A stretch of 64,000 nt of DNA from a virus (Duplodnaviria; Caudoviricetes), in IMG/VR virus record IMGVR_UViG_2841531823_000001, positions 32,356-96,355 of that record; one strand, written 5' to 3'. The position numbers and the translations under genes were made by a program. Positions 1 through 64,000 of the stretch are shown piece after piece. The notes under the pieces are model-generated. The model had not been told where the DNA came from. It was given only the letters and a program-made list of their open reading frames with translations, and did no database searches. Position 1 is the first letter of the stretch. Each line of letters opens with the position of its first letter.

Positions 1-235
1 GCGGCTCCCCGTCGAACGTCGCTTCCTCGATCTTGTGGATGACGGCATGTTCAGGGGTAACGATCGCCTGCCGGTTCTCCGTCAGATCGAAGCTCGAGAT
101 CGAGCGCCAGCCGTTCGTGCGCTCGCACCACTCTATCGCGGCGGACCGGAGCGCCCGCTCCGCGGTGTGCTGCGGGCATCCGGGCGCGAAGGGCAGGACG
201 TAGCCCAGGAACAGTGAGAGCTCGACCATCGCCAT
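1..235 (-). CDS. Virion/head-tail adaptor protein, 5' part only
   Basis: ATG at 235 with GGAGG RBS; MAMVELSLFLGYVLPFAPGCPQHTAERALRSAAIEWCERT continues off the window edge; sits in the structural operon. Confidence 0.7.
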   Translation of the reverse strand, partial: MAMVELSLFLGYVLPFAPGCPQHTAERALRSAAIEWCERTNGWRSISSFDLTENRQAIVTPEHAVIHKIEEATFDGEP

Positions 236-247
236 TGCGGCCTCCTA

Positions 248-940
248 TCAGGCGGGCATCTTCGCCTGGTTGGCGAGGGCCATCGCCGCTTCGCCGTTCG
301 CCACGCCCTCGATGATGGTGGTGAACATCTGGAAGTGCGCGGCGGCGCGCTCCCCTGCGCCGGGAAGGCCCGCGTCCTTGCTGAAGGCCCGGTAGAGCAC
401 GAAGTTCTCGAGCGCATTGCGCCAGACGTCTGGCATCGGCACCGCCGTGGTGTAGGCGTCGATGTCGAGCGCGCCGGCGCCTGCTGGGGCGGCGATCGGC
501 GCGGGCATCACGCCAACAACGGCCTCGATCTTCCCGGTGCCATCATTGCCTGGCACGACGAAGAAGGTCCGCGGGTCGTTCATCGAATGGATGACGTGCC
601 GAACCGTCTTGTTGAAGGGCAGGGTGGTCGTGTCCTGCCAGCCCGGGATCTGCGCATCCATCAGCGTCCGGTTGGCCAAGGCGCGGATCGCGGTCTTGGG
701 GGCCACGGTATTGTGGGTCACATCCGCCAGGATGGTGCAGTCGGCCGGCAGATCCTGCTTCGTGCCCACGACGAGGGTGAGTTCGCGCGTGTCGGACACC
801 GCATTGGGTTTCCGCGTGACGATCTCGCGCATCCCGCCGTTCAGGTAGTCGAGCAGCTCTGGCGGCGTCCAGCGGATCGCGCCACTGTCCTGCAGGGTAA
901 TCGACGCGGCCTTCATCACGTCTTTGGCGGTGAAGCTCAT
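248..940 (-). CDS. Virion structural/head-tail adaptor protein (DUF6682-like)
   Basis: MSFTAKDV...RWTPPELLDYLN...YRAFSKDA pattern typical of podovirus adaptor proteins downstream of the capsid. Confidence 0.75.
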   Translation of the reverse strand: MSFTAKDVMKAASITLQDSGAIRWTPPELLDYLNGGMREIVTRKPNAVSDTRELTLVVGTKQDLPADCTILADVTHNTVAPKTAIRALANRTLMDAQIPGWQDTTTLPFNKTVRHVIHSMNDPRTFFVVPGNDGTGKIEAVVGVMPAPIAAPAGAGALDIDAYTTAVPMPDVWRNALENFVLYRAFSKDAGLPGAGERAAAHFQMFTTIIEGVANGEAAMALANQAKMPA

Positions 941-1227
941 GGGGCGGCTCCTTCGGTGGCGCGGCCGCGGGGCCACGAGGTTTCGATGCGGTGGCTCTTG
1001 GGCGCCGCGATGCTCATCAGCACGGCCGCGGGGCCGATGCGGGAGAGGCGGAGGGAAATGCCGTCGGTGCGAATCTCGCCGGAATTGCGGAAGGCCTGCA
1101 CGGTCCGTCCGGCGGGCCCCTCAGCGTCGACCTGGACGCACCAGCGCCCGATGCGCGTGAGGCGCGCGCGCACGGGCCCGATGCGGATCTCGTCGCCCGC
1201 CTGGATGTTGCGGCGGAGGTTGAGCAC
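937..1227 (-). CDS. 96-aa protein with an internal repeat, possibly tandem CsrA-like domains
   Basis: GTG start with GGAGG RBS; repeat DEIRIGPVRARLTRIG / GEIRTDGISLRLSRIG; C-terminal MSIAAPKSHRIE resembles CsrA IGVNAPKEVSVH. Confidence 0.5.
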   Translation of the reverse strand: MLNLRRNIQAGDEIRIGPVRARLTRIGRWCVQVDAEGPAGRTVQAFRNSGEIRTDGISLRLSRIGPAAVLMSIAAPKSHRIETSWPRGRATEGAAP

Positions 1228-1228
1228 G

Positions 1229-1618
1229 TCAGCCCTCCGCGCGCTTCTCGATGATGTCGGCGATGATGGTCTCGCGCTTGGCGCGCCAGTGCGGTTTGCG
1301 GCCGAAGAGGGCGACGTAGGCCGCATCGATCTCCTCGTCGGTCATGTCCTCGAGGGGCCTGGCCGCCGGATCGACCGGGGCGGGCGGCTCGGGAGCGGCG
1401 GGCGCGACCAGCTGCGCCGGCTCGAGCTTCTCCGGGGCGGCGGCGGGCTCCTCGGCCGGCACATAGGCGGTGATGGCGAGGAAGATGGCGATGTGCTCGG
1501 GATCGGTGACTTCGGCGACGTGCGGCCCGCCGGGCTGGCGCTCGAAGAAGCGGTATTCCTTATCCCCAATCGGGGCATAGGTTCCGCCTTGGCGGATGCG
1601 GAGGCATTCAATCAGCAT
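1229..1618 (-). CDS. Hypothetical virion-associated protein
   Basis: AGGAG RBS, coupled in the structural operon. Confidence 0.7.
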   Translation of the reverse strand: MLIECLRIRQGGTYAPIGDKEYRFFERQPGGPHVAEVTDPEHIAIFLAITAYVPAEEPAAAPEKLEPAQLVAPAAPEPPAPVDPAARPLEDMTDEEIDAAYVALFGRKPHWRAKRETIIADIIEKRAEG

Positions 1619-1675
1619 GGCGGGCGTCCTGCTCCTGAAGGTTGGTGGCGCCCGGCGCGGGCCGGGCGCGCGAGA

Positions 1676-2116
1676 TCAGTGGGTGTAGTCGATGACCAGC
1701 GTGAGGGTCTTGGTGGAGCCGGCCACGACGTTGCCCGAGAGGGTGACGCCGATACCGCGGTTGCCCTCGTCCGGCGCGATGGCCAGACAGGCGGCCGTGG
1801 TGGCCGAGACCGCAGTCCCGTTCACCGAGGCGTCATTCAGGATCTGGTCCCCGACCGTGCGGGTGGGATCGGTGGAGCCCGGTTCGCCCGACATCAGGCC
1901 GACATCGGCGGTGATCGCGCCGAGGGCGCCCGAGATCAGTTCGGCGCGGAGCAGCTGGGCGCCGGCCGGGAGGAGGCCGAGCTCGAGCTTGTCGCTGGCC
2001 GCCGTGAACGCGGCATCGAAGGTGTGCTTGAAGACGGCCGTCATGCGGGCGCCGGAGACGTAGCCGGTGGGCGGGGTCGCCTTGCCGCGCGCGACCTTGG
2101 ACTGAATCAGAGCCAT
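1676..2116 (-). CDS. Virion protein, putative capsid decoration/cement protein
   Basis: 146 aa, beta-rich, directly downstream of the major capsid gene. Confidence 0.7.
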   Translation of the reverse strand: MALIQSKVARGKATPPTGYVSGARMTAVFKHTFDAAFTAASDKLELGLLPAGAQLLRAELISGALGAITADVGLMSGEPGSTDPTRTVGDQILNDASVNGTAVSATTAACLAIAPDEGNRGIGVTLSGNVVAGSTKTLTLVIDYTH

Positions 2117-2182
2117 GTGGGGTGTCCTTCAGATGGCGGGTTGCGGGGTGCTGCCGCCCGGTCAGGCGGCAGCGTCAGGCGA

Positions 2183-3283
2183 TCAGGCGGCCTCGGGATC
2201 CTTGGCCGCCGTGTCGATGGCCATCACGCCGAAGTCGCGGCCGTTGAAGCGCGTCTTCTTGAGGCCGAAGATGGCGCCCGAGGCGACGGTCGGCAGGTTG
2301 CCGTAGTCTTCGAGCTCCTCTTCCCAGGACCAGCGCATCCCGGCCGGCGTGCCGTAGGCGATGACGCCGGCCTGCTTGCCGAGCAGAAGCGCCCGCGCCG
2401 CCGGGATATTCGCGCCCGCGCCATAGTCGGTGAACCGGATCACGTCGGGATGGTCGTGCAGGATCGTGTTGCCGATCATGCCGAGCCCGCCCGTGAAGAT
2501 GCGGTTCTTCGAGCCCTCGGCGCCGGCCGCGGCCTTCTGGATGTCGATCCAGCCCGAGGTGTCGGCGGTGCGCATGTCGTGGCTCTGGTAGGTCGACATG
2601 ACGCAGACATACCGATCCGCGCCTTCGACGCTGACCGGCAGCATCTCGGTCGAGTCCTGATCGCGGACCTTCACCATCTTCGCGGCCGTGTTCGCGCGCT
2701 CGATGACGGCCTTGGCCATCTTGTCGGTCGCCGTGAGCTCGGCCTTGGCCTTCGCCGAGCCGCCGTACAGGATGTGCGCGCTGTCCGGCGCCTGCAGGGC
2801 GTTGCCGGCGTGCCCGATGTAGTCGGTGTCCTCGATGAAGTCCGAATTGTGGCCGCGGGCCCCGGAGAGGTAGATGAACATGATCTCGTCCATGTACTTC
2901 TTCCAGTAGTCCGACAGACGCTCCTTCGCGACCTTGCGCAGATCGTGCTGGGTCCGCTTGCGGGTCATCTTGCCGCCCGCGTTCACCGGATGGCGGAGTT
3001 GGTCGATGATGACCTCATCGGAGAAGAAGCGCAGCGACTCCTCCTTGCCCTTGATCCGGTTGTCGCCGGAAGTCGGCTTCTGGCGCAGCTGCGCCGAGAG
3101 GTCGAACTGCACGCGGTCGCCGGCATCCGAGACCAGATCCAGCTTTTCCTCGACGATGTTGTTCTCGCCGGTGCCGATGAATTTCCGGTTCCAGTAGCTC
3201 TTGCGGTTGATGTCGACCGCAAGGCCGGGGGCCCACTTTTTCAGAGCTCGCGGGTCGCCCCATTTGATGACCGTCTGGGCCAT
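2183..3283 (-). CDS. Major capsid protein, N4-gp56 family
   Basis: GDRVQFDL, GKEESL, IDQLRHPV and FGLKKTRFN...DFGV motifs. Confidence 0.9.
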   Translation of the reverse strand: MAQTVIKWGDPRALKKWAPGLAVDINRKSYWNRKFIGTGENNIVEEKLDLVSDAGDRVQFDLSAQLRQKPTSGDNRIKGKEESLRFFSDEVIIDQLRHPVNAGGKMTRKRTQHDLRKVAKERLSDYWKKYMDEIMFIYLSGARGHNSDFIEDTDYIGHAGNALQAPDSAHILYGGSAKAKAELTATDKMAKAVIERANTAAKMVKVRDQDSTEMLPVSVEGADRYVCVMSTYQSHDMRTADTSGWIDIQKAAAGAEGSKNRIFTGGLGMIGNTILHDHPDVIRFTDYGAGANIPAARALLLGKQAGVIAYGTPAGMRWSWEEELEDYGNLPTVASGAIFGLKKTRFNGRDFGVMAIDTAAKDPEAA

Positions 3284-3310
3284 GTCAGTTCCCTCTTGCT
3301 TGGTGCAATC

Positions 3311-3325
3311 GGGACGTCCTGCCCC
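3311..3325 (-). promoter_or_regulatory. Candidate CsrA/RsmA-binding hairpin in the capsid leader
   Basis: Minus-strand GGGGC-AGGAC-GUCCC: AGGAC loop closed by a C-G pair, about 28 nt upstream of the capsid ATG. Confidence 0.5.
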
Positions 3326-3415
3326 TTGGTGGGCCGAATCTACCAGATGTTGCGGTTATCGGCAACGACAGCCGCAACATATGGTGTTGCCTGGAGTCAA
3401 GCGGGATCTCGGGCA

Positions 3416-3448
3416 CGAAAAAGCCCCGGGCCTTTCGGTCCGGGGCTC
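3416..3448 (-). terminator. Rho-independent terminator between the CsrA-like gene and the capsid gene
   Basis: GAGCCCCGGACC-GAAA-GGCCCGGGGCTTTTT on the minus strand. Confidence 0.75.
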
Positions 3449-3516
3449 GTGTCACATGCAGGGAAGGAGGGTCCATGACCTCTCGGATCACAATTTGGGC
3501 CACATCAGGCGGAACG

Positions 3517-3693
3517 TCAAGTCTCCGGCGGCCAGTCAGGGGGCTGGACGTCTTCCCCGATGCGCAGGATCGGCACATTGCGCGGGGCATCCACCTGCAG
3601 CCATGCCTTACGGCCCTCGGCTGCGCTGCACCGCACGGTGATCTCGGCGCCAATCTTGACAGCCTCGCCGGGTTTAAGCCGCGTCGTGAACAC
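3517..3693 (-). CDS. CsrA/RsmA-like carbon storage regulator family protein, 58 aa
   Basis: GTG with GGAGG RBS; VFTTRLKPGEAVKIGAEITVRCSAAEGRKAWLQVDAPRNVPILRIGE aligns by eye with the CsrA consensus. Confidence 0.75.
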   Translation of the reverse strand: MFTTRLKPGEAVKIGAEITVRCSAAEGRKAWLQVDAPRNVPILRIGEDVQPPDWPPET

Positions 3694-3706
3694 CTCGCGC
3701 CCTCCC

Positions 3707-4705
3707 TCAGCCAGCAGCCATATAGGCGTCGCGGTCCTCATCCGAGAGGGAGGCCAGAAGCTGCTCCTTCGTGCGAGGGTCGGCCTTGTCCATGGCGGCT
3801 TGGAACTGCGCCCAGCGGTTGCCACCGGCCTCAGTCGTGGCCGCGGCCGGGATATTGGCGAGCGTCATCGGCGGCGCGGGCTTCTTGCGCTGCTTCTCGG
3901 CCTGCTTCTCGGCCTGCGCCTCGCCCTTTTTCGCGCCCGGCATGGTGGGGATCGCTGCCTTCACGGCCGGCTGGTCCAGCAGATAGCGCCGGTGCGCAAG
4001 TTCGAGCATCTGGCGCGGCGACAGCGCGGAATAGCGCGGATCGCCCGTCACAGCGCGCACATGGGCGTCGTAGGCTTCGGCGTGCTCCTCGGTGATGAGG
4101 TCCGGCACCTCCTTGAGGTAGGCGATGGCGGCATCCTTGAACGAGGTCGCGAACGCCTGATCCTGCGCCTCCTGCAACTTGCGCTGGAGGTTGGCCGTCG
4201 CCTCGGCTGCGATTCCGGCGTCGATCTCGGCGAGCTTGGCCCGGTATTCTTCCCGCGTGTGCTCGCCATCCTCGTATTCATCGAAGAGAGCCGCCCGCTT
4301 GGCGTTGGCGGCCTCGGTGGCGTCCTTGAAGGCGGCGTCGAGCATGGCCTGATCGGGCACGACAGGCGCGGCGGCCGCGGCCGGGGGCTCCTCATGTGCG
4401 GGTTCCACGCCTTCGGTGCCATCGGCCACCGGCTCCGGCGGATCGTCCGCAAACATGATGGCTTCGCGCTCTTCTTTCGTCAGCGCGAAGCCCTCGGGCA
4501 GACCCTCGTCGTCGTCGTCATCGTCTCCTGCGTCGTCGTCCTCGTCCAGCGCCTTCAGGGCGGCGCGCTCGGCGGGCGAGAGCCGCTCCAGCTCGTCCTC
4601 GCTCGGCTCTCCGGTGGGCTCCACGTCCGGCGCGAGCTTCGGAAGGGTGGCGGCGGCCTCCTCGGCCGTTGGTGCTTGGGTGGTCGGGTCGTTGGGGTCA
4701 GCCAT
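3707..4705 (-). CDS. Scaffolding protein
   Basis: Very acidic helical protein between portal and capsid; AGGAGG RBS. Confidence 0.75.
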   Translation of the reverse strand: MADPNDPTTQAPTAEEAAATLPKLAPDVEPTGEPSEDELERLSPAERAALKALDEDDDAGDDDDDDEGLPEGFALTKEEREAIMFADDPPEPVADGTEGVEPAHEEPPAAAAAPVVPDQAMLDAAFKDATEAANAKRAALFDEYEDGEHTREEYRAKLAEIDAGIAAEATANLQRKLQEAQDQAFATSFKDAAIAYLKEVPDLITEEHAEAYDAHVRAVTGDPRYSALSPRQMLELAHRRYLLDQPAVKAAIPTMPGAKKGEAQAEKQAEKQRKKPAPPMTLANIPAAATTEAGGNRWAQFQAAMDKADPRTKEQLLASLSDEDRDAYMAAG

Positions 4706-4719
4706 CTTGGCCTCCTGCA

Positions 4720-4878
4720 TCACGCGGTGACGTGCTTGGCCGCCCACATGGCGGCCTCCTCAATCTTGGTCTTGGCGAGCGACAGTTCGCGGCCAGTACC
4801 AAGGCTGCCGATGACGGCGAGAAATGCGGCAGCCGCATCCTCAACCATCTTGAGATCGGCCTTCTGATTGTCAGTCAC
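4720..4878 (-). CDS. Acb2/Tad1-like helical-hairpin micro-protein, 52 aa, not in the ORF track
   Basis: GTG with AGGAG RBS; MTDNQKADLKMVEDAAAAFLAVIGSLGTGRELSLAKTKIEEAAMWAAKHVTA contains an RExSLAxTKxEEAxMWA signature. Confidence 0.65.
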   Translation of the reverse strand: MTDNQKADLKMVEDAAAAFLAVIGSLGTGRELSLAKTKIEEAAMWAAKHVTA

Positions 4879-4929
4879 GACGGTTCTCCTATGGGTGGTG
4901 GGCCGGGCTCCGCGCCCGGCCGGTATGGG

Positions 4930-5412
4930 TCAGACGGGGGCGAGGAAGTTGGCTGCCTTGGCGGCCAGCCGCGCGCGGTCGCCGTGGTTCTCCGATGCGA
5001 AGGCCCCGAGCAGGCCGGCGATGATGGCGCGGGCCTCGGCGAGCTTCTCGGCATCGGCCTCGAAGTCGAGCGTCTGGATGAAGATGCCGGCAGGCTTGGA
5101 CAACTCGCCGCGCAACTCCTCATCGGAAATGGGCAGCTTCGGCGAGGCGCTGCACACGCGGTCCGGCCCGCACTTCGGCCCATCGAGTTCCACGCCCAGC
5201 AGCTGCGCCACGGCGCGCACGGCGGCGTCATCGCCTTTCGCCAGATCCTTGACGCGCTCTCTGTTCGGCACGAGGTCGGCGTCGTCCTCGATAGACCAGC
5301 CGCCGGGCATCATCTCGCGCATGACGATCCGGCGCAGCGGCGGCGGCGCGACTTTCGGCGCCGCCACGTTCGGGCTGACGATGCAGCCGGCAGGGGGAAA
5401 TTGGTTGCTCAC
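4930..5412 (-). CDS. Hypothetical protein
   Basis: GTGA overlap with the portal stop. Confidence 0.6.
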   Translation of the reverse strand: MSNQFPPAGCIVSPNVAAPKVAPPPLRRIVMREMMPGGWSIEDDADLVPNRERVKDLAKGDDAAVRAVAQLLGVELDGPKCGPDRVCSASPKLPISDEELRGELSKPAGIFIQTLDFEADAEKLAEARAIIAGLLGAFASENHGDRARLAAKAANFLAPV

Positions 5413-7625
5413 GGCTGAAGTCCTTCCATCGGTTGGGGTTGGGGTTGAGGTTCCGCCGGCATGGGCATGTCGCCGGCCGGCATTGGGGCTGCATCCAGCG
5501 CCGGGGCGGCACCGGAGGCGGCGAGGAGCGCGTCGGCGGTGTCAACCGCGGGCTCGGCCTGGAGCATCTGGATCGCCGTCTCCAGCGCGGCGCGCAGCTG
5601 GGCGAGGCGGTCGGTCGGCAGGGACGCCTCCGCCTTAGCGGCTTGGACGGCCTTGAGCGCGGCCGCGGCTTGCTTGTCGGCGGCCTCGCCCTCGAGCTTG
5701 GCGAGCTCGGCCATGGCGGCGCGCTGCTCCATCTCGGCTTGCGCGGCCTTGGCCTCCTCGCGCGCCTGGCGCTCGGGATCGGGCGAGTTCGGGTCCGCGT
5801 CGGGATCCTCCTGCCCGGTCAGGCCGCGGATGCGCTTCACGATCTCCTCCTGCGAGGGGATGTCCATGGCCTCTACCAGCAGGTCCAGAAGCGCCATGAC
5901 GATCTGCGGGGCGACGGGTGCCAGCTGCATCAGAAGCTCAAGGAAGGCCTGCACCTGGGCCTCGCGCAGCGTTGCCGCCCACTCGTCTTCCGAGAGGATG
6001 TAATCGGCCTTGGTGCGCACGATGTCGTTCTCGGGCAGGCCATCCATGACGGTGATGTATTCCGGCGTCCCGCGGCGGTTCGTGATGCGGAATTGCTTCT
6101 CCTCGGTCATGAACTGCTCGATGAGCGACAGCTTCTTTTCGCCGTGGATCTGTTTCCCCAGCCGGTAGGAGGCGAAGATCGGCGCGGTGGTGAGGGCGCC
6201 CTGATCCTGCCGCCGCTGGATCGCGATGCCGGACTTGGCGTTGGTCGTGCGGCCCATGTTCTCGTCGGTGATGCCGCTGAGACTCTGGATCATCCCGCGC
6301 TCCACTTCGAGGAGCCCCAGCTGGGACTGCGCAAGCTCGCGGTCGGACACGATCTCGATGTTCTTGCCGACGTTCTTCTCGATCACGAAGTCAGGGCGCG
6401 CGATTTCCTCGATGAAATCATCGATGTCATCCACGGCGCCCTTGTCCATGATGACGCCCTTGCTGTTCAGCAGGTATTGAGCCTTGCTGAACCGCTTGTT
6501 GATGTCCGCTTGGGCGTCCCGCATCTGCCGGACGACGCCATAGGGCATCCCGTTGTCGGACCGGCGGTAACACCAGAGGGGCGTGAGCGGGAAACGGTTG
6601 TGCCGATAGGGCGACGGGCTGAGATAGAGCATCCCCGCCGAGGTGAAGATGGCGACGAACATGCGGAACGTCGTCTTGCGGGTGACGCGGGCCCGGCCGG
6701 CGGCCACCTCCTCCTGATGCCCGGGGCTCCACTCGTCGTAGAGTTCGCCCGAGAACTGGCCGCCGGAGACGCGGCGCTCCTTCACCGGCACCCGGAACCA
6801 GCACTCGATCAGCCGCACCCGGTCCCGCGTCGCGGTGGAATACTCGGACATCAGGTCGCCGGTGGTGTCGATCATCTCCTCTTGGGCGTCCATCGCCGTG
6901 TCGCCCATGCGATCAAGGCTCACGGTGTAATCCTGCAGGGATTTCGCCGACATCTCGATCAGGGTCGCGCGGTCGGGGAAGATGTCGGCCGCCGTATCGA
7001 GGTCCACCCATTTCGTGCGGAACAGGTAGCGGGCATCCGACAGGTCATCCTCGCGCGAGGCGCTGTCCCAGAGGATGTTGCGCCACGATTCAGCGCGGTC
7101 ATAGATCGGCTCGCCCTCGGCCTCGTCCTGCACGCCGGCCTCGAGCCAGCCCACGCCGGCCTTGACCTGCTCGCCGAACGCCTTGGAGCCGTGCGCTTCC
7201 GAGCGGTTGACGTCGCTCAGATACTTGAGGATCTGGCTCTTGCGCTCGCCCGCCTTGGCGCCCTCCTTGCGGCGAGGCAGCACCTTGCCATCGGTCCTCG
7301 TGCGCTGCTCGGTGCCGAGCATCCAGTTGATGCTCTGCGCGATGAGGTTGAGCACCATGGGCTCCTGCCCGCGGTCGCGGAGGGTCTGCGCGTCGGCGGC
7401 GGTCCACTGGATGCCGTCATAGAAGGCCTCGTCGGCCTCCATCTGAGCCCGGTTTTCGGAATGGATCGATAGCTCGCGCATGTAGTGCCCGAGCAGGCGA
7501 TGGTGCAGATCGGTGGCGGGCTGCGTGTCCAGATGGGCCCCGAGGGCGGCATCGACATCTCCGAGCAGGCCCTGGAGGAACTTGGTGGGCATTCGCGCCC
7601 CGAAGCGATGGGCCATGTCAGACAT
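5409..7625 (-). CDS. Portal protein (P22/N4-like podovirus type)
   Basis: FYDGIQW, KAGVGWLE, GVVRQMRDAQ, SGIAIQRRQDQG motifs; 738 aa, after the terminase. Confidence 0.9.
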   Translation of the reverse strand: MSDMAHRFGARMPTKFLQGLLGDVDAALGAHLDTQPATDLHHRLLGHYMRELSIHSENRAQMEADEAFYDGIQWTAADAQTLRDRGQEPMVLNLIAQSINWMLGTEQRTRTDGKVLPRRKEGAKAGERKSQILKYLSDVNRSEAHGSKAFGEQVKAGVGWLEAGVQDEAEGEPIYDRAESWRNILWDSASREDDLSDARYLFRTKWVDLDTAADIFPDRATLIEMSAKSLQDYTVSLDRMGDTAMDAQEEMIDTTGDLMSEYSTATRDRVRLIECWFRVPVKERRVSGGQFSGELYDEWSPGHQEEVAAGRARVTRKTTFRMFVAIFTSAGMLYLSPSPYRHNRFPLTPLWCYRRSDNGMPYGVVRQMRDAQADINKRFSKAQYLLNSKGVIMDKGAVDDIDDFIEEIARPDFVIEKNVGKNIEIVSDRELAQSQLGLLEVERGMIQSLSGITDENMGRTTNAKSGIAIQRRQDQGALTTAPIFASYRLGKQIHGEKKLSLIEQFMTEEKQFRITNRRGTPEYITVMDGLPENDIVRTKADYILSEDEWAATLREAQVQAFLELLMQLAPVAPQIVMALLDLLVEAMDIPSQEEIVKRIRGLTGQEDPDADPNSPDPERQAREEAKAAQAEMEQRAAMAELAKLEGEAADKQAAAALKAVQAAKAEASLPTDRLAQLRAALETAIQMLQAEPAVDTADALLAASGAAPALDAAPMPAGDMPMPAEPQPQPQPMEGLQP

Positions 7626-8067
7626 GATCGCGGATCTCCCGTTCGGCGGTTCGGCCGGTGGCGTTGTTTCGGAGCAGCATCTCGGCCACGGCCTCCTGCT
7701 CCGAGCGCGGCATGGGCGGGCAGGTGATGAGCTCGTGCAGGTTCTCCACCACCGCCGTCCGCACGCGATGCACGTCGGCGATGATGAGGCTGGAGAGCCC
7801 GAGGGCGTCGCAGAACAGCATGGCCCGCTTGGTGGCCTCCAGCTGGTCCCCGCGGGTCTCGTCCCAGATCCATGCCGTCGACATGGGCACGACGCAGGGG
7901 ATGATGCGGTCGTAGCCGAGCATGGTGTCGGCCGCTGGGGTGAGGACGAGGCAGGACTCGCCCGTCATGCGGTTCCACGTCGTCCAGACGGAGATCCGCC
8001 GATAGTCGCGCCGGCACCAGGAGAAGCGCAGGTCGTAGGCGGGCTTATAGTCCGGGGTGTCGCTCAT
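7618..8067 (-). CDS. Hypothetical protein between TerL and portal
   Basis: MSDTPDY start overlapping the TerL stop (ATGA). Confidence 0.7.
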   Translation of the reverse strand: MSDTPDYKPAYDLRFSWCRRDYRRISVWTTWNRMTGESCLVLTPAADTMLGYDRIIPCVVPMSTAWIWDETRGDQLEATKRAMLFCDALGLSSLIIADVHRVRTAVVENLHELITCPPMPRSEQEAVAEMLLRNNATGRTAEREIRDHV

Positions 8068-9647
8068 ATGGCGAGGCCTCCTGATGTGCGGCGGCGCGGC
8101 CGGCGGGGTGCGGAGATGAGGGCGGGATTGAAACCTTGCGCCCATTGGCGGAACGCGTCGGCGGCTTCGGAATGGCCTTCCAGCTTCTCGGGCTCGTGCG
8201 ACCAGACGCCGAGGCGCTGGTTCCATTTCTTGCGGTAGAGGCCGAGGTGATCGAGGCCGGCCTTGCAGGCTTCTGCGTCGAACCACGCCTGCCCGAACTT
8301 GGCCCGCGTCAGGTCAATGCCGTGCTGAATGGTCTCGACGCGCGGCACGATGTGCCATGTCCAGTCGGGTGCGAGCTCGGACAGCATGTCGAGCGGCGCG
8401 GCGATGCGGTCGGCCACCTGCCGCTCGTGTGTGGCGTCGTGGGGCAGGAACATCCCGCCGAAGATGTAGCCGGTCTCGCGCAGGCGCCGGACAAAGTGGC
8501 TGTAGCCCTCGCCCCAACCCTCCATGAAGCCGATGAACCGGTCCTGTGTCCCGACGTACTGGTGAAGCCAGATGGCCGTGCCGTCGCCTGCGCCGATGTC
8601 CCAGAACGTGTTGACGCGGACCTGCTCGATGTAGGGGACGCGGCTGATCCGCCCCTGGACACGCGCGCGGGCCAGCTGCGGGGCGTAGAAGGTGCCCTCG
8701 GTGGACTTGCGCCAGCACTCGGCCGAAGTGCTGGGCATCTCCTGCCACATCTTCTCGCCGTCGCCGGCGAAATCGTTCTCGCGCTTGGCGATGTACCAGG
8801 CGCGCTGACGCGGCGAGATCTTCGTGCCGGTCTCGGCCTCGACCTCGGCGAAGTACGCGGCATCGGCGGGCGTAATGAGGATGCCGGTGGGGTCGACCTG
8901 ATAGCCGGGATCGCGCCACCATGGGAAGAAGTGGAACTTCCACTCGGTGTCCGCGAGGAGCTTGCCGATCTGCGCCAGCGCCTCGGCCCGCGTGGCAATG
9001 TCATAGAAGGCGCCGCTCTGGCCCTCGGCCGTGGACTCGATGATCGCGATGCCGGTGAGCGGGACGGCCGGAAGCGAGCCGGTGACAATCTCCTTCGCCT
9101 TCTCTGGGAACTTGGCCGCGATCTTGCCCATCTCGGAGACGTGCAAACGGTGGATGGTGCCCGAGCGCATGGAGGTGGCGACGCGGATCGCCGAGTTGTT
9201 GTGCGCGAACCAGAGCTCCTTGGCGCTGTCCCGGGCGAGCGGCATCCGTTCGCGGATCGGCTCGGGAAGGTTCTGATAGGCGAACTTCACCTTGTCGCGG
9301 AAGATCGTGGCGGCGTCTTCGAGGCTGTGCGCGATGATGCCGACACGCTGATCGGGGACGAAGAGGGCGTGGTCCAGCCACATGATCGCGATGACGGTGG
9401 TGAACCCCAGCTGCCGCGCCTTCAGGATGACGTTGCGATAGTGGAGCGCGTCGATGAACTCGCGCTGCGCCTGGTTGGGGATGAAGGGCATGACGTGCCC
9501 CTCGGTGTCCTCGTCCCCCTTGACCATGATCTTGTAGAGCTGGCCGCTGAACAGGCGCCAGCGAGGGGACCGGAGGCACGCGGCCCAATCCTCGGCCGTC
9601 TGCGGCACGAATGCCGGATCCACCTCGACCGGTCCGATGGCGCTCAT
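8064..9647 (-). CDS. Terminase large subunit
   Basis: Walker A ILKARQLGFTT, LHVSE, IIESTAEG, nuclease FWDIG and HSEAADAFR. Confidence 0.93.
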   Translation of the reverse strand: MSAIGPVEVDPAFVPQTAEDWAACLRSPRWRLFSGQLYKIMVKGDEDTEGHVMPFIPNQAQREFIDALHYRNVILKARQLGFTTVIAIMWLDHALFVPDQRVGIIAHSLEDAATIFRDKVKFAYQNLPEPIRERMPLARDSAKELWFAHNNSAIRVATSMRSGTIHRLHVSEMGKIAAKFPEKAKEIVTGSLPAVPLTGIAIIESTAEGQSGAFYDIATRAEALAQIGKLLADTEWKFHFFPWWRDPGYQVDPTGILITPADAAYFAEVEAETGTKISPRQRAWYIAKRENDFAGDGEKMWQEMPSTSAECWRKSTEGTFYAPQLARARVQGRISRVPYIEQVRVNTFWDIGAGDGTAIWLHQYVGTQDRFIGFMEGWGEGYSHFVRRLRETGYIFGGMFLPHDATHERQVADRIAAPLDMLSELAPDWTWHIVPRVETIQHGIDLTRAKFGQAWFDAEACKAGLDHLGLYRKKWNQRLGVWSHEPEKLEGHSEAADAFRQWAQGFNPALISAPRRPRRRTSGGLAI

Positions 9648-10354
9648 TGGTCCGTCTGCCGCTTGATCGGCAGGGGCGTGCCCTGCGCGGCCGCGATGAG
9701 ATCGGCGAGGCCGTCAGTGACGCCGTGCTCGACCTTCTCTTTCAGGAGCCCCTTGTGCTTGGCGAGGACGTCGAACGCCTTCTCCTTCGAGGCCATGATG
9801 AACTCGATGCCGTTGCGCGTTTCCTTCACGCCCTCGAACAGGAGGGCCGCGGCGCCGGACAGGTCTCGGGTGTCTGCGAACCGGGTGTAGGGGATGCCGA
9901 GGCCAGCGCACTCAGGGCAGGCGGGGTTGGGCTTCTCGGTGAGCCTGTAGCCGAAGCCTCCTGCATCCGATGGCAAGGGCTTCCCGGCATCCTCGGCCTT
10001 GTCGCATTCCTCGCGCCACTCGCGCAGGGTCTTCCACTGGTACTGGTGATCGACGCCCCAGCAGTAGCGGCAGGCCCCGACGTGATGGGCGGTGAGCTCG
10101 CGCGGGTCGGCTTGCAGGATGGTGGCGGCGCGGGCGAGGAGGGCGTCTGCATCTAGCTCAAGCCGCTCGAACCGGGCGGCCTGGGCTTCGGCTATGGCCG
10201 CGGCGATCAGTGGTTTTCTGAGGTTTTCCGATCCGATGGCTTCGGCCGTCTTGGCGCTGTAACCGGCCCTGATGGCGGCTTGGGTGGCATTCAGGTCGAT
10301 CAGGTATTCCCTGACGAATGCCTCTTGCCGCGCTGTGAGGGACGTCCTGCCCAC
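9644..10354 (-). CDS. Terminase small subunit with Zn-finger insertion
   Basis: FVREYLIDLNATQAAIRAGYS motif; CRYC...CPEC. Confidence 0.88.
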   Translation of the reverse strand: MGRTSLTARQEAFVREYLIDLNATQAAIRAGYSAKTAEAIGSENLRKPLIAAAIAEAQAARFERLELDADALLARAATILQADPRELTAHHVGACRYCWGVDHQYQWKTLREWREECDKAEDAGKPLPSDAGGFGYRLTEKPNPACPECAGLGIPYTRFADTRDLSGAAALLFEGVKETRNGIEFIMASKEKAFDVLAKHKGLLKEKVEHGVTDGLADLIAAAQGTPLPIKRQTDQ

Positions 10355-10505
10355 GATCCTGCCTCCTGCCTGTGGCTCGCAATGTGAACCAGATCGGCGG
10401 AATCGGCAAGATGTTGGGCCTTGGAGGCGCACGATGCCCAGATGTCGGGCCTATGAGGCTTTCTGGCGGCGTGCATAATGCCCGCGGATTGAAGCGGAGG
10501 GCACG

Positions 10506-10676
10506 ATGGACGCGAGATTGATCCTGATGGTGGTGGCGCTGGTGGTGGCGGCCGTCATGCTGCGGTGGGATGTGCAGCCCTTGGCCTCCAACAACTCGGT
10601 GGTGCTGGACCGCTGGAGCGGGAGCCTGACGTTCTGCTCGGGCAATAAGTGCTTCCCGGGCCGGTATGAGCCATGA
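10506..10676 (+). CDS. Small membrane/exported protein, 56 aa, not in the ORF track
   Basis: GGAGG RBS; MDARLILMVVALVVAAVMLRWDVQPLASNNSVVLDRWSGSLTFCSGNKCFPGRYEP. Confidence 0.6.
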   Translation: MDARLILMVVALVVAAVMLRWDVQPLASNNSVVLDRWSGSLTFCSGNKCFPGRYEP

Positions 10677-10700
10677 AAAAGCCCCGCGAAGGCGGGGCCT
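10676..10700 (-). terminator. Terminator between convergent small genes
   Basis: GGCCCCGCC-TTC-GCGGGGCTTTTT on the minus strand. Confidence 0.6.
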
Positions 10701-10723
10701 GAGAGGGGGCGGCGCGGGTCGAC

Positions 10724-10945
10724 CTAGGTCCGCGGGGGCCGGTCCGGTGCGGGATGGCATCCCTTACGCATGATCCTGATGCCCTGTTGCAGGGTGATCT
10801 CGGTCCCGGCCCAGACAGGCAGTGCGGCCTCGAATGCAGCCAGGGCGAGGCTAAAGTGCAGGGCGCCGGCGAGCTCCTCACAATGGTTTCCGTCGCTGCT
10901 CCAGCGCATCACCTTGTACGGGAAGTCGAATAGGGTGGTGCGCAT
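10724..10945 (-). CDS. Small protein under a LexA box, candidate antirepressor
   Basis: AAGGAGG RBS, MRTTLFDFPYKVMRW..., own promoter. Confidence 0.65.
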   Translation of the reverse strand: MRTTLFDFPYKVMRWSSDGNHCEELAGALHFSLALAAFEAALPVWAGTEITLQQGIRIMRKGCHPAPDRPPRT

Positions 10946-10964
10946 CTGGGCCTCCTTTTCGGTC

Positions 10965-10995
10965 GGAACATAGAGGGAACTTCTGCGCGCGCAAG
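10965..10995 (-). promoter_or_regulatory. LexA box overlapping a sigma70-like promoter
   Basis: GAACatagaggGAAC at 10966-10980 (alphaproteobacterial GTTC-N7-GTTC); minus-strand TTGCGC-N16-TATGTT. Confidence 0.75.
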
Positions 10996-11016
10996 GACGA
11001 AAGCCGCTGGCGCCTT

Positions 11017-11271
11017 TCAGAGGCCCCGCGACGCAAGCCACCGCTTAAGCTCTGCCACGCGGGCCCGAGAATTGAGGCCGCCGCGCGGGCTGCAGGCGAT
11101 CTGGAAGCGCGCCTCCTCGCCCGACGGCAGACGGATCATCAGGCCGGGGTGTCCCTTGCCCTCGGGCGGCACGACGCGATGCCGGAGCCCGAGGGTGTCG
11201 AGGTGCCGCGTGAGCGCCTGGTAGTCGGCATTCGTGCGGACTCGCTGGATCAGGCGGCACTTGCTGCCCAT
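11017..11271 (-). CDS. Hypothetical protein, possibly HicA-like fold
   Basis: Basic, 84 aa, GKGHPGL...IACSP pattern. Confidence 0.55.
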   Translation of the reverse strand: MGSKCRLIQRVRTNADYQALTRHLDTLGLRHRVVPPEGKGHPGLMIRLPSGEEARFQIACSPRGGLNSRARVAELKRWLASRGL

Positions 11272-11272
11272 G

Positions 11273-11872
11273 TCAGCGGGCTTTCGGGCCGACCGCGGCG
11301 CACACGGCATCGAGGCGCTTGCGCAGGCTGTCCAGGGTCTTTTGCGTGGCCTCGATCTCGGCGCGGATGGCGCGCATCTCGTCGTTCTCGCCGGCGGGCC
11401 CGTAGAGGTCTTCGCGGATCTCCGCGACCCAGCCCGGCATGATGTTCGGGCCAATGGCCTCAGCTATGGTCTTGTCGGTGTCGGTGCCCCGGTAGCGCGC
11501 GCCCGCGGTGTCATAGGCCATGTCGAGCATGGCGATGATCTCGCGCTTCTGCTCGCGGGTTGGTTGGCGCAGGGGCGCGAGCGCGGCGAGGCTCTTGCCT
11601 TCGATGGTGGCGGGCTTGGCGGTCATGGGTGGTGTCTCCTCGGGGTTGATCGATTTTCGGTCCAGTTTGCAGGTCGGGCAGCGGAGCCGACCGCGGACGC
11701 GCGCCCATCCGTGCGCACTGAGCTTGCGGTGCGCCTGTCCCTCGTTGGGGACCCAGCGGTTGCCTGGGCGGCGCTCGTAATCGCAGGTGATGGTCTGCTC
11801 GGCGCCGCAGTCGTCGCATTTGGCTGTGACCTGCGGCACGCCCCGGGCGCTGCGAGGGATGGCGATCAGCAT
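11273..11872 (-). CDS. Hypothetical Zn-finger protein
   Basis: CDDC...CPTC; coupled start. Confidence 0.65.
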   Translation of the reverse strand: MLIAIPRSARGVPQVTAKCDDCGAEQTITCDYERRPGNRWVPNEGQAHRKLSAHGWARVRGRLRCPTCKLDRKSINPEETPPMTAKPATIEGKSLAALAPLRQPTREQKREIIAMLDMAYDTAGARYRGTDTDKTIAEAIGPNIMPGWVAEIREDLYGPAGENDEMRAIRAEIEATQKTLDSLRKRLDAVCAAVGPKAR

Positions 11873-12510
11873 CACGACCCCTCGCGGTCGGCCGCCCATG
11901 CGCGGCTAGTCTGGATGAGGTTGTTGCCCTCGCGCGCTGCCCGGACGCAGGCCATGTAGTCGGGATCGTCCTCGCGGTTGCGGCGAGGCTCGGGGACTGG
12001 CGCCTCTGCCTCGCCCCAGCTGCTCGCCATGGGGGCCCGGCGGATCGCCTCCATGCGGGCGGGCGTGAACCCGGCGCGGGCGAGGATCTCGGCGGCGGCG
12101 TCCTTGTCGACCGGATGGCGCTCGGGCTCGGGCGGGGGTGCGGCGGCGCGGCGGCGGGCGAGTTCGTCGGTGAACTCCTTCAGGGCGGCCTCGGACAGGC
12201 TCACGATGTCGGCCGGCGTCGGCCGGCGCTTGCCGGTCCTCTCCCATGCGTCGAACCCGCGGGCCACGGCCCACGGCGGGAGGTTGCCGAGGGCCACGGC
12301 GAACCGCTCGATGATCTCGGCGCGGGCGACGTCATCGCTGGCGGCGTCGTAGTAGAGGGCGAGGCAGCGGCGGGTGCGGTCGAGCGTGTACGCCCTATCG
12401 CCACGAGTCTGGATCGCTCGGATCAGGTCCGGGGTCGATTTCGCCCGCGGCGACGCGACGGACGTACTCGCGGTGCTTGGCTGCAAAGCCCGGTTCTCGG
12501 TTGCGTCCAT
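11872..12510 (-). CDS. Replication-associated protein, possible helicase loader
   Basis: Overlaps the initiator 3' end like a lambda O/P pair; LPPWAV...RRPTPADI. Confidence 0.55.
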   Translation of the reverse strand: MDATENRALQPSTASTSVASPRAKSTPDLIRAIQTRGDRAYTLDRTRRCLALYYDAASDDVARAEIIERFAVALGNLPPWAVARGFDAWERTGKRRPTPADIVSLSEAALKEFTDELARRRAAAPPPEPERHPVDKDAAAEILARAGFTPARMEAIRRAPMASSWGEAEAPVPEPRRNREDDPDYMACVRAAREGNNLIQTSRAWAADREGS

Positions 12511-13267
12511 GCGGCTGGACTCCTCTGGCTGGTGGGGTCTTGGAAGGATCGAGCGGCGGAGCGGCGATGGCCGCGGCAAGGCGCTCGATGCCGGGGCGGA
12601 AGTAGCGGAGGGTGCTGGGCGGGCCGTCGCGCTTGCCCGCCATCATTTCCGTGACGACGGACAGGATCTCGGCCTCGCCGATGCCGGGCATGGCGGCCCA
12701 GCGGGCGACCTCCTCCATGTCGGCGCGGGTGCCGATCTGGCGACCACCGGGGCCGATGAGTCCCGAGACGGGATCAGCACCGCAGGCGGCGAGGATGCGC
12801 TCGCGGAGCGTCGTTTCGGCCCCGCGCGTACTACCACCACCACCTATATCTACTGTGGGTATGGGTGTGGGTGTGGGTGTGGGGGCATCCGCTGGGCATT
12901 CGTTTGGCAATGCCGCGGCATCAGTCTTTTTTGTTTTCTTCCAACGGGTTGCCGCTTTGTCGGCTTGCGATGCGCTTTTTTTGGACACAAATGCGCGTTC
13001 CTTAACGAGCCTCTTTTGCGTCCAAGTTTTCCGTCTTCCGTCGCGGCGCCAGAACTGCATGACCACCGGACGGACCTCCTGCCAGCGGTCGAGAGGCAGT
13101 CCGGCGAGGCGGGCGAGCAGGCGGTCATCATCTGGCAGGCTGCATTCCGGCCGGCGCCACGCCTCCATCATCAGGAGCAGGTACGCCCCATGCTCCTCAG
13201 TGTTTAGGTGCCGCGTGTCCGCGAGGTAGGCATCGGTGAAGAGCGGCAGGGCAGGAAACTCGGCCAT
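12395..13267 (-). CDS. Replication initiator-like protein, YdaU/DUF1376 family
   Basis: LPLFTDAYLADTRHL..EEHGAYLLL..LPDDDRLLARLA..QKRL. Confidence 0.85.
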   Translation of the reverse strand: MAEFPALPLFTDAYLADTRHLNTEEHGAYLLLMMEAWRRPECSLPDDDRLLARLAGLPLDRWQEVRPVVMQFWRRDGRRKTWTQKRLVKERAFVSKKSASQADKAATRWKKTKKTDAAALPNECPADAPTPTPTPIPTVDIGGGGSTRGAETTLRERILAACGADPVSGLIGPGGRQIGTRADMEEVARWAAMPGIGEAEILSVVTEMMAGKRDGPPSTLRYFRPGIERLAAAIAAPPLDPSKTPPARGVQPHGRNREPGFAAKHREYVRRVAAGEIDPGPDPSDPDSWR

Positions 13268-13319
13268 CAGACCCTCCTCGGGTCACAATCCGGGGCACAT
13301 GCGCGGGCTTGCGAAAGGG

Positions 13320-14312
13320 TCATTCAGCAGCCCTCGCGAATAGGTCGCCGGTGTGCCCGGCGACGGACAGGATCCGGTCGTGCATGAGATCGATGCTGTC
13401 CGGGTTCAGTTCGCACAGGATCGCCTTGCGCCCGTGCTTCAGCGCGACGCCGCCGGTCGTGCCGCTGCCGCCGAAGGGGTCCAGTACCACGCCTCCGACC
13501 GGCGCGCCGGCAAGGATGCACGGCTCGATCAGCTGCGGCGGGAAGGTCGCGAAGTGCGCGCCGCTGTAGGGCTTGGTCGTGACGGTCCAGACGGAGCGAC
13601 GGTTGCGGAGACCGCCGACGCCGTTCCATTGCTCATCATTTCCGCGGGCCGTCCCGTCCGCGTTCCCATAGCTCAGTCGTGCACCGCGCTTGAAGCCGTT
13701 GCCGCTCGGGTGGTCACTGACGGCCGGCTCCTTGATCGCCTCATGATCGAAGGAATAGCGTCGGCTCTTCGTGAGCATGTAGATCATCTCGTGCGCCGGC
13801 GTCGTGCGATCCGTCACGCTCGACGGCATCGGGTTCGGCTTGTGCCAGACGATCTCGTCGCGGAGCCACCAGCCGTCAGCCTGGAGCGCGATGGCGAGCC
13901 GGGCAGGGATCATCATGCGATCCTTCACCTTGAAGCCCGGCGGGCAGCGGTTGGCGCGCTTCGGATGGTTGGCTATCTGAGATCCGCGCCACGAAGCCGC
14001 CGCGGCTTCGGTCTCGCGGCGGCCCTCGGCGCCCCAGCTGCCAGCGTAGCTGTCGCCGATGTTGATCCAGCATGTGCCGTCATCACGAAGGACTCGGCGA
14101 ACCTCCCGGAACAGATCGACCAGTCGCGCAATGAATGCGTCCGGGGTCTCCTCGAGCCCGATCTCGAGCGCCTTGTCCGGGTGATCGTCCGGAAGGTAGG
14201 AGCGTAGACCGAAATAGGGCGGGCTGGTGACGCATGTGTGGACGTTGCAATCCGGCAGCGTGCTCAGCGACGCGAGGCAGTCTCCGGGCATGATGGTGAT
14301 GCCGGGGATCAT
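13320..14312 (-). CDS. N4-cytosine/N6-adenine DNA methyltransferase, beta class
   Basis: VTSPPY before HFATFP and VLDPFGGSGTT. Confidence 0.92.
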   Translation of the reverse strand: MIPGITIMPGDCLASLSTLPDCNVHTCVTSPPYFGLRSYLPDDHPDKALEIGLEETPDAFIARLVDLFREVRRVLRDDGTCWINIGDSYAGSWGAEGRRETEAAAASWRGSQIANHPKRANRCPPGFKVKDRMMIPARLAIALQADGWWLRDEIVWHKPNPMPSSVTDRTTPAHEMIYMLTKSRRYSFDHEAIKEPAVSDHPSGNGFKRGARLSYGNADGTARGNDEQWNGVGGLRNRRSVWTVTTKPYSGAHFATFPPQLIEPCILAGAPVGGVVLDPFGGSGTTGGVALKHGRKAILCELNPDSIDLMHDRILSVAGHTGDLFARAAE

Positions 14313-14668
14313 GACTCGCGGATCCTGTATCCCATTGCCTCGGCCGCGGCCTTGCGGACGATATAATCGCGGGTGCGCATTCCCTTGGAATCCTCGTAGA
14401 CGCGCGCCCAGCCCTCCCGGCGGTCCTCATAGGAGAAGTCGACGGTGAGGCGCATTGGGCGGCCCGAGGGTGTGCGGAGCGGCCCGGCGGGCCCCTCGAG
14501 CATGATGGCGACTTGGAGCTGCAGGTCGCGGATCTCGCCCGCGCGCTCGAGGAGCAGCAGCTCGCCGTAGCGCCGGGCCTCGCGCTTGCTGTCGAAGGTG
14601 ATGCCATTCACGGTCGTCGGGACCGCGCAGAACTTGTTGCGGCGCGGGCGCTTCACAGGAGGCTTCAT
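14309..14668 (-). CDS. DUF1064 family PD-(D/E)xK nuclease-like protein
   Basis: NKF...GITFDSKREARRY...DF.Y..EDSKG. Confidence 0.85.
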   Translation of the reverse strand: MKPPVKRPRRNKFCAVPTTVNGITFDSKREARRYGELLLLERAGEIRDLQLQVAIMLEGPAGPLRTPSGRPMRLTVDFSYEDRREGWARVYEDSKGMRTRDYIVRKAAAEAMGYRIRES

Positions 14669-14877
14669 GCCGCCACCTTGCGCCTGAACGCGGCGCCGCA
14701 CTCGATGGGCCCCTCGGCCTCGATCTCGCCGCGCGATTCCAGATCGGCGAGCGCCTGCAGGATGTGGATCACCGGGACGAAGCGGAGCGGCGCGAGTAGG
14801 GAAGCATCCCAAGGGGTGAGGCTGCGGCCATCGACCAGAGCGGCGAGGAGCGTCTCGCAGATCGCATCGTGCGTCAT
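14665..14877 (-). CDS. Hypothetical protein
   Basis: ATGA-coupled in the operon. Confidence 0.55.
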   Translation of the reverse strand: MTHDAICETLLAALVDGRSLTPWDASLLAPLRFVPVIHILQALADLESRGEIEAEGPIECGAAFRRKVAA

Positions 14878-15083
14878 GCGCGCGCCTCCCGCTGGGCCCG
14901 CTCAAGCGCGCGCACCGGGTCGTCATAGAAGCTCCGGTATCGGCCATGCGCCCGATCGCACAGGCCACGATAGAGCCTGAGCCAGTTGGGCATCGCGCGG
15001 AGGGGCTCGGTGGCGCTCCATGCGCCGCGCTGCATGGTGAATGTGCCGTCGTCGTTCAGGGTGACGGCCATGGGATCAGGCAT
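14874..15083 (-). CDS. Hypothetical protein
   Basis: GGAG RBS, MPDPMAV... Confidence 0.55.
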   Translation of the reverse strand: MPDPMAVTLNDDGTFTMQRGAWSATEPLRAMPNWLRLYRGLCDRAHGRYRSFYDDPVRALERAQREARA

Positions 15084-15657
15084 CGCTGGTCTCCACATCT
15101 GGGGTGAATTTGTCGATCTCGTTGCCGAACGCGGCCCATCCGGGCCGCTGGGCGCGGGCGAACATCTCGAGCCGCCGCGTCTCGGGGAATCGGCGCTCGA
15201 TCTGCTCATGCACCCACCCGGGCTTGCGGGAGTGCTCGCGCTGCTCGCCGGGGATGATGCTGTCGGGGAACATGGCGGGCAGTTCGACGGGGAACCGACC
15301 GCGGCGGCCGATGTAGAGCAACTCGTGCCGGTTCCGGGCGTAGTAGCCGGTCCCGATCCGGGTCTTCGGCCAGACCAGCTGCGAGCCATAGGCGAATCCC
15401 CAGGAGCGCAAGACGCGGAACGCGCGCTCCGCGAAAGGCACCGTCACCCACATGAGACAGAGGGCGTCAGGGGCAGCGATGGCCTTGACGGGCAGGGCCT
15501 CGATCTCGCCCACCTTCATGCAGCGGTAGTGCCGGATCGCATTGCGGCCGGGCTTGTTCTCGGAGTTGCTGGCAAAGCGCCACGGCGGATCCGCGAGGAT
15601 CACGTCGAAGCCACCGGCCGGGCGCATTTCGATGAGCTCGCGCGCTGCGTCGTTCAT
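15076..15657 (-). CDS. MT-A70 family adenine methyltransferase
   Basis: VILADPPW, REHSRKP, LEMFAR, GWAAFGNE. Confidence 0.9.
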   Translation of the reverse strand: MNDAARELIEMRPAGGFDVILADPPWRFASNSENKPGRNAIRHYRCMKVGEIEALPVKAIAAPDALCLMWVTVPFAERAFRVLRSWGFAYGSQLVWPKTRIGTGYYARNRHELLYIGRRGRFPVELPAMFPDSIIPGEQREHSRKPGWVHEQIERRFPETRRLEMFARAQRPGWAAFGNEIDKFTPDVETSDA

Positions 15658-16736
15658 TCGCACAACCCGTACTGGCTGGAGCACGCGAGACCATCCTCGG
15701 CCGCGATGCGGTCGAGCAAGTTGAACTGGCGGCCGCCGCGGTCCGTGGTGGCCCACAGGAACACTTCGTCGGCCCGAGGCCACGGCGCGCTGGCGCTGAT
15801 CTCGGCCATGCGCGCGGTCAGGCGGGCGGCGAAAGCGGGCGATGGCTTGCCGTCCTCGGTCGCCTCGGGGATGTCTGGGTGGTGCCGCAGCACCCACGCC
15901 CGGGCCTGCCGCTTGAGGCGGCGGCCCAGAGCCGCACCTTCCGGCGTCACGTCCGAGGCAAAGAAGGTCGCGGCGCCGCGCTTGGAGGCGTCCTTGACCA
16001 GCGACTCCCACGCCATGAGCTTCTCGACCGCCTCGGGGAAGCGGCGGCCGATCTCCGCCAGCTCGCCCTTGCCCGCGTTGATGCAGGGGAAGCAGCCGAC
16101 ACGGCCCATGCCCTGCCGATAGAGGGGGTTTGGAGGCAGGCCGCGGCGCGCGAGGTGGGCGAACACGTCAGCCGCGGTCCATGTCGCGATGGGCCGGTAG
16201 AACACGATGTCATGCGCCGCATCGGACCGCCGCACCCGCTGCAGGATCGGCGCGTCCCGGCGGTTCAGGCTCTCGTCGCGGCGCACGCCCAGCCATTGCA
16301 CCACCGGGCCGGCGTCGAGGGCCGGCCGCACGATGCCGTCCTCGATGGTGCGGGATTTCAGGAAATCGGTGCAGAACTGCGCCTTGCGCGACGGGAACCG
16401 CCCCTTCCAGATGCAGAGATCGAGGAACGGGTTTCCGGTCGGCTGCAAGACTTCCAGAGCGCGGGCGACACGATCCGCCGGCACGCCCTTGGCCAGCCAG
16501 TCCGCTTCGACCATGGCGCGCTTGCGGGCCAGCTGCTCGGAGAAGTCGGCCCGGGCGATCTCGAGCGGGCGGCCGACGAACTCGGCGACCTGATGGGCAT
16601 AATCGACCGTTACCGGGGCCTCGTGTCCAGTATCGGCCATCACGAGGCGGAACGGGCGCCCGCGCTCGGCCGCGAGGAGCGCACAGGCCGCGCTATCCTT
16701 GCCGCCGGAGACGTTGACGATGTGTTGGGTTGTCAT
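15654..16736 (-). CDS. PAPS reductase family protein
   Basis: PP-loop VSGGKDS, ADTGHE, FCTDFLK, GVRRDES..R, RVGCFPC. Confidence 0.9.
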   Translation of the reverse strand: MTTQHIVNVSGGKDSAACALLAAERGRPFRLVMADTGHEAPVTVDYAHQVAEFVGRPLEIARADFSEQLARKRAMVEADWLAKGVPADRVARALEVLQPTGNPFLDLCIWKGRFPSRKAQFCTDFLKSRTIEDGIVRPALDAGPVVQWLGVRRDESLNRRDAPILQRVRRSDAAHDIVFYRPIATWTAADVFAHLARRGLPPNPLYRQGMGRVGCFPCINAGKGELAEIGRRFPEAVEKLMAWESLVKDASKRGAATFFASDVTPEGAALGRRLKRQARAWVLRHHPDIPEATEDGKPSPAFAARLTARMAEISASAPWPRADEVFLWATTDRGGRQFNLLDRIAAEDGLACSSQYGLCE

Positions 16737-18076
16737 GCCGCTGCCCCCATCACTTCACGGATGGCGGTCTCGCTGGTGCTGATGAACTCGGCCGCCGTTA
16801 CCGGGTCGATCGCGTTTCCATAGCCCCGCAGGCGCATCACTCTACGGGCATCTCCTTTGGCTTTCGGGGCGAGCGGGAAGGAAGCGGGCACGAAAGCGCC
16901 GCTACGCACCAACTCGGCGGGTATCTCATCAGCCATCCCGAGAACCGAGGATTGAGCTGGCCGCCACTTGCCATCCCGGCAGAGGAGCCAGTCAGGAGCG
17001 TCCCAGATGCCGTGAGCCGGGCCGGGCCGGTCACGCTGCACAACTCCACCGTCTTGCGGCTGCTGTCCGTGTTGCCCGCCGGGTTGTTCCCGTTCTGCGC
17101 TGGCGTTCCAGCCATCGGCGTCGGCCAAGCGGCGATCGTCGCACCGCAGGACAGCAGCGTGAACGCCTGCTCCGATAACGGCTTGCCCCTCGGGTGTTCC
17201 GCTCTCGCGTCCAGAAACTCCTGCGTTCCAGAAGCGCCCTTCCAGTCCCGAGCGGAGGCCGTTGCCCAGCCCGCAAGCTGGGTCGCCATGCCCAGCGTCA
17301 TCCCGAAGCCATTGTTGCCGTGACGGACCTTGCACTCCTCCCGGCGCTGCTCCCAGCGCGTATCCGTGTCGTTCTGCGGCCCGGCGTTCGGCGTCGGCCA
17401 GCCCGCAAGCATCGCGTGATCCGCAAGCTGCTGGGAATGCTTCTTCCCGCCCGGAAGCGCCCGCTTCGCCTGCCCGCCGCCGCTCCCGTCCGATGCGTTC
17501 GGCGTCGGCCAGCCATTCATGGGCAACGGCGACGAAGAAGGTGCGCTGTCGGATGTGGAACGCGCCGACGCCCGCAGCCGGAATATCTGACGCCCCAACG
17601 GCGTAACGTGCGGCTTCCAGGCGGTCTGATAGATCATCGAGCCATGCCCACGGAGGCGCGACTGCAGCGCCGCCTCGAGCGCGACCTGCAGCCTTTCCGA
17701 AGACCTCCGCGCTGGCGACTTGCTCGCCAAACAGCACTCCGGGGCGGACGGCCCGGACCAGCCGAACAAAATGCGGTGCAAGGTGGCGGGGATCGTCGCG
17801 GGACAGTCCTTTCCCGGCGGCGGAGAAAGGCTGACAGGGAGGGCTACCCGTCCACACGGATCTGTCGTCAGGCCATCCGGCGAGGCGGAGGGCTCGGCTC
17901 CATCCGCCGATGCCGGCGAAGAAGTGCCATTGGGTGAAGCCTCTGAGATCATCAGGGGAAACATCGAGTATTGATCGGTCATCCACCTCTCCATCAGCGA
18001 TGAGGCCGCGCTTGATGAGCTCGCGCAGCCATGCCGCCGCGCCGGGGTCGAACTCGTTGTAATAGGCGCCGCTCAT
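16733..18076 (-). CDS. C5-cytosine DNA methyltransferase, alpha polypeptide
   Basis: Motif I FFAGIGG, IV SPPCQPFS, VI GEQV, VIII HIRQRTFFVA, X GYGNAI; no recognisable motif IX. Confidence 0.88.
   Translation of the reverse strand: MSGAYYNEFDPGAAAWLRELIKRGLIADGEVDDRSILDVSPDDLRGFTQWHFFAGIGGWSRALRLAGWPDDRSVWTGSPPCQPFSAAGKGLSRDDPRHLAPHFVRLVRAVRPGVLFGEQVASAEVFGKAAGRARGGAAVAPPWAWLDDLSDRLEAARYAVGASDIPAAGVGAFHIRQRTFFVAVAHEWLADAERIGRERRRAGEAGASGREEAFPAACGSRDACGLADAERRAAERHGYALGAAPGGVQGPSRQQWLRDDAGHGDPACGLGNGLRSGLEGRFWNAGVSGRESGTPEGQAVIGAGVHAAVLRCDDRRLADADGWNASAEREQPGGQHGQQPQDGGVVQRDRPGPAHGIWDAPDWLLCRDGKWRPAQSSVLGMADEIPAELVRSGAFVPASFPLAPKAKGDARRVMRLRGYGNAIDPVTAAEFISTSETAIREVMGAAA
16837..17982 (-). CDS. 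Nested alternative-frame polypeptide (beta) of the C5 methyltransferase
   Basis: 381-codon open frame inside the alpha gene; GAGG RBS before MTDQYSMF; WPTP repeats; C-terminal LNPRFSGWLMRYPPSW resembles motif IX. Confidence 0.7.
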   Translation of the reverse strand: MTDQYSMFPLMISEASPNGTSSPASADGAEPSASPDGLTTDPCGRVALPVSLSPPPGKDCPATIPATLHRILFGWSGPSAPECCLASKSPARRSSERLQVALEAALQSRLRGHGSMIYQTAWKPHVTPLGRQIFRLRASARSTSDSAPSSSPLPMNGWPTPNASDGSGGGQAKRALPGGKKHSQQLADHAMLAGWPTPNAGPQNDTDTRWEQRREECKVRHGNNGFGMTLGMATQLAGWATASARDWKGASGTQEFLDARAEHPRGKPLSEQAFTLLSCGATIAAWPTPMAGTPAQNGNNPAGNTDSSRKTVELCSVTGPARLTASGTLLTGSSAGMASGGQLNPRFSGWLMRYPPSWCVAALSCPLPSRSPRKPKEMPVE

Positions 18077-18654
18077 GCCGCCACCGCCTTTTGCAGCGCC
18101 TCGCGTGCAGCCTGCTCGCGCGCCGCTACGTCCGCCATTTGGGCCGCAATTTGGGATACACGAAACTCCGCGAGAGAGAGCTTCGGGGTCCACGTCTTCC
18201 CCCTCGGGGGGAGATTGAGGCGCGCGGCGATGATGCGCACGGTGTCGCGGTTCACCCCGATGCACTGACCGATCTCGATGTTGCTGACGCCGGCCTCGAA
18301 CATGGCCTTGAAGAGCTTGACGTCGATCTCTGGCCGCCTGCCACCGGGGGGGCGCTTGGATAGACCGAGTGCCTTGGCAATCTCGGTGGCGGTTTGCTTG
18401 CGGGGTGAACCGAGGGCGCTGGAGATGTCGTCACGCTTCATGCTCGGGTTGCGCCACATCGCCTCGAATGCCGCCCGGGAGATCCGGCGGCGGCTGACCT
18501 CGGCTTTGAACGGGATGTCGTGGGCGGACGCGAACTTCCAGATCGTGTTCCATTTCTCGCCTAGCCGATCGGCCGCCTGCCGGACCGTGAGCCCCTGAGC
18601 CGCGAGGTTGCGAAGCAGCGCGATGCGCTCCTGCGTGCGTTGCGCGCGCCCCAT
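18073..18654 (-). CDS. Multi-HTH DNA-binding protein
   Basis: Repeated HTH-like segments (LTVRQAADRLG; VSNIEIGQCIGVNRDTV). Confidence 0.7.
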   Translation of the reverse strand: MGRAQRTQERIALLRNLAAQGLTVRQAADRLGEKWNTIWKFASAHDIPFKAEVSRRRISRAAFEAMWRNPSMKRDDISSALGSPRKQTATEIAKALGLSKRPPGGRRPEIDVKLFKAMFEAGVSNIEIGQCIGVNRDTVRIIAARLNLPPRGKTWTPKLSLAEFRVSQIAAQMADVAAREQAAREALQKAVAA

Positions 18655-18659
18655 TGCCG

Positions 18660-18839
18660 TCAGCCAAACAGCGCGCGGAAGGCGACGGCCCAGAACATGC
18701 CCCCGGTCAACACCGCGGGGATGAGCCACCAGCCAGAAGGAAGGCGGTTCTCGGCCTCAGGGATCTCGTCGGCCTCTGGCGGCGCGTTTGCGGTCAGAAG
18801 ATGCAGGGTGGTGTCGATGGTGTTGGCGTTATTGACCAT
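18660..18839 (-). CDS. Small membrane protein, 59 aa
   Basis: MVNNANT...RLPSGWWLIPAVLTGGMFWAVAFRALFG. Confidence 0.55.
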   Translation of the reverse strand: MVNNANTIDTTLHLLTANAPPEADEIPEAENRLPSGWWLIPAVLTGGMFWAVAFRALFG

Positions 18840-18899
18840 TTGGGATTACCAGTCAGTCCGAATTATCTACGAAAACAAGCCCATGACGGGCTTGCCTAG

Positions 18900-19163
18900 T
18901 CACTTTTTTTGCCCATATTGGTCAGTGACGGCGCCGTTGGCGGGTCGACCGTGAAGCTCCTCAAGGGTGACCTTGATCCCGAGGCGTTTGGCTGACGCGA
19001 GGATAGCGTGGTGGTGCTTGGGCGGGATGTGCCCCCGCCCATGCATCTTGTGGACGACGTGAGGCTTGACGCCGAGCTCGTTGGCGAGCCCGCGGCGGCT
19101 CGGCCAGCGGCCGATCACGTCGGAGATGATGGTGTTTGTGGGTGGGGATGGTGCTCTGCTCAT
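18900..19163 (-). CDS. Cro-like HTH regulator
   Basis: VIGRWPSRRGLANELGV...RGHIPPKHH; divergent from the repressor. Confidence 0.75.
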   Translation of the reverse strand: MSRAPSPPTNTIISDVIGRWPSRRGLANELGVKPHVVHKMHGRGHIPPKHHHAILASAKRLGIKVTLEELHGRPANGAVTDQYGQKK

Positions 19164-19178
19164 GGTTTCGGGAGAATA

Positions 19179-19871
19179 ATGACCAGAATGGTTATCGGTC
19201 AAGTGCCCAAGTTGGAGATTGCCGGTTCGTGCGCGGTTTCGGATAACCCGCTTGAACGGGGGAATCTTTTGGCCGCGCCAGGAACGCTACATTTCGAGAT
19301 GATGCCGGAGAGGATCGGACGACGGCTCCGGTTCCTTCGGAAGGCACATGGATTACGTTCGGCGGAGATCGCAGACCTGGTGGGCATTCCGCGCACCTAC
19401 TGGTCACGGTTCGAACTCGGACGCCGCGCGCTCACCAACGACGTGGCGGCGTCCCTGTGTGATCGATTTGGGGTTTCGCTGGACTATCTGATACTTGGTC
19501 GGATGAGCGGGATGCCCTTTGAGATGGTCGAGAAGCTCCGCGAGGTTGAGTCGGCGGAGGCTGCCGGAGCATCTTCCGACGCCGACGATGGCGATGCGCC
19601 CAAGCCGCGTCGTCGCGCTTCGAAGAACAAGACGTCGAGCGACTGACCAGTCTCCAGGGCCACGCTGGCCAGCGCGAGCAATTCGGGATTGTCGCGCCAG
19701 TACTCACCAGATTCGCTAGTCAAAATTTCCACTCCCTCTAAAGGCTTGCGGTTTCCGCAGGCCTTTTCGCCTTTTGCACCACCGCTGCAGACTGGCAAGT
19801 CCGGGCTGCGACGTATTGTGAGAATGTCCATACGGGACATCTTCAGTCTTGACTATGACCGATTTGGACAT
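19179..19871. promoter_or_regulatory. Prophage 1 operators, consensus ATGWCC-N5-GGWCAT, in divergent promoters
   Basis: Copies at 19179-19195, 19824-19840 and 19855-19871, weaker ones at 19203-19219 and 18909-18925; the 19855 copy follows the TTGACT -35 at 19849, the 19179 copy lies in the cro promoter. Confidence 0.7.
19299..19646 (+). CDS. CI-like XRE repressor without S24 peptidase domain
   Basis: IGRRLRFLRK..IADLVGI..WSRFELG..FGVSLDYLILG; start uncertain. Confidence 0.8.
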   Translation: MMPERIGRRLRFLRKAHGLRSAEIADLVGIPRTYWSRFELGRRALTNDVAASLCDRFGVSLDYLILGRMSGMPFEMVEKLREVESAEAAGASSDADDGDAPKPRRRASKNKTSSD

Positions 19872-19903
19872 TTACGGTGTGTCTCGCAGCATGGAGGCAC
19901 ACC

Positions 19904-20200
19904 ATGGAAACCCCCAAACCTACTACCGCAGGCGGTAACGCCGCGGGTCTGAAAGACAATTGCACCGCAGGTTGTGCGACCCCTTGGGCGACGCGCCGCC
20001 GCGATGAGACATTCCGTCGCTCCCTGTTCTTCATGGTGCTGTCCGAGCGTCAGCGCCGGCGTCGGGCCGAGTTCTGGCTCGATCTGTGGGCGGTGGCGGC
20101 CCTCGTCGGCCTTCTCGCGCTGGCCGCTTGGGTGGCAACCGGGCTGATCGGCGACGGTGCCGGAGCCGGAGCCGGCGTTGCGCTGGCAGGGTGGCCGTGA
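19904..20200 (+). CDS. Early membrane protein
   Basis: GGAGG RBS, C-terminal hydrophobic helix. Confidence 0.55.
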   Translation: METPKPTTAGGNAAGLKDNCTAGCATPWATRRRDETFRRSLFFMVLSERQRRRRAEFWLDLWAVAALVGLLALAAWVATGLIGDGAGAGAGVALAGWP

Positions 20201-20322
20201 TGCGAGAGGCCCTCGTCATTTCTCTCGCACTGGTGGTGATGGCTCTGTGCGGCCGCACCATGATCGAGGCGCCGGCCAAGGTCGCCGCCACCATCCTGCA
20301 GGCGCAGGACCAGCGCTGGTGA
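20200..20322 (+). CDS. Small hypothetical protein
   Basis: TGATG coupling. Confidence 0.45.
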   Translation: MREALVISLALVVMALCGRTMIEAPAKVAATILQAQDQRW

Positions 20323-20540
20323 GCGATCATCTTCCCGCATGGATGATGTCCTCATGCCGCGCGACTGCGGAAGAGGACGCGCGCCGTGAGCGCGAGATGA
20401 ACGAGCAGATCGAGGCGGAGCGGGCCAGATGCCGCCGCCTCGGAATCCACAACCCACACCTCGGACTTGACCGGAGCGCCACGGGCGCAAGCCCGGCGAG
20501 CGTCACCGGCTACGGCTGGATGGCGGCCCGCGGTGAATGA
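20319..20540 (+). CDS. Hypothetical protein
   Basis: GTGA coupling. Confidence 0.5.
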   Translation: MSDHLPAWMMSSCRATAEEDARREREMNEQIEAERARCRRLGIHNPHLGLDRSATGASPASVTGYGWMAARGE

Positions 20541-20559
20541 TCTGCAGGAGGCAGAGACC

Positions 20560-20784
20560 ATGCGCACGCACTACCGCAACAAGCTGACCGGGGAGGAGGT
20601 GGCGCTGACCGCCGCCGCCGAAGACCGCTTCTTCGACAACCGCTCGCCGTTCGAATGGGAGCGGGTGGAGGAGCCCGCATCGCGCACCGTCTACGAGCCA
20701 TATCCGGGCGCGTTCGACCACATTCTTGGGCCTGAGGCCCCGCGCACCCTGCGCGAGTTCGTCACGGACGAGGTGGAAGCATGA
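20560..20784 (+). CDS. Hypothetical protein
   Basis: AGGAGG RBS, MRTHYRNK. Confidence 0.65.
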   Translation: MRTHYRNKLTGEEVALTAAAEDRFFDNRSPFEWERVEEPASRTVYEPYPGAFDHILGPEAPRTLREFVTDEVEA

Positions 20785-21014
20785 CCGCCGCCCTCCGCGC
20801 CATGGCTCGCCATCATGGCACCCACGCGCACACCGCGGAGCAGCGGGCCGCTGCATCCGATCTACTCGCGGATCTCGAGCGCGCCCCGCGGTTCCGGGTG
20901 GAGTGCGATCGCACCTGTCGCTCGCTGGAGGGCGGGATCCATTCGGAAGCTGCGGCGGTGGCCGCGGCGATGGGAGCGGGCTTCAAGGATTACCACATCA
21001 CGAGGATCGGATGA
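20781..21014 (+). CDS. Hypothetical protein
   Basis: ATGA coupling. Confidence 0.55.
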   Translation: MTAALRAMARHHGTHAHTAEQRAAASDLLADLERAPRFRVECDRTCRSLEGGIHSEAAAVAAAMGAGFKDYHITRIG

Positions 21015-21391
21015 TCCGCCAGCCCTCATCCGTGTCGGCACTCTACGCCTGGTGGAACGCCGCGCTGCGCGACCCCAGCACGCCGCGGCATGAGGGCGTG
21101 CCGGAAGCCGGTTTCTACAAGACCCGCCTCGTCCGTGGCGGGCCATGGGTGCCGGTGCGGCTCTATGTTGAGCGCGAGATCGACCCGGAGACGGGCGAAC
21201 TGCTCGGCCCGGAGCGCATCGTCGCCGAATGCGAGGGCGAGCGGCGCAACGCCGCGAAGCTCTGGCTTCACCTCACCCCGATTTCGCGGGCCGAGTTCGA
21301 TGAGCTCACCGAGCGGCCCAAGAGCATCCCCGCCATGGCGGCCACGCGGGCCGCTGTGGATCTCACCCTCTCACCGATGAGGCCATTCTGA
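21011..21391 (+). CDS. Conserved phage hypothetical protein
   Basis: PEAGFYKTRLVRGGPWVPVRL motif seen in alphaproteobacterial phages. Confidence 0.7.
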   Translation: MIRQPSSVSALYAWWNAALRDPSTPRHEGVPEAGFYKTRLVRGGPWVPVRLYVEREIDPETGELLGPERIVAECEGERRNAAKLWLHLTPISRAEFDELTERPKSIPAMAATRAAVDLTLSPMRPF

Positions 21392-22149
21392 TGCTGGACA
21401 ATGACGCGCCGCCGCCGGCAGGCCACAACAACCCGCCGCCGGATCTGCCCTACGATCCCGAGAAGCTCGCGACCTGCGAGGAGAAGGCGCGCGAGTTCGC
21501 CGATGCGGCGGGCGACTGGATCGCGCTCGGCAGGATCGAAACGACGGAGCAGGCCGAGAAGGCCACCGATTTCGTGGCGGGCGGCCGTGCCCTCCTGAAG
21601 AAGATCCAGGCGACCCAGAAGGCGGCCAAGGAGCCCTGGGCGGTCAAGGCCACGGCCGCTTTCGACGCATTCAAGCCGGCGATCGAGATGCTCACGCGCT
21701 CGAACGATACGGTTCTGCGGATCCTGAACGACTTCCTCGAGCGCGAGCGGGTGCGGAAGCTGAAGGAGAAGCGCGAAGCCGAGGAGAAAGCGCGCGCCGA
21801 GCAGGAAGCCGCCCGTAAGGCTGCGGCCGAGGCAGCTGCGCGCGGCGACATCGCGGGGCAGGTGGATGCCGAGAAGGCCGCGAAGGAAGCCGAGAAGGCC
21901 GCGAAGAAGGCCGCGAAGGCTCCCGAGGTCAAGGTCGGCTCCGCCACCGGCGCCGGGCGGACGATCAGCCAGCGCGAGGTCCGGTCCGCGAAGATCCTGA
22001 ACCAGAACCTCGTCTACATGCACTTCCGCGATCACCCCGATGTGGTCGCTGTCCTGCAGCGTCTCGCCGACGCCGAGTACCGCGCGAAGGGCGGCGAGAA
22101 CGCGAAGATCCCCGGAACCGAACTGGTCGTTGAGATGAGGGCCGCATGA
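21391..22149 (+). CDS. Coiled-coil recombination-region protein (Gam/Gp157-like)
   Basis: GHNNPP N-terminus, long coiled coil, C-terminal KIPGTE; directly upstream of RecT. Confidence 0.65.
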   Translation: MLDNDAPPPAGHNNPPPDLPYDPEKLATCEEKAREFADAAGDWIALGRIETTEQAEKATDFVAGGRALLKKIQATQKAAKEPWAVKATAAFDAFKPAIEMLTRSNDTVLRILNDFLERERVRKLKEKREAEEKARAEQEAARKAAAEAAARGDIAGQVDAEKAAKEAEKAAKKAAKAPEVKVGSATGAGRTISQREVRSAKILNQNLVYMHFRDHPDVVAVLQRLADAEYRAKGGENAKIPGTELVVEMRAA

Positions 22150-23483
22150 GCACCGAAAACCGCATTCCCGTCTCGCAACTTCCGCTGCGGCAGGTGCCCA
22201 GCGTCCGTGCCCTGCTGGTGAACGACAACGCCCGCGACCAGCTGTCCGCCGTTGCCGCCAAGCATATGAACCCTGAGCGAATGATGCGGGTGGTGGCGAA
22301 CGCCATCCGCACGACTCCGAAGCTGCAGGACTGTGAGCCGATGAGCTTCCTCGGCGCGCTCATGCAGTGCGCGGCGCTCGGGCTCGAGCCCAACACGATC
22401 CTTGGCCACGCCTACCTGATCCCATTCGAGAACAGCCGGAAGCGCATCGGCCCGGACGGAAAGCCGGTGAAGGGCGCCGACGGGCGGGACATCTGGGACA
22501 AGATCCCCGAGGTGCAGTTGATCGTCGGCTACAAGGGCCTGATCGACCTTGCGCGCCGGTCCGGGCACATCACGAGCATCGCGGCGAACATCCACTATTC
22601 CGACGATGAGCTCTGGGAATACGAGGAGGGCACTGAGGCGACCCTGCGGCACCGGCCCGGCCCGCAGGAGGGCAAGAAGCTGCACGCCTATGCCATCGCG
22701 AAATTCAAGGACGGCGGCCACGCCTATGTGGTGCTGCCTTGGAAGGTCGTGATGAGGGTCCGGGACGGCTCGCAGAATTGGCAGAGCGCGGTACGGAACG
22801 GCAAGACCAACAAGAACCCGTGGTTCACCCACGAGGACGCCATGGCGATGAAGAGCGCCGTGCGGGCGCTGTCCAAGTACCTGCCGCTCTCCGTCGAGTT
22901 CATGGACGCCATGTCGGTCGACGAGCAGCGGGCTGACTATCGCGCCTTTGCCATGAACCCCGATGCCGGACTGACGATCGAGGGCGAGGCCGAGGAGGGC
23001 CACGATCCCGAGACCGGCGAGGTGCGGGACGAGCAGCCCAAGCAGGTCGAGAACATGCGGACGCTGAACGACGCGACGCAGGAGCGGCAGCGCGAGCCTG
23101 CCCCGGCGGCGCGCCAGCGCCGGCAGGAGAAGGCGCGCGAAGATGCGACGCCCTACGCGCAGAACCCGGCGGCCGAGGATCTCATCGCCAAGGAAGCGGC
23201 GCGCGTCGCCGCGGCCCGCGCGCAGGCGCAGGCCCAAGCGGAGGCTCCGCAGCGCAACGAGGGGCCGAGCCACGAGGCCGCGCTGCGCGGGCTGGCTGAT
23301 CGCATCAGCGACGACCTGCTCGACTGCGCCAGCGAGAACTCCGTGGATCAGGTGCTCGAGCTCTGGGCCGAGCACCTGGGCCAGATCGAGCGCGAGGCGC
23401 CCACGCTCCACGCCGAGATTCAGGAAGCCATCGCGCAGACGCGCGCTCGCGTGGGCGGCGGCCAAGCCTCGATGCGGATCTGA
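22146..23483 (+). CDS. recT: RecT family single-strand annealing protein
   Basis: PERMMRV..PKLQDC..LGLEPN..LGHAYLIPF..IVGYKGLIDLARRSG..KYLPLSVE. Confidence 0.92.
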   Translation: MSTENRIPVSQLPLRQVPSVRALLVNDNARDQLSAVAAKHMNPERMMRVVANAIRTTPKLQDCEPMSFLGALMQCAALGLEPNTILGHAYLIPFENSRKRIGPDGKPVKGADGRDIWDKIPEVQLIVGYKGLIDLARRSGHITSIAANIHYSDDELWEYEEGTEATLRHRPGPQEGKKLHAYAIAKFKDGGHAYVVLPWKVVMRVRDGSQNWQSAVRNGKTNKNPWFTHEDAMAMKSAVRALSKYLPLSVEFMDAMSVDEQRADYRAFAMNPDAGLTIEGEAEEGHDPETGEVRDEQPKQVENMRTLNDATQERQREPAPAARQRRQEKAREDATPYAQNPAAEDLIAKEAARVAAARAQAQAQAEAPQRNEGPSHEAALRGLADRISDDLLDCASENSVDQVLELWAEHLGQIEREAPTLHAEIQEAIAQTRARVGGGQASMRI

Positions 23484-23555
23484 CGCGCAGCCCGCGCGCC
23501 AGCACAGAATCCCCGCGCCGGGGGCCCCGGCGCATCTTCCACAAAGGATTGACCA

Positions 23556-24359
23556 GTGAAACGACTGTTCCTCTCGGCGGTTCTCGCCCTTGCCGCAGCC
23601 GCTGCGGTGGCGGCCGAACCCCTGACCATCGCAACCGGCAAGGCCGGCGGCGGCTACGACGCCCGCGCCCAGCAGATTGCACAGCGGCTCTATCAGCGCG
23701 GCACCGAGGCCGAGGTCGCCAATCTCAACGGCTCCGACGAGATCAGCCTCGCGGTCTGCGGCGGCCGGGCCGACGTGGGCCTCATGCAGATCGACGCGAT
23801 GTATGCGCGCTCGCTGGAAGGCTGCACCATGAAGCCGGTCGCGGTCTACGGGACCGAGTATGCCTTCCTCCTGTTCCCGCCCCGCTCCTCGAAGGATGAG
23901 CTTTCGGACCTTGGCGCATCTGATGCGATCCTGGTCGACACGATTGGCTCGGGCACTGATCTCTTCTGGCGCACCATCGTCAAGATCGAGAACAGCGACG
24001 ACGGCTCCAAGGATGCGTGGGCCAGCGCGCGCGCGGTGAACGACCCGCTCGAACTGGCGCAGGCATCGGCGGAGATGGGCGACATCGCGGCCGTCCTTCT
24101 CGTGCGGAAGCCGGATAGCCCGCACATCACGCGGCTCCTCGATCTCGGCTGGACTCTTGGCGAGATGTGGGACCGGGACATCAACGACCTGAGCTTCAAC
24201 GGCGGCAGCCTCTACATCGCCGAAAAGGCCACGGTGCAATTCGGGAAGCGGCGCTTCCGCGCCTGGGCCTATGCCGTCCGCTCCTTCATCGCCGTCTCGA
24301 GCAAGGTTGCCGCTGGCGACCGAACCATGTTCGCCGCCATCACAGGGGCCGCTCAGTGA
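23556..24359 (+). CDS. TAXI-like periplasmic solute-binding protein
   Basis: Signal peptide; LTIATGKAGGGY, NGSDEI, ADVGLMQIDA, IGSGT. Confidence 0.7.
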   Translation: MKRLFLSAVLALAAAAAVAAEPLTIATGKAGGGYDARAQQIAQRLYQRGTEAEVANLNGSDEISLAVCGGRADVGLMQIDAMYARSLEGCTMKPVAVYGTEYAFLLFPPRSSKDELSDLGASDAILVDTIGSGTDLFWRTIVKIENSDDGSKDAWASARAVNDPLELAQASAEMGDIAAVLLVRKPDSPHITRLLDLGWTLGEMWDRDINDLSFNGGSLYIAEKATVQFGKRRFRAWAYAVRSFIAVSSKVAAGDRTMFAAITGAAQ

Positions 24360-24523
24360 TCGCGCTCATCAGAGCCCACGCGCTGACTTGGGCCCTCAGC
24401 GCGGCTCTGACCATGGCCGCGCTCCGGTTCGTCACCCCGGCCTTTGTCGACATGATCTTCGACGCGGCGACCGTGGGCCTCGTGTGGCTCGCGGGCTGGC
24501 TCGGGAAGCCGACCCGCTCCTGA
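24356..24523 (+). CDS. Small two-helix membrane protein
   Basis: GTGA-coupled to the TAXI-like gene, hydrophobic. Confidence 0.55.
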   Translation: MIALIRAHALTWALSAALTMAALRFVTPAFVDMIFDAATVGLVWLAGWLGKPTRS

Positions 24524-24567
24524 CAGCATCCGCCGCCCCGGGATCGGGGCGGCGTCAACCTCGAGGG

Positions 24568-24867
24568 ATGAAGATGACCGTTCATTCGATGCCCCAGCGC
24601 CGGACCCTGCCTCTGCAGCTGGACGCGCACCGGCACACGCAAGCCTTTCTGATCTGGCGCTTCGCGAAGCCGCTCGATTGGGCCGTGACCGTGCGGCAGA
24701 TCCACGAGCACACCGGGATCCGCAAGGCCACGATCCGCGAGATCTGCAACGAGCGCCACTGGCCGGTTCTGGCCGACGCCGATGCGAAGCGCCGCACCTA
24801 TGACTTTGCCAGCATCTACGGCGACGAGAAGCCGGGCGTCCGCCCCGTCTACATGGAGTTCATCTGA
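24568..24867 (+). CDS. Hypothetical protein, HTH-like
   Basis: VTVRQIHEHTGIRKATIREIC. Confidence 0.6.
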   Translation: MKMTVHSMPQRRTLPLQLDAHRHTQAFLIWRFAKPLDWAVTVRQIHEHTGIRKATIREICNERHWPVLADADAKRRTYDFASIYGDEKPGVRPVYMEFI

Positions 24868-25256
24868 TGCTGACGGGCGAAGAGATCCGCGACTGGCACC
24901 GTGACGACGCCTGCGGCGCGCTGATCGAGATGGTGACGGACGCCATGTCGGCGAAGGCGCACCTTGATGAGATCACCGCGAAGCTCGGCCGCCGCGAATG
25001 TCAGGAGACCGCGCTGATTGCTGGCGCCGTCGAGAAGATCGACGCGCTGCTCCGCCTCCTGGGCGCCGCGGCGGAGGACGGGGCGAAGGCGCCTGACTTC
25101 AGCCATGTGCCCGAGCCGGAACGCTCCTTCTTCACGGGGAGCCAGTGGAGCCCCGAGGACATCGAGAAGATGCGGGCCGCGGCCTACGCGCCCGCGCAGT
25201 TCAACAAGATGCGGGCCGTGATGGCGGCCTATGCCGAGAAGGATGGAGAGCAGTGA
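24867..25256 (+). CDS. Hypothetical protein
   Basis: Coupled early gene. Confidence 0.6.
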   Translation: MLTGEEIRDWHRDDACGALIEMVTDAMSAKAHLDEITAKLGRRECQETALIAGAVEKIDALLRLLGAAAEDGAKAPDFSHVPEPERSFFTGSQWSPEDIEKMRAAAYAPAQFNKMRAVMAAYAEKDGEQ

Positions 25257-25522
25257 CCGACGTAATCGAAGCTGCCTGGGCGGAAACCGGGCCGGATGCC
25301 GATGGCGATTGCCATTTCTGGAGCGTGGGAAAGCAGTTCTACAACCCGGGTTCCGTGGACCGCCCGACCATCACGCGCATCACGGTGCAAGAGGATCTGC
25401 CCGGCCTGCACTGCAACCTGCGGCGCGTCTGTGTCTGGGTCGGGGAGGCTATGGTCGCGGAAGCGCCCGTCGCCACGATCAAGGCCATTGGATACCCGGT
25501 TCCGAAAGGGGCGGTGTCGTGA
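25253..25522 (+). CDS. Hypothetical protein
   Basis: GTGA coupling. Confidence 0.55.
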   Translation: MTDVIEAAWAETGPDADGDCHFWSVGKQFYNPGSVDRPTITRITVQEDLPGLHCNLRRVCVWVGEAMVAEAPVATIKAIGYPVPKGAVS

Positions 25523-25752
25523 AACCGTTTTCCGAGATTCTGGCCGCCATCGTCGGCCGCCCGCCGGCGGCGCCGGCCAAGAGCTACGAGGACGGCATCC
25601 GCGCCGCCGTCGACTGGCTGGAAGGCACCGCCGAATGGGACTGCGGCCACGAGCCCCGCTACTGCCGCTGCCACGAGGAGAAAGCTCTGCTGCGCGATAC
25701 CGCGGAGCAGATGGCACTCGAACTCTTGCCCAAGAAGAAGGAGACGAACTGA
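25519..25752 (+). CDS. Hypothetical protein
   Basis: GTGA coupling. Confidence 0.55.
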   Translation: MKPFSEILAAIVGRPPAAPAKSYEDGIRAAVDWLEGTAEWDCGHEPRYCRCHEEKALLRDTAEQMALELLPKKKETN

Positions 25753-26027
25753 TGGCTGGACCTGGCCACAACAGCGGCGACCCGCTGGATTCCTACAACG
25801 TGACCGCGGACGAGCTTCGCCAGTTCATCGAGCGGTACGAGCAGCTGGAAGCCGAGAAGAAGGACGTTCAGGAGCAGCAGAAGGAACTGATGGCCGAGGC
25901 CAAAGGCCGCGGCTACGACACGAAGGTGATGAAGAAGCTGGTGGCGCTTCGCAAGCGCAAGCCCGACGACATCGCCGAGGAGGAGACGATCCTCGAGCTC
26001 TACAAGTCCGCTCTGGGGATGGCCTGA
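25752..26027 (+). CDS. GapR/DUF2312 family nucleoid-associated protein
   Basis: VTADELRQFIERYEQLEAEKKD..EAKGRGYDTKV..LELYKSALGM. Confidence 0.92.
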   Translation: MAGPGHNSGDPLDSYNVTADELRQFIERYEQLEAEKKDVQEQQKELMAEAKGRGYDTKVMKKLVALRKRKPDDIAEEETILELYKSALGMA

Positions 26028-26028
26028 C

Positions 26029-26658
26029 ATGGCTGACGAGATCCGATTCCGGCACGACATTCGCGGCCACAAGATGACCATCGAGCTCGATCAGGATGTT
26101 CATCGCTGCATCCACTTCGGGCGGCCAGGATCGAGCGCCTATCACTTCCGGCTGGTGACTTGGCCGGGCGGCTTGGGCATCGCCGGCGACTGCGGTGATT
26201 ACACGTTCTCGCGCATCCGCGACATGTTCGATTTCTTCCGCGACGAGGGCATGGAGAACCGCATCAACCCGTCCTACTGGCACGAGAAGATGCAGGCTCA
26301 ATGCAAGACCAGCCCGGCCCGCCAGTTCAGCATAGACAAGTTCAAGGTCGCGGTGCGCGATGCCATGGACGAATGGCAAGTCCGCCTCGGCGATGCTGAC
26401 AGGATCCGCGAGGAGGTCAGGCAGGAGCTCGAATGGGAGCCGCCGTCATGCTCTGCGGAGGCTTACGCCATGATCCGGGACTTCGAGGCATCGGACGGCA
26501 ACAGATTCGAGGACTTCGAGAGCAACGTCGAGGATTACGGGTTCCACTTCATCTGGTGCCTGCGCGCCATCGTCTGGGGCATCAAGCAATACGACCTCGT
26601 GAAACAGGGCCGGACGCAGGCCGACCATGACCGCCGCGTGTTGGCGGGGGAGCGGTAA
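26029..26658 (+). CDS. Conserved phage hypothetical protein
   Basis: YHFRLVTWPG..GDCGDYTFSR..DMFDFFR..INPSYWHEK. Confidence 0.75.
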   Translation: MADEIRFRHDIRGHKMTIELDQDVHRCIHFGRPGSSAYHFRLVTWPGGLGIAGDCGDYTFSRIRDMFDFFRDEGMENRINPSYWHEKMQAQCKTSPARQFSIDKFKVAVRDAMDEWQVRLGDADRIREEVRQELEWEPPSCSAEAYAMIRDFEASDGNRFEDFESNVEDYGFHFIWCLRAIVWGIKQYDLVKQGRTQADHDRRVLAGER

Positions 26659-26660
26659 GC

Positions 26661-26855
26661 ATGAGCGCCACCCTCGCTGACTGGACCCGCTGGCGCGGCT
26701 TGGTCGCCGATCTGGTGGTCCTGAATCCGGTCTACCTGCCGCTGTTCGATCGGCTCGAGGCCGAGGTGGAAGAAGCCCGCGCGCGGGAGAGCAATGACCC
26801 GCTGGAGGCTGCGCGCGCGCTACTCCGGGCGCAGAAGGGCAGGGGGCAAGCATGA
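26661..26855 (+). CDS. Hypothetical protein
   Basis: PVYLPLFDRLEAE motif; coupled. Confidence 0.6.
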   Translation: MSATLADWTRWRGLVADLVVLNPVYLPLFDRLEAEVEEARARESNDPLEAARALLRAQKGRGQA

Positions 26856-28009
26856 CCGAGATCGACATGAGCACTGGTGCGGTGGAGCGGCTGGCGGAGA
26901 CCCTGCTTTTTCGCGGCCATCATCATCAGGAGAAAATCAACCACCTCCTCCGGCGGCTCCACGTCGAGCGGATCACGGCGTCTAAGACGCTTCGCGCCCT
27001 CGCGGCCGAGCGCGACCGGCTGAGGGAGGCGGTGGTCGAGATGGAACGCTCACCGGAGTATTGGCACGGCCGCGCTCTCAAGGCCGAAGCCTCGCTCACC
27101 GAGGCCCGCGCCGAGACGGGCGCGCTGATCGAGCGGGCGGCGGCGCTGTGCGACGAGGGTCGCCAAGTCTCGCACGGCATGACCAGGATGAAAACGCGCG
27201 AGGAGTGCCGTGACGCCATCCTCGCCCTCTCCCCCGACGCGACCGCCGCCATCGCCGAGGTGCGCCGGGCCGAGCGGGAACGGTGCGCCGAGCTGATCGA
27301 CAAGCGCCGGGAAGCCTATCAGGCCGAGCACGGCATCTACGATCTGGAGACCGGCGCCACGGAATATCCTGGCAACGGCGACGAGTGGGTGCAGGAATGG
27401 CACGAGCTTGCCGAGGCCATCCGCACCCCTATCGAGAAGGAGCCAGACGGTCTGCGCGGCCAGGTGCTTGCAATCGTCGCTAGGGTGAACGCCGACTATG
27501 CCGCCGGCCGGATCGACCCTCGTGAGGTCGCGTGGATCAACTCGGAGGACCATATTGGGGACGCCCCCAAAATGGTTCCGCAGCCCGCCGCGGCCGATGG
27601 GTGGGCCGCCTCTCTCGCGGCCGGCGTGGCTGAGCAGATGGCACAACAGGATGGCGCATGGGTCTCCTGCTCCGGCTGCTATGCGACCGATGAGGGCTAT
27701 CCGACCGCTGCCACGGATCCGGTGTTCGGGTGCGCCCTCGGCGGCGGGTGCATGGAATGCGGCGGACTCGGGGCGGTCTGGGATGCCCCGGACTACCGCG
27801 ATGTGGTCGCTGAGGCCGCCGCGGAGCCGTCGCCGCCCACCGTGGCCGAGGCCGCGCGGGTGCTGCTGGCCAGCGGGCGGCTGAATGACCTGTCTGGCTG
27901 GGACGGGCAACCGTTCCAGTCGGCCATGCAACACGGCCCGACGACTGCAGCGCATTGGCGCGACCGGCTCCGCGCGCTCGCCGGGGAGGGGCGGGCGCAG
28001 GGCTACTAA
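26852..28009 (+). CDS. Mosaic early protein (Ead/Ea22-like) with Cys cluster
   Basis: Coiled-coil segments plus CSGC...CMEC; converges on the integrase. Confidence 0.6.
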   Translation: MTEIDMSTGAVERLAETLLFRGHHHQEKINHLLRRLHVERITASKTLRALAAERDRLREAVVEMERSPEYWHGRALKAEASLTEARAETGALIERAAALCDEGRQVSHGMTRMKTREECRDAILALSPDATAAIAEVRRAERERCAELIDKRREAYQAEHGIYDLETGATEYPGNGDEWVQEWHELAEAIRTPIEKEPDGLRGQVLAIVARVNADYAAGRIDPREVAWINSEDHIGDAPKMVPQPAAADGWAASLAAGVAEQMAQQDGAWVSCSGCYATDEGYPTAATDPVFGCALGGGCMECGGLGAVWDAPDYRDVVAEAAAEPSPPTVAEAARVLLASGRLNDLSGWDGQPFQSAMQHGPTTAAHWRDRLRALAGEGRAQGY

Positions 28010-29298
28010 ATCGCGATCGGGGCGAGCAGTCGGTGCAGGTGCTCGAGCGTCGCCCCGGCCCCGTATTCCTCTCGCGTGAGAGCGTGTCCCATCAGGTCGC
28101 GCCTCACGCGCTCATCGATCCCTGCGGCGAGGCATCGATCTTCGAACGAATGCCGGAAGCCATAGAGCGTGTGCTTGGGCGACTCGGCGAGCCCGTTCTC
28201 GCGCAGGAACTTGTTGACCGTGGCCGAGAGGGATGGATTGTCGTGATAGCGCGGGAAGCCTTCCGGGTGCAGCTTCGCCGCCTCAAGGCTCACGCCGGTC
28301 AGCGGGATCTTCCGCCGCGCCCGCGGGCTCTTGAGTGTCCGAGCCTCGCCCTCGATCGAGATGTGCGGGATCTCCGCGTCAAGCACGATCCGGGCTGCGG
28401 TGAGCGCCTGAATCTCGGACGGCCGGGCGCCCGTGTTCAACATGATGAGCATGATGGCGCGAGCCTCGGCGTTGAGGCCAGCCAGCGCGCCGGGGGCGAG
28501 CAGCTTTGCCCTGATCCAGTCGTCAGACCAAGGCAGGCGCTTCCCCTTTTCGCCTTCGGGCAGGGCATAGCCGGTCAGAGGCGGATTGAGCGGGAGCCGC
28601 TTCTTCTTGATGACCTCGCGCAGCGTCGAGCCGAGGTGCGTCAGATCCTTGTTGGCCGAGTTCGGCGTCAGCCCCTCGGTTTCCAAGCGATCCTCCCACC
28701 ACGCCATGAAGTCGAGCATGTCGTCGGGGGCCAGATCCTCGAGCGCCTTGTCGCCCACCACCTCGATGAAGTTTCGGAAGGCCTTGACCCGCGGGTTGCG
28801 CCAACGGCGGATCTGGTCCGCGCTCTTGCCGCGCGTCTTGGACTTCTCCGCGACCTCCCAATAAATCTCGAGCGCGCGGCTCATGGTGATCTTCGGGGGC
28901 TGGGCCCCGCCGAGAACAGCTGCGGCCTCGATCGGATCGGGCTCGGCCGGCGCGGCGCCGGCGCGCTCATAGGCTGCGAGCCGCGCTTCGAGCTCGGCCC
29001 GCGGCATTTGCGCCACCTCGCGCGCGTGCAGGAACCTGAACCCGCGCTTGGCCGCCAGTTCGCGCGCCGCCTCGAACATCTTCTCCGCGTCCCGGGTGTC
29101 CCCCGCGAGCTTGGCTTCCCATGCCTCGATCATGTCTTGCCAGACCTTCGGTGCCTTCTGCCTCGCGACGTCCATGCTGTCCGTGTGCAGGGAGAGGTTC
29201 ACGAAGGTGCGGCCGTCGATGTGCTTGTACCGCTTCGGCACCCGGCGGCGGATGCGCCAGGTTCCTTCTCGCTTGTTGAGGCCGGTCAGGCGGCTCAT
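28006..29298 (-). CDS. int: Tyrosine integrase of prophage 1
   Basis: TGARPSEI, YGFRHSFED, LMGHA, Y; N-terminal RRRVPKRY..LSLHT. Confidence 0.93.
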   Translation of the reverse strand: MSRLTGLNKREGTWRIRRRVPKRYKHIDGRTFVNLSLHTDSMDVARQKAPKVWQDMIEAWEAKLAGDTRDAEKMFEAARELAAKRGFRFLHAREVAQMPRAELEARLAAYERAGAAPAEPDPIEAAAVLGGAQPPKITMSRALEIYWEVAEKSKTRGKSADQIRRWRNPRVKAFRNFIEVVGDKALEDLAPDDMLDFMAWWEDRLETEGLTPNSANKDLTHLGSTLREVIKKKRLPLNPPLTGYALPEGEKGKRLPWSDDWIRAKLLAPGALAGLNAEARAIMLIMLNTGARPSEIQALTAARIVLDAEIPHISIEGEARTLKSPRARRKIPLTGVSLEAAKLHPEGFPRYHDNPSLSATVNKFLRENGLAESPKHTLYGFRHSFEDRCLAAGIDERVRRDLMGHALTREEYGAGATLEHLHRLLAPIAI

Positions 29299-29310
29299 GT
29301 GGACCCTCCA

Positions 29311-29457
29311 TGTGACCACCTGAATCTGCCGATGATCGGCCCGAGAGACAAGCCCCATCGTGCCCCCGAATGTGATCCGAGATGTGTCCCGCTTTGGTCA
29401 CCACCAATTTCCGACAGCGCTAAGTTTCCCTTGCTTTGCTGGGCAATATTGGTCACA
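29311..29457. repeat. Putative arm-type integrase sites, TGTGWYC-like repeats
   Basis: tgtgacca 29311, tgtgatcc 29371, tgtgtccc 29383; inverted tggtcac(a) near 29395 and 29450. Confidence 0.55.
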
Positions 29458-29471
29458 AAGGGGGGTGAAAC

Positions 29472-29561
29472 TGGCGGAGACGAAGGGATTCGAACCCTCG
29501 AGACGGTTTCCCGCCTGCACCCTTAGCAGGGGTGTGCCTTCGACCACTCGGCCACGTCTCC
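29472..29561 (-). tRNA. tRNA-Ser(GCT), prophage 1 attachment site
   Basis: GGAGACGTGGCCGAGTGG...CTGCTAA anticodon loop, long variable arm, GGTTCGAATCC, CCA end. Confidence 0.97.
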
Positions 29562-29568
29562 GCTGACC

Positions 29569-29597
29569 GATATATTTGCCAAACCCACGAAGAACAA
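29569..29597 (-). promoter_or_regulatory. tRNA promoter
   Basis: TTGTTC-N17-TATATC just upstream of the tRNA. Confidence 0.6.
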
Positions 29598-29656
29598 GCG
29601 CTTTCTTCCCCGCACCCCGGAGGGCGCGCAAGTTCATGTTTTCCCGTGTTTTCACA

Positions 29657-29671
29657 GAACAGATGCCGAAC
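29657..29671. promoter_or_regulatory. Candidate LexA box
   Basis: GAACagatgccGAAC. Confidence 0.5.
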
Positions 29672-29748
29672 TGCACGCGATTTTCGTGCAAAATCCGTGC
29701 AGCTCGTTCACGCCATATTCAGCCACGAGTGCAGGGGCTCTGGGAGCG

Positions 29749-29919
29749 ATGGCTGAGGATCTGGCGAAGCAGCTGCGCGACATTGCGGTCAATGGTGACA
29801 GTCTCTTCTCACGGCGCAACTTCCGCACGCTTGACGGATGCGGCGGGAGCGTTGGACTTCGGGCCGATCCACAAGGTTCAGTGCGCCGCCGCGCGATCCC
29901 CGCATTCCGGTCTAAGTAA
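29749..29919 (+). CDS. Small host ORF between the two att sites
   Basis: GGGAG RBS, MAEDLAKQLRDIAVNG..., 56 aa. Confidence 0.4.
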   Translation: MAEDLAKQLRDIAVNGDSLFSRRNFRTLDGCGGSVGLRADPQGSVRRRAIPAFRSK

Positions 29920-29929
29920 TTAATCTCTA

Positions 29930-29946
29930 TGGTGACCCCGGCAGGA
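29930..29946 (-). repeat. att core: tRNA 3'-end fragment, probably tRNA-Arg
   Basis: Minus-strand TCCTGCCGGGGTCACCA with no rest of a tRNA; followed by an IHF consensus AATCAATGACTTA at 30010-30022. Confidence 0.75.
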
Positions 29947-30039
29947 CCTCTGCAATCGCTGATTTTGCTTAGGAATTTCGGTAAATCGGGCTCCTCCGGC
30001 CCTCTAGAAAATCAATGACTTAAAGGGCCGGCTGTAAAC

Positions 30040-31145
30040 GCCGAGGCTGGCCGCGGAGGCGCTGCGTCTTCGGCCGCTCTCTGTCCGCGCCTGCGCGCCG
30101 TGCGCCGGCCATTCACATCGACCATGTCCACTGGACTGTCGAGCGGATCGAAGGGACGGGGGAGGAGAAGACCCGCACCGGCCAGCTGCACAGTGGAACA
30201 AAACGCAACAATGCCCATCCGGAGGGAGCATTCCGCGAAAGCCACACCTCGGCATCGACCTGCACCACCCGAATAGGGGTATCGGCGTCTCTCCAGCGCG
30301 ATGCTATGGTGAGCCCCTTTTCCGCGGTTCATCTGCCCTGGATCGCGGAAAGCGGGGCCGCAGGATGCTGGCGGGAGTGGAGATCCTGCGGCCCCACGCT
30401 CATGGCCACTCCTGCCAGTTTGTCGCATCCTCTCAAGATGAGGTAATGATAAGGTTCTCGCAGCCACCGAGGCCGCCCCTAACGACCTCGACTGGTCAGG
30501 CCGCGGGCTCTCACCACCGTTAGCCCGCGGCTGCCTTAGCTCTACCGGTGCGGCAACCTGTCTCACACCCGAATTCAGTAATCTACTTCATCTTGATGGT
30601 GCGCCTTCGGTAAGGCCGCGGGGATGTGACTACCGGCTGAGACCCTGCGGCCGCTTCTCGCTCCACACACAAGCCGTCCAACCGTGGCTAAGCACCTTCT
30701 TTTGAGAGTGCTTCAGGAACCTTAGGATGGCCGGCCATCCAATAAGGATGCTGGGGGAAGTTGAGGTGGAGGATGCCGGATGTGGTTGCTAGCGTGCGGC
30801 ACGCCGCCGAGTGACGCCCCTGCGCGCTCGCTGGTGAGGCCGCGGACTAGCGCCAGGAATGTCCGCGGCCGCAGCCCGCTGCGTCAAAATATCGCAGCAA
30901 TTATGGGCAGAGGCGGGCGACCCGTCAAAAAAACGTAATAGGTTCTTCTTCAGGTGCGATATCTCAAGTGTCAGCCGCCGACAGCTGTCCCAAGCGATTC
31001 GTGTGGTTAGGCCGCGGTTTTGCCGTGAAAGGTTCGACCGCGGCCGTCAATCTCCGTCAAGAGTTTGCCCGTTCGTACGGAAGTTCAACTCCATCCGCAG
31101 GCACGGCCGACACTGTTACAGCAGTGGCAGCATCGCGGCCGCTTC
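30040..31145 (+). repeat. Array of related GGCCGCGG-loop-CCGCGGCC stem-loops, candidate ncRNA array
   Basis: Stems at 30049-30075, 30319-30351, 30354-30395, 30499-30532, 30614-30652, 30838-30870, 31010-31045; shared GGTNA 5' flank on four; G-U pairs favour the + strand. Confidence 0.7.
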
Positions 31146-31588
31146 CATCTCGACGAATGTCGAAGGTAGGTCCCTCGCGCTGAGGCGTGAAGGTCTGGAT
31201 CCAGCCCATTGCTGCCCCTCATATCCCGCGCAGCATGATGCGAGGCGCCGTCGAGCGGGGCGGGGAGCGGTCATTCGCTACATCTAACATGTACGGCGCC
31301 AGTGCGTGGAAAGGCACCACCGCCGTAGCACACGGCGTGTTCTGGCGCTCGCGGATGGGCTACGGGGCGCGGATCGACGGCGACCGCTACTCATCACCTT
31401 GCCGAAAAAGATGACCGGCGAAGAAGTCCTGATCGACTGACAGCACCCACCCGCCACGACACACTCCGTCATGCAATCAAGCGCCTCCCTCGAAGCGCTT
31501 TTTGGCTCTTCGCGAACTTGCTGCTCAGCACGAATGACACTAGTGTGACAGAGATCTCAGCAACTTTCTTCGCTCACTCAGGTGCCCA

Positions 31589-32635
31589 ATGGATGCAACG
31601 AAAATATCTTCCGAGCTAAAACAGCAGCGAAGAACAGTTGGGTTTGATACCTACGACATTACCGCGAAGCAACTGCTAGATATGGTTGCTGAAGGGCAGA
31701 TAAAGGTGGCGCCCGACTACCAGCGGCATTTCGTTTGGAAGTCGGATAGGGAGTCGGCGTTGATTGAGTCGGTGTTTCTAGGAATTCCCGTTCCCAGTCT
31801 ATTTATGGCGACAAATGAAGACTCAAGTTGGGAGTGCATCGACGGGCTGCAGAGGATCACTACCCTTGTAAACTTCGTGAGGCCGCAATTTCGTTCAGGG
31901 GTCAAGGACATTTCAACGCACGAACTGAAGATTGATGGCCTCGAAAAGGTTCCAAGCCTAAATGGTACGAAATTCTCTGATCTTCCTGAGACGCTAAAGC
32001 TCAACTTCCTAACGAGACCCGTGAGGATAACGGTTCTCAATGATCTGAGTGATTACCAAGTCAGATTCGACCTATTTGAGAGGCTGAACACCGGAGGCAT
32101 AATACTGCATCAGCAGGAAATCCGAAATTGCGTGTTTCAGGGGGAGTTTAACGAATTCATCAAATCGTGCGCCGCCGATGAGCGCTTAGAAAAAGTGTTC
32201 AAAAAATCGAATCGCGAAGGCCGCGGCAACATGGAGGAGGTGGTGCTCAAGTTCTTCGCTTATTTCGAGTGCAGGAACGACTTCAAACACTCCGTAAAAG
32301 AATTTCTGAACGTCTATATGGAAGACAAGACGAAGGCGTTCAAGAACAAGAAGACACTGTCTGAACTGTTCGACAAGACAATGGAGGTTTTGTCGAGTGC
32401 GCTCCCGGATGGCGTAGTTCGGAGCGAACGAAAGAACACGACCCCGCTTCTATTGTTTGAAGCCGTATCTGTTGGGGTCGCTGATGTAATCAGTGCGGGG
32501 AATCAAGTGAATAAAGATGCCCTTCGAGTCGTTCTTAACGACCAAGAGCTCAAGAAGGCGACCTCGGTCGGCACGAATAGTAACCCCAAATTGTTGCGGA
32601 GAATCGAAATCGTTAGAGGGGCCGTTTCTGGATGA
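31589..32635 (+). CDS. DUF262 (ParB/GmrS-like) protein
   Basis: PDYQRHFVW, LIESVFLGIPVP, IDGLQRITTL, FERLNTGG; lower GC than the flanks. Confidence 0.9.
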   Translation: MDATKISSELKQQRRTVGFDTYDITAKQLLDMVAEGQIKVAPDYQRHFVWKSDRESALIESVFLGIPVPSLFMATNEDSSWECIDGLQRITTLVNFVRPQFRSGVKDISTHELKIDGLEKVPSLNGTKFSDLPETLKLNFLTRPVRITVLNDLSDYQVRFDLFERLNTGGIILHQQEIRNCVFQGEFNEFIKSCAADERLEKVFKKSNREGRGNMEEVVLKFFAYFECRNDFKHSVKEFLNVYMEDKTKAFKNKKTLSELFDKTMEVLSSALPDGVVRSERKNTTPLLLFEAVSVGVADVISAGNQVNKDALRVVLNDQELKKATSVGTNSNPKLLRRIEIVRGAVSG

Positions 32636-33300
32636 GCTTTGCCGACGCCCAGCTAGAGGTGCGCGGCAGATTCATGGAAGCCCTTCAAGTAATAAATCGG
32701 CTGGACCCCGGCGCGCCACCCAACCTCATCCCCTCCACGGACCCGGACAAGGCGTTACGTGGCCTACTACTCGTAGCAATATATTCTGCGATGGAACGGG
32801 GAGTAAACGCTTACGTTGAAGAGGCATTAGCGGTGGCCACGTCGCATGCCTCACTAGTCAAGCATTGCATCCCGGAGGTGCAGGCAATTTTTCACTACCC
32901 GCGAATACAATCGCTTCGCGACTGCTCTGATGATAATTCACTCAGTAAGTCGATTGAGCTATTCTCTATGCTCGCGCGGGATGTTGAGTTCAGCGTCGCA
33001 AACAACCCATTTTCCATGCGCCTGCAGAATGTTGACGGTTCAACGATGGAGCAGTGCTGCCAGTTTCTGGGTGTGCCCAACTTCAGCATCGGCGTAATGG
33101 AGAAGGGCCGTTTGAATAATCTTCGTGAGCGACGAAATGCGGTGTCTCACGGCCGCGAGTCTTCGGTACAGGTCGGTGGGAGGTTCTCCTTCGGCGAAAT
33201 AAGAACCATGCACTCAATAGCGGATACAGAAGTTGAAAAATTTGGTTCGGCTTTGAGGGATTTTTTTGAGCAGAAAGGTTATGAGCTCAGAAGTGCGTAG
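32632..33300 (+). CDS. HEPN-like nuclease (MAE_28990/RiboL-PSP-HEPN type)
   Basis: RxxxxH motif RRNAVSHG, LLLVAIYSAME; ATGA-coupled to DUF262. Confidence 0.8.
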   Translation: MSFADAQLEVRGRFMEALQVINRLDPGAPPNLIPSTDPDKALRGLLLVAIYSAMERGVNAYVEEALAVATSHASLVKHCIPEVQAIFHYPRIQSLRDCSDDNSLSKSIELFSMLARDVEFSVANNPFSMRLQNVDGSTMEQCCQFLGVPNFSIGVMEKGRLNNLRERRNAVSHGRESSVQVGGRFSFGEIRTMHSIADTEVEKFGSALRDFFEQKGYELRSA

Positions 33301-33669
33301 CATTTCTAGTCACGTCACCGACTGACGGAATATCAATCTGGTCGTCAAATTCTGCCTGCTTGACGGCGACCTCGCAATGCGTTGAAGAGCTGTGCGAAGC
33401 CTTTACGCTGGATGTTGTAGACTGCGGAGCCCGTGAACGGCAGGATTGTCTCGAGTCGCTAACCTCGGCCTGCCAGACTATGCTGTACGACGCCTTGGAT
33501 GACCGATTCCCAGAAGCTGCGCCGCAGCTCTCGGCCTTAAAGCGTACGGCTGCTCTGGGCCGAGATGAAGGATCGTCCAGAGCGCGCCTTCCTGGGCACC
33601 ATGTGCGCAAACTGCGCATTGCAGTCATAGGGGCGCGGCGGATTGCCGCGCCCGTAGCGGGCCAGATGC

Positions 33670-34176
33670 TCAGAGCTTGGCCGCCTGAGCGAGCCTGGAC
33701 CGGACCAGCGCATCGAGCGTGCTCGCCGGCGGGGCCAGCTGTTTCAGCGCATCCGGCACCGAATCCCGGACATAGCTCGCGACGAACTCAGTCGCCGCAT
33801 CGGGGGCAAGCTTCCGCGCCACCGCCACCCGTGCAGCCGTCATGATGGCCGAGTGCAGCGCCTCGCGGTGCCGGGCCTCGATCTGGATCCCGGTCCAGCG
33901 CTGGAAGCGAAGGGTCGCGAACCCGATCAGCGCGGTCAGTGCCACGCCTGCGAGATCGAGGAGGCTCGGCGCTAGGGCGGTCAGCAGTCCGCTGCCGGTC
34001 GAGGCGGCGGCAGGGAGGGCGAGCGTGGCGAGGATGATGGCCGAGATCACCGAAACGGTCCCCCGGGCGATGGCCGCGACCAGCGGCCAGCCGACGAACA
34101 AGATGAAGGCCAGCGCGCAGAGGGCGAGCATGAGCACGAGGGGCGTCGGGGGCGCGAGGGTGAAGATCGGGGACAT
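33670..34176 (-). CDS. Lysis-module membrane protein
   Basis: Several hydrophobic helices; IEARHREALHSAI; follows the endolysin. Confidence 0.75.
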   Translation of the reverse strand: MSPIFTLAPPTPLVLMLALCALAFILFVGWPLVAAIARGTVSVISAIILATLALPAAASTGSGLLTALAPSLLDLAGVALTALIGFATLRFQRWTGIQIEARHREALHSAIMTAARVAVARKLAPDAATEFVASYVRDSVPDALKQLAPPASTLDALVRSRLAQAAKL

Positions 34177-34188
34177 GGGCTCTCTCCT

Positions 34189-34986
34189 TCAGAGGCGGGC
34201 GAACTGGAAATGCATCCAGTCGCGGTTGCAGGCGCGGCCGAGGCTGGTGGCGCCGGCGGCTTCGACGATGGTCCAGAAGGGCTCGTAGGCGGGCGCAGCG
34301 AAGCTCGCCCGGTCCCGGCCCCAGCGGAGCGGGTTGCGCTCGGGGTCGAGGTCGACCGCGATCCCCCAGGCGTGCATGGAGAGGTTGGAGCCGCCGCGCA
34401 TGGGCCGGTGATTGAAGCAGCCGCCGAAGAGGTTCAGCCGCAGCCGCTCGAACTCGGCCGCGCCGTAGTGGGCGACCGCCTCGCGGAAGATCCGCGTCAT
34501 CGGCGCCGCCACCAGCTTGTGGCACCGGAAGCTCGTGATGCTCGTGTTGAGATCCCAGGCAAGCCGGAACGGGAGCGGCAGCTCGACGATCCCGGCCGTG
34601 CAATCTGGGCCGCCCGCCACGCCGTAGAAGGTCGCCACCGACTCCTGTCGCGGATAGGCGCCCTGGGCATCGGCCACGGCATGTCCCGAAAGGGGCAGCC
34701 GCTCGACGGCGGCGCGCACCGGCCCGGAGGCCCAGGCGGTCAGCGCCTCGCGCGTGTTCGGCCCGAGGAGCCCGTCGATCCGGCCGGGTGCGTGCCCGAG
34801 CCGCGCCAGTACCGCCTGGCCGGCCGCGATTCGCTGCCGGCGGGAAGGCCAGGTGCGCCAGGGCACCGCCTCTCCCTCGAGCGCGGCGAGTGCGGCCGCC
34901 TGGGTCAGCGGCCCCGCGTCGCCGTCGATGGCGCCGCGGTAGAGCCCCGCGGCCGCAAGCAGCCGCTGGATGTCGGATGTCGTCAC
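34189..34986 (-). CDS. Endolysin: PG-binding domains plus M15 peptidase
   Basis: IDGDAGPLT / IDGLLGPNT; SMHAWGIAVD; DWMHFQ. Confidence 0.9.
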   Translation of the reverse strand: MTTSDIQRLLAAAGLYRGAIDGDAGPLTQAAALAALEGEAVPWRTWPSRRQRIAAGQAVLARLGHAPGRIDGLLGPNTREALTAWASGPVRAAVERLPLSGHAVADAQGAYPRQESVATFYGVAGGPDCTAGIVELPLPFRLAWDLNTSITSFRCHKLVAAPMTRIFREAVAHYGAAEFERLRLNLFGGCFNHRPMRGGSNLSMHAWGIAVDLDPERNPLRWGRDRASFAAPAYEPFWTIVEAAGATSLGRACNRDWMHFQFARL

Positions 34987-35052
34987 GTCTTTCTCCATAT
35001 GCAAAAGCCCCGCTCGAGGACGGGGCACGGGTGGTCGGACTGGTGGGATTTT

Positions 35053-35859
35053 TCAGAGGAGGGTCGCGACCCGCTCGCGGTTCGAGACGAGGAGCTCCTG
35101 CGCCTCGGTGCCGCCCGCCGCGGAGACCGAGTAGCTCAGCCGCACCGGCTCGAGGTGGAACCGGCCGAAGAGCGCCCGGATCTCCGGCGTGTCATTGATC
35201 GACAGGAGGAAGGCACCCTTGAGGCCGCCGAGGATCTCGGCGATCCGCGCGAACTGCGCCCGGTCGAAGAGGCCTTTCCCGTAGTCGTTCTCGCCGCCGA
35301 AGTAGGGCGGGTCGAGATAGAAGAGCGTCTCAGCCGCGTCGTAACGCGGGATCAGGTCGGCCCAGTCGAGGCTCTCGAAGACCACGCCATCGAGCCGCTC
35401 GTGGGCAGCGTCGAGCATCGGCTCGAGGCGCGCGAGCGAGAAGCGGGGCCCGTGCCCGGCCGAGACGCCGAAGACCCCGTCGAGCTTGCCGCCGAAGCTG
35501 AGGCGCTGGAGGTAGAGGAACCGCGCGGCCCGCTCGAGGTCGGTGAGCGTGGCGGGGTCGGTGAGCCGCAGCCGATCGAACTCGCGCCGGCTGCAGATCT
35601 GGAAGCGCATGATCTCGAGGAGCTGGGGATAGTGCCGCTGCAGGATCCGGAAGAGGTTGATGATCTCGCCGTTGCGGTCGTTCATCACCTCGAGACGCGG
35701 CCGGAACCTACGGCGGAGGAAGATCCCGCCCATGCCGACGAAGGGCTCGACATAGGCGCGGTGCGGGATGGCCTCGATCCGCTCGAGGATGAGCGGGTGG
35801 AGACGTTTCTTGCCGCCGAGCCACGGGGCCACCGGGGCGGCGGGAGCTACTTGTTTCAT
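35053..35859 (-). CDS. D12-class (Dam-like) adenine methyltransferase
   Basis: PWLGGKKRL, YVEPFVGMGG, FYLDPPY. Confidence 0.92.
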   Translation of the reverse strand: MKQVAPAAPVAPWLGGKKRLHPLILERIEAIPHRAYVEPFVGMGGIFLRRRFRPRLEVMNDRNGEIINLFRILQRHYPQLLEIMRFQICSRREFDRLRLTDPATLTDLERAARFLYLQRLSFGGKLDGVFGVSAGHGPRFSLARLEPMLDAAHERLDGVVFESLDWADLIPRYDAAETLFYLDPPYFGGENDYGKGLFDRAQFARIAEILGGLKGAFLLSINDTPEIRALFGRFHLEPVRLSYSVSAAGGTEAQELLVSNRERVATLL

Positions 35860-35954
35860 AAGGTGATTCTGCCTCACAAGGCGCCTGCCCTCGCGAGGGG
35901 TGGCAGGCAGTCTGAAAGGCGACGGACAGGCTGGCGCGGTCGTGGGTGAGACTA

Positions 35955-36005
35955 TGGCCGCGTGGTTCGGGCTGTTCGCGCAGCCCGGCCCCTGCCTGAG
36001 GGGCA
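35955..36005 (-). ncRNA. Two-hairpin leader upstream of the D12 methylase, possible D12-methyl RNA motif
   Basis: GCCCCT-CAGGC-AGGGGC followed by CGGGCTG-CGCGAA-CAGCCCG-AACCACGCGG. Confidence 0.45.
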
Positions 36006-36231
36006 TTACGGGCGCCCCGAGGAAGGGGCGCGCCGGATCTCGATTGTTGAGGCTGCAGACCCCAAACTGGACATGCTACGGCAGAGCCCTGGCGTCTGCA
36101 GCTCGACATCCAGCGTCACATCCCCATGCCACCAAAGGCCAAAGCCTCGTGGCCCGCATTGGTGCTGCTTGATGAGCGCATTAGGGAGTGCCACAAGGGT
36201 AATATACGCCTGCAGTTGATAAGGAACCCAT

Positions 36232-37230
36232 ATGGACCTCGATGATCTATACCGCCTTCTGCGTGTCTCGCACGTGCAGGCTCAGGGCATCGTCGACACC
36301 ATCCGGGACCCGCTGCTCGTCCTCTCGAGCGACCTGACGGTCATCAGTGCGAACCCGGCCTTCTACCGGACCTTCGCGACCGACCGGGACAGCACCATCG
36401 GCCGCCTGCTCTACGAGCTCGGCAACGGCCAGTGGAACATCCCCGAACTGCGCTCGCTGCTCGAGAACGTGATCCCGAAGAGCGCGTCCGTCGCGGATTA
36501 CGAGGTGCAGACCGAGTTTCCGGACGTGGGCCTGCGAACCATGCTGGTCAGCGCGCAACGCCTGATCCACCCAGACAATGGGCAGCGTGTGCTCCTCTTC
36601 TCAATCGTGGATGCGACCGCCCGGCGTCAGATGGAGGTCGCGAAGGACTTCCTGATCAACGAGCTCGATCACCGCATCAAGAACCTGATGTCAGTGACGC
36701 AGGCCCTGACCCGACAGACGTCCGTCGAAGGCAGAAGCGCCGAGGACTACCGTGATGCTTTGCTGGGACGTTTCGATGCCCTTGCAAGGTCGCTGGAAGT
36801 GGCGGCGCACAAGAAGACGTCGCGACTGCCGGATCTGGCACTCGCCGCGATGGAGCCTCATCTGGAGACGGCTCCTGCCGTCGTCATTGCGGAAGGGCCG
36901 GTCGTCCAGCTCTCCTCTTCGCAGGCCACCTCACTTGGCCTGATCCTCCATGAGCTGGCGACGAATGCCGCGAAATACGGAGCTCTGTCCACGTCGAGTG
37001 GAACCGTGACGCTGGACTGGGAGGTCGTCTCGGACGAGGGTAGCCCGGCAAAAGTGCATCTGCGATGGCAGGAACGAGGGGGGCCGCAGGTGGCGGCACC
37101 CTCTAAGACCGGCTTCGGCACCCGTCTGATCAAGTTCACGACCGAGTTCGAATTGGGCGGTTCTGCGGAACTTTCCTATGAGCCTCATGGTTTCGTGGCC
37201 GAGTTGGGCTTTCCGAGCCAGACCTCCTGA
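36232..37230 (+). CDS. PAS domain plus HWE-family histidine kinase
   Basis: ELDHRIKN H-box, LHELATNAAKYGALS N-box, WQERGGP, GFGTRL. Confidence 0.92.
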   Translation: MDLDDLYRLLRVSHVQAQGIVDTIRDPLLVLSSDLTVISANPAFYRTFATDRDSTIGRLLYELGNGQWNIPELRSLLENVIPKSASVADYEVQTEFPDVGLRTMLVSAQRLIHPDNGQRVLLFSIVDATARRQMEVAKDFLINELDHRIKNLMSVTQALTRQTSVEGRSAEDYRDALLGRFDALARSLEVAAHKKTSRLPDLALAAMEPHLETAPAVVIAEGPVVQLSSSQATSLGLILHELATNAAKYGALSTSSGTVTLDWEVVSDEGSPAKVHLRWQERGGPQVAAPSKTGFGTRLIKFTTEFELGGSAELSYEPHGFVAELGFPSQTS

Positions 37231-37242
37231 CCGGAGTTTACC

Positions 37243-37632
37243 ATGCCGAACGAGCCGGCCGAGCCTCGTCAGAAGCGGGGCCTGCTCGTCCTTGTTGTAG
37301 AGGACGAATTCCTGATCGCCATCGACCTGCAGTCGATGCTGGAAGATGTGGGCTACGCCGTTCTCGGGCCGGTCGGCACGGTTGATGCCGCGCTCAGGAT
37401 CGTGGAGGAGGCGCGCCCGGACGTGGTGTCGCTCGATCTGAACCTGCGAGGCCAGTCCGCGATCCCCGTGGCCGAGAAGCTGCGCGCGCTCGAAATCCCG
37501 TTCATTGTCACGTCGGCCAACAGGACCTTTGACTTTCCCGGCGGCGAGATCCTGACCGGCGTCACAGTGATCGGAAAGCCGGTCCACCCGCGCATGCTGA
37601 TCGAGGCCTTGCGCCACGCTTGCCACGCATGA
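37243..37632 (+). CDS. Single-domain response regulator
   Basis: VLVVEDE, LDLNL, PFIVTS, GKP. Confidence 0.9.
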   Translation: MPNEPAEPRQKRGLLVLVVEDEFLIAIDLQSMLEDVGYAVLGPVGTVDAALRIVEEARPDVVSLDLNLRGQSAIPVAEKLRALEIPFIVTSANRTFDFPGGEILTGVTVIGKPVHPRMLIEALRHACHA

Positions 37633-37702
37633 TCGACGGAGCCGCCGCAGAGAGGCCTTTATCCGATCCCGAGCGGCGCTCTGCTCGCTTCGATATCGTC
37701 TG

Positions 37703-38020
37703 TCACCCCGCGCTTCTTCCCCGCCAGAGCCGCTCCAGCATCGCCGTGGTGCCCCGCGGGCCGAGATAGGCCAGCATCGCGACGAGGCCCATCGCCGCGC
37801 GGCCGTCGAGGTTGAGGTACGAGCTCAGGGCCTCGCCGATGAAGGCCATGGCGACGAGGGCGGGGATCTCCCAGAGGAGCTCGCGGCCGAAGAAGGCGCG
37901 GCGGCGGGCGCGGACCTCGCCCGTGTGATACATGAGCCGCCCCATGGCGGCCGCGATCAGCGTGGCGATGGCCCCGCCCCAGAGCGCCGTGATGGTGTCG
38001 ATCAGTCCCTTTTCCGGCAT
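37703..38020 (-). CDS. Phage holin
   Basis: Three hydrophobic segments, LAYLGPRG motif, upstream of the lysis genes. Confidence 0.75.
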   Translation of the reverse strand: MPEKGLIDTITALWGGAIATLIAAAMGRLMYHTGEVRARRRAFFGRELLWEIPALVAMAFIGEALSSYLNLDGRAAMGLVAMLAYLGPRGTTAMLERLWRGRSAG

Positions 38021-38111
38021 CGCGCCGCTCCTGTTGTGCGCGACCTGCGCGGTGGGGGCCCGGCCGGGAGCGGCCGGGTCCTGTCATGATGATCGGGAAG
38101 GCTGGGGCGCC

Positions 38112-38327
38112 TCAGGCGGCCGGCGGCTCGGGCCAGGCGATCTCGGCCGGGAAGCCCGGCTGCTCGGGCACGTCGCGGAGCGCCTGGCGGTAGGCGGTCC
38201 AGGCGGCGGCGTCGGGGCGGTCGGGGGCCGTGCGCCAGTCGGTCTCGGCGAGGCGGCGGTCGCGTTCGGCGCGGGCCCGCTCGGCCTGGATCGCGCGCTT
38301 CCTCTCGGGATCGATGCGGACGATCAT
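38112..38327 (-). CDS. Tail fibre assembly chaperone
   Basis: RAERDRRLAETDW...YRQALRDVP..GFP..WP. Confidence 0.85.
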   Translation of the reverse strand: MIVRIDPERKRAIQAERARAERDRRLAETDWRTAPDRPDAAAWTAYRQALRDVPEQPGFPAEIAWPEPPAA

Positions 38328-38542
38328 GCGCCCACCCCATCGGTGAGGTCGGCCTCGTCGACCGTCCAGGCGGCGCGGAATTCGCGGTCGGCCGGCAGCT
38401 CGGAGGCGTCCAGGATCCTGTAGGGCTTGCCCGTGGGCACGTCCTTCGCGGCGATCTCCTCGAGCGTGAGCCCGCAGCCGGGCGCCGGAGTGATGACGGC
38501 CACGCCGCCGTCGTCAGTCTGATAGATGATGCGCTTTCTCAT
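38324..38542 (-). CDS. Fibre-associated hypothetical protein
   Basis: IIYQ..GGVAVITP..IAAKDVP..FRAAWT. Confidence 0.75.
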   Translation of the reverse strand: MRKRIIYQTDDGGVAVITPAPGCGLTLEEIAAKDVPTGKPYRILDASELPADREFRAAWTVDEADLTDGVGA

Positions 38543-38550
38543 TCCCGCTC

Positions 38551-39363
38551 CTATCGAAAGACCGAGATGCAGACGACTTCGCTGTCGTAGAACGTCCCGT
38601 TTCCGTTGTTCAGGCGAATGGTGCAGCCGCTCGCGGTCGGGAGGGCGTCGATCATGACGGCGAGGCTGCCGGCCCCCTTGCAGGTGCTGACGAGGGCGTA
38701 ATTCTCATCCTGCATCGGCGTGGCGAAGTTGATCGTATATCTGCCGGTCCCGTGGTCGGTGATGCTCGAGACGTTCGCGCCGGTGCGGATCGTGGGGGAG
38801 GCGCCGGTGCCGTCGAAGCTCACCCAGGCGCGGCAGGTGAACCTCGGCGCCGCGCCCGCCGACCCGAACACGGCCGCCAGCTTCGCCGGGCTGAGGACGG
38901 CCTCGGTCGTGTCGGAGGGATCGCGCCATTGCGCTGTCGTCCGCGTGATGCCGTTGATTGTCGGATCGCCGGCGCTTCCCGAGCCGTAGAGGATCTGGAT
39001 GCCATTGTTGCCGCCGGAGGTGAGGCTGCGCGCCACGACCCCGCCGCTGGTCTTGACCATGATGCCCGTGCCAGCCGCCTCGAGCTGATCGCCCGCGGGG
39101 CGCGCCACGAGCTCGGGGCCGCTGCCGTCCTCCTTCACCCGGAGGAACTGGCCGGCCTTGCCCGCAAGCGACGGCAGGTCGCCCCCGAGTGCTGCGGTGA
39201 GCGCGGCCTCGGCCTGACCTTCCGTGAAGCGCGCGATCGCCTCGATCCAGGTGGGGAAGGCGCCCCATTGATAGAGGATCGTGGCCTCGGCATTGGCGCT
39301 GAAGGTCTCGGGGTTCGAGCGCAGCGCCGGGGGCGGAGCGGGGGGTCTCGGAGGGATGGGCAT
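38551..39363 (-). CDS. Tail fibre / receptor-binding protein
   Basis: Pro-rich N-terminus; C-terminal CRAWVSFDG..NVSSITDHGTGRYTINF. Confidence 0.8.
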   Translation of the reverse strand: MPIPPRPPAPPPALRSNPETFSANAEATILYQWGAFPTWIEAIARFTEGQAEAALTAALGGDLPSLAGKAGQFLRVKEDGSGPELVARPAGDQLEAAGTGIMVKTSGGVVARSLTSGGNNGIQILYGSGSAGDPTINGITRTTAQWRDPSDTTEAVLSPAKLAAVFGSAGAAPRFTCRAWVSFDGTGASPTIRTGANVSSITDHGTGRYTINFATPMQDENYALVSTCKGAGSLAVMIDALPTASGCTIRLNNGNGTFYDSEVVCISVFR

Positions 39364-40301
39364 CAGACGATTCCTTGCACGTCGATCTGCAGGAGGCTCC
39401 ACCCGTCCGTCTGGTAGGCCGAGCGGTAGCCGCGATAGAAGCCGTAGTTCATGGCGGCCTTTCTCGGATCGTCGTCGCCGATCCAGACCGCCGCCGTGCC
39501 GCCCCGGAGGGTGCGGAGGCGGGCGTCGAGGCCGAGGAGCCGGGCGTTCTCGACCCAGACCTCGAAGCTGCTGAGGCGGGTCGCCGCGCGCCTCACGGTG
39601 GTCAGGTCGCCGAACTCGTCCTGCGCCACATAGCTGAAGTCGACGCCCTGGAAGCCCGAGCCCTTGATCGCCGTGCGGCCCACCGGCCAGAGCGGCCCGC
39701 AGACGAGCTGGCCGATGCTGACGGTGCCGCCCGGGCGCAGCGCCTCGATCCTGAGGATAGCATTGGCATAGGGCGGCAGGTCGGTCAGGACGAACTCCGA
39801 GAGCTCGGTGATCGGCTCGAAGAGATAGCTGGACCAGTCGCCGACCACCGTCTCGTCCTGCATCGCGATCTCGCGGGCATAGATCTCGGCGCCCGCGTTG
39901 GTCAGGGTCACGCGCACCTTCGCGGCCGAGATCTCGAAGCCCGCGACGCCCGCGATGGCCACGCCCGGGGCAAGCTCCACCGTGATCGCCTCGGCCGCGG
40001 TGGCCCGCGCCGAGGGTTTGCCGTCGAAGAGCCGCCAGCGGTTGGTGGCGCCGATCACCTGCCATTGCACCGGATCGGGGTCGTCGATCAGCGGATCGGC
40101 GAGCGCCAGCTGCTCGAGATCCGGATCGTGGCCGAGGTTGCCGTCCTGCAGCGAGCGATAGACCGTATGGCTCGCCCGGCTGATGACGAAGGCGCCGCGG
40201 GCATAGGTGACATTGGCCTTCCAGACCGGATGGTCGGTCTCCGGGATCGAGGCGGCGACGAGCTGCGCCTCGCCGATGGGCACGGGCTTCAGGATCTTCA
40301 T
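39363..40301 (-). CDS. Tail tip/hub protein
   Basis: MKILKP..ATNRWRLFD..DFS..DEFG; follows the tape measure. Confidence 0.75.
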   Translation of the reverse strand: MKILKPVPIGEAQLVAASIPETDHPVWKANVTYARGAFVISRASHTVYRSLQDGNLGHDPDLEQLALADPLIDDPDPVQWQVIGATNRWRLFDGKPSARATAAEAITVELAPGVAIAGVAGFEISAAKVRVTLTNAGAEIYAREIAMQDETVVGDWSSYLFEPITELSEFVLTDLPPYANAILRIEALRPGGTVSIGQLVCGPLWPVGRTAIKGSGFQGVDFSYVAQDEFGDLTTVRRAATRLSSFEVWVENARLLGLDARLRTLRGGTAAVWIGDDDPRKAAMNYGFYRGYRSAYQTDGWSLLQIDVQGIV

Positions 40302-40368
40302 GAGAGGATCTCCGGGAGGGCAGGGCCCCGTGTCATTCGCGCTTCGCGAACGGCGAGGCAGCGCGCCG

Positions 40369-43300
40369 TCATGCGGCGGGATCGAGGCTGGCGCGTTCCT
40401 GGACGGCGAGGAGCCGGGAGGTGAGGCGCGCGTTGTTGATGTCGCCCTCGCGCACGGCGGCGATGAGCTGGCCGAGGAGCGCGCGCACCTGCGGGTCGCC
40501 GCCGTCCGGCGCGGCCAGCCGGTAGCCCTCGACGGTCGTGGCATAGAGCGCCTCGGCCCGGGTGGCGAAGAGCGACTGGCGGTCGAGATCCTCGAGCGCC
40601 GAGGTGAGCGCCTCGGTCTGATCGGTGATGGCCGCCATCGCGGGGGCGAGCTGGATCAGCTTTGCTGCCAGCTCCTCGTCGCCCGCGCCGAAGGCCGCGT
40701 CCACGAGATCGCGGAAGGCGCGGGTGCTGCCCGGGAGCGTGTCGATGCCCAGAAGGTTCAGCGCCTCGCCCAGCTCCTTCTTCGCCTGCGCGAGCCGCTC
40801 GCCGTCGCTGTAGAAGGCGCCGTAATAGGCGGCCACCGCCTCGTTCATGGCCTCGGTGCCGCCGAAGATCTCGGCGAAGTCCCAGGCCTCGCCGCCGCCC
40901 GCGAGCGAGCCCGCGAAGTCCGCCTTGCCGAGCCGGTCCATCCAGACATTGGCCGACGACAGCGCGCCCGCGAGCCGGGTCAGCGTCTCGGTGGCGGTCT
41001 CGCCGGTGACCTGCAGCGCCTTGAACTCGTCGGAGAGTTGGTAGACCGTCTTCGTCGTGGCGCCCAGGATGGCGGCGAGCTTCGGGCTGAGCCCACTCAG
41101 CGCGCCGAACAGGCCGTTCCCCTCTGTCACCTGAGTGGGCGCGCCGAAGATCTGCGCCACCATCTCGTCGGAGATCTTGCCGAGCTGCTCCTGCAGGGCG
41201 GCCTGCGCCTCCTCCGCGCTCATGCCCTTGGTCGAGAATTTGAACGAGGTCGAGAAGCCCTCGAGCGCATCGTCGGCGGCGCCGAACAGGGCGCCCATCC
41301 CGCCCAGATCGATCCGCATCGCATCGAGCGTCTCGTCGAGGGCGGCCTGCATCTCGGGATCGAGCGCCTTGCGTTTGGTCTTGTTCGACCGAAAGACGCC
41401 GCCCTTGTAGAACTGATAGCTGTTGCCGCTGAAGGTGCCGTCGACATAGCGGCCCTCGAGCCCGCTGTCCTTCAGCTTGCGCCCGAAGAGCGCGTTCGCC
41501 ACGCCGCCCACCGCGCCGCCGATCAGCGCACCGATGGGTCCGCCGGCCAGAAAGCCGACGCCCGCGCCGAGCCCGCTGGTGATCGAGGGGTTCCTGCCGA
41601 TCAGGCTGTAGCCCCCCGACAGGAACCCGCCGATGGCCGCGCCGCCCAGAAGCGAGCCCGCGATGGTGCCCAAGGCCGAGGCCCCGCCGAACACGCCCGC
41701 GGCGCTCGCATTCATCGAGGCGGTCCAGGCCTGCACGCCCGCCGAGAGCCCGCCCTCCATCGCGGCCGCGAGCCCGGCCTGCAGCGGCCCGGTGATGCCG
41801 CCGATGAAGTTGCCCACCGCGCCGCCGATGTTGCCGAGAAGGCCGAGCCCGCCGGTGCCGCCCGAGGACGTGCCGGCGAGGCTGTATCCGCCGGCCGACC
41901 AGCCGCCCGAGAGGCCCAGACCCACGCGGACGGTGAAGCTGTTCTTCAGGAAGAGCGCCATCAGCTCCCGCACCGTCTGTTTGCCGAGATCGAGAAGGCC
42001 CCGGAAGCCGCCGCGGAAGCCGTCGAGCATCCAGTCGACCGCGCCGTCGACGAGGCTGTTGATCGCCTGCGAGACGTTGTTCGCGAGCGTGTCGGCCAGC
42101 CGCTTCGCCGCCGCCTCGGCCTCGGTCATGCCCTCCTTGAGCTCTCCCCCGGCCTTCTTGCCCGCGCCGCCGAGCTTCTTCACCTCGGCCGTGGTGGCGG
42201 CCACCGCCTTCGGCGCGGGGATCACGGTCGCCCCGCCGCCGCCGGTGGCGGTGACCTGCTTCACCGCCTCGGCCATCTCGCGGACGTTCCGCGTGAGCTC
42301 GCGCACCTTCTCGCGGCGCGCATCGAGGCTGCGCGATCCTTCCTCCGGGCCGGCCTGATCCATCAGGGACCCCGGCTGGATGTCCTCGCCCATGGCTTCG
42401 GCCAGCGCGAGCTCGGCCTCGGCCGCGGTCAGCGCCGCCTTCGCCTGCTCATAATGTGCGATGACGCGCTTGCGGCTCTCCTCGCGCGCGGCGGGGCTCG
42501 AGGCGGTGGCATAGGCCTCGAGCTCACCGCGCAGGGCGAGCTCCGCATCCCGCACATTATAAGCGGCGGTCTCGGCCAGGCCCGCGTTGTCGCGGAAGAC
42601 GAGGAAATAGGCCGCGGCCGATGCAATCGCCCCGGCGAGGATCCCCCAGGGCCCGCCGGCAATGGCGATGGCGGTGCGGAGCGCGCCGAGTGCGCCCGTC
42701 AGCGCAGTGGTGGCGAGCGTCGCGATCCCCATGCCGCTGGTCATGGTGGCGAGCGAGGCCACGAGCCCCGGCACCGCCGTGGCCGCAATCCCCACCAGCC
42801 CCGAGGCCAGAATGTCGGCATGATCGGCGAGCGTCAGGAGCCCCTGCGCGGCCCCGGCCGCCACCGTGCCGAGCCCGTCGAGCACGCTCCTGAGCGCGCC
42901 GCCCTCCTGCATCGAGGCGGTGAAGGCGAGCGCCATCGCCTCGACCGCCGGGGCGAGATCCGCCGCCATCCGGTCGCGCGCGCCCGCCACGGCCGTCGAG
43001 ACCTGCCCGAGCGCCAGATGCGTCCGCCGCAGCGCCTCCACCGCCTCGTCGCCCAGCACCGAGCCCAGCCCGGCCGCCGCCATCCCGAAGCGGTCCATCT
43101 CGGCGCCGTTGTCACGCAGGAGCGGCAGGAGGAGCGTCGCGTCGTTCGCGATGGCCTCCATGTAGAAGGTCATCTCGGCCTGCGTGACGCCGGCCTTCTC
43201 GAGGCTCGAGACATAGAGCTGCAGCGCCTGCGGCCCGGACAGATTGCGGAACTGGTCCGCCGTGACGCCCACCTTCGGCGCGATCTGCTCGAAGAAGTCC

Positions 43301-43659
43301 TTCATCTCGCCGCCGCCGGTCGAGAGGAAGTCGCCCACCTTGTCGTTCACATCCTTCAGGATGTCGGCGAGCTTCTCCTGCTCGACCCCCACCGTCCGCG
43401 CGCCCGCCGACCAGCGCTGCAGCGCCTCGGGCGTGGTGTTGGCGACCTGGGAGAGCCGCGAGATCTCGTTCGCCGCCCGCGCGGTGGGCGCCACGATCCC
43501 GGTGAGCGCCGCGCCCGCCGTGGCCCCCACGGCCGAGAAGGCCAGGAAGGAGCGCGCGGCGAGGCCGAGAGATCCTTGCGCCTTCTTCAGCCCGGTCTGG
43601 AACTCTGCGCTGTCGAGGCCGAGGTTCACCCTCAGCGCGCCGATCACCGATGCGGACAT
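40369..43659 (-). CDS. Tail tape measure protein
   Basis: IGALRVNLGLDSAEF start; Ala/Gly-rich, 1096 aa. Confidence 0.9.
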   Translation of the reverse strand: MSASVIGALRVNLGLDSAEFQTGLKKAQGSLGLAARSFLAFSAVGATAGAALTGIVAPTARAANEISRLSQVANTTPEALQRWSAGARTVGVEQEKLADILKDVNDKVGDFLSTGGGEMKDFFEQIAPKVGVTADQFRNLSGPQALQLYVSSLEKAGVTQAEMTFYMEAIANDATLLLPLLRDNGAEMDRFGMAAAGLGSVLGDEAVEALRRTHLALGQVSTAVAGARDRMAADLAPAVEAMALAFTASMQEGGALRSVLDGLGTVAAGAAQGLLTLADHADILASGLVGIAATAVPGLVASLATMTSGMGIATLATTALTGALGALRTAIAIAGGPWGILAGAIASAAAYFLVFRDNAGLAETAAYNVRDAELALRGELEAYATASSPAAREESRKRVIAHYEQAKAALTAAEAELALAEAMGEDIQPGSLMDQAGPEEGSRSLDARREKVRELTRNVREMAEAVKQVTATGGGGATVIPAPKAVAATTAEVKKLGGAGKKAGGELKEGMTEAEAAAKRLADTLANNVSQAINSLVDGAVDWMLDGFRGGFRGLLDLGKQTVRELMALFLKNSFTVRVGLGLSGGWSAGGYSLAGTSSGGTGGLGLLGNIGGAVGNFIGGITGPLQAGLAAAMEGGLSAGVQAWTASMNASAAGVFGGASALGTIAGSLLGGAAIGGFLSGGYSLIGRNPSITSGLGAGVGFLAGGPIGALIGGAVGGVANALFGRKLKDSGLEGRYVDGTFSGNSYQFYKGGVFRSNKTKRKALDPEMQAALDETLDAMRIDLGGMGALFGAADDALEGFSTSFKFSTKGMSAEEAQAALQEQLGKISDEMVAQIFGAPTQVTEGNGLFGALSGLSPKLAAILGATTKTVYQLSDEFKALQVTGETATETLTRLAGALSSANVWMDRLGKADFAGSLAGGGEAWDFAEIFGGTEAMNEAVAAYYGAFYSDGERLAQAKKELGEALNLLGIDTLPGSTRAFRDLVDAAFGAGDEELAAKLIQLAPAMAAITDQTEALTSALEDLDRQSLFATRAEALYATTVEGYRLAAPDGGDPQVRALLGQLIAAVREGDINNARLTSRLLAVQERASLDPAA

Positions 43660-43733
43660 GGCAGCTGCCTTTCGAGGAGAGGGAGGCGATGCGGGAGGGG
43701 GCGCCATTCACGAAGCGCGAATGGCGGGCCGGA

Positions 43734-44087
43734 TCAGCGGGCGCGGAGCGCCATGCCGATCAGCGCGCCGCGCACCCGCTCGTGGTCGGCGGTGTGGACG
43801 GCGGCCGCCGCCTCGGCCGCGCGGGGCGGGGCGCCGGCGGGGCGGAAGTCCGGCATGGCCTTCGGATCGTGGAAGGCGAAGGCCGAGAGGCCGGCGAGAT
43901 AATGGGCGAGCGCCCGGTGCTCCTCGAGGCACCGCGCCCGGTGCCGGCCGCGGGCGCGCAGCACCTCGACCACCTCGCGCGGCGTGAGGCGCCAGAACTG
44001 CTCGCAGTCGAGCGCCTCGCCCAGCCAGTGCTCGAGGAGCGGGGCTACGGGGTCGGGGTCGCCTCCGACCTCCCCGCGCCGTTTCCC
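43734..44087 (-). CDS. Tail assembly chaperone GT, -1 frameshift extension
   Basis: Frame entered at G GGA AAC (44087-44081); FWRLTPRE motif. Confidence 0.75.
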   Translation of the reverse strand, partial: GKRRGEVGGDPDPVAPLLEHWLGEALDCEQFWRLTPREVVEVLRARGRHRARCLEEHRALAHYLAGLSAFAFHDPKAMPDFRPAGAPPRAAEAAAAVHTADHERVRGALIGMALRAR

Positions 44088-44416
44088 GCGGGTTCCGCCT
44101 CCGCGTCGGGGGCGGCCTTCGGCTCCGGCACCGGGAAGGCTTCCTTGAAGGCCCGGCCGATGAGGCGGATCGCCTCGGTATAGCCCACGGCGTCGATCAG
44201 GGCGAAGACCTCCTCCTCGGTGAGCTTGCCGCCGAGCCCGGCATTGACGATCCGGCCCACGCGCTCGGCGTCGAAGCCGTCGCGCTCGACCGCGAGCACG
44301 CCCGCGATCAGCGTCTCGCCTGCCGCGCGCTGATAGCGGACCATCGCCGCCGTGGTGAAGGCGAGGGTGCGGACCGTGCCCGCGGCCTCGAACGGGATCC
44401 CGCGCACCGTGCTCAT
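44045..44416 (-). CDS. Tail assembly chaperone G
   Basis: Follows the tail tube gene; ends AFP...AGN at the slippery site. Confidence 0.8.
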   Translation of the reverse strand: MSTVRGIPFEAAGTVRTLAFTTAAMVRYQRAAGETLIAGVLAVERDGFDAERVGRIVNAGLGGKLTEEEVFALIDAVGYTEAIRLIGRAFKEAFPVPEPKAAPDAEAEPAGNGAGRSEATPTP

Positions 44417-44853
44417 GCCGCAGCTCCCTTCGTCCAGGTGACATCGCCGGTGGTGCGGATCGAGATCGTCATGCCGACGATGGCGCCCACATCGTTGCCC
44501 TCGATCTGCGGCGTGGGGAAGCCGCGGAAGGTGAAGACGTCGCCGGTGGCCTGGCCCGGGGCGGGGGCGAGCGTGGTGCGGTAGAAGATCGGGTCGCGCG
44601 CGGCCTGGTCGGCCAGCTGCTGCTCGTAGCCCTCCGCCGTGTAGCCGCAGGGGAGCGAGATCGTGCCCGCGTCCTTCAGGCCCTTGATATACTCCTTGAA
44701 GCCGTTCGGGCTGTCGAGCGAGGTCGCCTCGAGATAGTCGGTCTCGACCGAGGGCACGGCGATCCCCTTGCATTCCGGGATCGGGGTGAAGTCGAGGCCA
44801 TCGGTGGATCGCTCCACCCTGGCGCCATAGGCGGTGATCTGTTTGCTGGCCAT
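44413..44853 (-). CDS. Major tail tube protein
   Basis: EATSLDSPNGFKEYIKGLKDAG. Confidence 0.85.
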   Translation of the reverse strand: MASKQITAYGARVERSTDGLDFTPIPECKGIAVPSVETDYLEATSLDSPNGFKEYIKGLKDAGTISLPCGYTAEGYEQQLADQAARDPIFYRTTLAPAPGQATGDVFTFRGFPTPQIEGNDVGAIVGMTISIRTTGDVTWTKGAAA

Positions 44854-44862
44854 CCGGCCCTC

Positions 44863-45240
44863 CTATGCTGAGTAGGTGACGAGAAAGTCGAGCGAGACCC
44901 GGAAGGGTCTCCCGGGAGCCTCGGGCGCGCCGAGATCGCGCGCGGCCTCGAGGATGAGGGCGCGGAAGCCGCCGCCGGAGTGTCCGTGGAGGCGCTGCCG
45001 CACCGCGCGGGAGAGGCGCTTGGCCTCGCCATAGCTTGCCGCCCAGCAGTCGATCTGGACGCGAGCGCGCTGCAGCCCGTCCGGCCCGTCGAGCGTGAGC
45101 CCCTCGCGGTCGCTCACCGTGCTGAGCACCAGCGCCGGCAGCGGCTCGCCCTGCGGATGGCGGCCGAAGTTGACACGGGCGCCCACGAGGGCCGCCACCG
45201 CCGGCGCGCCGAGGAGGAGCGCGCGGAGATCTTCCTCCAT
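44863..45240 (-). CDS. Tail terminator (DUF3168)
   Basis: ARVQIDCWA, FRVSLDF. Confidence 0.8.
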   Translation of the reverse strand: MEEDLRALLLGAPAVAALVGARVNFGRHPQGEPLPALVLSTVSDREGLTLDGPDGLQRARVQIDCWAASYGEAKRLSRAVRQRLHGHSGGGFRALILEAARDLGAPEAPGRPFRVSLDFLVTYSA

Positions 45241-45244
45241 GGCG

Positions 45245-45727
45245 TCAGCCCCGCGCCTTGGCGGCCGCCCGCGCGGCGCGTTTCTCGGCGCGGACGACGG
45301 CTTTCGAGACCTGCTGCCAGAGATCGGCGCGGAGGCGCTCGAGGAGGGCCTCGCGGTCCTGATCCCAGGCCGGGCGCAGGAAGGGCTGGGCGGCCATATG
45401 GAGCGTGCCGAACTCGACGAGGTGGCCGTGCCGGCCGCCGTCGCCGCGGAGGTAGGAGGGGCCGACGAAGAGCTCGACCGCGGCGCGCTCGTCGCGGAAC
45501 AGGCGCCGGTGCAGCCGGGTCTGGCGGCCGTTGAGCTTCGCGCCCACGATGATCGAGCCCTTCAGCGCGCCGCTGCGCTCGGGGGCCTTGCTGGCCGCGA
45601 GCTCGGCCAGAGGTTTGGCCGCCCGGTAGAGCGCGCGGCGGAGCGCGCCCTTTCCTGCGGCGCGGGAGAGGTTGGCAAGCTGGGCCTCGATCTCGCGGAG
45701 GCCTGTGACGGAGACGGTGACGCTCAT
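45245..45727 (-). CDS. HK97 gp10-like tail-completion protein
   Basis: AP.RSGALK.SI; VEFGT..MAAQPFLRPAWD. Confidence 0.85.
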   Translation of the reverse strand: MSVTVSVTGLREIEAQLANLSRAAGKGALRRALYRAAKPLAELAASKAPERSGALKGSIIVGAKLNGRQTRLHRRLFRDERAAVELFVGPSYLRGDGGRHGHLVEFGTLHMAAQPFLRPAWDQDREALLERLRADLWQQVSKAVVRAEKRAARAAAKARG

Positions 45728-46056
45728 CGGTCGGTCCTCGCGGAACAGGCGAGTTCGAGAAAGCGGCCGCCGGCGCCGCCTTCCTTGATGCCGGAGATCT
45801 CGAAGGTGCGCCCCTCGCAGAGGACGCGGTCCTTCGGGGTCAGCCCGGCCGCGAAGGCGGTGCGATGGAGCGTGAAGCGGGTGGTGACGCTGGCGGCCAT
45901 CTCGCCGGCACTCCAGCGCTCGCCATCGCTCAGGTCTGCCTTCGCAGCCCAGATCGGAGCGCCATGATCGGCCCAGACCTCGACCGAGGCGAAGCCGTCG
46001 TCGGCGAGGGTGGCGCGCTGGATCTGCACCCGGCGGTCGAAGCGCGGGGCTCTCAT
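45724..46056 (-). CDS. Head closure protein
   Basis: DRRVQIQRAT..WA..LTPKDRV. Confidence 0.8.
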   Translation of the reverse strand: MRAPRFDRRVQIQRATLADDGFASVEVWADHGAPIWAAKADLSDGERWSAGEMAASVTTRFTLHRTAFAAGLTPKDRVLCEGRTFEISGIKEGGAGGRFLELACSARTDR

Positions 46057-46093
46057 GCGGCCTCCGGGGAGGCGGCGGGGAGGAGCGCGGTTC

Positions 46094-46600
46094 TCATTCC
46101 GACACCATCGGCCGGGTGTAGCGGGCCTGACGGATCAGGCGCTGGATGCCGAAGGAGAGCGGCGGCGCGCTCTCGGCCGGCCCGATGCCCGCGTCGTGCC
46201 ATTCCTTCGCGAGCAGGATCACCGCCTGGCAGAGGCCGCGCGGGATCCGGGCCGGATCCTCGTGGCCGCAGAGCGCGGTGAGGCTGACCGCACCCTCGGC
46301 CTCGGGGCGCTCGAGCGCGGGCTCGGTGAACCTACGCACGAGCCGGGCGGCGGGATCGGAGATCTCCACCAGTTCGATCACCGGCGCTATGGGCAGATAC
46401 CAGCGCGACCAGCGCCCGGCCGGGGTCTCGAAGGCCACGAGCCGGGGCATGAGGGCGCGACGGGTGGCGGTCTCGACCACCTCGGTGGCGGCGGCGAGGA
46501 GCTCGGCGATCAGGAGATCGTCGTCCGGCCCGTCGAGATGGACCGCCCGCTTGAAGGCCTCGACCGACACCGCGAGCGCCGGGGGCTCGATCACGCGCAT
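46094..46600 (-). CDS. Head-tail connector
   Basis: VEAFKRAVHLDGPDDDLLI..QAVILLAKEWHD. Confidence 0.8.
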   Translation of the reverse strand: MRVIEPPALAVSVEAFKRAVHLDGPDDDLLIAELLAAATEVVETATRRALMPRLVAFETPAGRWSRWYLPIAPVIELVEISDPAARLVRRFTEPALERPEAEGAVSLTALCGHEDPARIPRGLCQAVILLAKEWHDAGIGPAESAPPLSFGIQRLIRQARYTRPMVSE

Positions 46601-46604
46601 CGGA

Positions 46605-46883
46605 TTACTTCCGCCGGCCCTGCACCGGAAGATCGGCTCCGGTCTTCGGCGCGGTCTCGGCCGGGGTCTCGAGCGCGGCCATGGCAGCCTCGAAGCTCGG
46701 GGCCGGCTCCGGTGCCGCGGGGGCAGGGGCGGCGGCCGGGATCGCGGCGGGCGCCACCTCGGCGGGCAGGTAGGGCACGGCATGGATGCCGATCAGCCCC
46801 GCGGCCGTGGCGGGATCAAAGCCTGCGGTCTCGCCGCGATTGTAGCGGTTCCAGGGGCGGATGAAGGTGACGATGGTCTTCAT
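46605..46883 (-). CDS. Hypothetical protein
   Basis: GGAG RBS; YNRGETAGF. Confidence 0.65.
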   Translation of the reverse strand: MKTIVTFIRPWNRYNRGETAGFDPATAAGLIGIHAVPYLPAEVAPAAIPAAAPAPAAPEPAPSFEAAMAALETPAETAPKTGADLPVQGRRK

Positions 46884-47022
46884 GGATCTCTCCGAGGGAA
46901 GGGGGGAGGCGCCGGCCCGCGCCGGAGCGGAGGGGAAGGGGGCGCCCGAACGAGTTCGGCCCCGGGGAGCGCCGGGGCCGAGGAAGGGAGGCGGAGGAGG
47001 AGCGCGCGGCGCCGGCCGAGCG

Positions 47023-48357
47023 TCAGAGCGTCCAGCCGGAGGCGTTGAAGCCGGCGAAGGCCTCGTCATGCGCCGGCGCGAAGTCGTGCTCGGAGATCGC
47101 CCGCATGAGGGTCAGGTCGTTCTGGAAGGCCGAGACGGTCGCGCCGTGGCCGTCGACGAAGGAGGCGTCGGTCGAGGAGCCCACGACGAGCGCCATGCTG
47201 TCGCCGATCATCGCCTCGTCGAAGTCGCCGAAATAGATCTCGGTCTCGTCGCCGCCCGCGCCGAGGTTGTCGGGGATCTGGGAGCTCGTGCGGATCGGGA
47301 AGCCCATGAGCTGGGCCGAGGCGCCGATGGAGGGAAAGAGCGGGTTGCCGTTCGCGTCCTTCAGGCTCGCGAGCCAGTTCTTCGTCGAGGCCCGCATGAT
47401 CCAGCCGGGCGAGACCATGCCCACGTCGGCATCCTCGACGAGCGAGACCGCGCGCCGGATCGCGGCCTCGGCCGCGGCCGGCGTGGCGGCCACCGGAGCG
47501 GCCTGCCAGTTCGCGGGCAGCATCCAGTGGCGCAGCCCCTTCGGCGTGTCGGCAGAGCCGTCGCCGCGGAGGAAGGCCAGATCCTCGCGGAGCGCCATCA
47601 CCTTCAGGAGATCGTCGCGCACGAGCTGCGCCATCGCCACGCCGGAATGGCGCAGGAGCGAGTTGCCGATGGGGACCATGCCCACGAGCTTCTTGAAGCT
47701 CTGGTCGATCTTGTCGAAGCTGGGCTGGCTCGGCGCGATGGCGGCATTCTCCGCCGCATAGGCGGCGACCGCCGAGCCGATCTGCTTGGCGTGCCGCATC
47801 TCGCCCGCGGGCATCGGCAGCGTGCGGGCGCCCGAAGCGCGCACGACGACGCGGGCGCGGAGCATCTCGATCAGCTCGGCCGCCTGCGGCCGCGGAATGG
47901 TCACGCCGCCCGCGCCCTCGCTCGCGCCCGAGAGCGCGGCCGAGATCGCGCCATGGCCCTCTGCCTCGAGGAGACGGGCGGCCTTGTCCCGGTCGCCCTT
48001 GGTGCGGGCGAGCGCCTGGACCATGAAGCCCGCCGCCACCCCGCGATGCGCCGGATCGGTGGCCACCGCCGGCACGGCATCGGCGCCGGCGGCACCCGTC
48101 CCGCTCCCGGTGCCCGCGCCATCGCCCTGCGCCGCCGCCGCCTGCGCAGCCTCGACGGCGGCGGCGCGCGTCACGGCGGCATCGGCTTTGGCAAAGGCAG
48201 CTTCGGCGGCGGCAAAGGCCGCGGTCTCGGCCTCGAGCGCGGCGGCGTCCGGGGTCTCGGCCGCCTCGAGCGCACCGATGCGGGCGGCCACCGCGGCCAT
48301 CGTGTCGGCCGCGGCCTTCCGGGCGCGGCGCAGGTCGTCGAGATTCTGTCGTGCCAT
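47023..48357 (-). CDS. HK97-fold major capsid protein
   Basis: GGVTIP, EDLAFLRGDG..PKG, YFGDF, AFQNDLT. Confidence 0.92.
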   Translation of the reverse strand: MARQNLDDLRRARKAAADTMAAVAARIGALEAAETPDAAALEAETAAFAAAEAAFAKADAAVTRAAAVEAAQAAAAQGDGAGTGSGTGAAGADAVPAVATDPAHRGVAAGFMVQALARTKGDRDKAARLLEAEGHGAISAALSGASEGAGGVTIPRPQAAELIEMLRARVVVRASGARTLPMPAGEMRHAKQIGSAVAAYAAENAAIAPSQPSFDKIDQSFKKLVGMVPIGNSLLRHSGVAMAQLVRDDLLKVMALREDLAFLRGDGSADTPKGLRHWMLPANWQAAPVAATPAAAEAAIRRAVSLVEDADVGMVSPGWIMRASTKNWLASLKDANGNPLFPSIGASAQLMGFPIRTSSQIPDNLGAGGDETEIYFGDFDEAMIGDSMALVVGSSTDASFVDGHGATVSAFQNDLTLMRAISEHDFAPAHDEAFAGFNASGWTL

Positions 48358-48599
48358 GGGATCCTCTCTTGGCAGGGCTGCATCCGCGCAGCGGAACGCC
48401 CCCGCCAGAAGCGGGGGATGGGGAAGGGGTGAAGGGGAAGGGTGACGGCTGGCCGCGCCCGGGCGGCCCTGGAGTGCAGCCTGGTTTATCAGATGGGTCT
48501 GGTGCCGACCGTTGCGGCGCGGAGCTGGGTGCCAGGCCGCCGGAAACCGACCGCGGCGGGCTTTCGTTGGGCCATGGTCGCTACACAAGGAATAACGGA

Positions 48600-49253
48600 A
48601 TGCTGAAGCCTCTCGCTGCCTCCCTCCTTCTTGCGGGCCCCGCCTTCGCGTCGAGCGATGATGCCTGGGCCGAGTTTGCCGCCGAGGTGGAGAGCGCCTG
48701 TCTTGCCGCGGCCGGCGATACGCTGTCCGATGCGTCGGCGGTCGTGGATCCGTTCGGCAGCGAGAGCTATGGGCTAGCCATCGTCAGCGGGCGGACGGCG
48801 AACGATGCTCCTGCGAGCATGATCTGCGTCCTGAACAAGGAAAGCCGATCGGTCGAGATCGGCGGCGAACTTGCGATCAGGGTCACGAACCCGGGCCCCG
48901 AGCCTCTGACCGTCGAAGATACGGACAGCGCGGCCCTGACGGGAGAGCTCTTCTGCAGCTTCGAGGCGGAGGCCCGGACGCTCCTCTTCGCCGCGGGGAA
49001 CGTGGCCTCGGACCGGCCGGCGGAGGCGGCCATCAAGCTCTCGGGTAAGCCGGTGAAGCTCAGCGCCGAGAGCGGGTTTGACGCCATCACCAAGGGCGCC
49101 GGATTCAGAGGCGACGCCGCTTCGGCAGAGGTGGCGGTCACCGGAGAGGCGACCGAGGGAGGCGAGTCTCCTGCCTACCCGGCAACGCTTACCGTTCAGC
49201 CCGAAGGCGGTGCCGAGATGGTCGCCGAGGGGCTCTGGCGCTGCGGCCCGTAA
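48600..49253 (+). CDS. Secreted/periplasmic protein, moron
   Basis: Signal peptide MLKPLAASLLLAGPAFA-SSDDAW; four Cys; antisense to the head operon. Confidence 0.75.
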   Translation: MLKPLAASLLLAGPAFASSDDAWAEFAAEVESACLAAAGDTLSDASAVVDPFGSESYGLAIVSGRTANDAPASMICVLNKESRSVEIGGELAIRVTNPGPEPLTVEDTDSAALTGELFCSFEAEARTLLFAAGNVASDRPAEAAIKLSGKPVKLSAESGFDAITKGAGFRGDAASAEVAVTGEATEGGESPAYPATLTVQPEGGAEMVAEGLWRCGP

Positions 49254-49272
49254 GACGCCGAGGACCTGCTGA

Positions 49273-50190
49273 TCAGCTCCGGGCGACCGCCTGTGCCGCG
49301 GCGGCGCGGGCGGCGAAGGCGCGGCTGGGGCTGCGGGGCTTCGGCGCGGTGCGGGCGGTGAGGCGGGCATAGAAGGCGGCGCGGGTCTCGGTGCGGTCGG
49401 CGAGGCCGCGGCGGATGGCCTCGGGGGCGCGGAAGGTGGCGCCGCCGTCCTGCGGATCGTCGGTCACGCTGAGGCGGGTGGCGAGCTCGGCCGCGGGGAT
49501 GGCGCGGCCGGCGGAGACCGCGGCGTGGAAGGCGGCCTCGGCCTCGTCGAGGCTGCGCTGGAGCTCGGCGCGGCCGGCCTCGGTCGAGGCGTCGGGGCGT
49601 TTGGCGCGGGCGTGGCGGGAGCTCATCTCGAAGATCTGCGCGCCGTTGGCACCCGGTTGGACATGGGCGGCGGCGGTCAGCGCCACGCCGATGGAGCCCG
49701 CGACGGCGCCGGGCGTCATCACGATCTCGGAGGCCTGGGAGGCGAGCCAGTAGGCCGCCGAGGCCGCCAGCGGCGAGACGAGGGCATGGACCGGCTTCAC
49801 GGCGGCCGCGGCGGCGATGGCCTCGGCCGCGGCCTCGATCCCGCAGACGAGGCCGCCCGGGCTGTCGATCTCGAGCACGATGGCGGCGGCATCCTCGCTG
49901 GCGGCGAGATGGGTCAGCGTCTCGGCCAGGCCATGGTAGGTCGTCCAGCCGAACCACCGCTCGTACTGCGCCATGTTCGGCGTGAGGATCCCGCGCACCG
50001 GCACCACCGCGAGGCCGCGCGCGACGGTGAAGCGGTCGGGAACGGTCGGGCCGGCCGCCGGGGCACGGGCCGCCGCGGCGGGATCGGCTGCGCCCTCCGG
50101 AATCGGCAGCGCGAGGAGGGGCGCCGCGAGATCCTCGGCCAGCGCCATGGGCTGCAGGGGGCCGAAGAGGCTGGCGAGCGTGCGGGTCAT
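49273..50190 (-). CDS. S49 family prohead protease
   Basis: IDSPGG, AASAAYWLAS, AGSIGV. Confidence 0.9.
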   Translation of the reverse strand: MTRTLASLFGPLQPMALAEDLAAPLLALPIPEGAADPAAAARAPAAGPTVPDRFTVARGLAVVPVRGILTPNMAQYERWFGWTTYHGLAETLTHLAASEDAAAIVLEIDSPGGLVCGIEAAAEAIAAAAAVKPVHALVSPLAASAAYWLASQASEIVMTPGAVAGSIGVALTAAAHVQPGANGAQIFEMSSRHARAKRPDASTEAGRAELQRSLDEAEAAFHAAVSAGRAIPAAELATRLSVTDDPQDGGATFRAPEAIRRGLADRTETRAAFYARLTARTAPKPRSPSRAFAARAAAAQAVARS

Positions 50191-51455
50191 GGATCTGTCT
50201 CCTCGCTGCGGGTCATGTTGGGCGCCGGGTTCAGCCGGTCGCCGCCCTCGATGGGGTCGTAGCCGTCGATGCGCCGGGCCTCGTTCGGGGTCAGGATCGG
50301 GCCGCCCACAGCCTTCGCCAGCGCCTCGTAGCGTTCGCGCGTCGTGGGTCGCAGCAGGGCCCCGAAGTCATGTTTCAGGTAGAATCCGGCCCGGCGCTCG
50401 GCCTCGGTGAGCACGCCGAGCGCGAGCTGGTCCTCGACCTGCTTCGCCCAATGGAGGAGGCAGTCGGTGAGGTAATCGATGGCCTGCTGCTCGCCATTGG
50501 CCTTCACGCCGTATTCCATCATCTGGAGCTTCGCCGGCGGCACCCGGTAGATCGCCGCGATCTGCTCGCGGTCGAACTTGCGGCTGCCGAGGAGCTCCTG
50601 ATCGGCCGCCTTCATGTCGAGCGTCTTCACATCCTCGCCCTCGCCGAGGATCGGGAAGCCCTCGACCTCCGGCGCCCGGAGCGCGGCCGCCACCCGGCGG
50701 GCGCTGCGGACGCGCGCCTCGTCATCCTCGTAATCGTCGCGGAGCCGGATCACGGCACGGGCAGTGACGCCCGAGGCCGCGCGGGCGGCCGACTCCTGGC
50801 CTGCGAGCGCGAGGCCCACGCTCTCGGCCGCGACCTCGAGCGGGCTGCGGCCCGTCCAGCCATCCTCGGCCATGTAGCGCAGATGGATCATGGCGCGGGC
50901 AGGGGCGCGGCGGCGGAGGCCCGCACCATCCTCGAAGTCGTAGAACCGATCCCGGCCGGCGCGGAGCACGCTGCAGCCGGACTGGCGCACGAGGTCGATC
51001 AGCTCGAGCTCGCCCGCCCCGTCGCGCGGCGCCCAGGCGAAGGCATTGCCCCGGAGCGTGAAGGCGTACCCCAGCGCAAACCGCACCACCGAGGCAGCCA
51101 CGCCCGGCGCAGCTTCGACGTTCAGGAGATAGGGCGCCGCATGGTCGCGGACCCGGACCTCGCGGCCGTCGCCGCTGCGCTGGAAGAGCTTCAGCGGCAC
51201 CTTGGCGAGATCGCCCGCGATGACGGCGCAGCAGGCATAGACCGTGGCATGGCGCTGCGCGATCTCGGCCGAGACGCGGGGCAGGGTGCGGATCCGGCTC
51301 GCCCCGCCCGAGCTCCAGCCGACCTCCTGCAGCCAGGGCTTCGGCGCGGCCGTCCCGCTCGCCTCGGCCGCGGCCTGCGGCGCCGTCACCGGCGGCTCGG
51401 TGCGGATGGAGGCGCCCGCCAGTCGCGAAGCGCCAAATCGCGGCCATCTGCTCAT
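50187..51455 (-). CDS. HK97-family portal protein
   Basis: VYACC.VIAGDLAKVP, GNAFA, GRSP, ILTPNEAR. Confidence 0.92.
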   Translation of the reverse strand: MSRWPRFGASRLAGASIRTEPPVTAPQAAAEASGTAAPKPWLQEVGWSSGGASRIRTLPRVSAEIAQRHATVYACCAVIAGDLAKVPLKLFQRSGDGREVRVRDHAAPYLLNVEAAPGVAASVVRFALGYAFTLRGNAFAWAPRDGAGELELIDLVRQSGCSVLRAGRDRFYDFEDGAGLRRRAPARAMIHLRYMAEDGWTGRSPLEVAAESVGLALAGQESAARAASGVTARAVIRLRDDYEDDEARVRSARRVAAALRAPEVEGFPILGEGEDVKTLDMKAADQELLGSRKFDREQIAAIYRVPPAKLQMMEYGVKANGEQQAIDYLTDCLLHWAKQVEDQLALGVLTEAERRAGFYLKHDFGALLRPTTRERYEALAKAVGGPILTPNEARRIDGYDPIEGGDRLNPAPNMTRSEETDP

Positions 51456-51626
51456 GCTGGTCCTTCCTTCCGCCAGACGATCCCGCGGGGAGCGCCTGCC
51501 TTTTCTTCCGTGATGCTGGTGGGAGCTGCTGGGGCTCCAAACGGGTCCGCTCCAATCCTGAGCGGACGGTCGCAGTCGGAACAGGTTGCCTGGGCCGCGC
51601 AGCTTTCGGCGCGGCCCAGACTCGCG

Positions 51627-52127
51627 TCATGCTTGTTGCTTCAGGCCGAATGCCGGATGATGGATCACTTCGCCTCGCGGCTCTGCAGCATCGAAGGGCA
51701 AGGCCAGCACAAACTCGGGTGGAACGGCTCCCACGCCCAGCCCCGGATAGGCCCTGAAGCCGAACCTGCCATAGTATCCGGGATCGCCAACGAGGACGGC
51801 TCCTTGGAAGGTTGCCCGCAATCGCAGGATTGCGGCGGCCATCAGGGTGCTGCCAATCCCCTGGCGGTGTCTGGACGGCAGGACCGCAAGCGGCCCGATC
51901 AGGCCCCAGCCGTCATGCGCCCCGATCCGGGCTTGGGATGCGGCGAGATAACCAACCACCCGGCCATCGTCTTCCGCCACGAGTGACAGGGCGAGGGCCC
52001 TGTCGTCCCTTAACCTGTCAATGATCTGCGCCTCGGTGCCGGTGGATTGCGGCAGCTTCGTCATGGCCTCTGTCACGACCGCGCGAATTGCGGGGATGTC
52101 ATCGGCGATTTCGTCTCGGATCAGCAT
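51627..52127 (-). CDS. GNAT acetyltransferase, YjhQ-like antitoxin
   Basis: PLAVLP..QGIGSTL, LVGDPGYYGRFGF; directly after the yjhX-like gene. Confidence 0.85.
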   Translation of the reverse strand: MLIRDEIADDIPAIRAVVTEAMTKLPQSTGTEAQIIDRLRDDRALALSLVAEDDGRVVGYLAASQARIGAHDGWGLIGPLAVLPSRHRQGIGSTLMAAAILRLRATFQGAVLVGDPGYYGRFGFRAYPGLGVGAVPPEFVLALPFDAAEPRGEVIHHPAFGLKQQA

Positions 52128-52128
52128 G

Positions 52129-52392
52129 TCACGCCCCCTGATTGTCGAGCTGGGCACGCACCGACAAGCGCCCGCGTTTCGAGATGCAGTAGGGGCTGCC
52201 GGATCGGGATTCGATCAGCCGCTTGCGCCGCAGGCGGAGGAAGGTTTCCAGCGCGAAGTCGGACAGGATCATCCCTTCGCGGGTTACGCAGGTGACAGCG
52301 GTGATTTTACGGCGGTCATCGCGCTCATGCAGGATGCGGCCACCGAGAGCCAGAACGTGCAGCGCACGTTGTTCATTACGGGAGATGTTCAC
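52129..52392 (-). CDS. yjhX: YjhX/TopAI family toxin
   Basis: MNISRNEQRALHVLALGGRI..CVTREG..KRLIESRSGSPY.IS..G...VRAQLDN. Confidence 0.85.
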   Translation of the reverse strand: MNISRNEQRALHVLALGGRILHERDDRRKITAVTCVTREGMILSDFALETFLRLRRKRLIESRSGSPYCISKRGRLSVRAQLDNQGA

Positions 52393-52486
52393 TGAAGTCT
52401 CGTGTGCAGATGTGAATCAACAGCCAAGCGCTTCCGCGCCCGGCGACCTTTGTTTCACGAGGCTCTCTGCTGTTCAGAGAGCCCTA

Positions 52487-52504
52487 TCACACAAGCTCTG
52501 ACAT
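52487..52504 (-). CDS. Leader uORF MSELV, toiL-like
   Basis: GGAGA RBS, ATG TCA GAG CTT GTG TGA; CUUGUGUG is complementary to CACACGAG over the yjhX RBS. Confidence 0.6.
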   Translation of the reverse strand: MSELV

Positions 52505-52551
52505 CCAGTCTCCGTGGTCCGAGGGCCGATCACTGATCGCCCCTCAATTCA

Positions 52552-52580
52552 AAAATAGATCCTGTCGGGATCAAACGCAA
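52552..52580 (-). promoter_or_regulatory. Promoter of the TA moron
   Basis: TTGCGT-N17-TATTTT. Confidence 0.55.
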
Positions 52581-52726
52581 TCGGGACGAATGACGCTCCC
52601 TGAAAGGCAGCGGTATCCGCGTGCCAACCCCGGGCAGCGTAACGCCGGAGGTCTCGCCAGAAGCCGTGGCCGTTCCTTCCTCATTCCTGGCCACGGTCGT
52701 CCACGAAGCGCGAGCGGCGCCTCCGC

Positions 52727-54385
52727 TCACGCCGTCTCCACTTCCCTTGCGCGGCGGCGGCCTTCGGCGGCTTCGGCGCGCCCCAAGGCCATGATCGCGG
52801 CCACCGCCGGGTCGATCCGGCCCTTCGAGCGGGCCTTGTTCGGCTTGATGTTCTCGGCCGCATCCTCGTCGCGGTGCACGTTGCCCACCGCCCAGGCCAG
52901 CACCGGATTGCCCGCGTGCCGGATCCGGCCGCGCGCGACGGCCTCCTCGAACCGCTTCATCGGCGAGGACATCGAGCCGTAGCCCTGCCCGTGTTCGACC
53001 AGCGGGAAGCGCCGCTTGAGCAATTCCTTCGCCATGTATTTCATGCCCCAGCGGTCATAGGCGAGCTCGCGGAGGTCGAACCGGGCCCGGATCGTCTCGA
53101 GCCGCTCGATCACCTGATCCTCGTCGATCACGCCGCCGGAATGGACCTCGAGCCAGCCCGCATCGCGCCAGGCGACATATTCGCGCTTCTCCTTCTGGGC
53201 GCGGGCGATGAAGCCCTTCGGCCCCTCGGGCAGGAAGGAATAGGCCAGGAGATAGATCTGGCCGTCCTTCGGCACGGCGACCGAGATCGCGGTGAGGTCG
53301 GTGGTCTTCGAGAGGTCCAGCCCCACCCAGGCGGGCAGGCCGTAGAGGGAGCGCGGATCGAAGGGCTCGGCACCCCGGTCCCAGACATCGCGGGCGATCC
53401 AGGTCTGGGCGCCTTCGGTCCAGAGGTTCATGTGCAGCCGGCGAAAGTTCGGCATCTTGCCCGAGATCACCGTGGCCTCACGGTACATCTCGCCGAACCG
53501 TTCTTCCGAGAAGGCCACGCCGAGGTTCGGGTTCGCCATCTTCCAGAAGCGGGGATCGGCCACGTCGCAGTCGGGCGGGGGCTCCGCCACATAGGCGAAG
53601 AAGCTGTCGTCGCTGACCGTTCCCCGCACCACCTCCTCGGCATAGTCGCGCATCTCGCCGCAGAGGCTCGCGCGGTCGGCGCCGGCCGTGGTGATGGCCC
53701 AGTCGATGGGCTGGGCGCGGGCGATCATCGAGTTCGTCAGCACCTCGGCCAGCTCCCGGTCGGTCCAGCGGTGGACCTCGTCGCGGGCGGCGAAGTGCGG
53801 GTTGATCCCATCCGAGCTGTTGCCGTCGCGCGAGAGGCAGGCGATCAGCCCCTCGGTCGCCGGCACCTCGATGGAGGTGCGCCAGACCTGCATCAGCGCC
53901 GAGAGATGCGGCGAGGCGCGGATCATGCGCTTGAGCTCGCGGAAGAGGAGCCCGGCCTGGTCGCGCGTGGTGGCGGCGCAGTAGCCCTGGGGCGCCGCCT
54001 CGCGGTCGAAGAGCGCGGTGAAGAGGGCCGGCACCGCCGTGTCGGTGGTCTTGCCGTTCTTCTTGGCCACCTGATGATAGGTGGTGCGGAAGCGCCGGAG
54101 CCCGCCCTCCTTCTTCCAGCCGAAGACCGAGCCGTGGCGGAAGGCCTGCCAGGGCCTGAGCGTGAGCGGGCGCCCGGCGAGCGGCCCCGTGGTGTGCTGG
54201 ATCAGCTCGGCGAAGTTCAGCACCCTGCTCGCGGCGCGGCAGTCGAACCAGAGGCCGCGGTCGCGCCCGGTCTCGAGGTCGGTCAGATGGCGCAGGCAGG
54301 CCAGGCGCACGAGCTCGCCTGCGGTCTCGCGGCCCTCGACCACATCGAGCGCATAGCGCGAGACCGGATGGTCAATCGGCTCCAT
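52727..54385 (-). CDS. Terminase large subunit
   Basis: AKKNGKTT, RDEVH, ITTAG, GLDLSKTTDL, RIDPAVA. Confidence 0.93.
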   Translation of the reverse strand: MEPIDHPVSRYALDVVEGRETAGELVRLACLRHLTDLETGRDRGLWFDCRAASRVLNFAELIQHTTGPLAGRPLTLRPWQAFRHGSVFGWKKEGGLRRFRTTYHQVAKKNGKTTDTAVPALFTALFDREAAPQGYCAATTRDQAGLLFRELKRMIRASPHLSALMQVWRTSIEVPATEGLIACLSRDGNSSDGINPHFAARDEVHRWTDRELAEVLTNSMIARAQPIDWAITTAGADRASLCGEMRDYAEEVVRGTVSDDSFFAYVAEPPPDCDVADPRFWKMANPNLGVAFSEERFGEMYREATVISGKMPNFRRLHMNLWTEGAQTWIARDVWDRGAEPFDPRSLYGLPAWVGLDLSKTTDLTAISVAVPKDGQIYLLAYSFLPEGPKGFIARAQKEKREYVAWRDAGWLEVHSGGVIDEDQVIERLETIRARFDLRELAYDRWGMKYMAKELLKRRFPLVEHGQGYGSMSSPMKRFEEAVARGRIRHAGNPVLAWAVGNVHRDEDAAENIKPNKARSKGRIDPAVAAIMALGRAEAAEGRRRAREVETA

Positions 54386-54809
54386 CGAGGGTCTTCAGGA
54401 TCTCGTCGAAGAGATCGCCCTGTCCGGTGACGCGGACGCGGGCCTCGTCGACGGGGGTGAGGCCGAAGCGGGCGGCGAGCTGGTTCATGACGGCGATGGC
54501 ATCCTGCCGCTGGCCCCAGACGGCGCGCTTCTTCTGCTGGCGGCCGTTGCGGGTCTCGACCTCGTACCAGCTGCCGAAGGCCGCGATGTCGCCGGTGAAG
54601 CGGATGACGTCGGCGACGGCCTCGCAATAGACCGCGAACGGATCCTCGAAGGCGGGCTCGAGCCGCTTCTTCGCGATGAGCACCGGGGCGAGCCGCTCCC
54701 AGACGTCGCGGCCTTCTGCGCTCATCCAGCCCGGGGCCTCGGGCACGGGCGCCGCGAGGTCGCCCTTCATCGGGATGACGTTCGAGACCTTCGGCTTCTG
54801 CCCGCGCAT
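54372..54809 (-). CDS. Terminase small subunit, P27 family
   Basis: MRGQKP..W..LAP..YC..FGLTPVDEAR. Confidence 0.88.
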   Translation of the reverse strand: MRGQKPKVSNVIPMKGDLAAPVPEAPGWMSAEGRDVWERLAPVLIAKKRLEPAFEDPFAVYCEAVADVIRFTGDIAAFGSWYEVETRNGRQQKKRAVWGQRQDAIAVMNQLAARFGLTPVDEARVRVTGQGDLFDEILKTLDGAD

Positions 54810-55070
54810 CGTGACTGTCCTTGTTCTATGGGGACTGCGCCCGCGCCGGCCTGCATTCCGCCGCGCCGCGGCCGGATCGGGGGCGCCGGGATCGGCGGTC
54901 ATCATGTCTGTTGTGCGCCGCGGAGCGGAGCGGGGGCTCCCGGCCATCGGCTCGTCGCGGATCCGCCGGTTCAGGGCCGGCGGCCCGATCCTCTGGACCC
55001 TCTCGCCCCTCTGCCCGGTGGGCTTTTTTTGCCAATTCGCCGCGCACGAAAGGGGAGGTACGAGCGCCGG

Positions 55071-55484
55071 TTACCTCGCCGACCCCTCCGATTTTGCGAT
55101 GCCCCCCGGTGGGTGGAACACCTCGCGCGCGGTCTTGCGGCTGTGGCAGGGCCGGCAGAGCGGCTGCCAGTTCGCCCGGTCCCACATCAGGCCGGGATCG
55201 CCGCGGTGCGGTCGGATGTGATCGACCTCGGCCGCGGCCACCACGAGCCCGAGCCCGGCGCAGTCGGCGCAGAGCGGATGGGCCGCGAGGAACCGCGCCC
55301 GCGCCCGCCGCCAGCGGCCGGTGGCATAGAAGGCCACACCCGCCTGCGCGGCCGCGCCGGCCTTGGCTCGAGCCTTGCGCGCCCGTGCCTTCGCCTCCGC
55401 CTCGGCGGCATGGTCGGAACAGTGCGCCTGGCCGGCCGGCGCGAGCTCCTCGCAACCGGGCGCGCAGCAGAGTTTGCGGATCAA
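55071..55484 (-). CDS. HNH endonuclease, packaging-associated
   Basis: HPLCADC..VDHIRPHRGD..NWQPLCRPCHSRKT; TTG start inferred. Confidence 0.88.
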   Translation of the reverse strand: MIRKLCCAPGCEELAPAGQAHCSDHAAEAEAKARARKARAKAGAAAQAGVAFYATGRWRRARARFLAAHPLCADCAGLGLVVAAAEVDHIRPHRGDPGLMWDRANWQPLCRPCHSRKTAREVFHPPGGIAKSEGSAR

Positions 55485-55587
55485 GGGGAGGCTCCAAAGC
55501 GAAGCGCCCGGAGAGCTGGGTGCTCGCCGGGCGCTTGTCTTCGATGATGGCAATCTGCCGACTTGATCGTGACAGGTCAAGCCCTTC

Positions 55588-56217
55588 TCAGCGCCATGCC
55601 TCGGAGAGCGCGTCCAGGCCTCGCTGAAGGCGGTCGAGGTGGCGGGCCTCCTCCCGCGCATTGCTCCATGAGCCAAGGCTCCGGAGCGACTGATCGTCCA
55701 GAACGACATGCTGGATGACCGGCCGAGCGAAGGTCGGAACCAGCTCCCACATGCGGAAGAACTTGCGCCGCCGATCCACCTGGGCGACCTGCGGATCCTG
55801 ATCGCCGCTCACATCGACGCGGACGATGGCGGCCAGCGGATCGCGCGCGGGCATGCCCGAGGCCGCCTCGAAGAGCTCGGCCGCGATGTTCGCCTGCTCC
55901 ACCGAGAGCTTGCCCTGCCGGTGATAGCGCCCGACCCATGTCTCCCGCCGCGTGCGGATCACCCGGTTCGGGTTGCTCTTCCTGCCGGTCTTGGGATCGA
56001 CCTCGGCCGCCTCCTCGATCCGCTTGCCCGCGATCTGCGCGGGCGTGAGCGGTCCCAGATCCCACGGCGCGAGCTTCAGGCTCACCAGCTTTGCCTTCAT
56101 GGCCTTGCGGCCCTTCGCGCCCCTCATGCGGCACCCCTGTCCTTGTTCTTGTTGCTTTTGCTGTCCGCTCGTCCGCACCGGCTCTGCCCGCCGCATGTCC
56201 ACCGCGCTTCCGATCAT
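55588..56217 (-). CDS. Putative late-gene regulator
   Basis: Last gene of the replication operon; C-terminal HTH-like segment; start uncertain. Confidence 0.6.
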   Translation of the reverse strand: MIGSAVDMRRAEPVRTSGQQKQQEQGQGCRMRGAKGRKAMKAKLVSLKLAPWDLGPLTPAQIAGKRIEEAAEVDPKTGRKSNPNRVIRTRRETWVGRYHRQGKLSVEQANIAAELFEAASGMPARDPLAAIVRVDVSGDQDPQVAQVDRRRKFFRMWELVPTFARPVIQHVVLDDQSLRSLGSWSNAREEARHLDRLQRGLDALSEAWR

Positions 56218-56792
56218 GCCGCCGCCCCTTCCTTGCGTCCGCGCCCGGCATCCACCAGCGCGCGGGCCTGCGCCCGGTCGCGGAGATAGAGCTCGAGCCA
56301 GTCGCGATCCTCCCGGCTCGCCGTCTCCCGGTCGATCCGGTCACGGATCAGCTCGCAGCGTCGGGCATTGTCCTGCGCCTGATCCCGGATCTCGCGCAGG
56401 TCCATCGCGAGCGGCGGGCGGGGATGCTTCAGAAGCCAGCGGTAAAGCTCCACCAGATGCCCGCCGGCTTCCGCCTTCGGCCCTTCGACCGAGGCGAGCC
56501 AGCTCGAGACCAGCCGCCGCTCGGCCGGCGGCGGCTCCTCGATGGCGCGCGCGAACTGCCGGATCAGCACCTCGGACGGCCAGACCCCATCGGCCGCGCT
56601 GTCGATCAGCACCTCGGCCAAGGTCATCAGGTTCTCCGCGCCCATGTAGCCCAGCTGCTCGCAGAGCCGCGCCATCGCCGCCTCATGCGCCGCGGCGGCC
56701 GTGCCGCGCCGCCTCACCATCCCGGCCTGTTCCAGCCGGTCCACCACCAGCGCCTTCACCCGCGCCCGCTCCTCTGCCTTCGTCATGGCCAT
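56214..56792 (-). CDS. Hypothetical replication-region protein
   Basis: Helical protein with RBS after the putative origin. Confidence 0.7.
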   Translation of the reverse strand: MAMTKAEERARVKALVVDRLEQAGMVRRRGTAAAAHEAAMARLCEQLGYMGAENLMTLAEVLIDSAADGVWPSEVLIRQFARAIEEPPPAERRLVSSWLASVEGPKAEAGGHLVELYRWLLKHPRPPLAMDLREIRDQAQDNARRCELIRDRIDRETASREDRDWLELYLRDRAQARALVDAGRGRKEGAAA

Positions 56793-56859
56793 CCCTTTCT
56801 CAGCCAGCCACGCCTGCCGTCTCGCCACCGCCCGATCTTCTCACCCCTGCAGAAGGGAT

Positions 56860-57000
56860 GTTTTGTCAGGTTCTGTTTTGTGGGGTCCGGTCCTGTCCTG
56901 TCCTGTAGGGCAATCACAGTTCCGGGCCTGTGAGATCACTGCAATCTCACAGTGATTAACTGTTACGATTGCAGTGATAACTGTGATTAACAGTGTTAAG
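56860..57000. other. Putative replication origin
   Basis: AT-rich; repeated CAGTGATWAACWGT-like units; inverted repeat CTGTGAGAT...ATCTCACAG; (GTCCT)n; directly after the initiator gene. Confidence 0.6.
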
Positions 57001-57684
57001 TCATGTCAGCTGAACGACCTTCGGCCCGCCGTGCGTGGCCTCGAACGCGGCCCGCACGTTGTCGGAGGTGATGAAGAGATCGCGCTGGCCCAGCCATTCG
57101 GCAATCTCGTTCACCACGTCCGGGCTCTCGGCCGCGCGGCCGCATTTGATCTCGACGAGCTTTCTGCGGACACGGGTCCGGGCCATCGCCTTGGAGCCTT
57201 CCGTCCGCGCCTGATCGCGCCCGCGCTTCCGCCGGTGCATGTCGCGGGCGATGCCGGCGATCATCACATGGCCGAGCCGGCGGTTGCCCGGCGCCTCCTC
57301 CTGGTTCGAGATATGGGTCTCGCGCCAGCCATAGAGCGCGCCCTCTCGCGCCGCGCGCCAGCTCTCGAGATCGGCGCCATAGCCCGCGAGGCGGGCGAGC
57401 TCGAGATCGTCGTCGGGCAGCGTCCCGGCCGGGTCCTGCCGGAAGGCCTCGCACCAGAGAAGGAGGGCCGTGCCGATGTCGGCGCGCCGGTTCTCGGCGA
57501 GCGCGCGGGCGACGAAGCGGGAGGTGAGGAGGCGGTTGATGTGGAGCGGCACCCATTCGTGGCTCGAGAGCGTGTCGCCGAAGGCCAGCGGATATTCCCA
57601 GAAGTCGCCGACGATCTCGGTCGCGGGCTCAGTCAGTCGGTCATGCGGCACGGGCACCTCCCGCGGCGCGTCGGAAGCGGTCAC
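57001..57684 (-). CDS. Replication initiator-like protein (DUF1376-related)
   Basis: LLTSRF..LLWCEAFRQDPAGTLPDDDLELARLAG. Confidence 0.75.
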   Translation of the reverse strand: MTASDAPREVPVPHDRLTEPATEIVGDFWEYPLAFGDTLSSHEWVPLHINRLLTSRFVARALAENRRADIGTALLLWCEAFRQDPAGTLPDDDLELARLAGYGADLESWRAAREGALYGWRETHISNQEEAPGNRRLGHVMIAGIARDMHRRKRGRDQARTEGSKAMARTRVRRKLVEIKCGRAAESPDVVNEIAEWLGQRDLFITSDNVRAAFEATHGGPKVVQLT

Positions 57685-57690
57685 GCTTCG

Positions 57691-58242
57691 TCATGGCAGG
57701 CCTCCATAGATGAAGACGGGCACCTGGGCTGCGAGGGCGGATGCGACCTCATGCCGGATGCCGGTGGATTGCGCCCAGCCGCGGATCTCGGGGACCACGA
57801 CGGCAGCGCAGACGGAGAGGATGGGGCGGCACCAGTCCTCCCAGAGGACGGGAGCGAACGGGTCGATCCGAAGCCGCGGGAACATGGTCGCATGGAGCGC
57901 GGCGGCCGAGAGCACCACGGGCGAGATCGCGGTGACGCCGACCTCGAGGAGCCGCGCGACCTCGCGCGCCGCCTCGGCCATGGCGGCCTCGGACTGATCC
58001 CGCGACCAGCGCCCATCGGGGCCGACCGCGCGCAAGCTGTAGGGCGAGGCCAGATAGACCGGCCGCCCCCAGCGCGCATGCCGCGCGACAAGCGCCGGGG
58101 TCGCGCCCCAGCGCAACAGATCCGCCCGGCCCGCGGGATGGCGCCGCAGCGCGGCCCATCCGTTCGATCGAAAAGCGCCGGAGGCCGCAGCCCCCGGCGA
58201 AGTGGCCGCGTCCTGTACAGGCAAGGGCGCGGCGGCGGTCAC
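57691..58242 (-). CDS. DUF1937 family protein
   Basis: VYLASPYS, ISPV, GWAQSTGIRHE. Confidence 0.8.
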   Translation of the reverse strand: MTAAAPLPVQDAATSPGAAASGAFRSNGWAALRRHPAGRADLLRWGATPALVARHARWGRPVYLASPYSLRAVGPDGRWSRDQSEAAMAEAAREVARLLEVGVTAISPVVLSAAALHATMFPRLRIDPFAPVLWEDWCRPILSVCAAVVVPEIRGWAQSTGIRHEVASALAAQVPVFIYGGLP

Positions 58243-58511
58243 AGAAGGCTCCCGAGAGCCGTGGCGAGGATCGCAGATCCCGCCAGGACGGACGGCACCA
58301 GCCACCAGCAGGAGGGCATTCGATAAGGACGGGGAGCGTTGTCCTGCCGGTAGGTTTCCTCCGCCTCGTCGCAAGAGGCGTCCTGCGGAAAGTGTTGGGA
58401 AAGTTTTCCAAGGCGCTTCCGGGCATGAGCCGCCCAGAAGTCCGCCACCGCACCGAGGTGGATGGCTGCGGTGATTTCGGCCACGAGGACCTTGCGCATG
58501 ATCGTGATCAT
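58239..58511 (-). CDS. Small membrane protein
   Basis: ATGA-coupled; C-terminal RMPSCWWLVPSVLAG helix. Confidence 0.6.
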   Translation of the reverse strand: MITIMRKVLVAEITAAIHLGAVADFWAAHARKRLGKLSQHFPQDASCDEAEETYRQDNAPRPYRMPSCWWLVPSVLAGSAILATALGSLL

Positions 58512-58765
58512 TCCTGTGCCTGTAGGGTTGTCGCCGCCTCTGCGGGGAAGTTCTGGTAGGCGAGGCCGACGACGAACCCGCTGGGGGAATGACTGCCGTC
58601 CCACCATTTGCGGGCCGTCGACCCGTCGACACCGAAGGTCATGGCCGCATGCTCGGGACTGTCGAAGTTCTCGCGCACGAAGCGCGACCAGCGCGCTGCG
58701 AAGAAGGCGCGATAGGTCATCGCCTCCCGCTTCGCGGAAGACTTTCCGGGGGACTTTCCTGACAT
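58508..58765 (-). CDS. CII-like HTH protein
   Basis: AAMTFGVDGSTARKWWDG; downstream of cro. Confidence 0.7.
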   Translation of the reverse strand: MSGKSPGKSSAKREAMTYRAFFAARWSRFVRENFDSPEHAAMTFGVDGSTARKWWDGSHSPSGFVVGLAYQNFPAEAATTLQAQE

Positions 58766-58836
58766 GGTTGCTCCATCCTGAACCCGACCAGAGGTTTTCG
58801 ATGACGAAGCAAGTTCATGACGAAGGGCCGGGGCGT

Positions 58837-59049
58837 TCATTTGAGCGTCCCGGTCGATTGTTCCTTGGGGCTATTCGCGGCCATCCATGCCCGGAGAGCT
58901 CGCGCTTCCTCGGCATACTTGCACGCCCGACGCTTCATGCGGTCGTAGAGCCGAGCGTTCCCCAGCGCCTTCTGGCAGATCGTCGTCGGCTTGAGGCCTG
59001 TGGCCTCGCTGTGCGCGTCGATCTCTGAGATGATGATGTTCGGGTCCAT
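58837..59049 (-). CDS. Cro-like regulator
   Basis: IISEID..TGLKPTTICQKALGNARLYDR; divergent from the repressor. Confidence 0.75.
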   Translation of the reverse strand: MDPNIIISEIDAHSEATGLKPTTICQKALGNARLYDRMKRRACKYAEEARALRAWMAANSPKEQSTGTLK

Positions 59050-59061
59050 GCGGCAAGACAT

Positions 59062-59723
59062 TTGGCATTTGCCAACTGTTGTCAAGCGGCAACTGCCAAA
59101 TTGCAAATGCCAAACGGCACAGGCAAGGTTCGCCAGATGGAGATGAGCCCGTTCGCCACTCGACTCTCAGCGCTGCTGGATGAGCGCAACATGACCCGCG
59201 CGGACTTGGCGAGGGCCGCAGGCATCCCTTACCACCGACTCAATCCTTGGTTCTCTCGGCCCAAGGCCAAGCCCATGGGGGCCGACCTTCACGCGGTTGC
59301 TAGGGTCATGGGTGTATCGGAGGACTTCCTGCTCAGAGGCGGGGAACGCCGCCCCTACTCCGCCCTGGATAGCCTTTTAAGGCGCGCGGCGACGCTAGAC
59401 CCAAAGGGTCAAGAGGATCTTGCCACCTATCTTGAGTTCCTTCTTGCTCGGCAAGAAGCAGCTCGGAATGATCAAGACTGATCACGATGGCCAAGGCTGT
59501 CGCTTCGTCGAGCTTCAAGATTGCTCGTCTAAGCCTATCAGAGATGCACACTTCGTATCCAAAACGTTCACTTTTGGTTCATTCTGCGAACTAACCGGAG
59601 GCGGAGTCAATGCCGCAAGGCATTAGGCTGCGACCTTAGCTGGTTAGGACACGCCCAGAGTAGCAACGCGGCACCATGTTTGGCAATCGCCAAACTTCGT
59701 GCTTGCTATTTGGCAAATGCAAA
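59062..59723. promoter_or_regulatory. Prophage 2 operators, consensus TTGGCA-N2-TGCCAA
   Basis: Copies at 59062-59075, 59086-59099, 59100-59113, 59680-59693 and 59710-59723, flanking the repressor gene. Confidence 0.8.
59137..59481 (+). CDS. CI-like XRE repressor without S24 domain
   Basis: FATRLSALLDERNMTRADLARAAGI..MGVSEDFLL. Confidence 0.82.
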   Translation: MEMSPFATRLSALLDERNMTRADLARAAGIPYHRLNPWFSRPKAKPMGADLHAVARVMGVSEDFLLRGGERRPYSALDSLLRRAATLDPKGQEDLATYLEFLLARQEAARNDQD

Positions 59724-59761
59724 GTAACTTCCAGTCCGTCGATGCAAAGATGGAGCACTTC

Positions 59762-59959
59762 ATGCCCGCCACCGCCATCCGCTACCCGGCCCCCGCGCCG
59801 GTTGCGCGTTTCGCCCTCCTCGACCTGACCGAGCCGCAGCTGCGCAGGCTGCTTGCCGCGGCCGAGGCGGGGCTCCCGCAGCTCGACGCCGCCGACGCCG
59901 AGACCGACGCTGAGCTCGCCGCCATCCTCGGCGAGGCACGGGAGGCGCTCGGAGCATGA
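59762..59959 (+). CDS. Hypothetical early protein
   Basis: GGAG RBS after an operator-bearing promoter. Confidence 0.6.
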   Translation: MPATAIRYPAPAPVARFALLDLTEPQLRRLLAAAEAGLPQLDAADAETDAELAAILGEAREALGA

Positions 59960-60288
59960 GCCGGATCCTGCCCCTCACGCCCCGCGATCTGAATGCCGCG
60001 CGCCATCGGGCCGAGCACGCGCCCACGCCCGAGATCCGCGCGGCCGCCAGTCGCCTGCTGACGGAACACGAGCTGGCCGTCGCCATGGGCCGCCCGCTGC
60101 ACCGCGCCCGGCCGCGGCCGGCCTTCCGGACGAGCAGGCCGAGCCCGCTCGGGCCGAACCGCACCGGCTTCCTCGTGGGCGCGCTCGCGCTCCTGGGCTT
60201 CCTGTTCGTGGCCACCGTGCTCTGGGTCCATGTCACCGACGTAGCCGAGACCATGCGCCAGCAGGCCAGCGCGATGCGGGGCATGTGA
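59956..60288 (+). CDS. Membrane protein
   Basis: ATGA coupling, one hydrophobic helix. Confidence 0.65.
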   Translation: MSRILPLTPRDLNAARHRAEHAPTPEIRAAASRLLTEHELAVAMGRPLHRARPRPAFRTSRPSPLGPNRTGFLVGALALLGFLFVATVLWVHVTDVAETMRQQASAMRGM

Positions 60289-60683
60289 TGGAGGCCGCCC
60301 CGCAGCCCGCGCCGCGCTCCGGGCCGGTTCGCGTCGAGGACCTCAGCGCGGCCGACCTCGACCGCATGGCCGCGGCCATCGACAGCGGCCGGATCCGGAA
60401 GCCGCCGATGAAGGAGACCCCGGCCGACCGCGCCGTGGCCGAGGCCGCCTATCAGGTCGCGGCCGACGAGCTCCGCCAGTTCATCGAGCGCTTCGAGCAG
60501 CTCGAGGCCGAGAAGAAGGAGATCGGCGGCCAGCAGAAGGAGCTGATGGCCGAAGCGAAGGGCAGGGGCTACGCGCCGAAGATCCTCAGGATGATCGTGG
60601 CGCTCCACAAGCGGACCCCCGACGACATTGCCGAGGAGGAGACGCTCCTCGAGCTCTACAAGGCCGCGCTCGGCATGGCCTGA
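60288..60683 (+). CDS. GapR/DUF2312 family protein with N-terminal extension
   Basis: VAADELRQFIERFEQLEAEKKE..EAKGRGY..LELYKAALGMA. Confidence 0.9.
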   Translation: MEAAPQPAPRSGPVRVEDLSAADLDRMAAAIDSGRIRKPPMKETPADRAVAEAAYQVAADELRQFIERFEQLEAEKKEIGGQQKELMAEAKGRGYAPKILRMIVALHKRTPDDIAEEETLLELYKAALGMA

Positions 60684-60806
60684 CCCACCCCCGGCGCGGC
60701 GGGTCCGTCCGCGCAGCTTCCGTTCAACATGCCCGGCGCCTCCGCGGCCCGGGTCCTGTCCCGCGCTCCGGCGCGCCGAAGAAGATTTGCATGAAGGGCA
60801 TCCCGC

Positions 60807-62627
60807 ATGGCTAAGGACTTCGTTTCCCGAGGCGATCTGCGCCTCATCCCGCTCGCCGAGCTCCGGCTCTCGCCCCTCAACAGCCGCCAGGAGATCGCGG
60901 CCGAGGAGGTCGAGGCCATGGCCGAGAGCCTCGCCGTGGCGGGACTCCTGCAGAACCTGATCGGCCATCTGACACCCACGGGCATCGAGATCGTGGGCGG
61001 CGGCACCCGGCTCCGCGCGCTGCAGCGCCTCGCGGCCGAGGGCTGGAGCCGGCATGAGGATCTCATTCCGATAGATCCGGTGCCGGTGAAGGTGACGGCC
61101 GACCTGCAGGAGGCGGTGGCCTGGGCGGGCACCGAGAACAGCGCGCGCTCGGCGCTGCACCCGGCCGACGAGGTCCGCGCCTATGCCGCGATGCGCGAGC
61201 GCGGCGCGAGCCTGTCGCGGATCGCGCGCAGCTTTGCGCGCTCCGAGGCCCATGTCGAGCGGCGCCTGAAGCTCGCGGACCTGCCGGCCGAGGCGCTGGC
61301 GGCGCTCCGGGCGAACGAGATCTCGCTCGAGATGGCGAAGGCGCTGACGCTGGCGCCGAGCGGCGAGCGCTGCCTTGAGGTGCTGGAATCGGTGCGGGGC
61401 CGCGACGTGCGGCCGGAGCAGGTCCGGCGCGAGCTCACGCCCGGGACCGTGCCCTCGACCGACCGGCGGGCGGTCTTCGTGGGGCTCGAGGCCTATCTCG
61501 CCGCCGGCGGAACCTCTCAGCGCGATCTCTTCGCCGACCGGACGCTGCTGGAGGACGAGGCGCTCCTCGACCGGCTCTTCGCCGAGAAGGGGGCGGCCGA
61601 GGCCGAGCGGATCCGCGCCGCCGAGGGCTGGGAATGGGCGACGTGGGTGCCGGAGGAATATGTCTCCTGGACCGTGACGCAGAAGCTGACGCGGCTCTAC
61701 GCCCGGCCGGGGAAGCTCTCGGACGGAGAGGAAGCGGAGCTCGAGGCGCTCGAGGAGCGCGAGGCCGACGGTGCCCTCGACGAGGCCGACCGCGCGCGGC
61801 TGGCCGAGCTCGAGGCCCGGCGCGAGGGCGGCTTCACCGACGCGCAGCGCGCCTCGGCCGGGATCTTCGTCTATTGCAGCAGCCGGGAGGGCCTGACGGT
61901 CGAGCGCGCCTATCAGCAACCGCGGGCGGTTCCGCGCGGCGCGGCCGAGGCGGCGCCCGACCTGCCGCAATCGCTGATTGAGGACCTGCACCGGATCCGG
62001 CTCGGGGCGCTGCAGGCGCGGCTGATGGACCAGTCGGAGCTCATGCTCGACCTGCTGGCCTGGTCGCTCGGCGGCGGCCTGCGCCCTTGGGCGCGCCCGC
62101 TCGCGATCTCGCCGACCGATCAGCCCATCGCGCCGGAGAAGGGGGAGGGCACCAGCTACCCGCCGCGGCTGGCGGCGCGGCTCGAGCCGAACAGGAGCCT
62201 CGGGCCGGACGGCACTCCGGCCGAGTTCGAGGCCTTCCGGGCGCTGGGGAAGAAGCACCGCAACCAGATACTGACCGAGGCGCTGGCGCGGACCTTCTGC
62301 ACCGGCAGCTCGGGCCTTTCGGCCGCCCTCGCGCGCCAGCTCGGGGTGGAGGTGCGCCGGATCTGGACGCCGACCGCCCAGGGCTTCCTCGGGCGCTGCA
62401 GCGCGGGCTATCTCGACCGGCTCTGGAGCGAGCTCGTGCCGGCACCCGAAGCGGACACGGCTCACCAGAGCTTCCAGAAGCTGAAGAAGGGGGAGAAGGC
62501 GAAGCGCCTCGAGGCGCTCTTTGCGGACCCCGCCACCCGCGAGGCCCTGGGCCTCAGCCGCGAGCATTGCGCGAAGATCGACGCCTGGGTGCCGGCCGAG
62601 CTCGACTGGCCGGAGGGGAAGGGATGA
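60807..62627 (+). CDS. ParB/RepB/Spo0J family protein, long plasmid-type form
   Basis: SPLNSR, GLLQNL, GGTRLRAL, EN..R..LHPADE, HTH. Confidence 0.88.
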   Translation: MAKDFVSRGDLRLIPLAELRLSPLNSRQEIAAEEVEAMAESLAVAGLLQNLIGHLTPTGIEIVGGGTRLRALQRLAAEGWSRHEDLIPIDPVPVKVTADLQEAVAWAGTENSARSALHPADEVRAYAAMRERGASLSRIARSFARSEAHVERRLKLADLPAEALAALRANEISLEMAKALTLAPSGERCLEVLESVRGRDVRPEQVRRELTPGTVPSTDRRAVFVGLEAYLAAGGTSQRDLFADRTLLEDEALLDRLFAEKGAAEAERIRAAEGWEWATWVPEEYVSWTVTQKLTRLYARPGKLSDGEEAELEALEEREADGALDEADRARLAELEARREGGFTDAQRASAGIFVYCSSREGLTVERAYQQPRAVPRGAAEAAPDLPQSLIEDLHRIRLGALQARLMDQSELMLDLLAWSLGGGLRPWARPLAISPTDQPIAPEKGEGTSYPPRLAARLEPNRSLGPDGTPAEFEAFRALGKKHRNQILTEALARTFCTGSSGLSAALARQLGVEVRRIWTPTAQGFLGRCSAGYLDRLWSELVPAPEADTAHQSFQKLKKGEKAKRLEALFADPATREALGLSREHCAKIDAWVPAELDWPEGKG

Positions 62628-62699
62628 GCAGGAAGGAACAGTTTCGCGCGGCGCTGCCGGGCGGTGCGCAGTGCTGGCTCGTGGGAAGGGGAAAGGACG

Positions 62700-62942
62700 A
62701 TGAGCGCTAGGCGATCCCTCACTTTCGCGCCGCGGCTTCTCGGCGCGGCCGAGGCGGCGGCCTATCTGGGCGTGAGTGCCACGACGCTCCGCGGCCTTGA
62801 GCTGCCGCGGCGGGTGCTGGGCGGGCGGCGGCTCTATGACAGGCTCGATCTTGACGCCTTCGCCTCGGACCTGCCGGTTGAGGGGGAGGCTTTCGAATCG
62901 GAGGTGGAGCTGTGCGACCGCCATTTCGGGATGCAGGCGTGA
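62700..62942 (+). CDS. Excisionase-like HTH protein
   Basis: PRLLGAAEAAAYLGVSATT..RRLYDRLDLDAF; coupled to int. Confidence 0.8.
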   Translation: MSARRSLTFAPRLLGAAEAAAYLGVSATTLRGLELPRRVLGGRRLYDRLDLDAFASDLPVEGEAFESEVELCDRHFGMQA

Positions 62943-64000
62943 AGCTGCCCCGGGTGCAGCGCATCCGGCGTGGCGACCGGGTGCTCTGCTATCATCGGCC
63001 GACCGGAACCCGGTTGCCGGATCTGCCCGAGACCCATCCCGACTTCATCGCGGCCTGGGCCAAGGCCGAGACCACGAAGCCGGATTTGGCGCCGCCCGTT
63101 GCGGACAAGTCGGTCGCGAAGGTCGTGCGGGCACTCCGCGCGTCGAAGAGGTGGAAGGGGTTCGCCGCGAGCTATCGGCTGAGCCTGCGCTTCCATCTGG
63201 AGCGAATCGAGACGGAGCACGGCGCCCTGCCGCTGCGGGGCCTGCGGCAGAAGCATGTCGAGATGGATCTCGGCAAGCTCGATCCGAACCCGCGCAACGT
63301 GTCGCTGAAATGCTGGCGGCTCATCTTCGCGCAGGCCAAGGCGGACGGGATCATCGAGAGCGACCCGAGCCACGAGATCGGAAAGATCGTGACGAAATCG
63401 CCCGGCCACGTCGCATGGACGAGGGCCGAGGTGGCGGCCTTCCGGGCGCGGTGGGCGGTGGGGACGCGCCAGCGCGCGGCCTTCGAGCTGCTCGCCTGGA
63501 CCGGCTGCCGCGTCTCGGACGCTTGCCGCATGACGCGCACCCATATCGGCAGCGACGGGCTCATGACCTTCCGCCAGCAGAAGACCGGCGGGCTCGCCTA
63601 TGTGCCCTGGACCTGCGCGCTTCCTTCCTGGGCGCTCCGGTGGGAGGAGGAGCGCGAGACGGTGCGCGCGGCGGTAATGGCCACCGCCGGCTTCACCCTG
63701 CTTGAGACCAGCTACGGGAAGGCGCGGTCGGTGAAGGGTCTTTCGAACTTCATCACCGCTGCCGCGGCCGAGGCGGGGATCGAGGGGCGCACGCCCCACG
63801 GCTTGCGCAAATTCCGGCTCACCACCATCGCCGAAGCGGGCGGTCCCGCCCATGCGATCATGGCCTGGGGCGGGCATGCGAGCCTCTCGGAGGCCGAGGC
63901 TTACACCCGCGCGGCCAGCCGGCGCGGCCTCGTGATGGGGCCGGAACAAGAACGGAACGATGTAAACGACCCCAGGAATTCCTGTAAACGCGCCAGATAA
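62939..64000 (+). CDS. int: Tyrosine integrase of prophage 2
   Basis: TGCRVSD, QQKTG, HGLRK, GGH, YTR. Confidence 0.93.
   Translation: MKLPRVQRIRRGDRVLCYHRPTGTRLPDLPETHPDFIAAWAKAETTKPDLAPPVADKSVAKVVRALRASKRWKGFAASYRLSLRFHLERIETEHGALPLRGLRQKHVEMDLGKLDPNPRNVSLKCWRLIFAQAKADGIIESDPSHEIGKIVTKSPGHVAWTRAEVAAFRARWAVGTRQRAAFELLAWTGCRVSDACRMTRTHIGSDGLMTFRQQKTGGLAYVPWTCALPSWALRWEEERETVRAAVMATAGFTLLETSYGKARSVKGLSNFITAAAAEAGIEGRTPHGLRKFRLTTIAEAGGPAHAIMAWGGHASLSEAEAYTRAASRRGLVMGPEQERNDVNDPRNSCKRAR
63944..63958. promoter_or_regulatory. Candidate LexA box within the integrase 3' end
   Basis: GAACaagaacgGAAC. Confidence 0.5.

Follow-up and report, generated by a model that had tools for sequence, protein, structure and literature searches.

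A tandem array of two-hairpin units in Cereibacter prophage DNA as a putative family of small structured RNAs

Cereibacter sphaeroides is a long-standing model for bacterial RNA biology. The CcsR1-4 or 'cuckoo' small RNAs of Rhodobacter (Cereibacter) sphaeroides carry CCUCCUCCC in both hairpin loops and lie in the 3' region of a DUF1127 gene. Prophage small RNAs such as DicF, AgvB and AsxR form non-coding 'moron' cargo that is often multi-copy and placed near prophage ends or tail genes, and REP/BIME elements with RAYT reach tens to hundreds of copies per genome. All three are prophage-encoded in E. coli, AgvB and AsxR being anti-sRNAs, and are mentioned in PMC8266604. Here we describe an array within 64,000 nt of a Caudoviricetes record (IMGVR_UViG_2841531823_000001, positions 32,356 to 96,355; hereafter the window) that may well belong to a family of small structured RNAs, hitherto undescribed and borne by mobile elements, an assignment that we hold tentatively and call putative throughout.

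The array consists of five tandem two-hairpin units on the + strand, spanning 30302-31055 (Table 1). Each unit comprises a hairpin P1 (GCCRCCGA...TCG..YGGT, loop CCCCTAA) followed by a GC-rich hairpin P2 (GGCCGCRGG...CCYGCGGCC) with a variable loop. An earlier note on this DNA had reported four GGTNA-type P2 hairpins, and all four (GGTNAGGCCGCGG...CCGCGGCY, the P2 of units A to D) are present, that of unit B being a G-U variant; the longer common 5' flank that it had seen in three units is equally real and folds as hairpin P1. Its description of 30040-31145 as an array without coding sequence stands in so far as no Pfam match was found among the array ORFs, but 30040-30186 belongs to the upstream region and 5' fragment of a degraded kinase gene, and one of the stems counted in the interval, near 30045, lies inside this pseudogene, while an additional unit, U0, was recognised. 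When the window was compared with its 77%-identical homologue, amino-acid identity was 50-71% and below the nucleotide identity in every frame, in agreement with expectation for non-coding DNA. The hairpins themselves are genuine and non-random. The pattern GGCCGCGG-N8-30-CCGCGGC matched nine times in the window (both strands, palindromes counted twice) against 0.36 expected, with 0/100 shuffles reaching 9, and over all 96,355 bp of the record the GGTNA-prefixed P2 pattern matched three times in the forward and never in the reverse direction, the reversed-pattern control giving 0 matches.

Table 1. Array units and neighbouring features, with positions in the window
Feature	Position	Strand	Evidence and details
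DUF6538/Phage_integrase gene	28006-29358	-	Pfam; on 3' side of tRNA-Ser
tRNA-Ser(GCU)	29472-29561	-	ARAGORN; Rfam tRNA 58 bits
Degraded flaR-like P-loop kinase, upstream region and 5' fragment	29913-30186	+	left insert border
U0	30302-30395	+	TGCTATGGT box 30302-30310; hairpin 30314-30356; hairpin GGGGCCGCAGGAT...ATCCTGCGGCCCC 30354-30395
Long-range helix (predicted)	arms 30433-30445 and 30584-30596	+	inverted repeat, 92% complementary; encloses unit A
Unit A	30447-30542	+	TGATAAGGT box 30447-30455; P1 ~30462-30498, loop CCCCTAAC; P2 30499-30532; R1 92 bits, E 2e-17; folding z-score -2.8
Unit B	30596-30662	+	degenerate P1; P2 30614-30652 with G-U pair
Unit C	30787-30880	+	TGCTAGCGT box 30787-30795; P1; P2 30838-30870; R1 71.7 bits
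Unit D	30969-31055	+	P1; P2 31010-31045; without TGnTAnnnT box at usual place; R1 76.9 bits; folding z-score -4.0, 0/200 shuffles equally stable
Kinase pseudogene 3' end and stop-codon region	31169-31229	+	right insert border
R2, separate dispersed palindromic repeat, ~75 nt	31195-31285	+	alignment of 9 copies
DUF262 (GmrSD_N; PADLOC NsnA / PD-T4-2_A) and HEPN_RiboL-PSP genes	31589-33300	+	Pfam, PADLOC

Covariation across 11 units from six loci supports both helices, P1 and P2. In this set, which contains several closely related units and whose alignment had been fitted to the model, paired cells amounted to 93.9% against 81.5% in shuffles, 11 of the 20 pairs had changed on both sides, and the observed value was reached on any of five measures by 0/500 shuffles; slid controls gave 30-50% pairing. 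The stem covariation proposed in the earlier note is borne out by these figures. One G-U pair is conserved in 10 of the 11 units, and G-U cells outnumber A-C cells by 23 to 7, which identifies the + strand as the folded strand, as that note had also argued. This bias is not proof of RNA, since G-T wobble occurs in folded single-stranded DNA as well. Some P2 loops are related by descent, with CCACCGT common to four units.

The block formed by U0, A and B shares 77% identity with a provirus on chromosome II of C. sphaeroides 2.4.1 and ~70% with provirus G154, and across these homologues invariant stretches of 15-24 nt accompany compensatory changes in the stems. U0, in which two inverted repeats were found, is kept in G001 and G154, its homologue in the latter scoring 24.4 bits against covariance model R1. 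Unit B is 22 nt shorter in P1 than its counterparts in G001 and G154 and reaches only 20.8 bits against R1 (72-92 for A, C and D; 27.2 and 24.2 for its homologues), and over the three homologues its P2 pairs read C-G / U-G / U-A and G-U / G-U / A-U. The loss of these 22 nt, the missing box of unit D and the position of the array within a pseudogene could be taken as signs of functionless, decaying duplications of a GC-rich palindrome; we regard this as highly improbable, because compensatory changes and the conserved G-U pair persist between species and replicons whose overall identity is 70-77% and the same architecture recurs in three different proviruses and a plasmid.

The conservation between the hairpins raises another alternative, namely that U0-A-B forms a single large structured RNA of ~330-410 nt with several domains, the units being these domains and C and D either additional ones or duplicates. 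RNAalifold predicts nested long-range helices over the three homologues (GUCGCAC/GGUGCGCC, UCAAGAUGAG/CUUCAUCUUGA and GAUAAGGUUCUCGCA/UGCGGCAACCUGUC), nearly all long-range pairs are kept, double changes occur in 12 of the 108 predicted pairs, and the invariant 15-24-nt blocks lie between hairpins. These are three independent sequences only, however, the long-range helices are almost without covariation, and lone units at three loci have the box and lack the partner blocks. Scans of viral contigs with invariant blocks also brought no new homologue: two conserved blocks of 19-22 nt returned the known homologue and 2 chance loci only, and two further blocks gave 4 extra loci, all chance. We therefore consider a single large RNA improbable. 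For the predicted helix enclosing unit A (RNAalifold columns 145-154 with 307-316, 3 sequences only), one pair is altered on both sides (AU/GU/GC) and 4 of the 10 pairs are broken in G154, so that the three sequences weakly suggest it. In the composite element the conserved GCGGCAACCUGUC block offers an alternative pairing partner for the box of unit A, which may therefore be a helix strand, not a promoter.

A TGnTAnnnT box, resembling an extended -10 promoter, stands ahead of 9 of the 13 listed units and in eight ends exactly 6 nt before the AGCC/CGCC of P1; units B and D are without it. Over both strands of the window the motif is at chance level (13 against 12.07 expected), and the + strand of the 1-kb array holds three copies, each directly upstream of a unit. 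A consensus scan of 29900-31700 found no full sigma-70 promoter on the + strand, its sole promoter-like site lying on the - strand (30928-30900), and the same interval contains 0 sites for intrinsic terminators (GC hairpin plus U-tract) on either strand. In two metatranscriptome libraries, short contigs span unit D together with the stretch ahead of it (30930-31080), P2 of U0 and a variant A-C junction; as assembled contigs of depth ~3, with possible DNA carry-over and blind to ends, strand and level, they are a weak hint of transcription. DNA- and RNA-library contigs over parts of the array have depths of 2-7, and uncovered array parts or small word shares among them are uninformative.

Under the preferred reading of a putative small-RNA family, the array would comprise five tandem copies of an ~85-95-nt module, each a gene for a small structured RNA on the + strand, with the TGnTAnnnT box placed for transcription to start at the first base of P1. 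P1 is modelled as two stacked helices closed by the conserved CCCCUAA(C) loop; after one unpaired A would come a 10-11-bp, GC-rich P2 whose loop is free to vary. P2 is not followed by a U-tract terminator, so that transcription from upstream units probably also runs on into the next ones, the resulting RNA probably being trimmed to pieces that the hairpins protect, in the manner of other clusters of tandem small RNAs. Our guess is that the product would act in trans, its conserved P1 loop either base pairing or binding a protein and P2 stabilising the 3' end as a hairpin. The complement of the P1 loop, GTTAGGG, is not found elsewhere in the window. For the proposal in the earlier note that the variable loop serves as a guide, no target was found: at 2-3 mismatches allowed, the provirus record and four Cereibacter genomes contain no further match to loops B, C and D.

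Units occur in four of the six Cereibacter species genomes, at one to four per genome, and in 0/150 other genomes of the family (4/151 relatives). P2-type hairpins number 5-6 per genome in four genomes and 0 in G006, with 0-2 in the reversed-pattern control. All units found lie in prophage or plasmid cargo regions. Strain 2.4.1 itself carries two unit loci, on chromosome II (734,352-734,824, reverse strand) and on the 105-kb plasmid (39,260-39,348), the plasmid unit sitting behind an Xre-RES pair. Other units are found behind an integrase and between the tape-measure gene and the next tail gene, and one lies 6 nt beyond a DGR reverse-transcriptase gene; a link to this enzyme was rejected, as the query was without match in the window record, G001, G003 and G007. 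The modules would be carried by Cereibacter prophages and a plasmid as non-coding cargo that is autonomous ('morons'). A degenerate unit pattern matched at least 120 loci in genome contigs, where among the matches listed 119 of 120 were chance and C. johrii JA192 was real, and in viral contigs 12 of the 13 loci found with the first pattern were chance matches; blastn of the array gave no match against plasmids or against phages. No description of the repeats was found in the open full-text literature (the original 2009 sRNA survey is outside this scope and may list a transcript here), and the supplements of PMC6238624, PMC8034643 and PMC3688512 hold nothing relevant near the 2.4.1 locus coordinates.

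These settings bear on the idea that the hairpins act as DNA, as folded-strand or duplex sites for a recombinase, relaxase or replication protein (attC-like, single-strand origin, transfer). We give it little credence: Y1 transposase and integron integrase were each found in 0/6 Cereibacter genomes, the position matching the invariant T of GTTRRRY varies (GGTNAGG), no ORFs lie between the sites, inspection of the insert borders revealed neither inverted nor direct terminal repeats, and units also stand amid the genes of a tail cluster and next to a plasmid-borne toxin-antitoxin pair, without a neighbouring protein in common. What speaks for DNA sites is that the hairpins are orientation-specific with conserved stem sequence and free loops, that folded DNA tolerates the wobble pairs, that units lie at cargo-block junctions with an integrase adjacent in 2 loci, and that unit order varies in metagenome contigs.

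In the window, in C. johrii and in the 2.4.1 chromosome II provirus, the array faces variable cargo and then the same endolysin region, an arrangement that would suit cis-acting RNA or promoter elements. Units would then be outward promoter-plus-hairpin cassettes that drive, insulate or stabilise neighbouring cargo transcripts, for example by shielding upstream mRNA from 3' exonucleases or by feeding transcription into a swapped defence cassette, and not free-standing regulators. That there is no terminator between the array and DUF262, and that several units sit just 3' of a co-oriented gene (integrase, RES, kinase fragment), fits this idea as well. It is nonetheless unlikely, if worth weighing, in our judgement, since in G154, G004 and the plasmid a unit faces a convergent gene, so that its product would be antisense transcripts, not mRNA; moreover, the DUF262 cassette has its own 340-nt upstream region and occurs without a unit in G006, and sequence conservation in the P1 loop would be superfluous for a mere stabiliser. 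It would be a long shot to see in the array a conserved non-coding anchor, in the form of a promoter block or multi-domain structured RNA (U0-A-B, ~330-410 nt, nested long-range helices), retained at one edge of a cargo hotspot where Cereibacter prophages swap defence systems, and either controlling landed cargo or being a new large prophage RNA.

The cargo of this slot is DUF262-HEPN here, a Lamassu-like system in C. johrii and other genes in 2.4.1. An array block of ~980 bp takes the place of the central part of a kinase pseudogene next to tRNA-Ser. The coding remnant on the left (30104-30186, PAIHIDHVHWTVERIEGTGEEKTRTGQ) matches an intact 200-aa gene, L152:1093-1695(-), with a tblastn E of 4e-7, and in blastn kinase positions 328-409 align to window 30104-30185 and positions 786-846 to the right border at 77%, with matches in L151, L152 and L154. 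The pseudogene shares 82% identity with one beside tRNA-Ser on chromosome I of C. sphaeroides 2.4.1. Two suspicions were dropped: kinase homology extending into the array was not significant, and tblastn with the G001 integrase gave no match to a supposed integrase remnant at 29576-29923. The junction with the DUF262-HEPN cassette falls at ~31246, inside R2, where homology to G006 begins; the two genes have a GC of 0.48-0.53.

The earlier note had suggested, among other roles, that the array is an RNA antitoxin or regulator of the HEPN nuclease. In the window the array does stand next to DUF262-HEPN and in the same orientation, but the link fails both ways. In C. johrii JA192 the same array (98% identity over 29472-31270) lacks the pair and is followed by an LmuB-like ABC ATPase with ABC-3C MC5 and CTD9 proteins (Lamassu-like), and G006 carries the same DUF262-HEPN cassette (95.5% over 1,556 nt) with no unit found in that genome. 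The kinase 3' remnant and the R2 repeat separate array and pair in the window, units occur in five other gene contexts, with single units adjoining unrelated genes (RES toxin, DGR reverse transcriptase, phage tape-measure gene, integrase), and the PADLOC classes of the DUF262 protein, NsnA and PD-T4-2_A, are two-protein systems. A role as RNA partner of DUF262-HEPN, whether antitoxin, guide or sponge, is already contradicted by this distribution and scarcely credible. DUF262-HEPN is exchangeable cargo outside the repeat family; it adjoins the array by accident, in a cargo-swapping hotspot beside tRNA-Ser, and the two do not make up a new RNA-guided or RNA-antitoxin defence system.

Among known families, Rfam 15 returned only the tRNA-Ser for 29000-32500 of the window (E<=10), with nothing in 30040-31145, and no match on any unit at five homologous loci (E<=1), in keeping with the earlier note, which had recognised no described family. 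CRISPR is rejected, as that note had also reasoned, by the irregular spacing of the P2 hairpins (115, 224 and 172 nt) and by repeats that are 86-93% identical over 14 nt. As in the window, type III toxin-antitoxin systems (ToxI-like) have RNA-like repeats ahead of a nuclease-type gene, but the repeats here are not short, regular or identical, and a type III antitoxin RNA of the HEPN gene is rejected for want of co-inheritance.

Like the units, integron attC sites fold in a strand-specific way, with a conserved stem and a terminal loop that varies, and lie at cargo junctions. A unit is two adjacent hairpins, however, whereas attC is one bulged hairpin, and an attC identity was rejected: IntI (TIGR02249) is above cut-off in 0/6 Cereibacter genomes (best 81.8 bits against 265), there is no RYYYAAC/GTTRRRY pair, GTTRRRY being present in one of four units (GGTTAGGC in D) with GTC, GTA or GTG in the others, and the 115-224-nt gaps hold no ORF with a family match. 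REP/BIME and rhizobial RIME elements are likewise GC-rich extragenic palindromes with a short conserved 5' motif and a modular mosaic build, but the array units all point in the same direction and are limited to mobile DNA. REP/BIME with RAYT was rejected on low copy number (1-4 units per genome, 5-6 P2-type hairpins), as were REP/RAYT and IS200/IS605 PATE with the Y1 (HUH) transposase PF01797 in 0/6 Cereibacter genomes (control: 6/14 reference genomes).

The units resemble DicF, AgvB and AsxR in being non-coding prophage 'moron' cargo, though they have no sequence or structural relation to them. The likeness to CcsR/cuckoo RNAs is closer in kind, with tandem homologous ~90-nt two-hairpin units at irregular spacing in the same genus, varied genomic neighbourhoods, and plausible co-transcription and processing. 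They differ in that CCUCCUCCC is in none of the 11 aligned array-family units, which have CCCCUAA as the loop of P1 and a variable loop in P2, that no DUF1127 lies near the units (Pfam, neighbouring ORFs of the window and four other loci), and that the array family has no Rfam match, is confined to prophage and plasmid cargo and has a promoter-like box per unit. If transcribed, the units would constitute an undescribed, structurally well-supported small-RNA family on Cereibacter sphaeroides prophages and a plasmid, and the CcsR/cuckoo genus would thereby hold a second multi-copy two-hairpin RNA family, this one borne by mobile elements.

The array is confirmed, and an earlier observation of four conserved-stem hairpins, with a 5' flank shared by three units, is sharpened: a pseudogene is interrupted by five units of two hairpins each. 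All four hairpins are present where they had been placed, with start-to-start distances of 115, 224 and 172 nt. The pattern GGCCGCGG-N8-30-CCGCGGC occurs nine times in the window on both strands versus 0.36 expected (0/100 shuffles reach nine), and its GGTNA-prefixed form gives three forward and no reverse matches in the whole 96,355-bp record (reversed-pattern control, zero). The shared flank is real and itself forms a hairpin, P1, with GCCRCCGA and TCG-N-YGGT as its paired arms and, in most copies, CCCCTAA as its loop; one unpaired A and the GC-rich hairpin P2 follow. A covariance model built from five units scores A at 92, D at 77, C at 72 and B at 21 bits, and U0, a fifth unit of the same type, has a homologue in another provirus scoring 24 bits. 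Folded as + strand RNA, A, C and D are more stable than shuffles (z -2.8, -1.9 and -4.0) and B is not (z 0.0). As the earlier note had it, the array holds no credible CDS: there is no Pfam match and translated identity is lower than nucleotide identity, which speaks against a coding reading.

Positions of the array, its neighbours and related elements elsewhere
Feature	Sequence	Position	Strand	Remark
DUF6538-type integrase	window			second element, left of tRNA-Ser
RecT	window	22146-23483		second element
GapR-like protein	window	25296-26027		second element
tRNA-Ser(GCU)	window	29472-29561	-	
U0, two hairpins	window	30314-30356; 30354-30395	+	
P2 of unit A	window	30499-30532	+	
P2 of unit B	window	30614-30652	+	
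P2 of unit C	window	30838-30870	+	
P2 of unit D	window	31010-31045	+	
R2	window	31195-31285		separate palindromic repeat, about 75 nt, directly after kinase remnant
DUF262-HEPN pair	window	31589-33300	+	
Right-hand prophage genes	window	33670-36006	-	
Endolysin (PG_binding_1 + Peptidase_M15_4)	window	34189-35028	-	right of cargo
D12 adenine methyltransferase	window	35053-36006	-	right of cargo
Single unit	2.4.1 105-kb plasmid			behind Xre-RES pair
Single unit	G004 (Cereibacter genome)			6 nt past DGR reverse-transcriptase stop (other strand); 2.5 kb from integrase
Single unit	G008 (Cereibacter genome)			among ORFs without Pfam matches
DGR	L183 (G004:C13)	6778-9709		
DGR reverse transcriptase	L183	6778-7875	-	motif IGNLTSQ
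DGR target gene	L183	8582-9709	-	FGE-sulfatase fold

Across 11 model-aligned units, 93.9% of 214 cells are standard pairs versus 81.5% in shuffles, and 11 of 20 pairs change on both sides, in an alignment that is fitted to the model and contains some closely related units. In 500 shuffles the observed pairing values were never reached, and slid registers gave 30-50% pairing. That the units are decaying repeats seems quite improbable beside these counts. One G-U pair is kept in 10/11 units; G-U cells number 23 versus seven A-C cells, every one of the latter at the doubtful outermost pair. Two pairs of P2 in unit B run C-G / U-G / U-A and G-U / G-U / A-U across three homologues. The G-U bias and these changes therefore point to the + strand as the folded strand, and the covarying stems and + strand preference described earlier are borne out. 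G-T wobble would equally serve folded DNA, and units acting as DNA-level recognition sites are improbable.

The array is bounded by remnants of a single gene. Window 30104-30186 translates as PAIHIDHVHWTVERIEGTGEEKTRTGQ, which aligns (E 4e-7) with residues 42-68 of a P-loop kinase that is intact, at 200 aa, in four Cereibacter genomes and, on our reading of its GQPGSGKST motif, is probably flaR-like; window 31169-31229 matches the kinase gene's last codons, stop codon and downstream region. From the matches on both edges, kinase positions 410-785 have therefore been replaced by the ~980-bp array. The interval 30040-31145, previously taken as entirely non-coding array, is part pseudogene (30040-30186), and the remainder includes the array; both are on the + strand. 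This pseudogene also adjoins the same tRNA-Ser on chromosome I of C. sphaeroides 2.4.1, where no array is present. Further decayed flaR-like copies lie at L144 (C. johrii C134) and L154 (2.4.1 chromosome I). L144 retains two kinase segments, residues 41-63 and 164-190, separated by just ~14 nt; its deletion begins within a few codons of the window's array start point in the kinase gene, and a P1-like hairpin (CCACCGAGC...GCTCGGGTGG, then TAACCCC) lies upstream. Window 29886-29945 and locus L018 at about 5215-5260 (-) resemble the integrase gene of the 2.4.1 chromosome II provirus at its 3' end and the hairpin beyond it (TCTAAGT...ATGGTG followed by a GC hairpin); both also carry a degenerate unit-like motif, GCCGCCG..TCCCC..CGG, below detection by the models.

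A TGnTAnnnT box stands upstream of 9/13 listed units and in eight its end lies exactly 6 nt upstream of the AGCC/CGCC that opens P1; it is missing from the three B units and unit D. Boxes in the window are at chance level (13 vs 12.07 expected); three lie on the + strand within the 1-kb array, each immediately 5' of a unit. An extended -10 box can work without a -35 element, with the start 6-8 nt downstream, so transcription would start at the base of P1. Against this, a consensus scan found no + strand promoter and no terminator. The units could be cis-acting promoter or stabiliser cassettes, which we consider unlikely. Within the composite element, unit A's box has an invariant downstream block as an alternative pairing partner, which also speaks against a promoter; one large multi-domain RNA spanning the units is an improbable reading, about on a par with DNA-level sites. 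Two metatranscriptome libraries yield short contigs at depth ~3 (30032-30219, 30354-30397, 30930-31080, and a piece that joins 30494-30564 to 30732-30865 via 64 other letters). These assembled contigs, which show neither strand nor ends and may reflect DNA carry-over, give no more than a hint of transcription. Metagenome contigs (one RNA library, one DNA run) join units at 30564/30732 and 30879/30968 in other order or spacing, so unit order or content varies among strains.

C. johrii JA192 is 98% identical over window 29472-31270, where homology ends. A U0-A-B homologue (476-nt alignment, 77% identity, window 30212-30658) occurs in an IMG/VR provirus that is C. sphaeroides 2.4.1 chromosome II 734,357-734,824, just 3' of the integrase gene and co-oriented; provirus G154 has a third copy (about 70% identity), which sits antisense to both of its neighbours, a tape-measure gene on one side and the next tail gene on the other. 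Model searches found units in 4/151 relatives, in 4/6 genomes of the genus Cereibacter and in 0/150 further genomes of the family, with one to four per genome. Four genomes have 5-6 P2-type hairpins each, and the Cereibacter genome G006 has none. A chromosomal hairpin, GGCCGCGGGCGCAATGGGGAGGTCGCCCGCGGCC, at G007:C1:856434-856467 has orthologous sites in G003, G004 and G008, making four species; its stem is identical to P2 and its model scores are weak, about 24 bits.

The DUF262 protein matches PADLOC NsnA (7e-69) and PD-T4-2_A (5e-52) and is paired with HEPN_RiboL-PSP; GC is low across the pair (0.48-0.53). The array had been proposed as the pair's RNA partner, a role we now regard as very improbable: each occurs without the other. 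G006, with no unit, carries the pair (locus L153; 95.5% of 1,556 nt identical), and in C. johrii the array (98% identity) is followed by CTD9, MC5 and an LmuB-like ABC ATPase instead. Variable cargo followed by the same endolysin region recurs in the window, C. johrii and the 2.4.1 provirus. This marks the stretch as a cargo-exchange slot, which has brought array and defence pair together by accident. The slot, bounded by the array and a prophage endolysin, holds DUF262 (NsnA/PD-T4-2_A-like) plus HEPN in window 31246-33300, the LmuB-like ABC ATPase, MC5 and CTD9 (ABC-3C) in C. johrii (L184, C80:2904-5911), and unrelated ORFs, DUF982 among them, in the chromosome II provirus. The cassette junction (about 31246) falls within R2 (core GCCCCTCGTG...CACGAGGGGC), so R2, dispersed in several Cereibacter genomes and at loci L146, L148, L155 and L158, may be a recombination hot spot. 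With a second element left of tRNA-Ser and prophage genes to its right, the 96-kb 'provirus' record probably joins two elements flanking the tRNA.

Just upstream of the reverse transcriptase, the L183 DGR has an asparagine-rich template-like stretch with a near-threshold match to Rfam RT-14 (43.9 vs 48.1 bits). A DGR link was rejected, the reverse transcriptase being absent from the other host records. The suggestion that the variable loops are guides fell as well: loops B, C and D have no second site in the five records searched. REP/RAYT and IS200-type elements were rejected on copy number, which is too low, and on a Y1 transposase found in 0/6 genomes; integron attC was rejected with no IntI, conserved GTT core or cassette ORFs. 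No match was found in Rfam, PLSDB plasmids or INPHARED phages, in line with the initial view that this is not a recognised family, and a full-text literature search of open papers and few supplements returned no description of these repeats. The units are best explained, tentatively and at a little under even confidence, as an undescribed family of cargo-borne small structured RNAs of Cereibacter prophages and a plasmid, each with its own putative extended -10-type promoter; we would guess that the RNA acts via the conserved P1 loop, with P2 serving as a protective hairpin.
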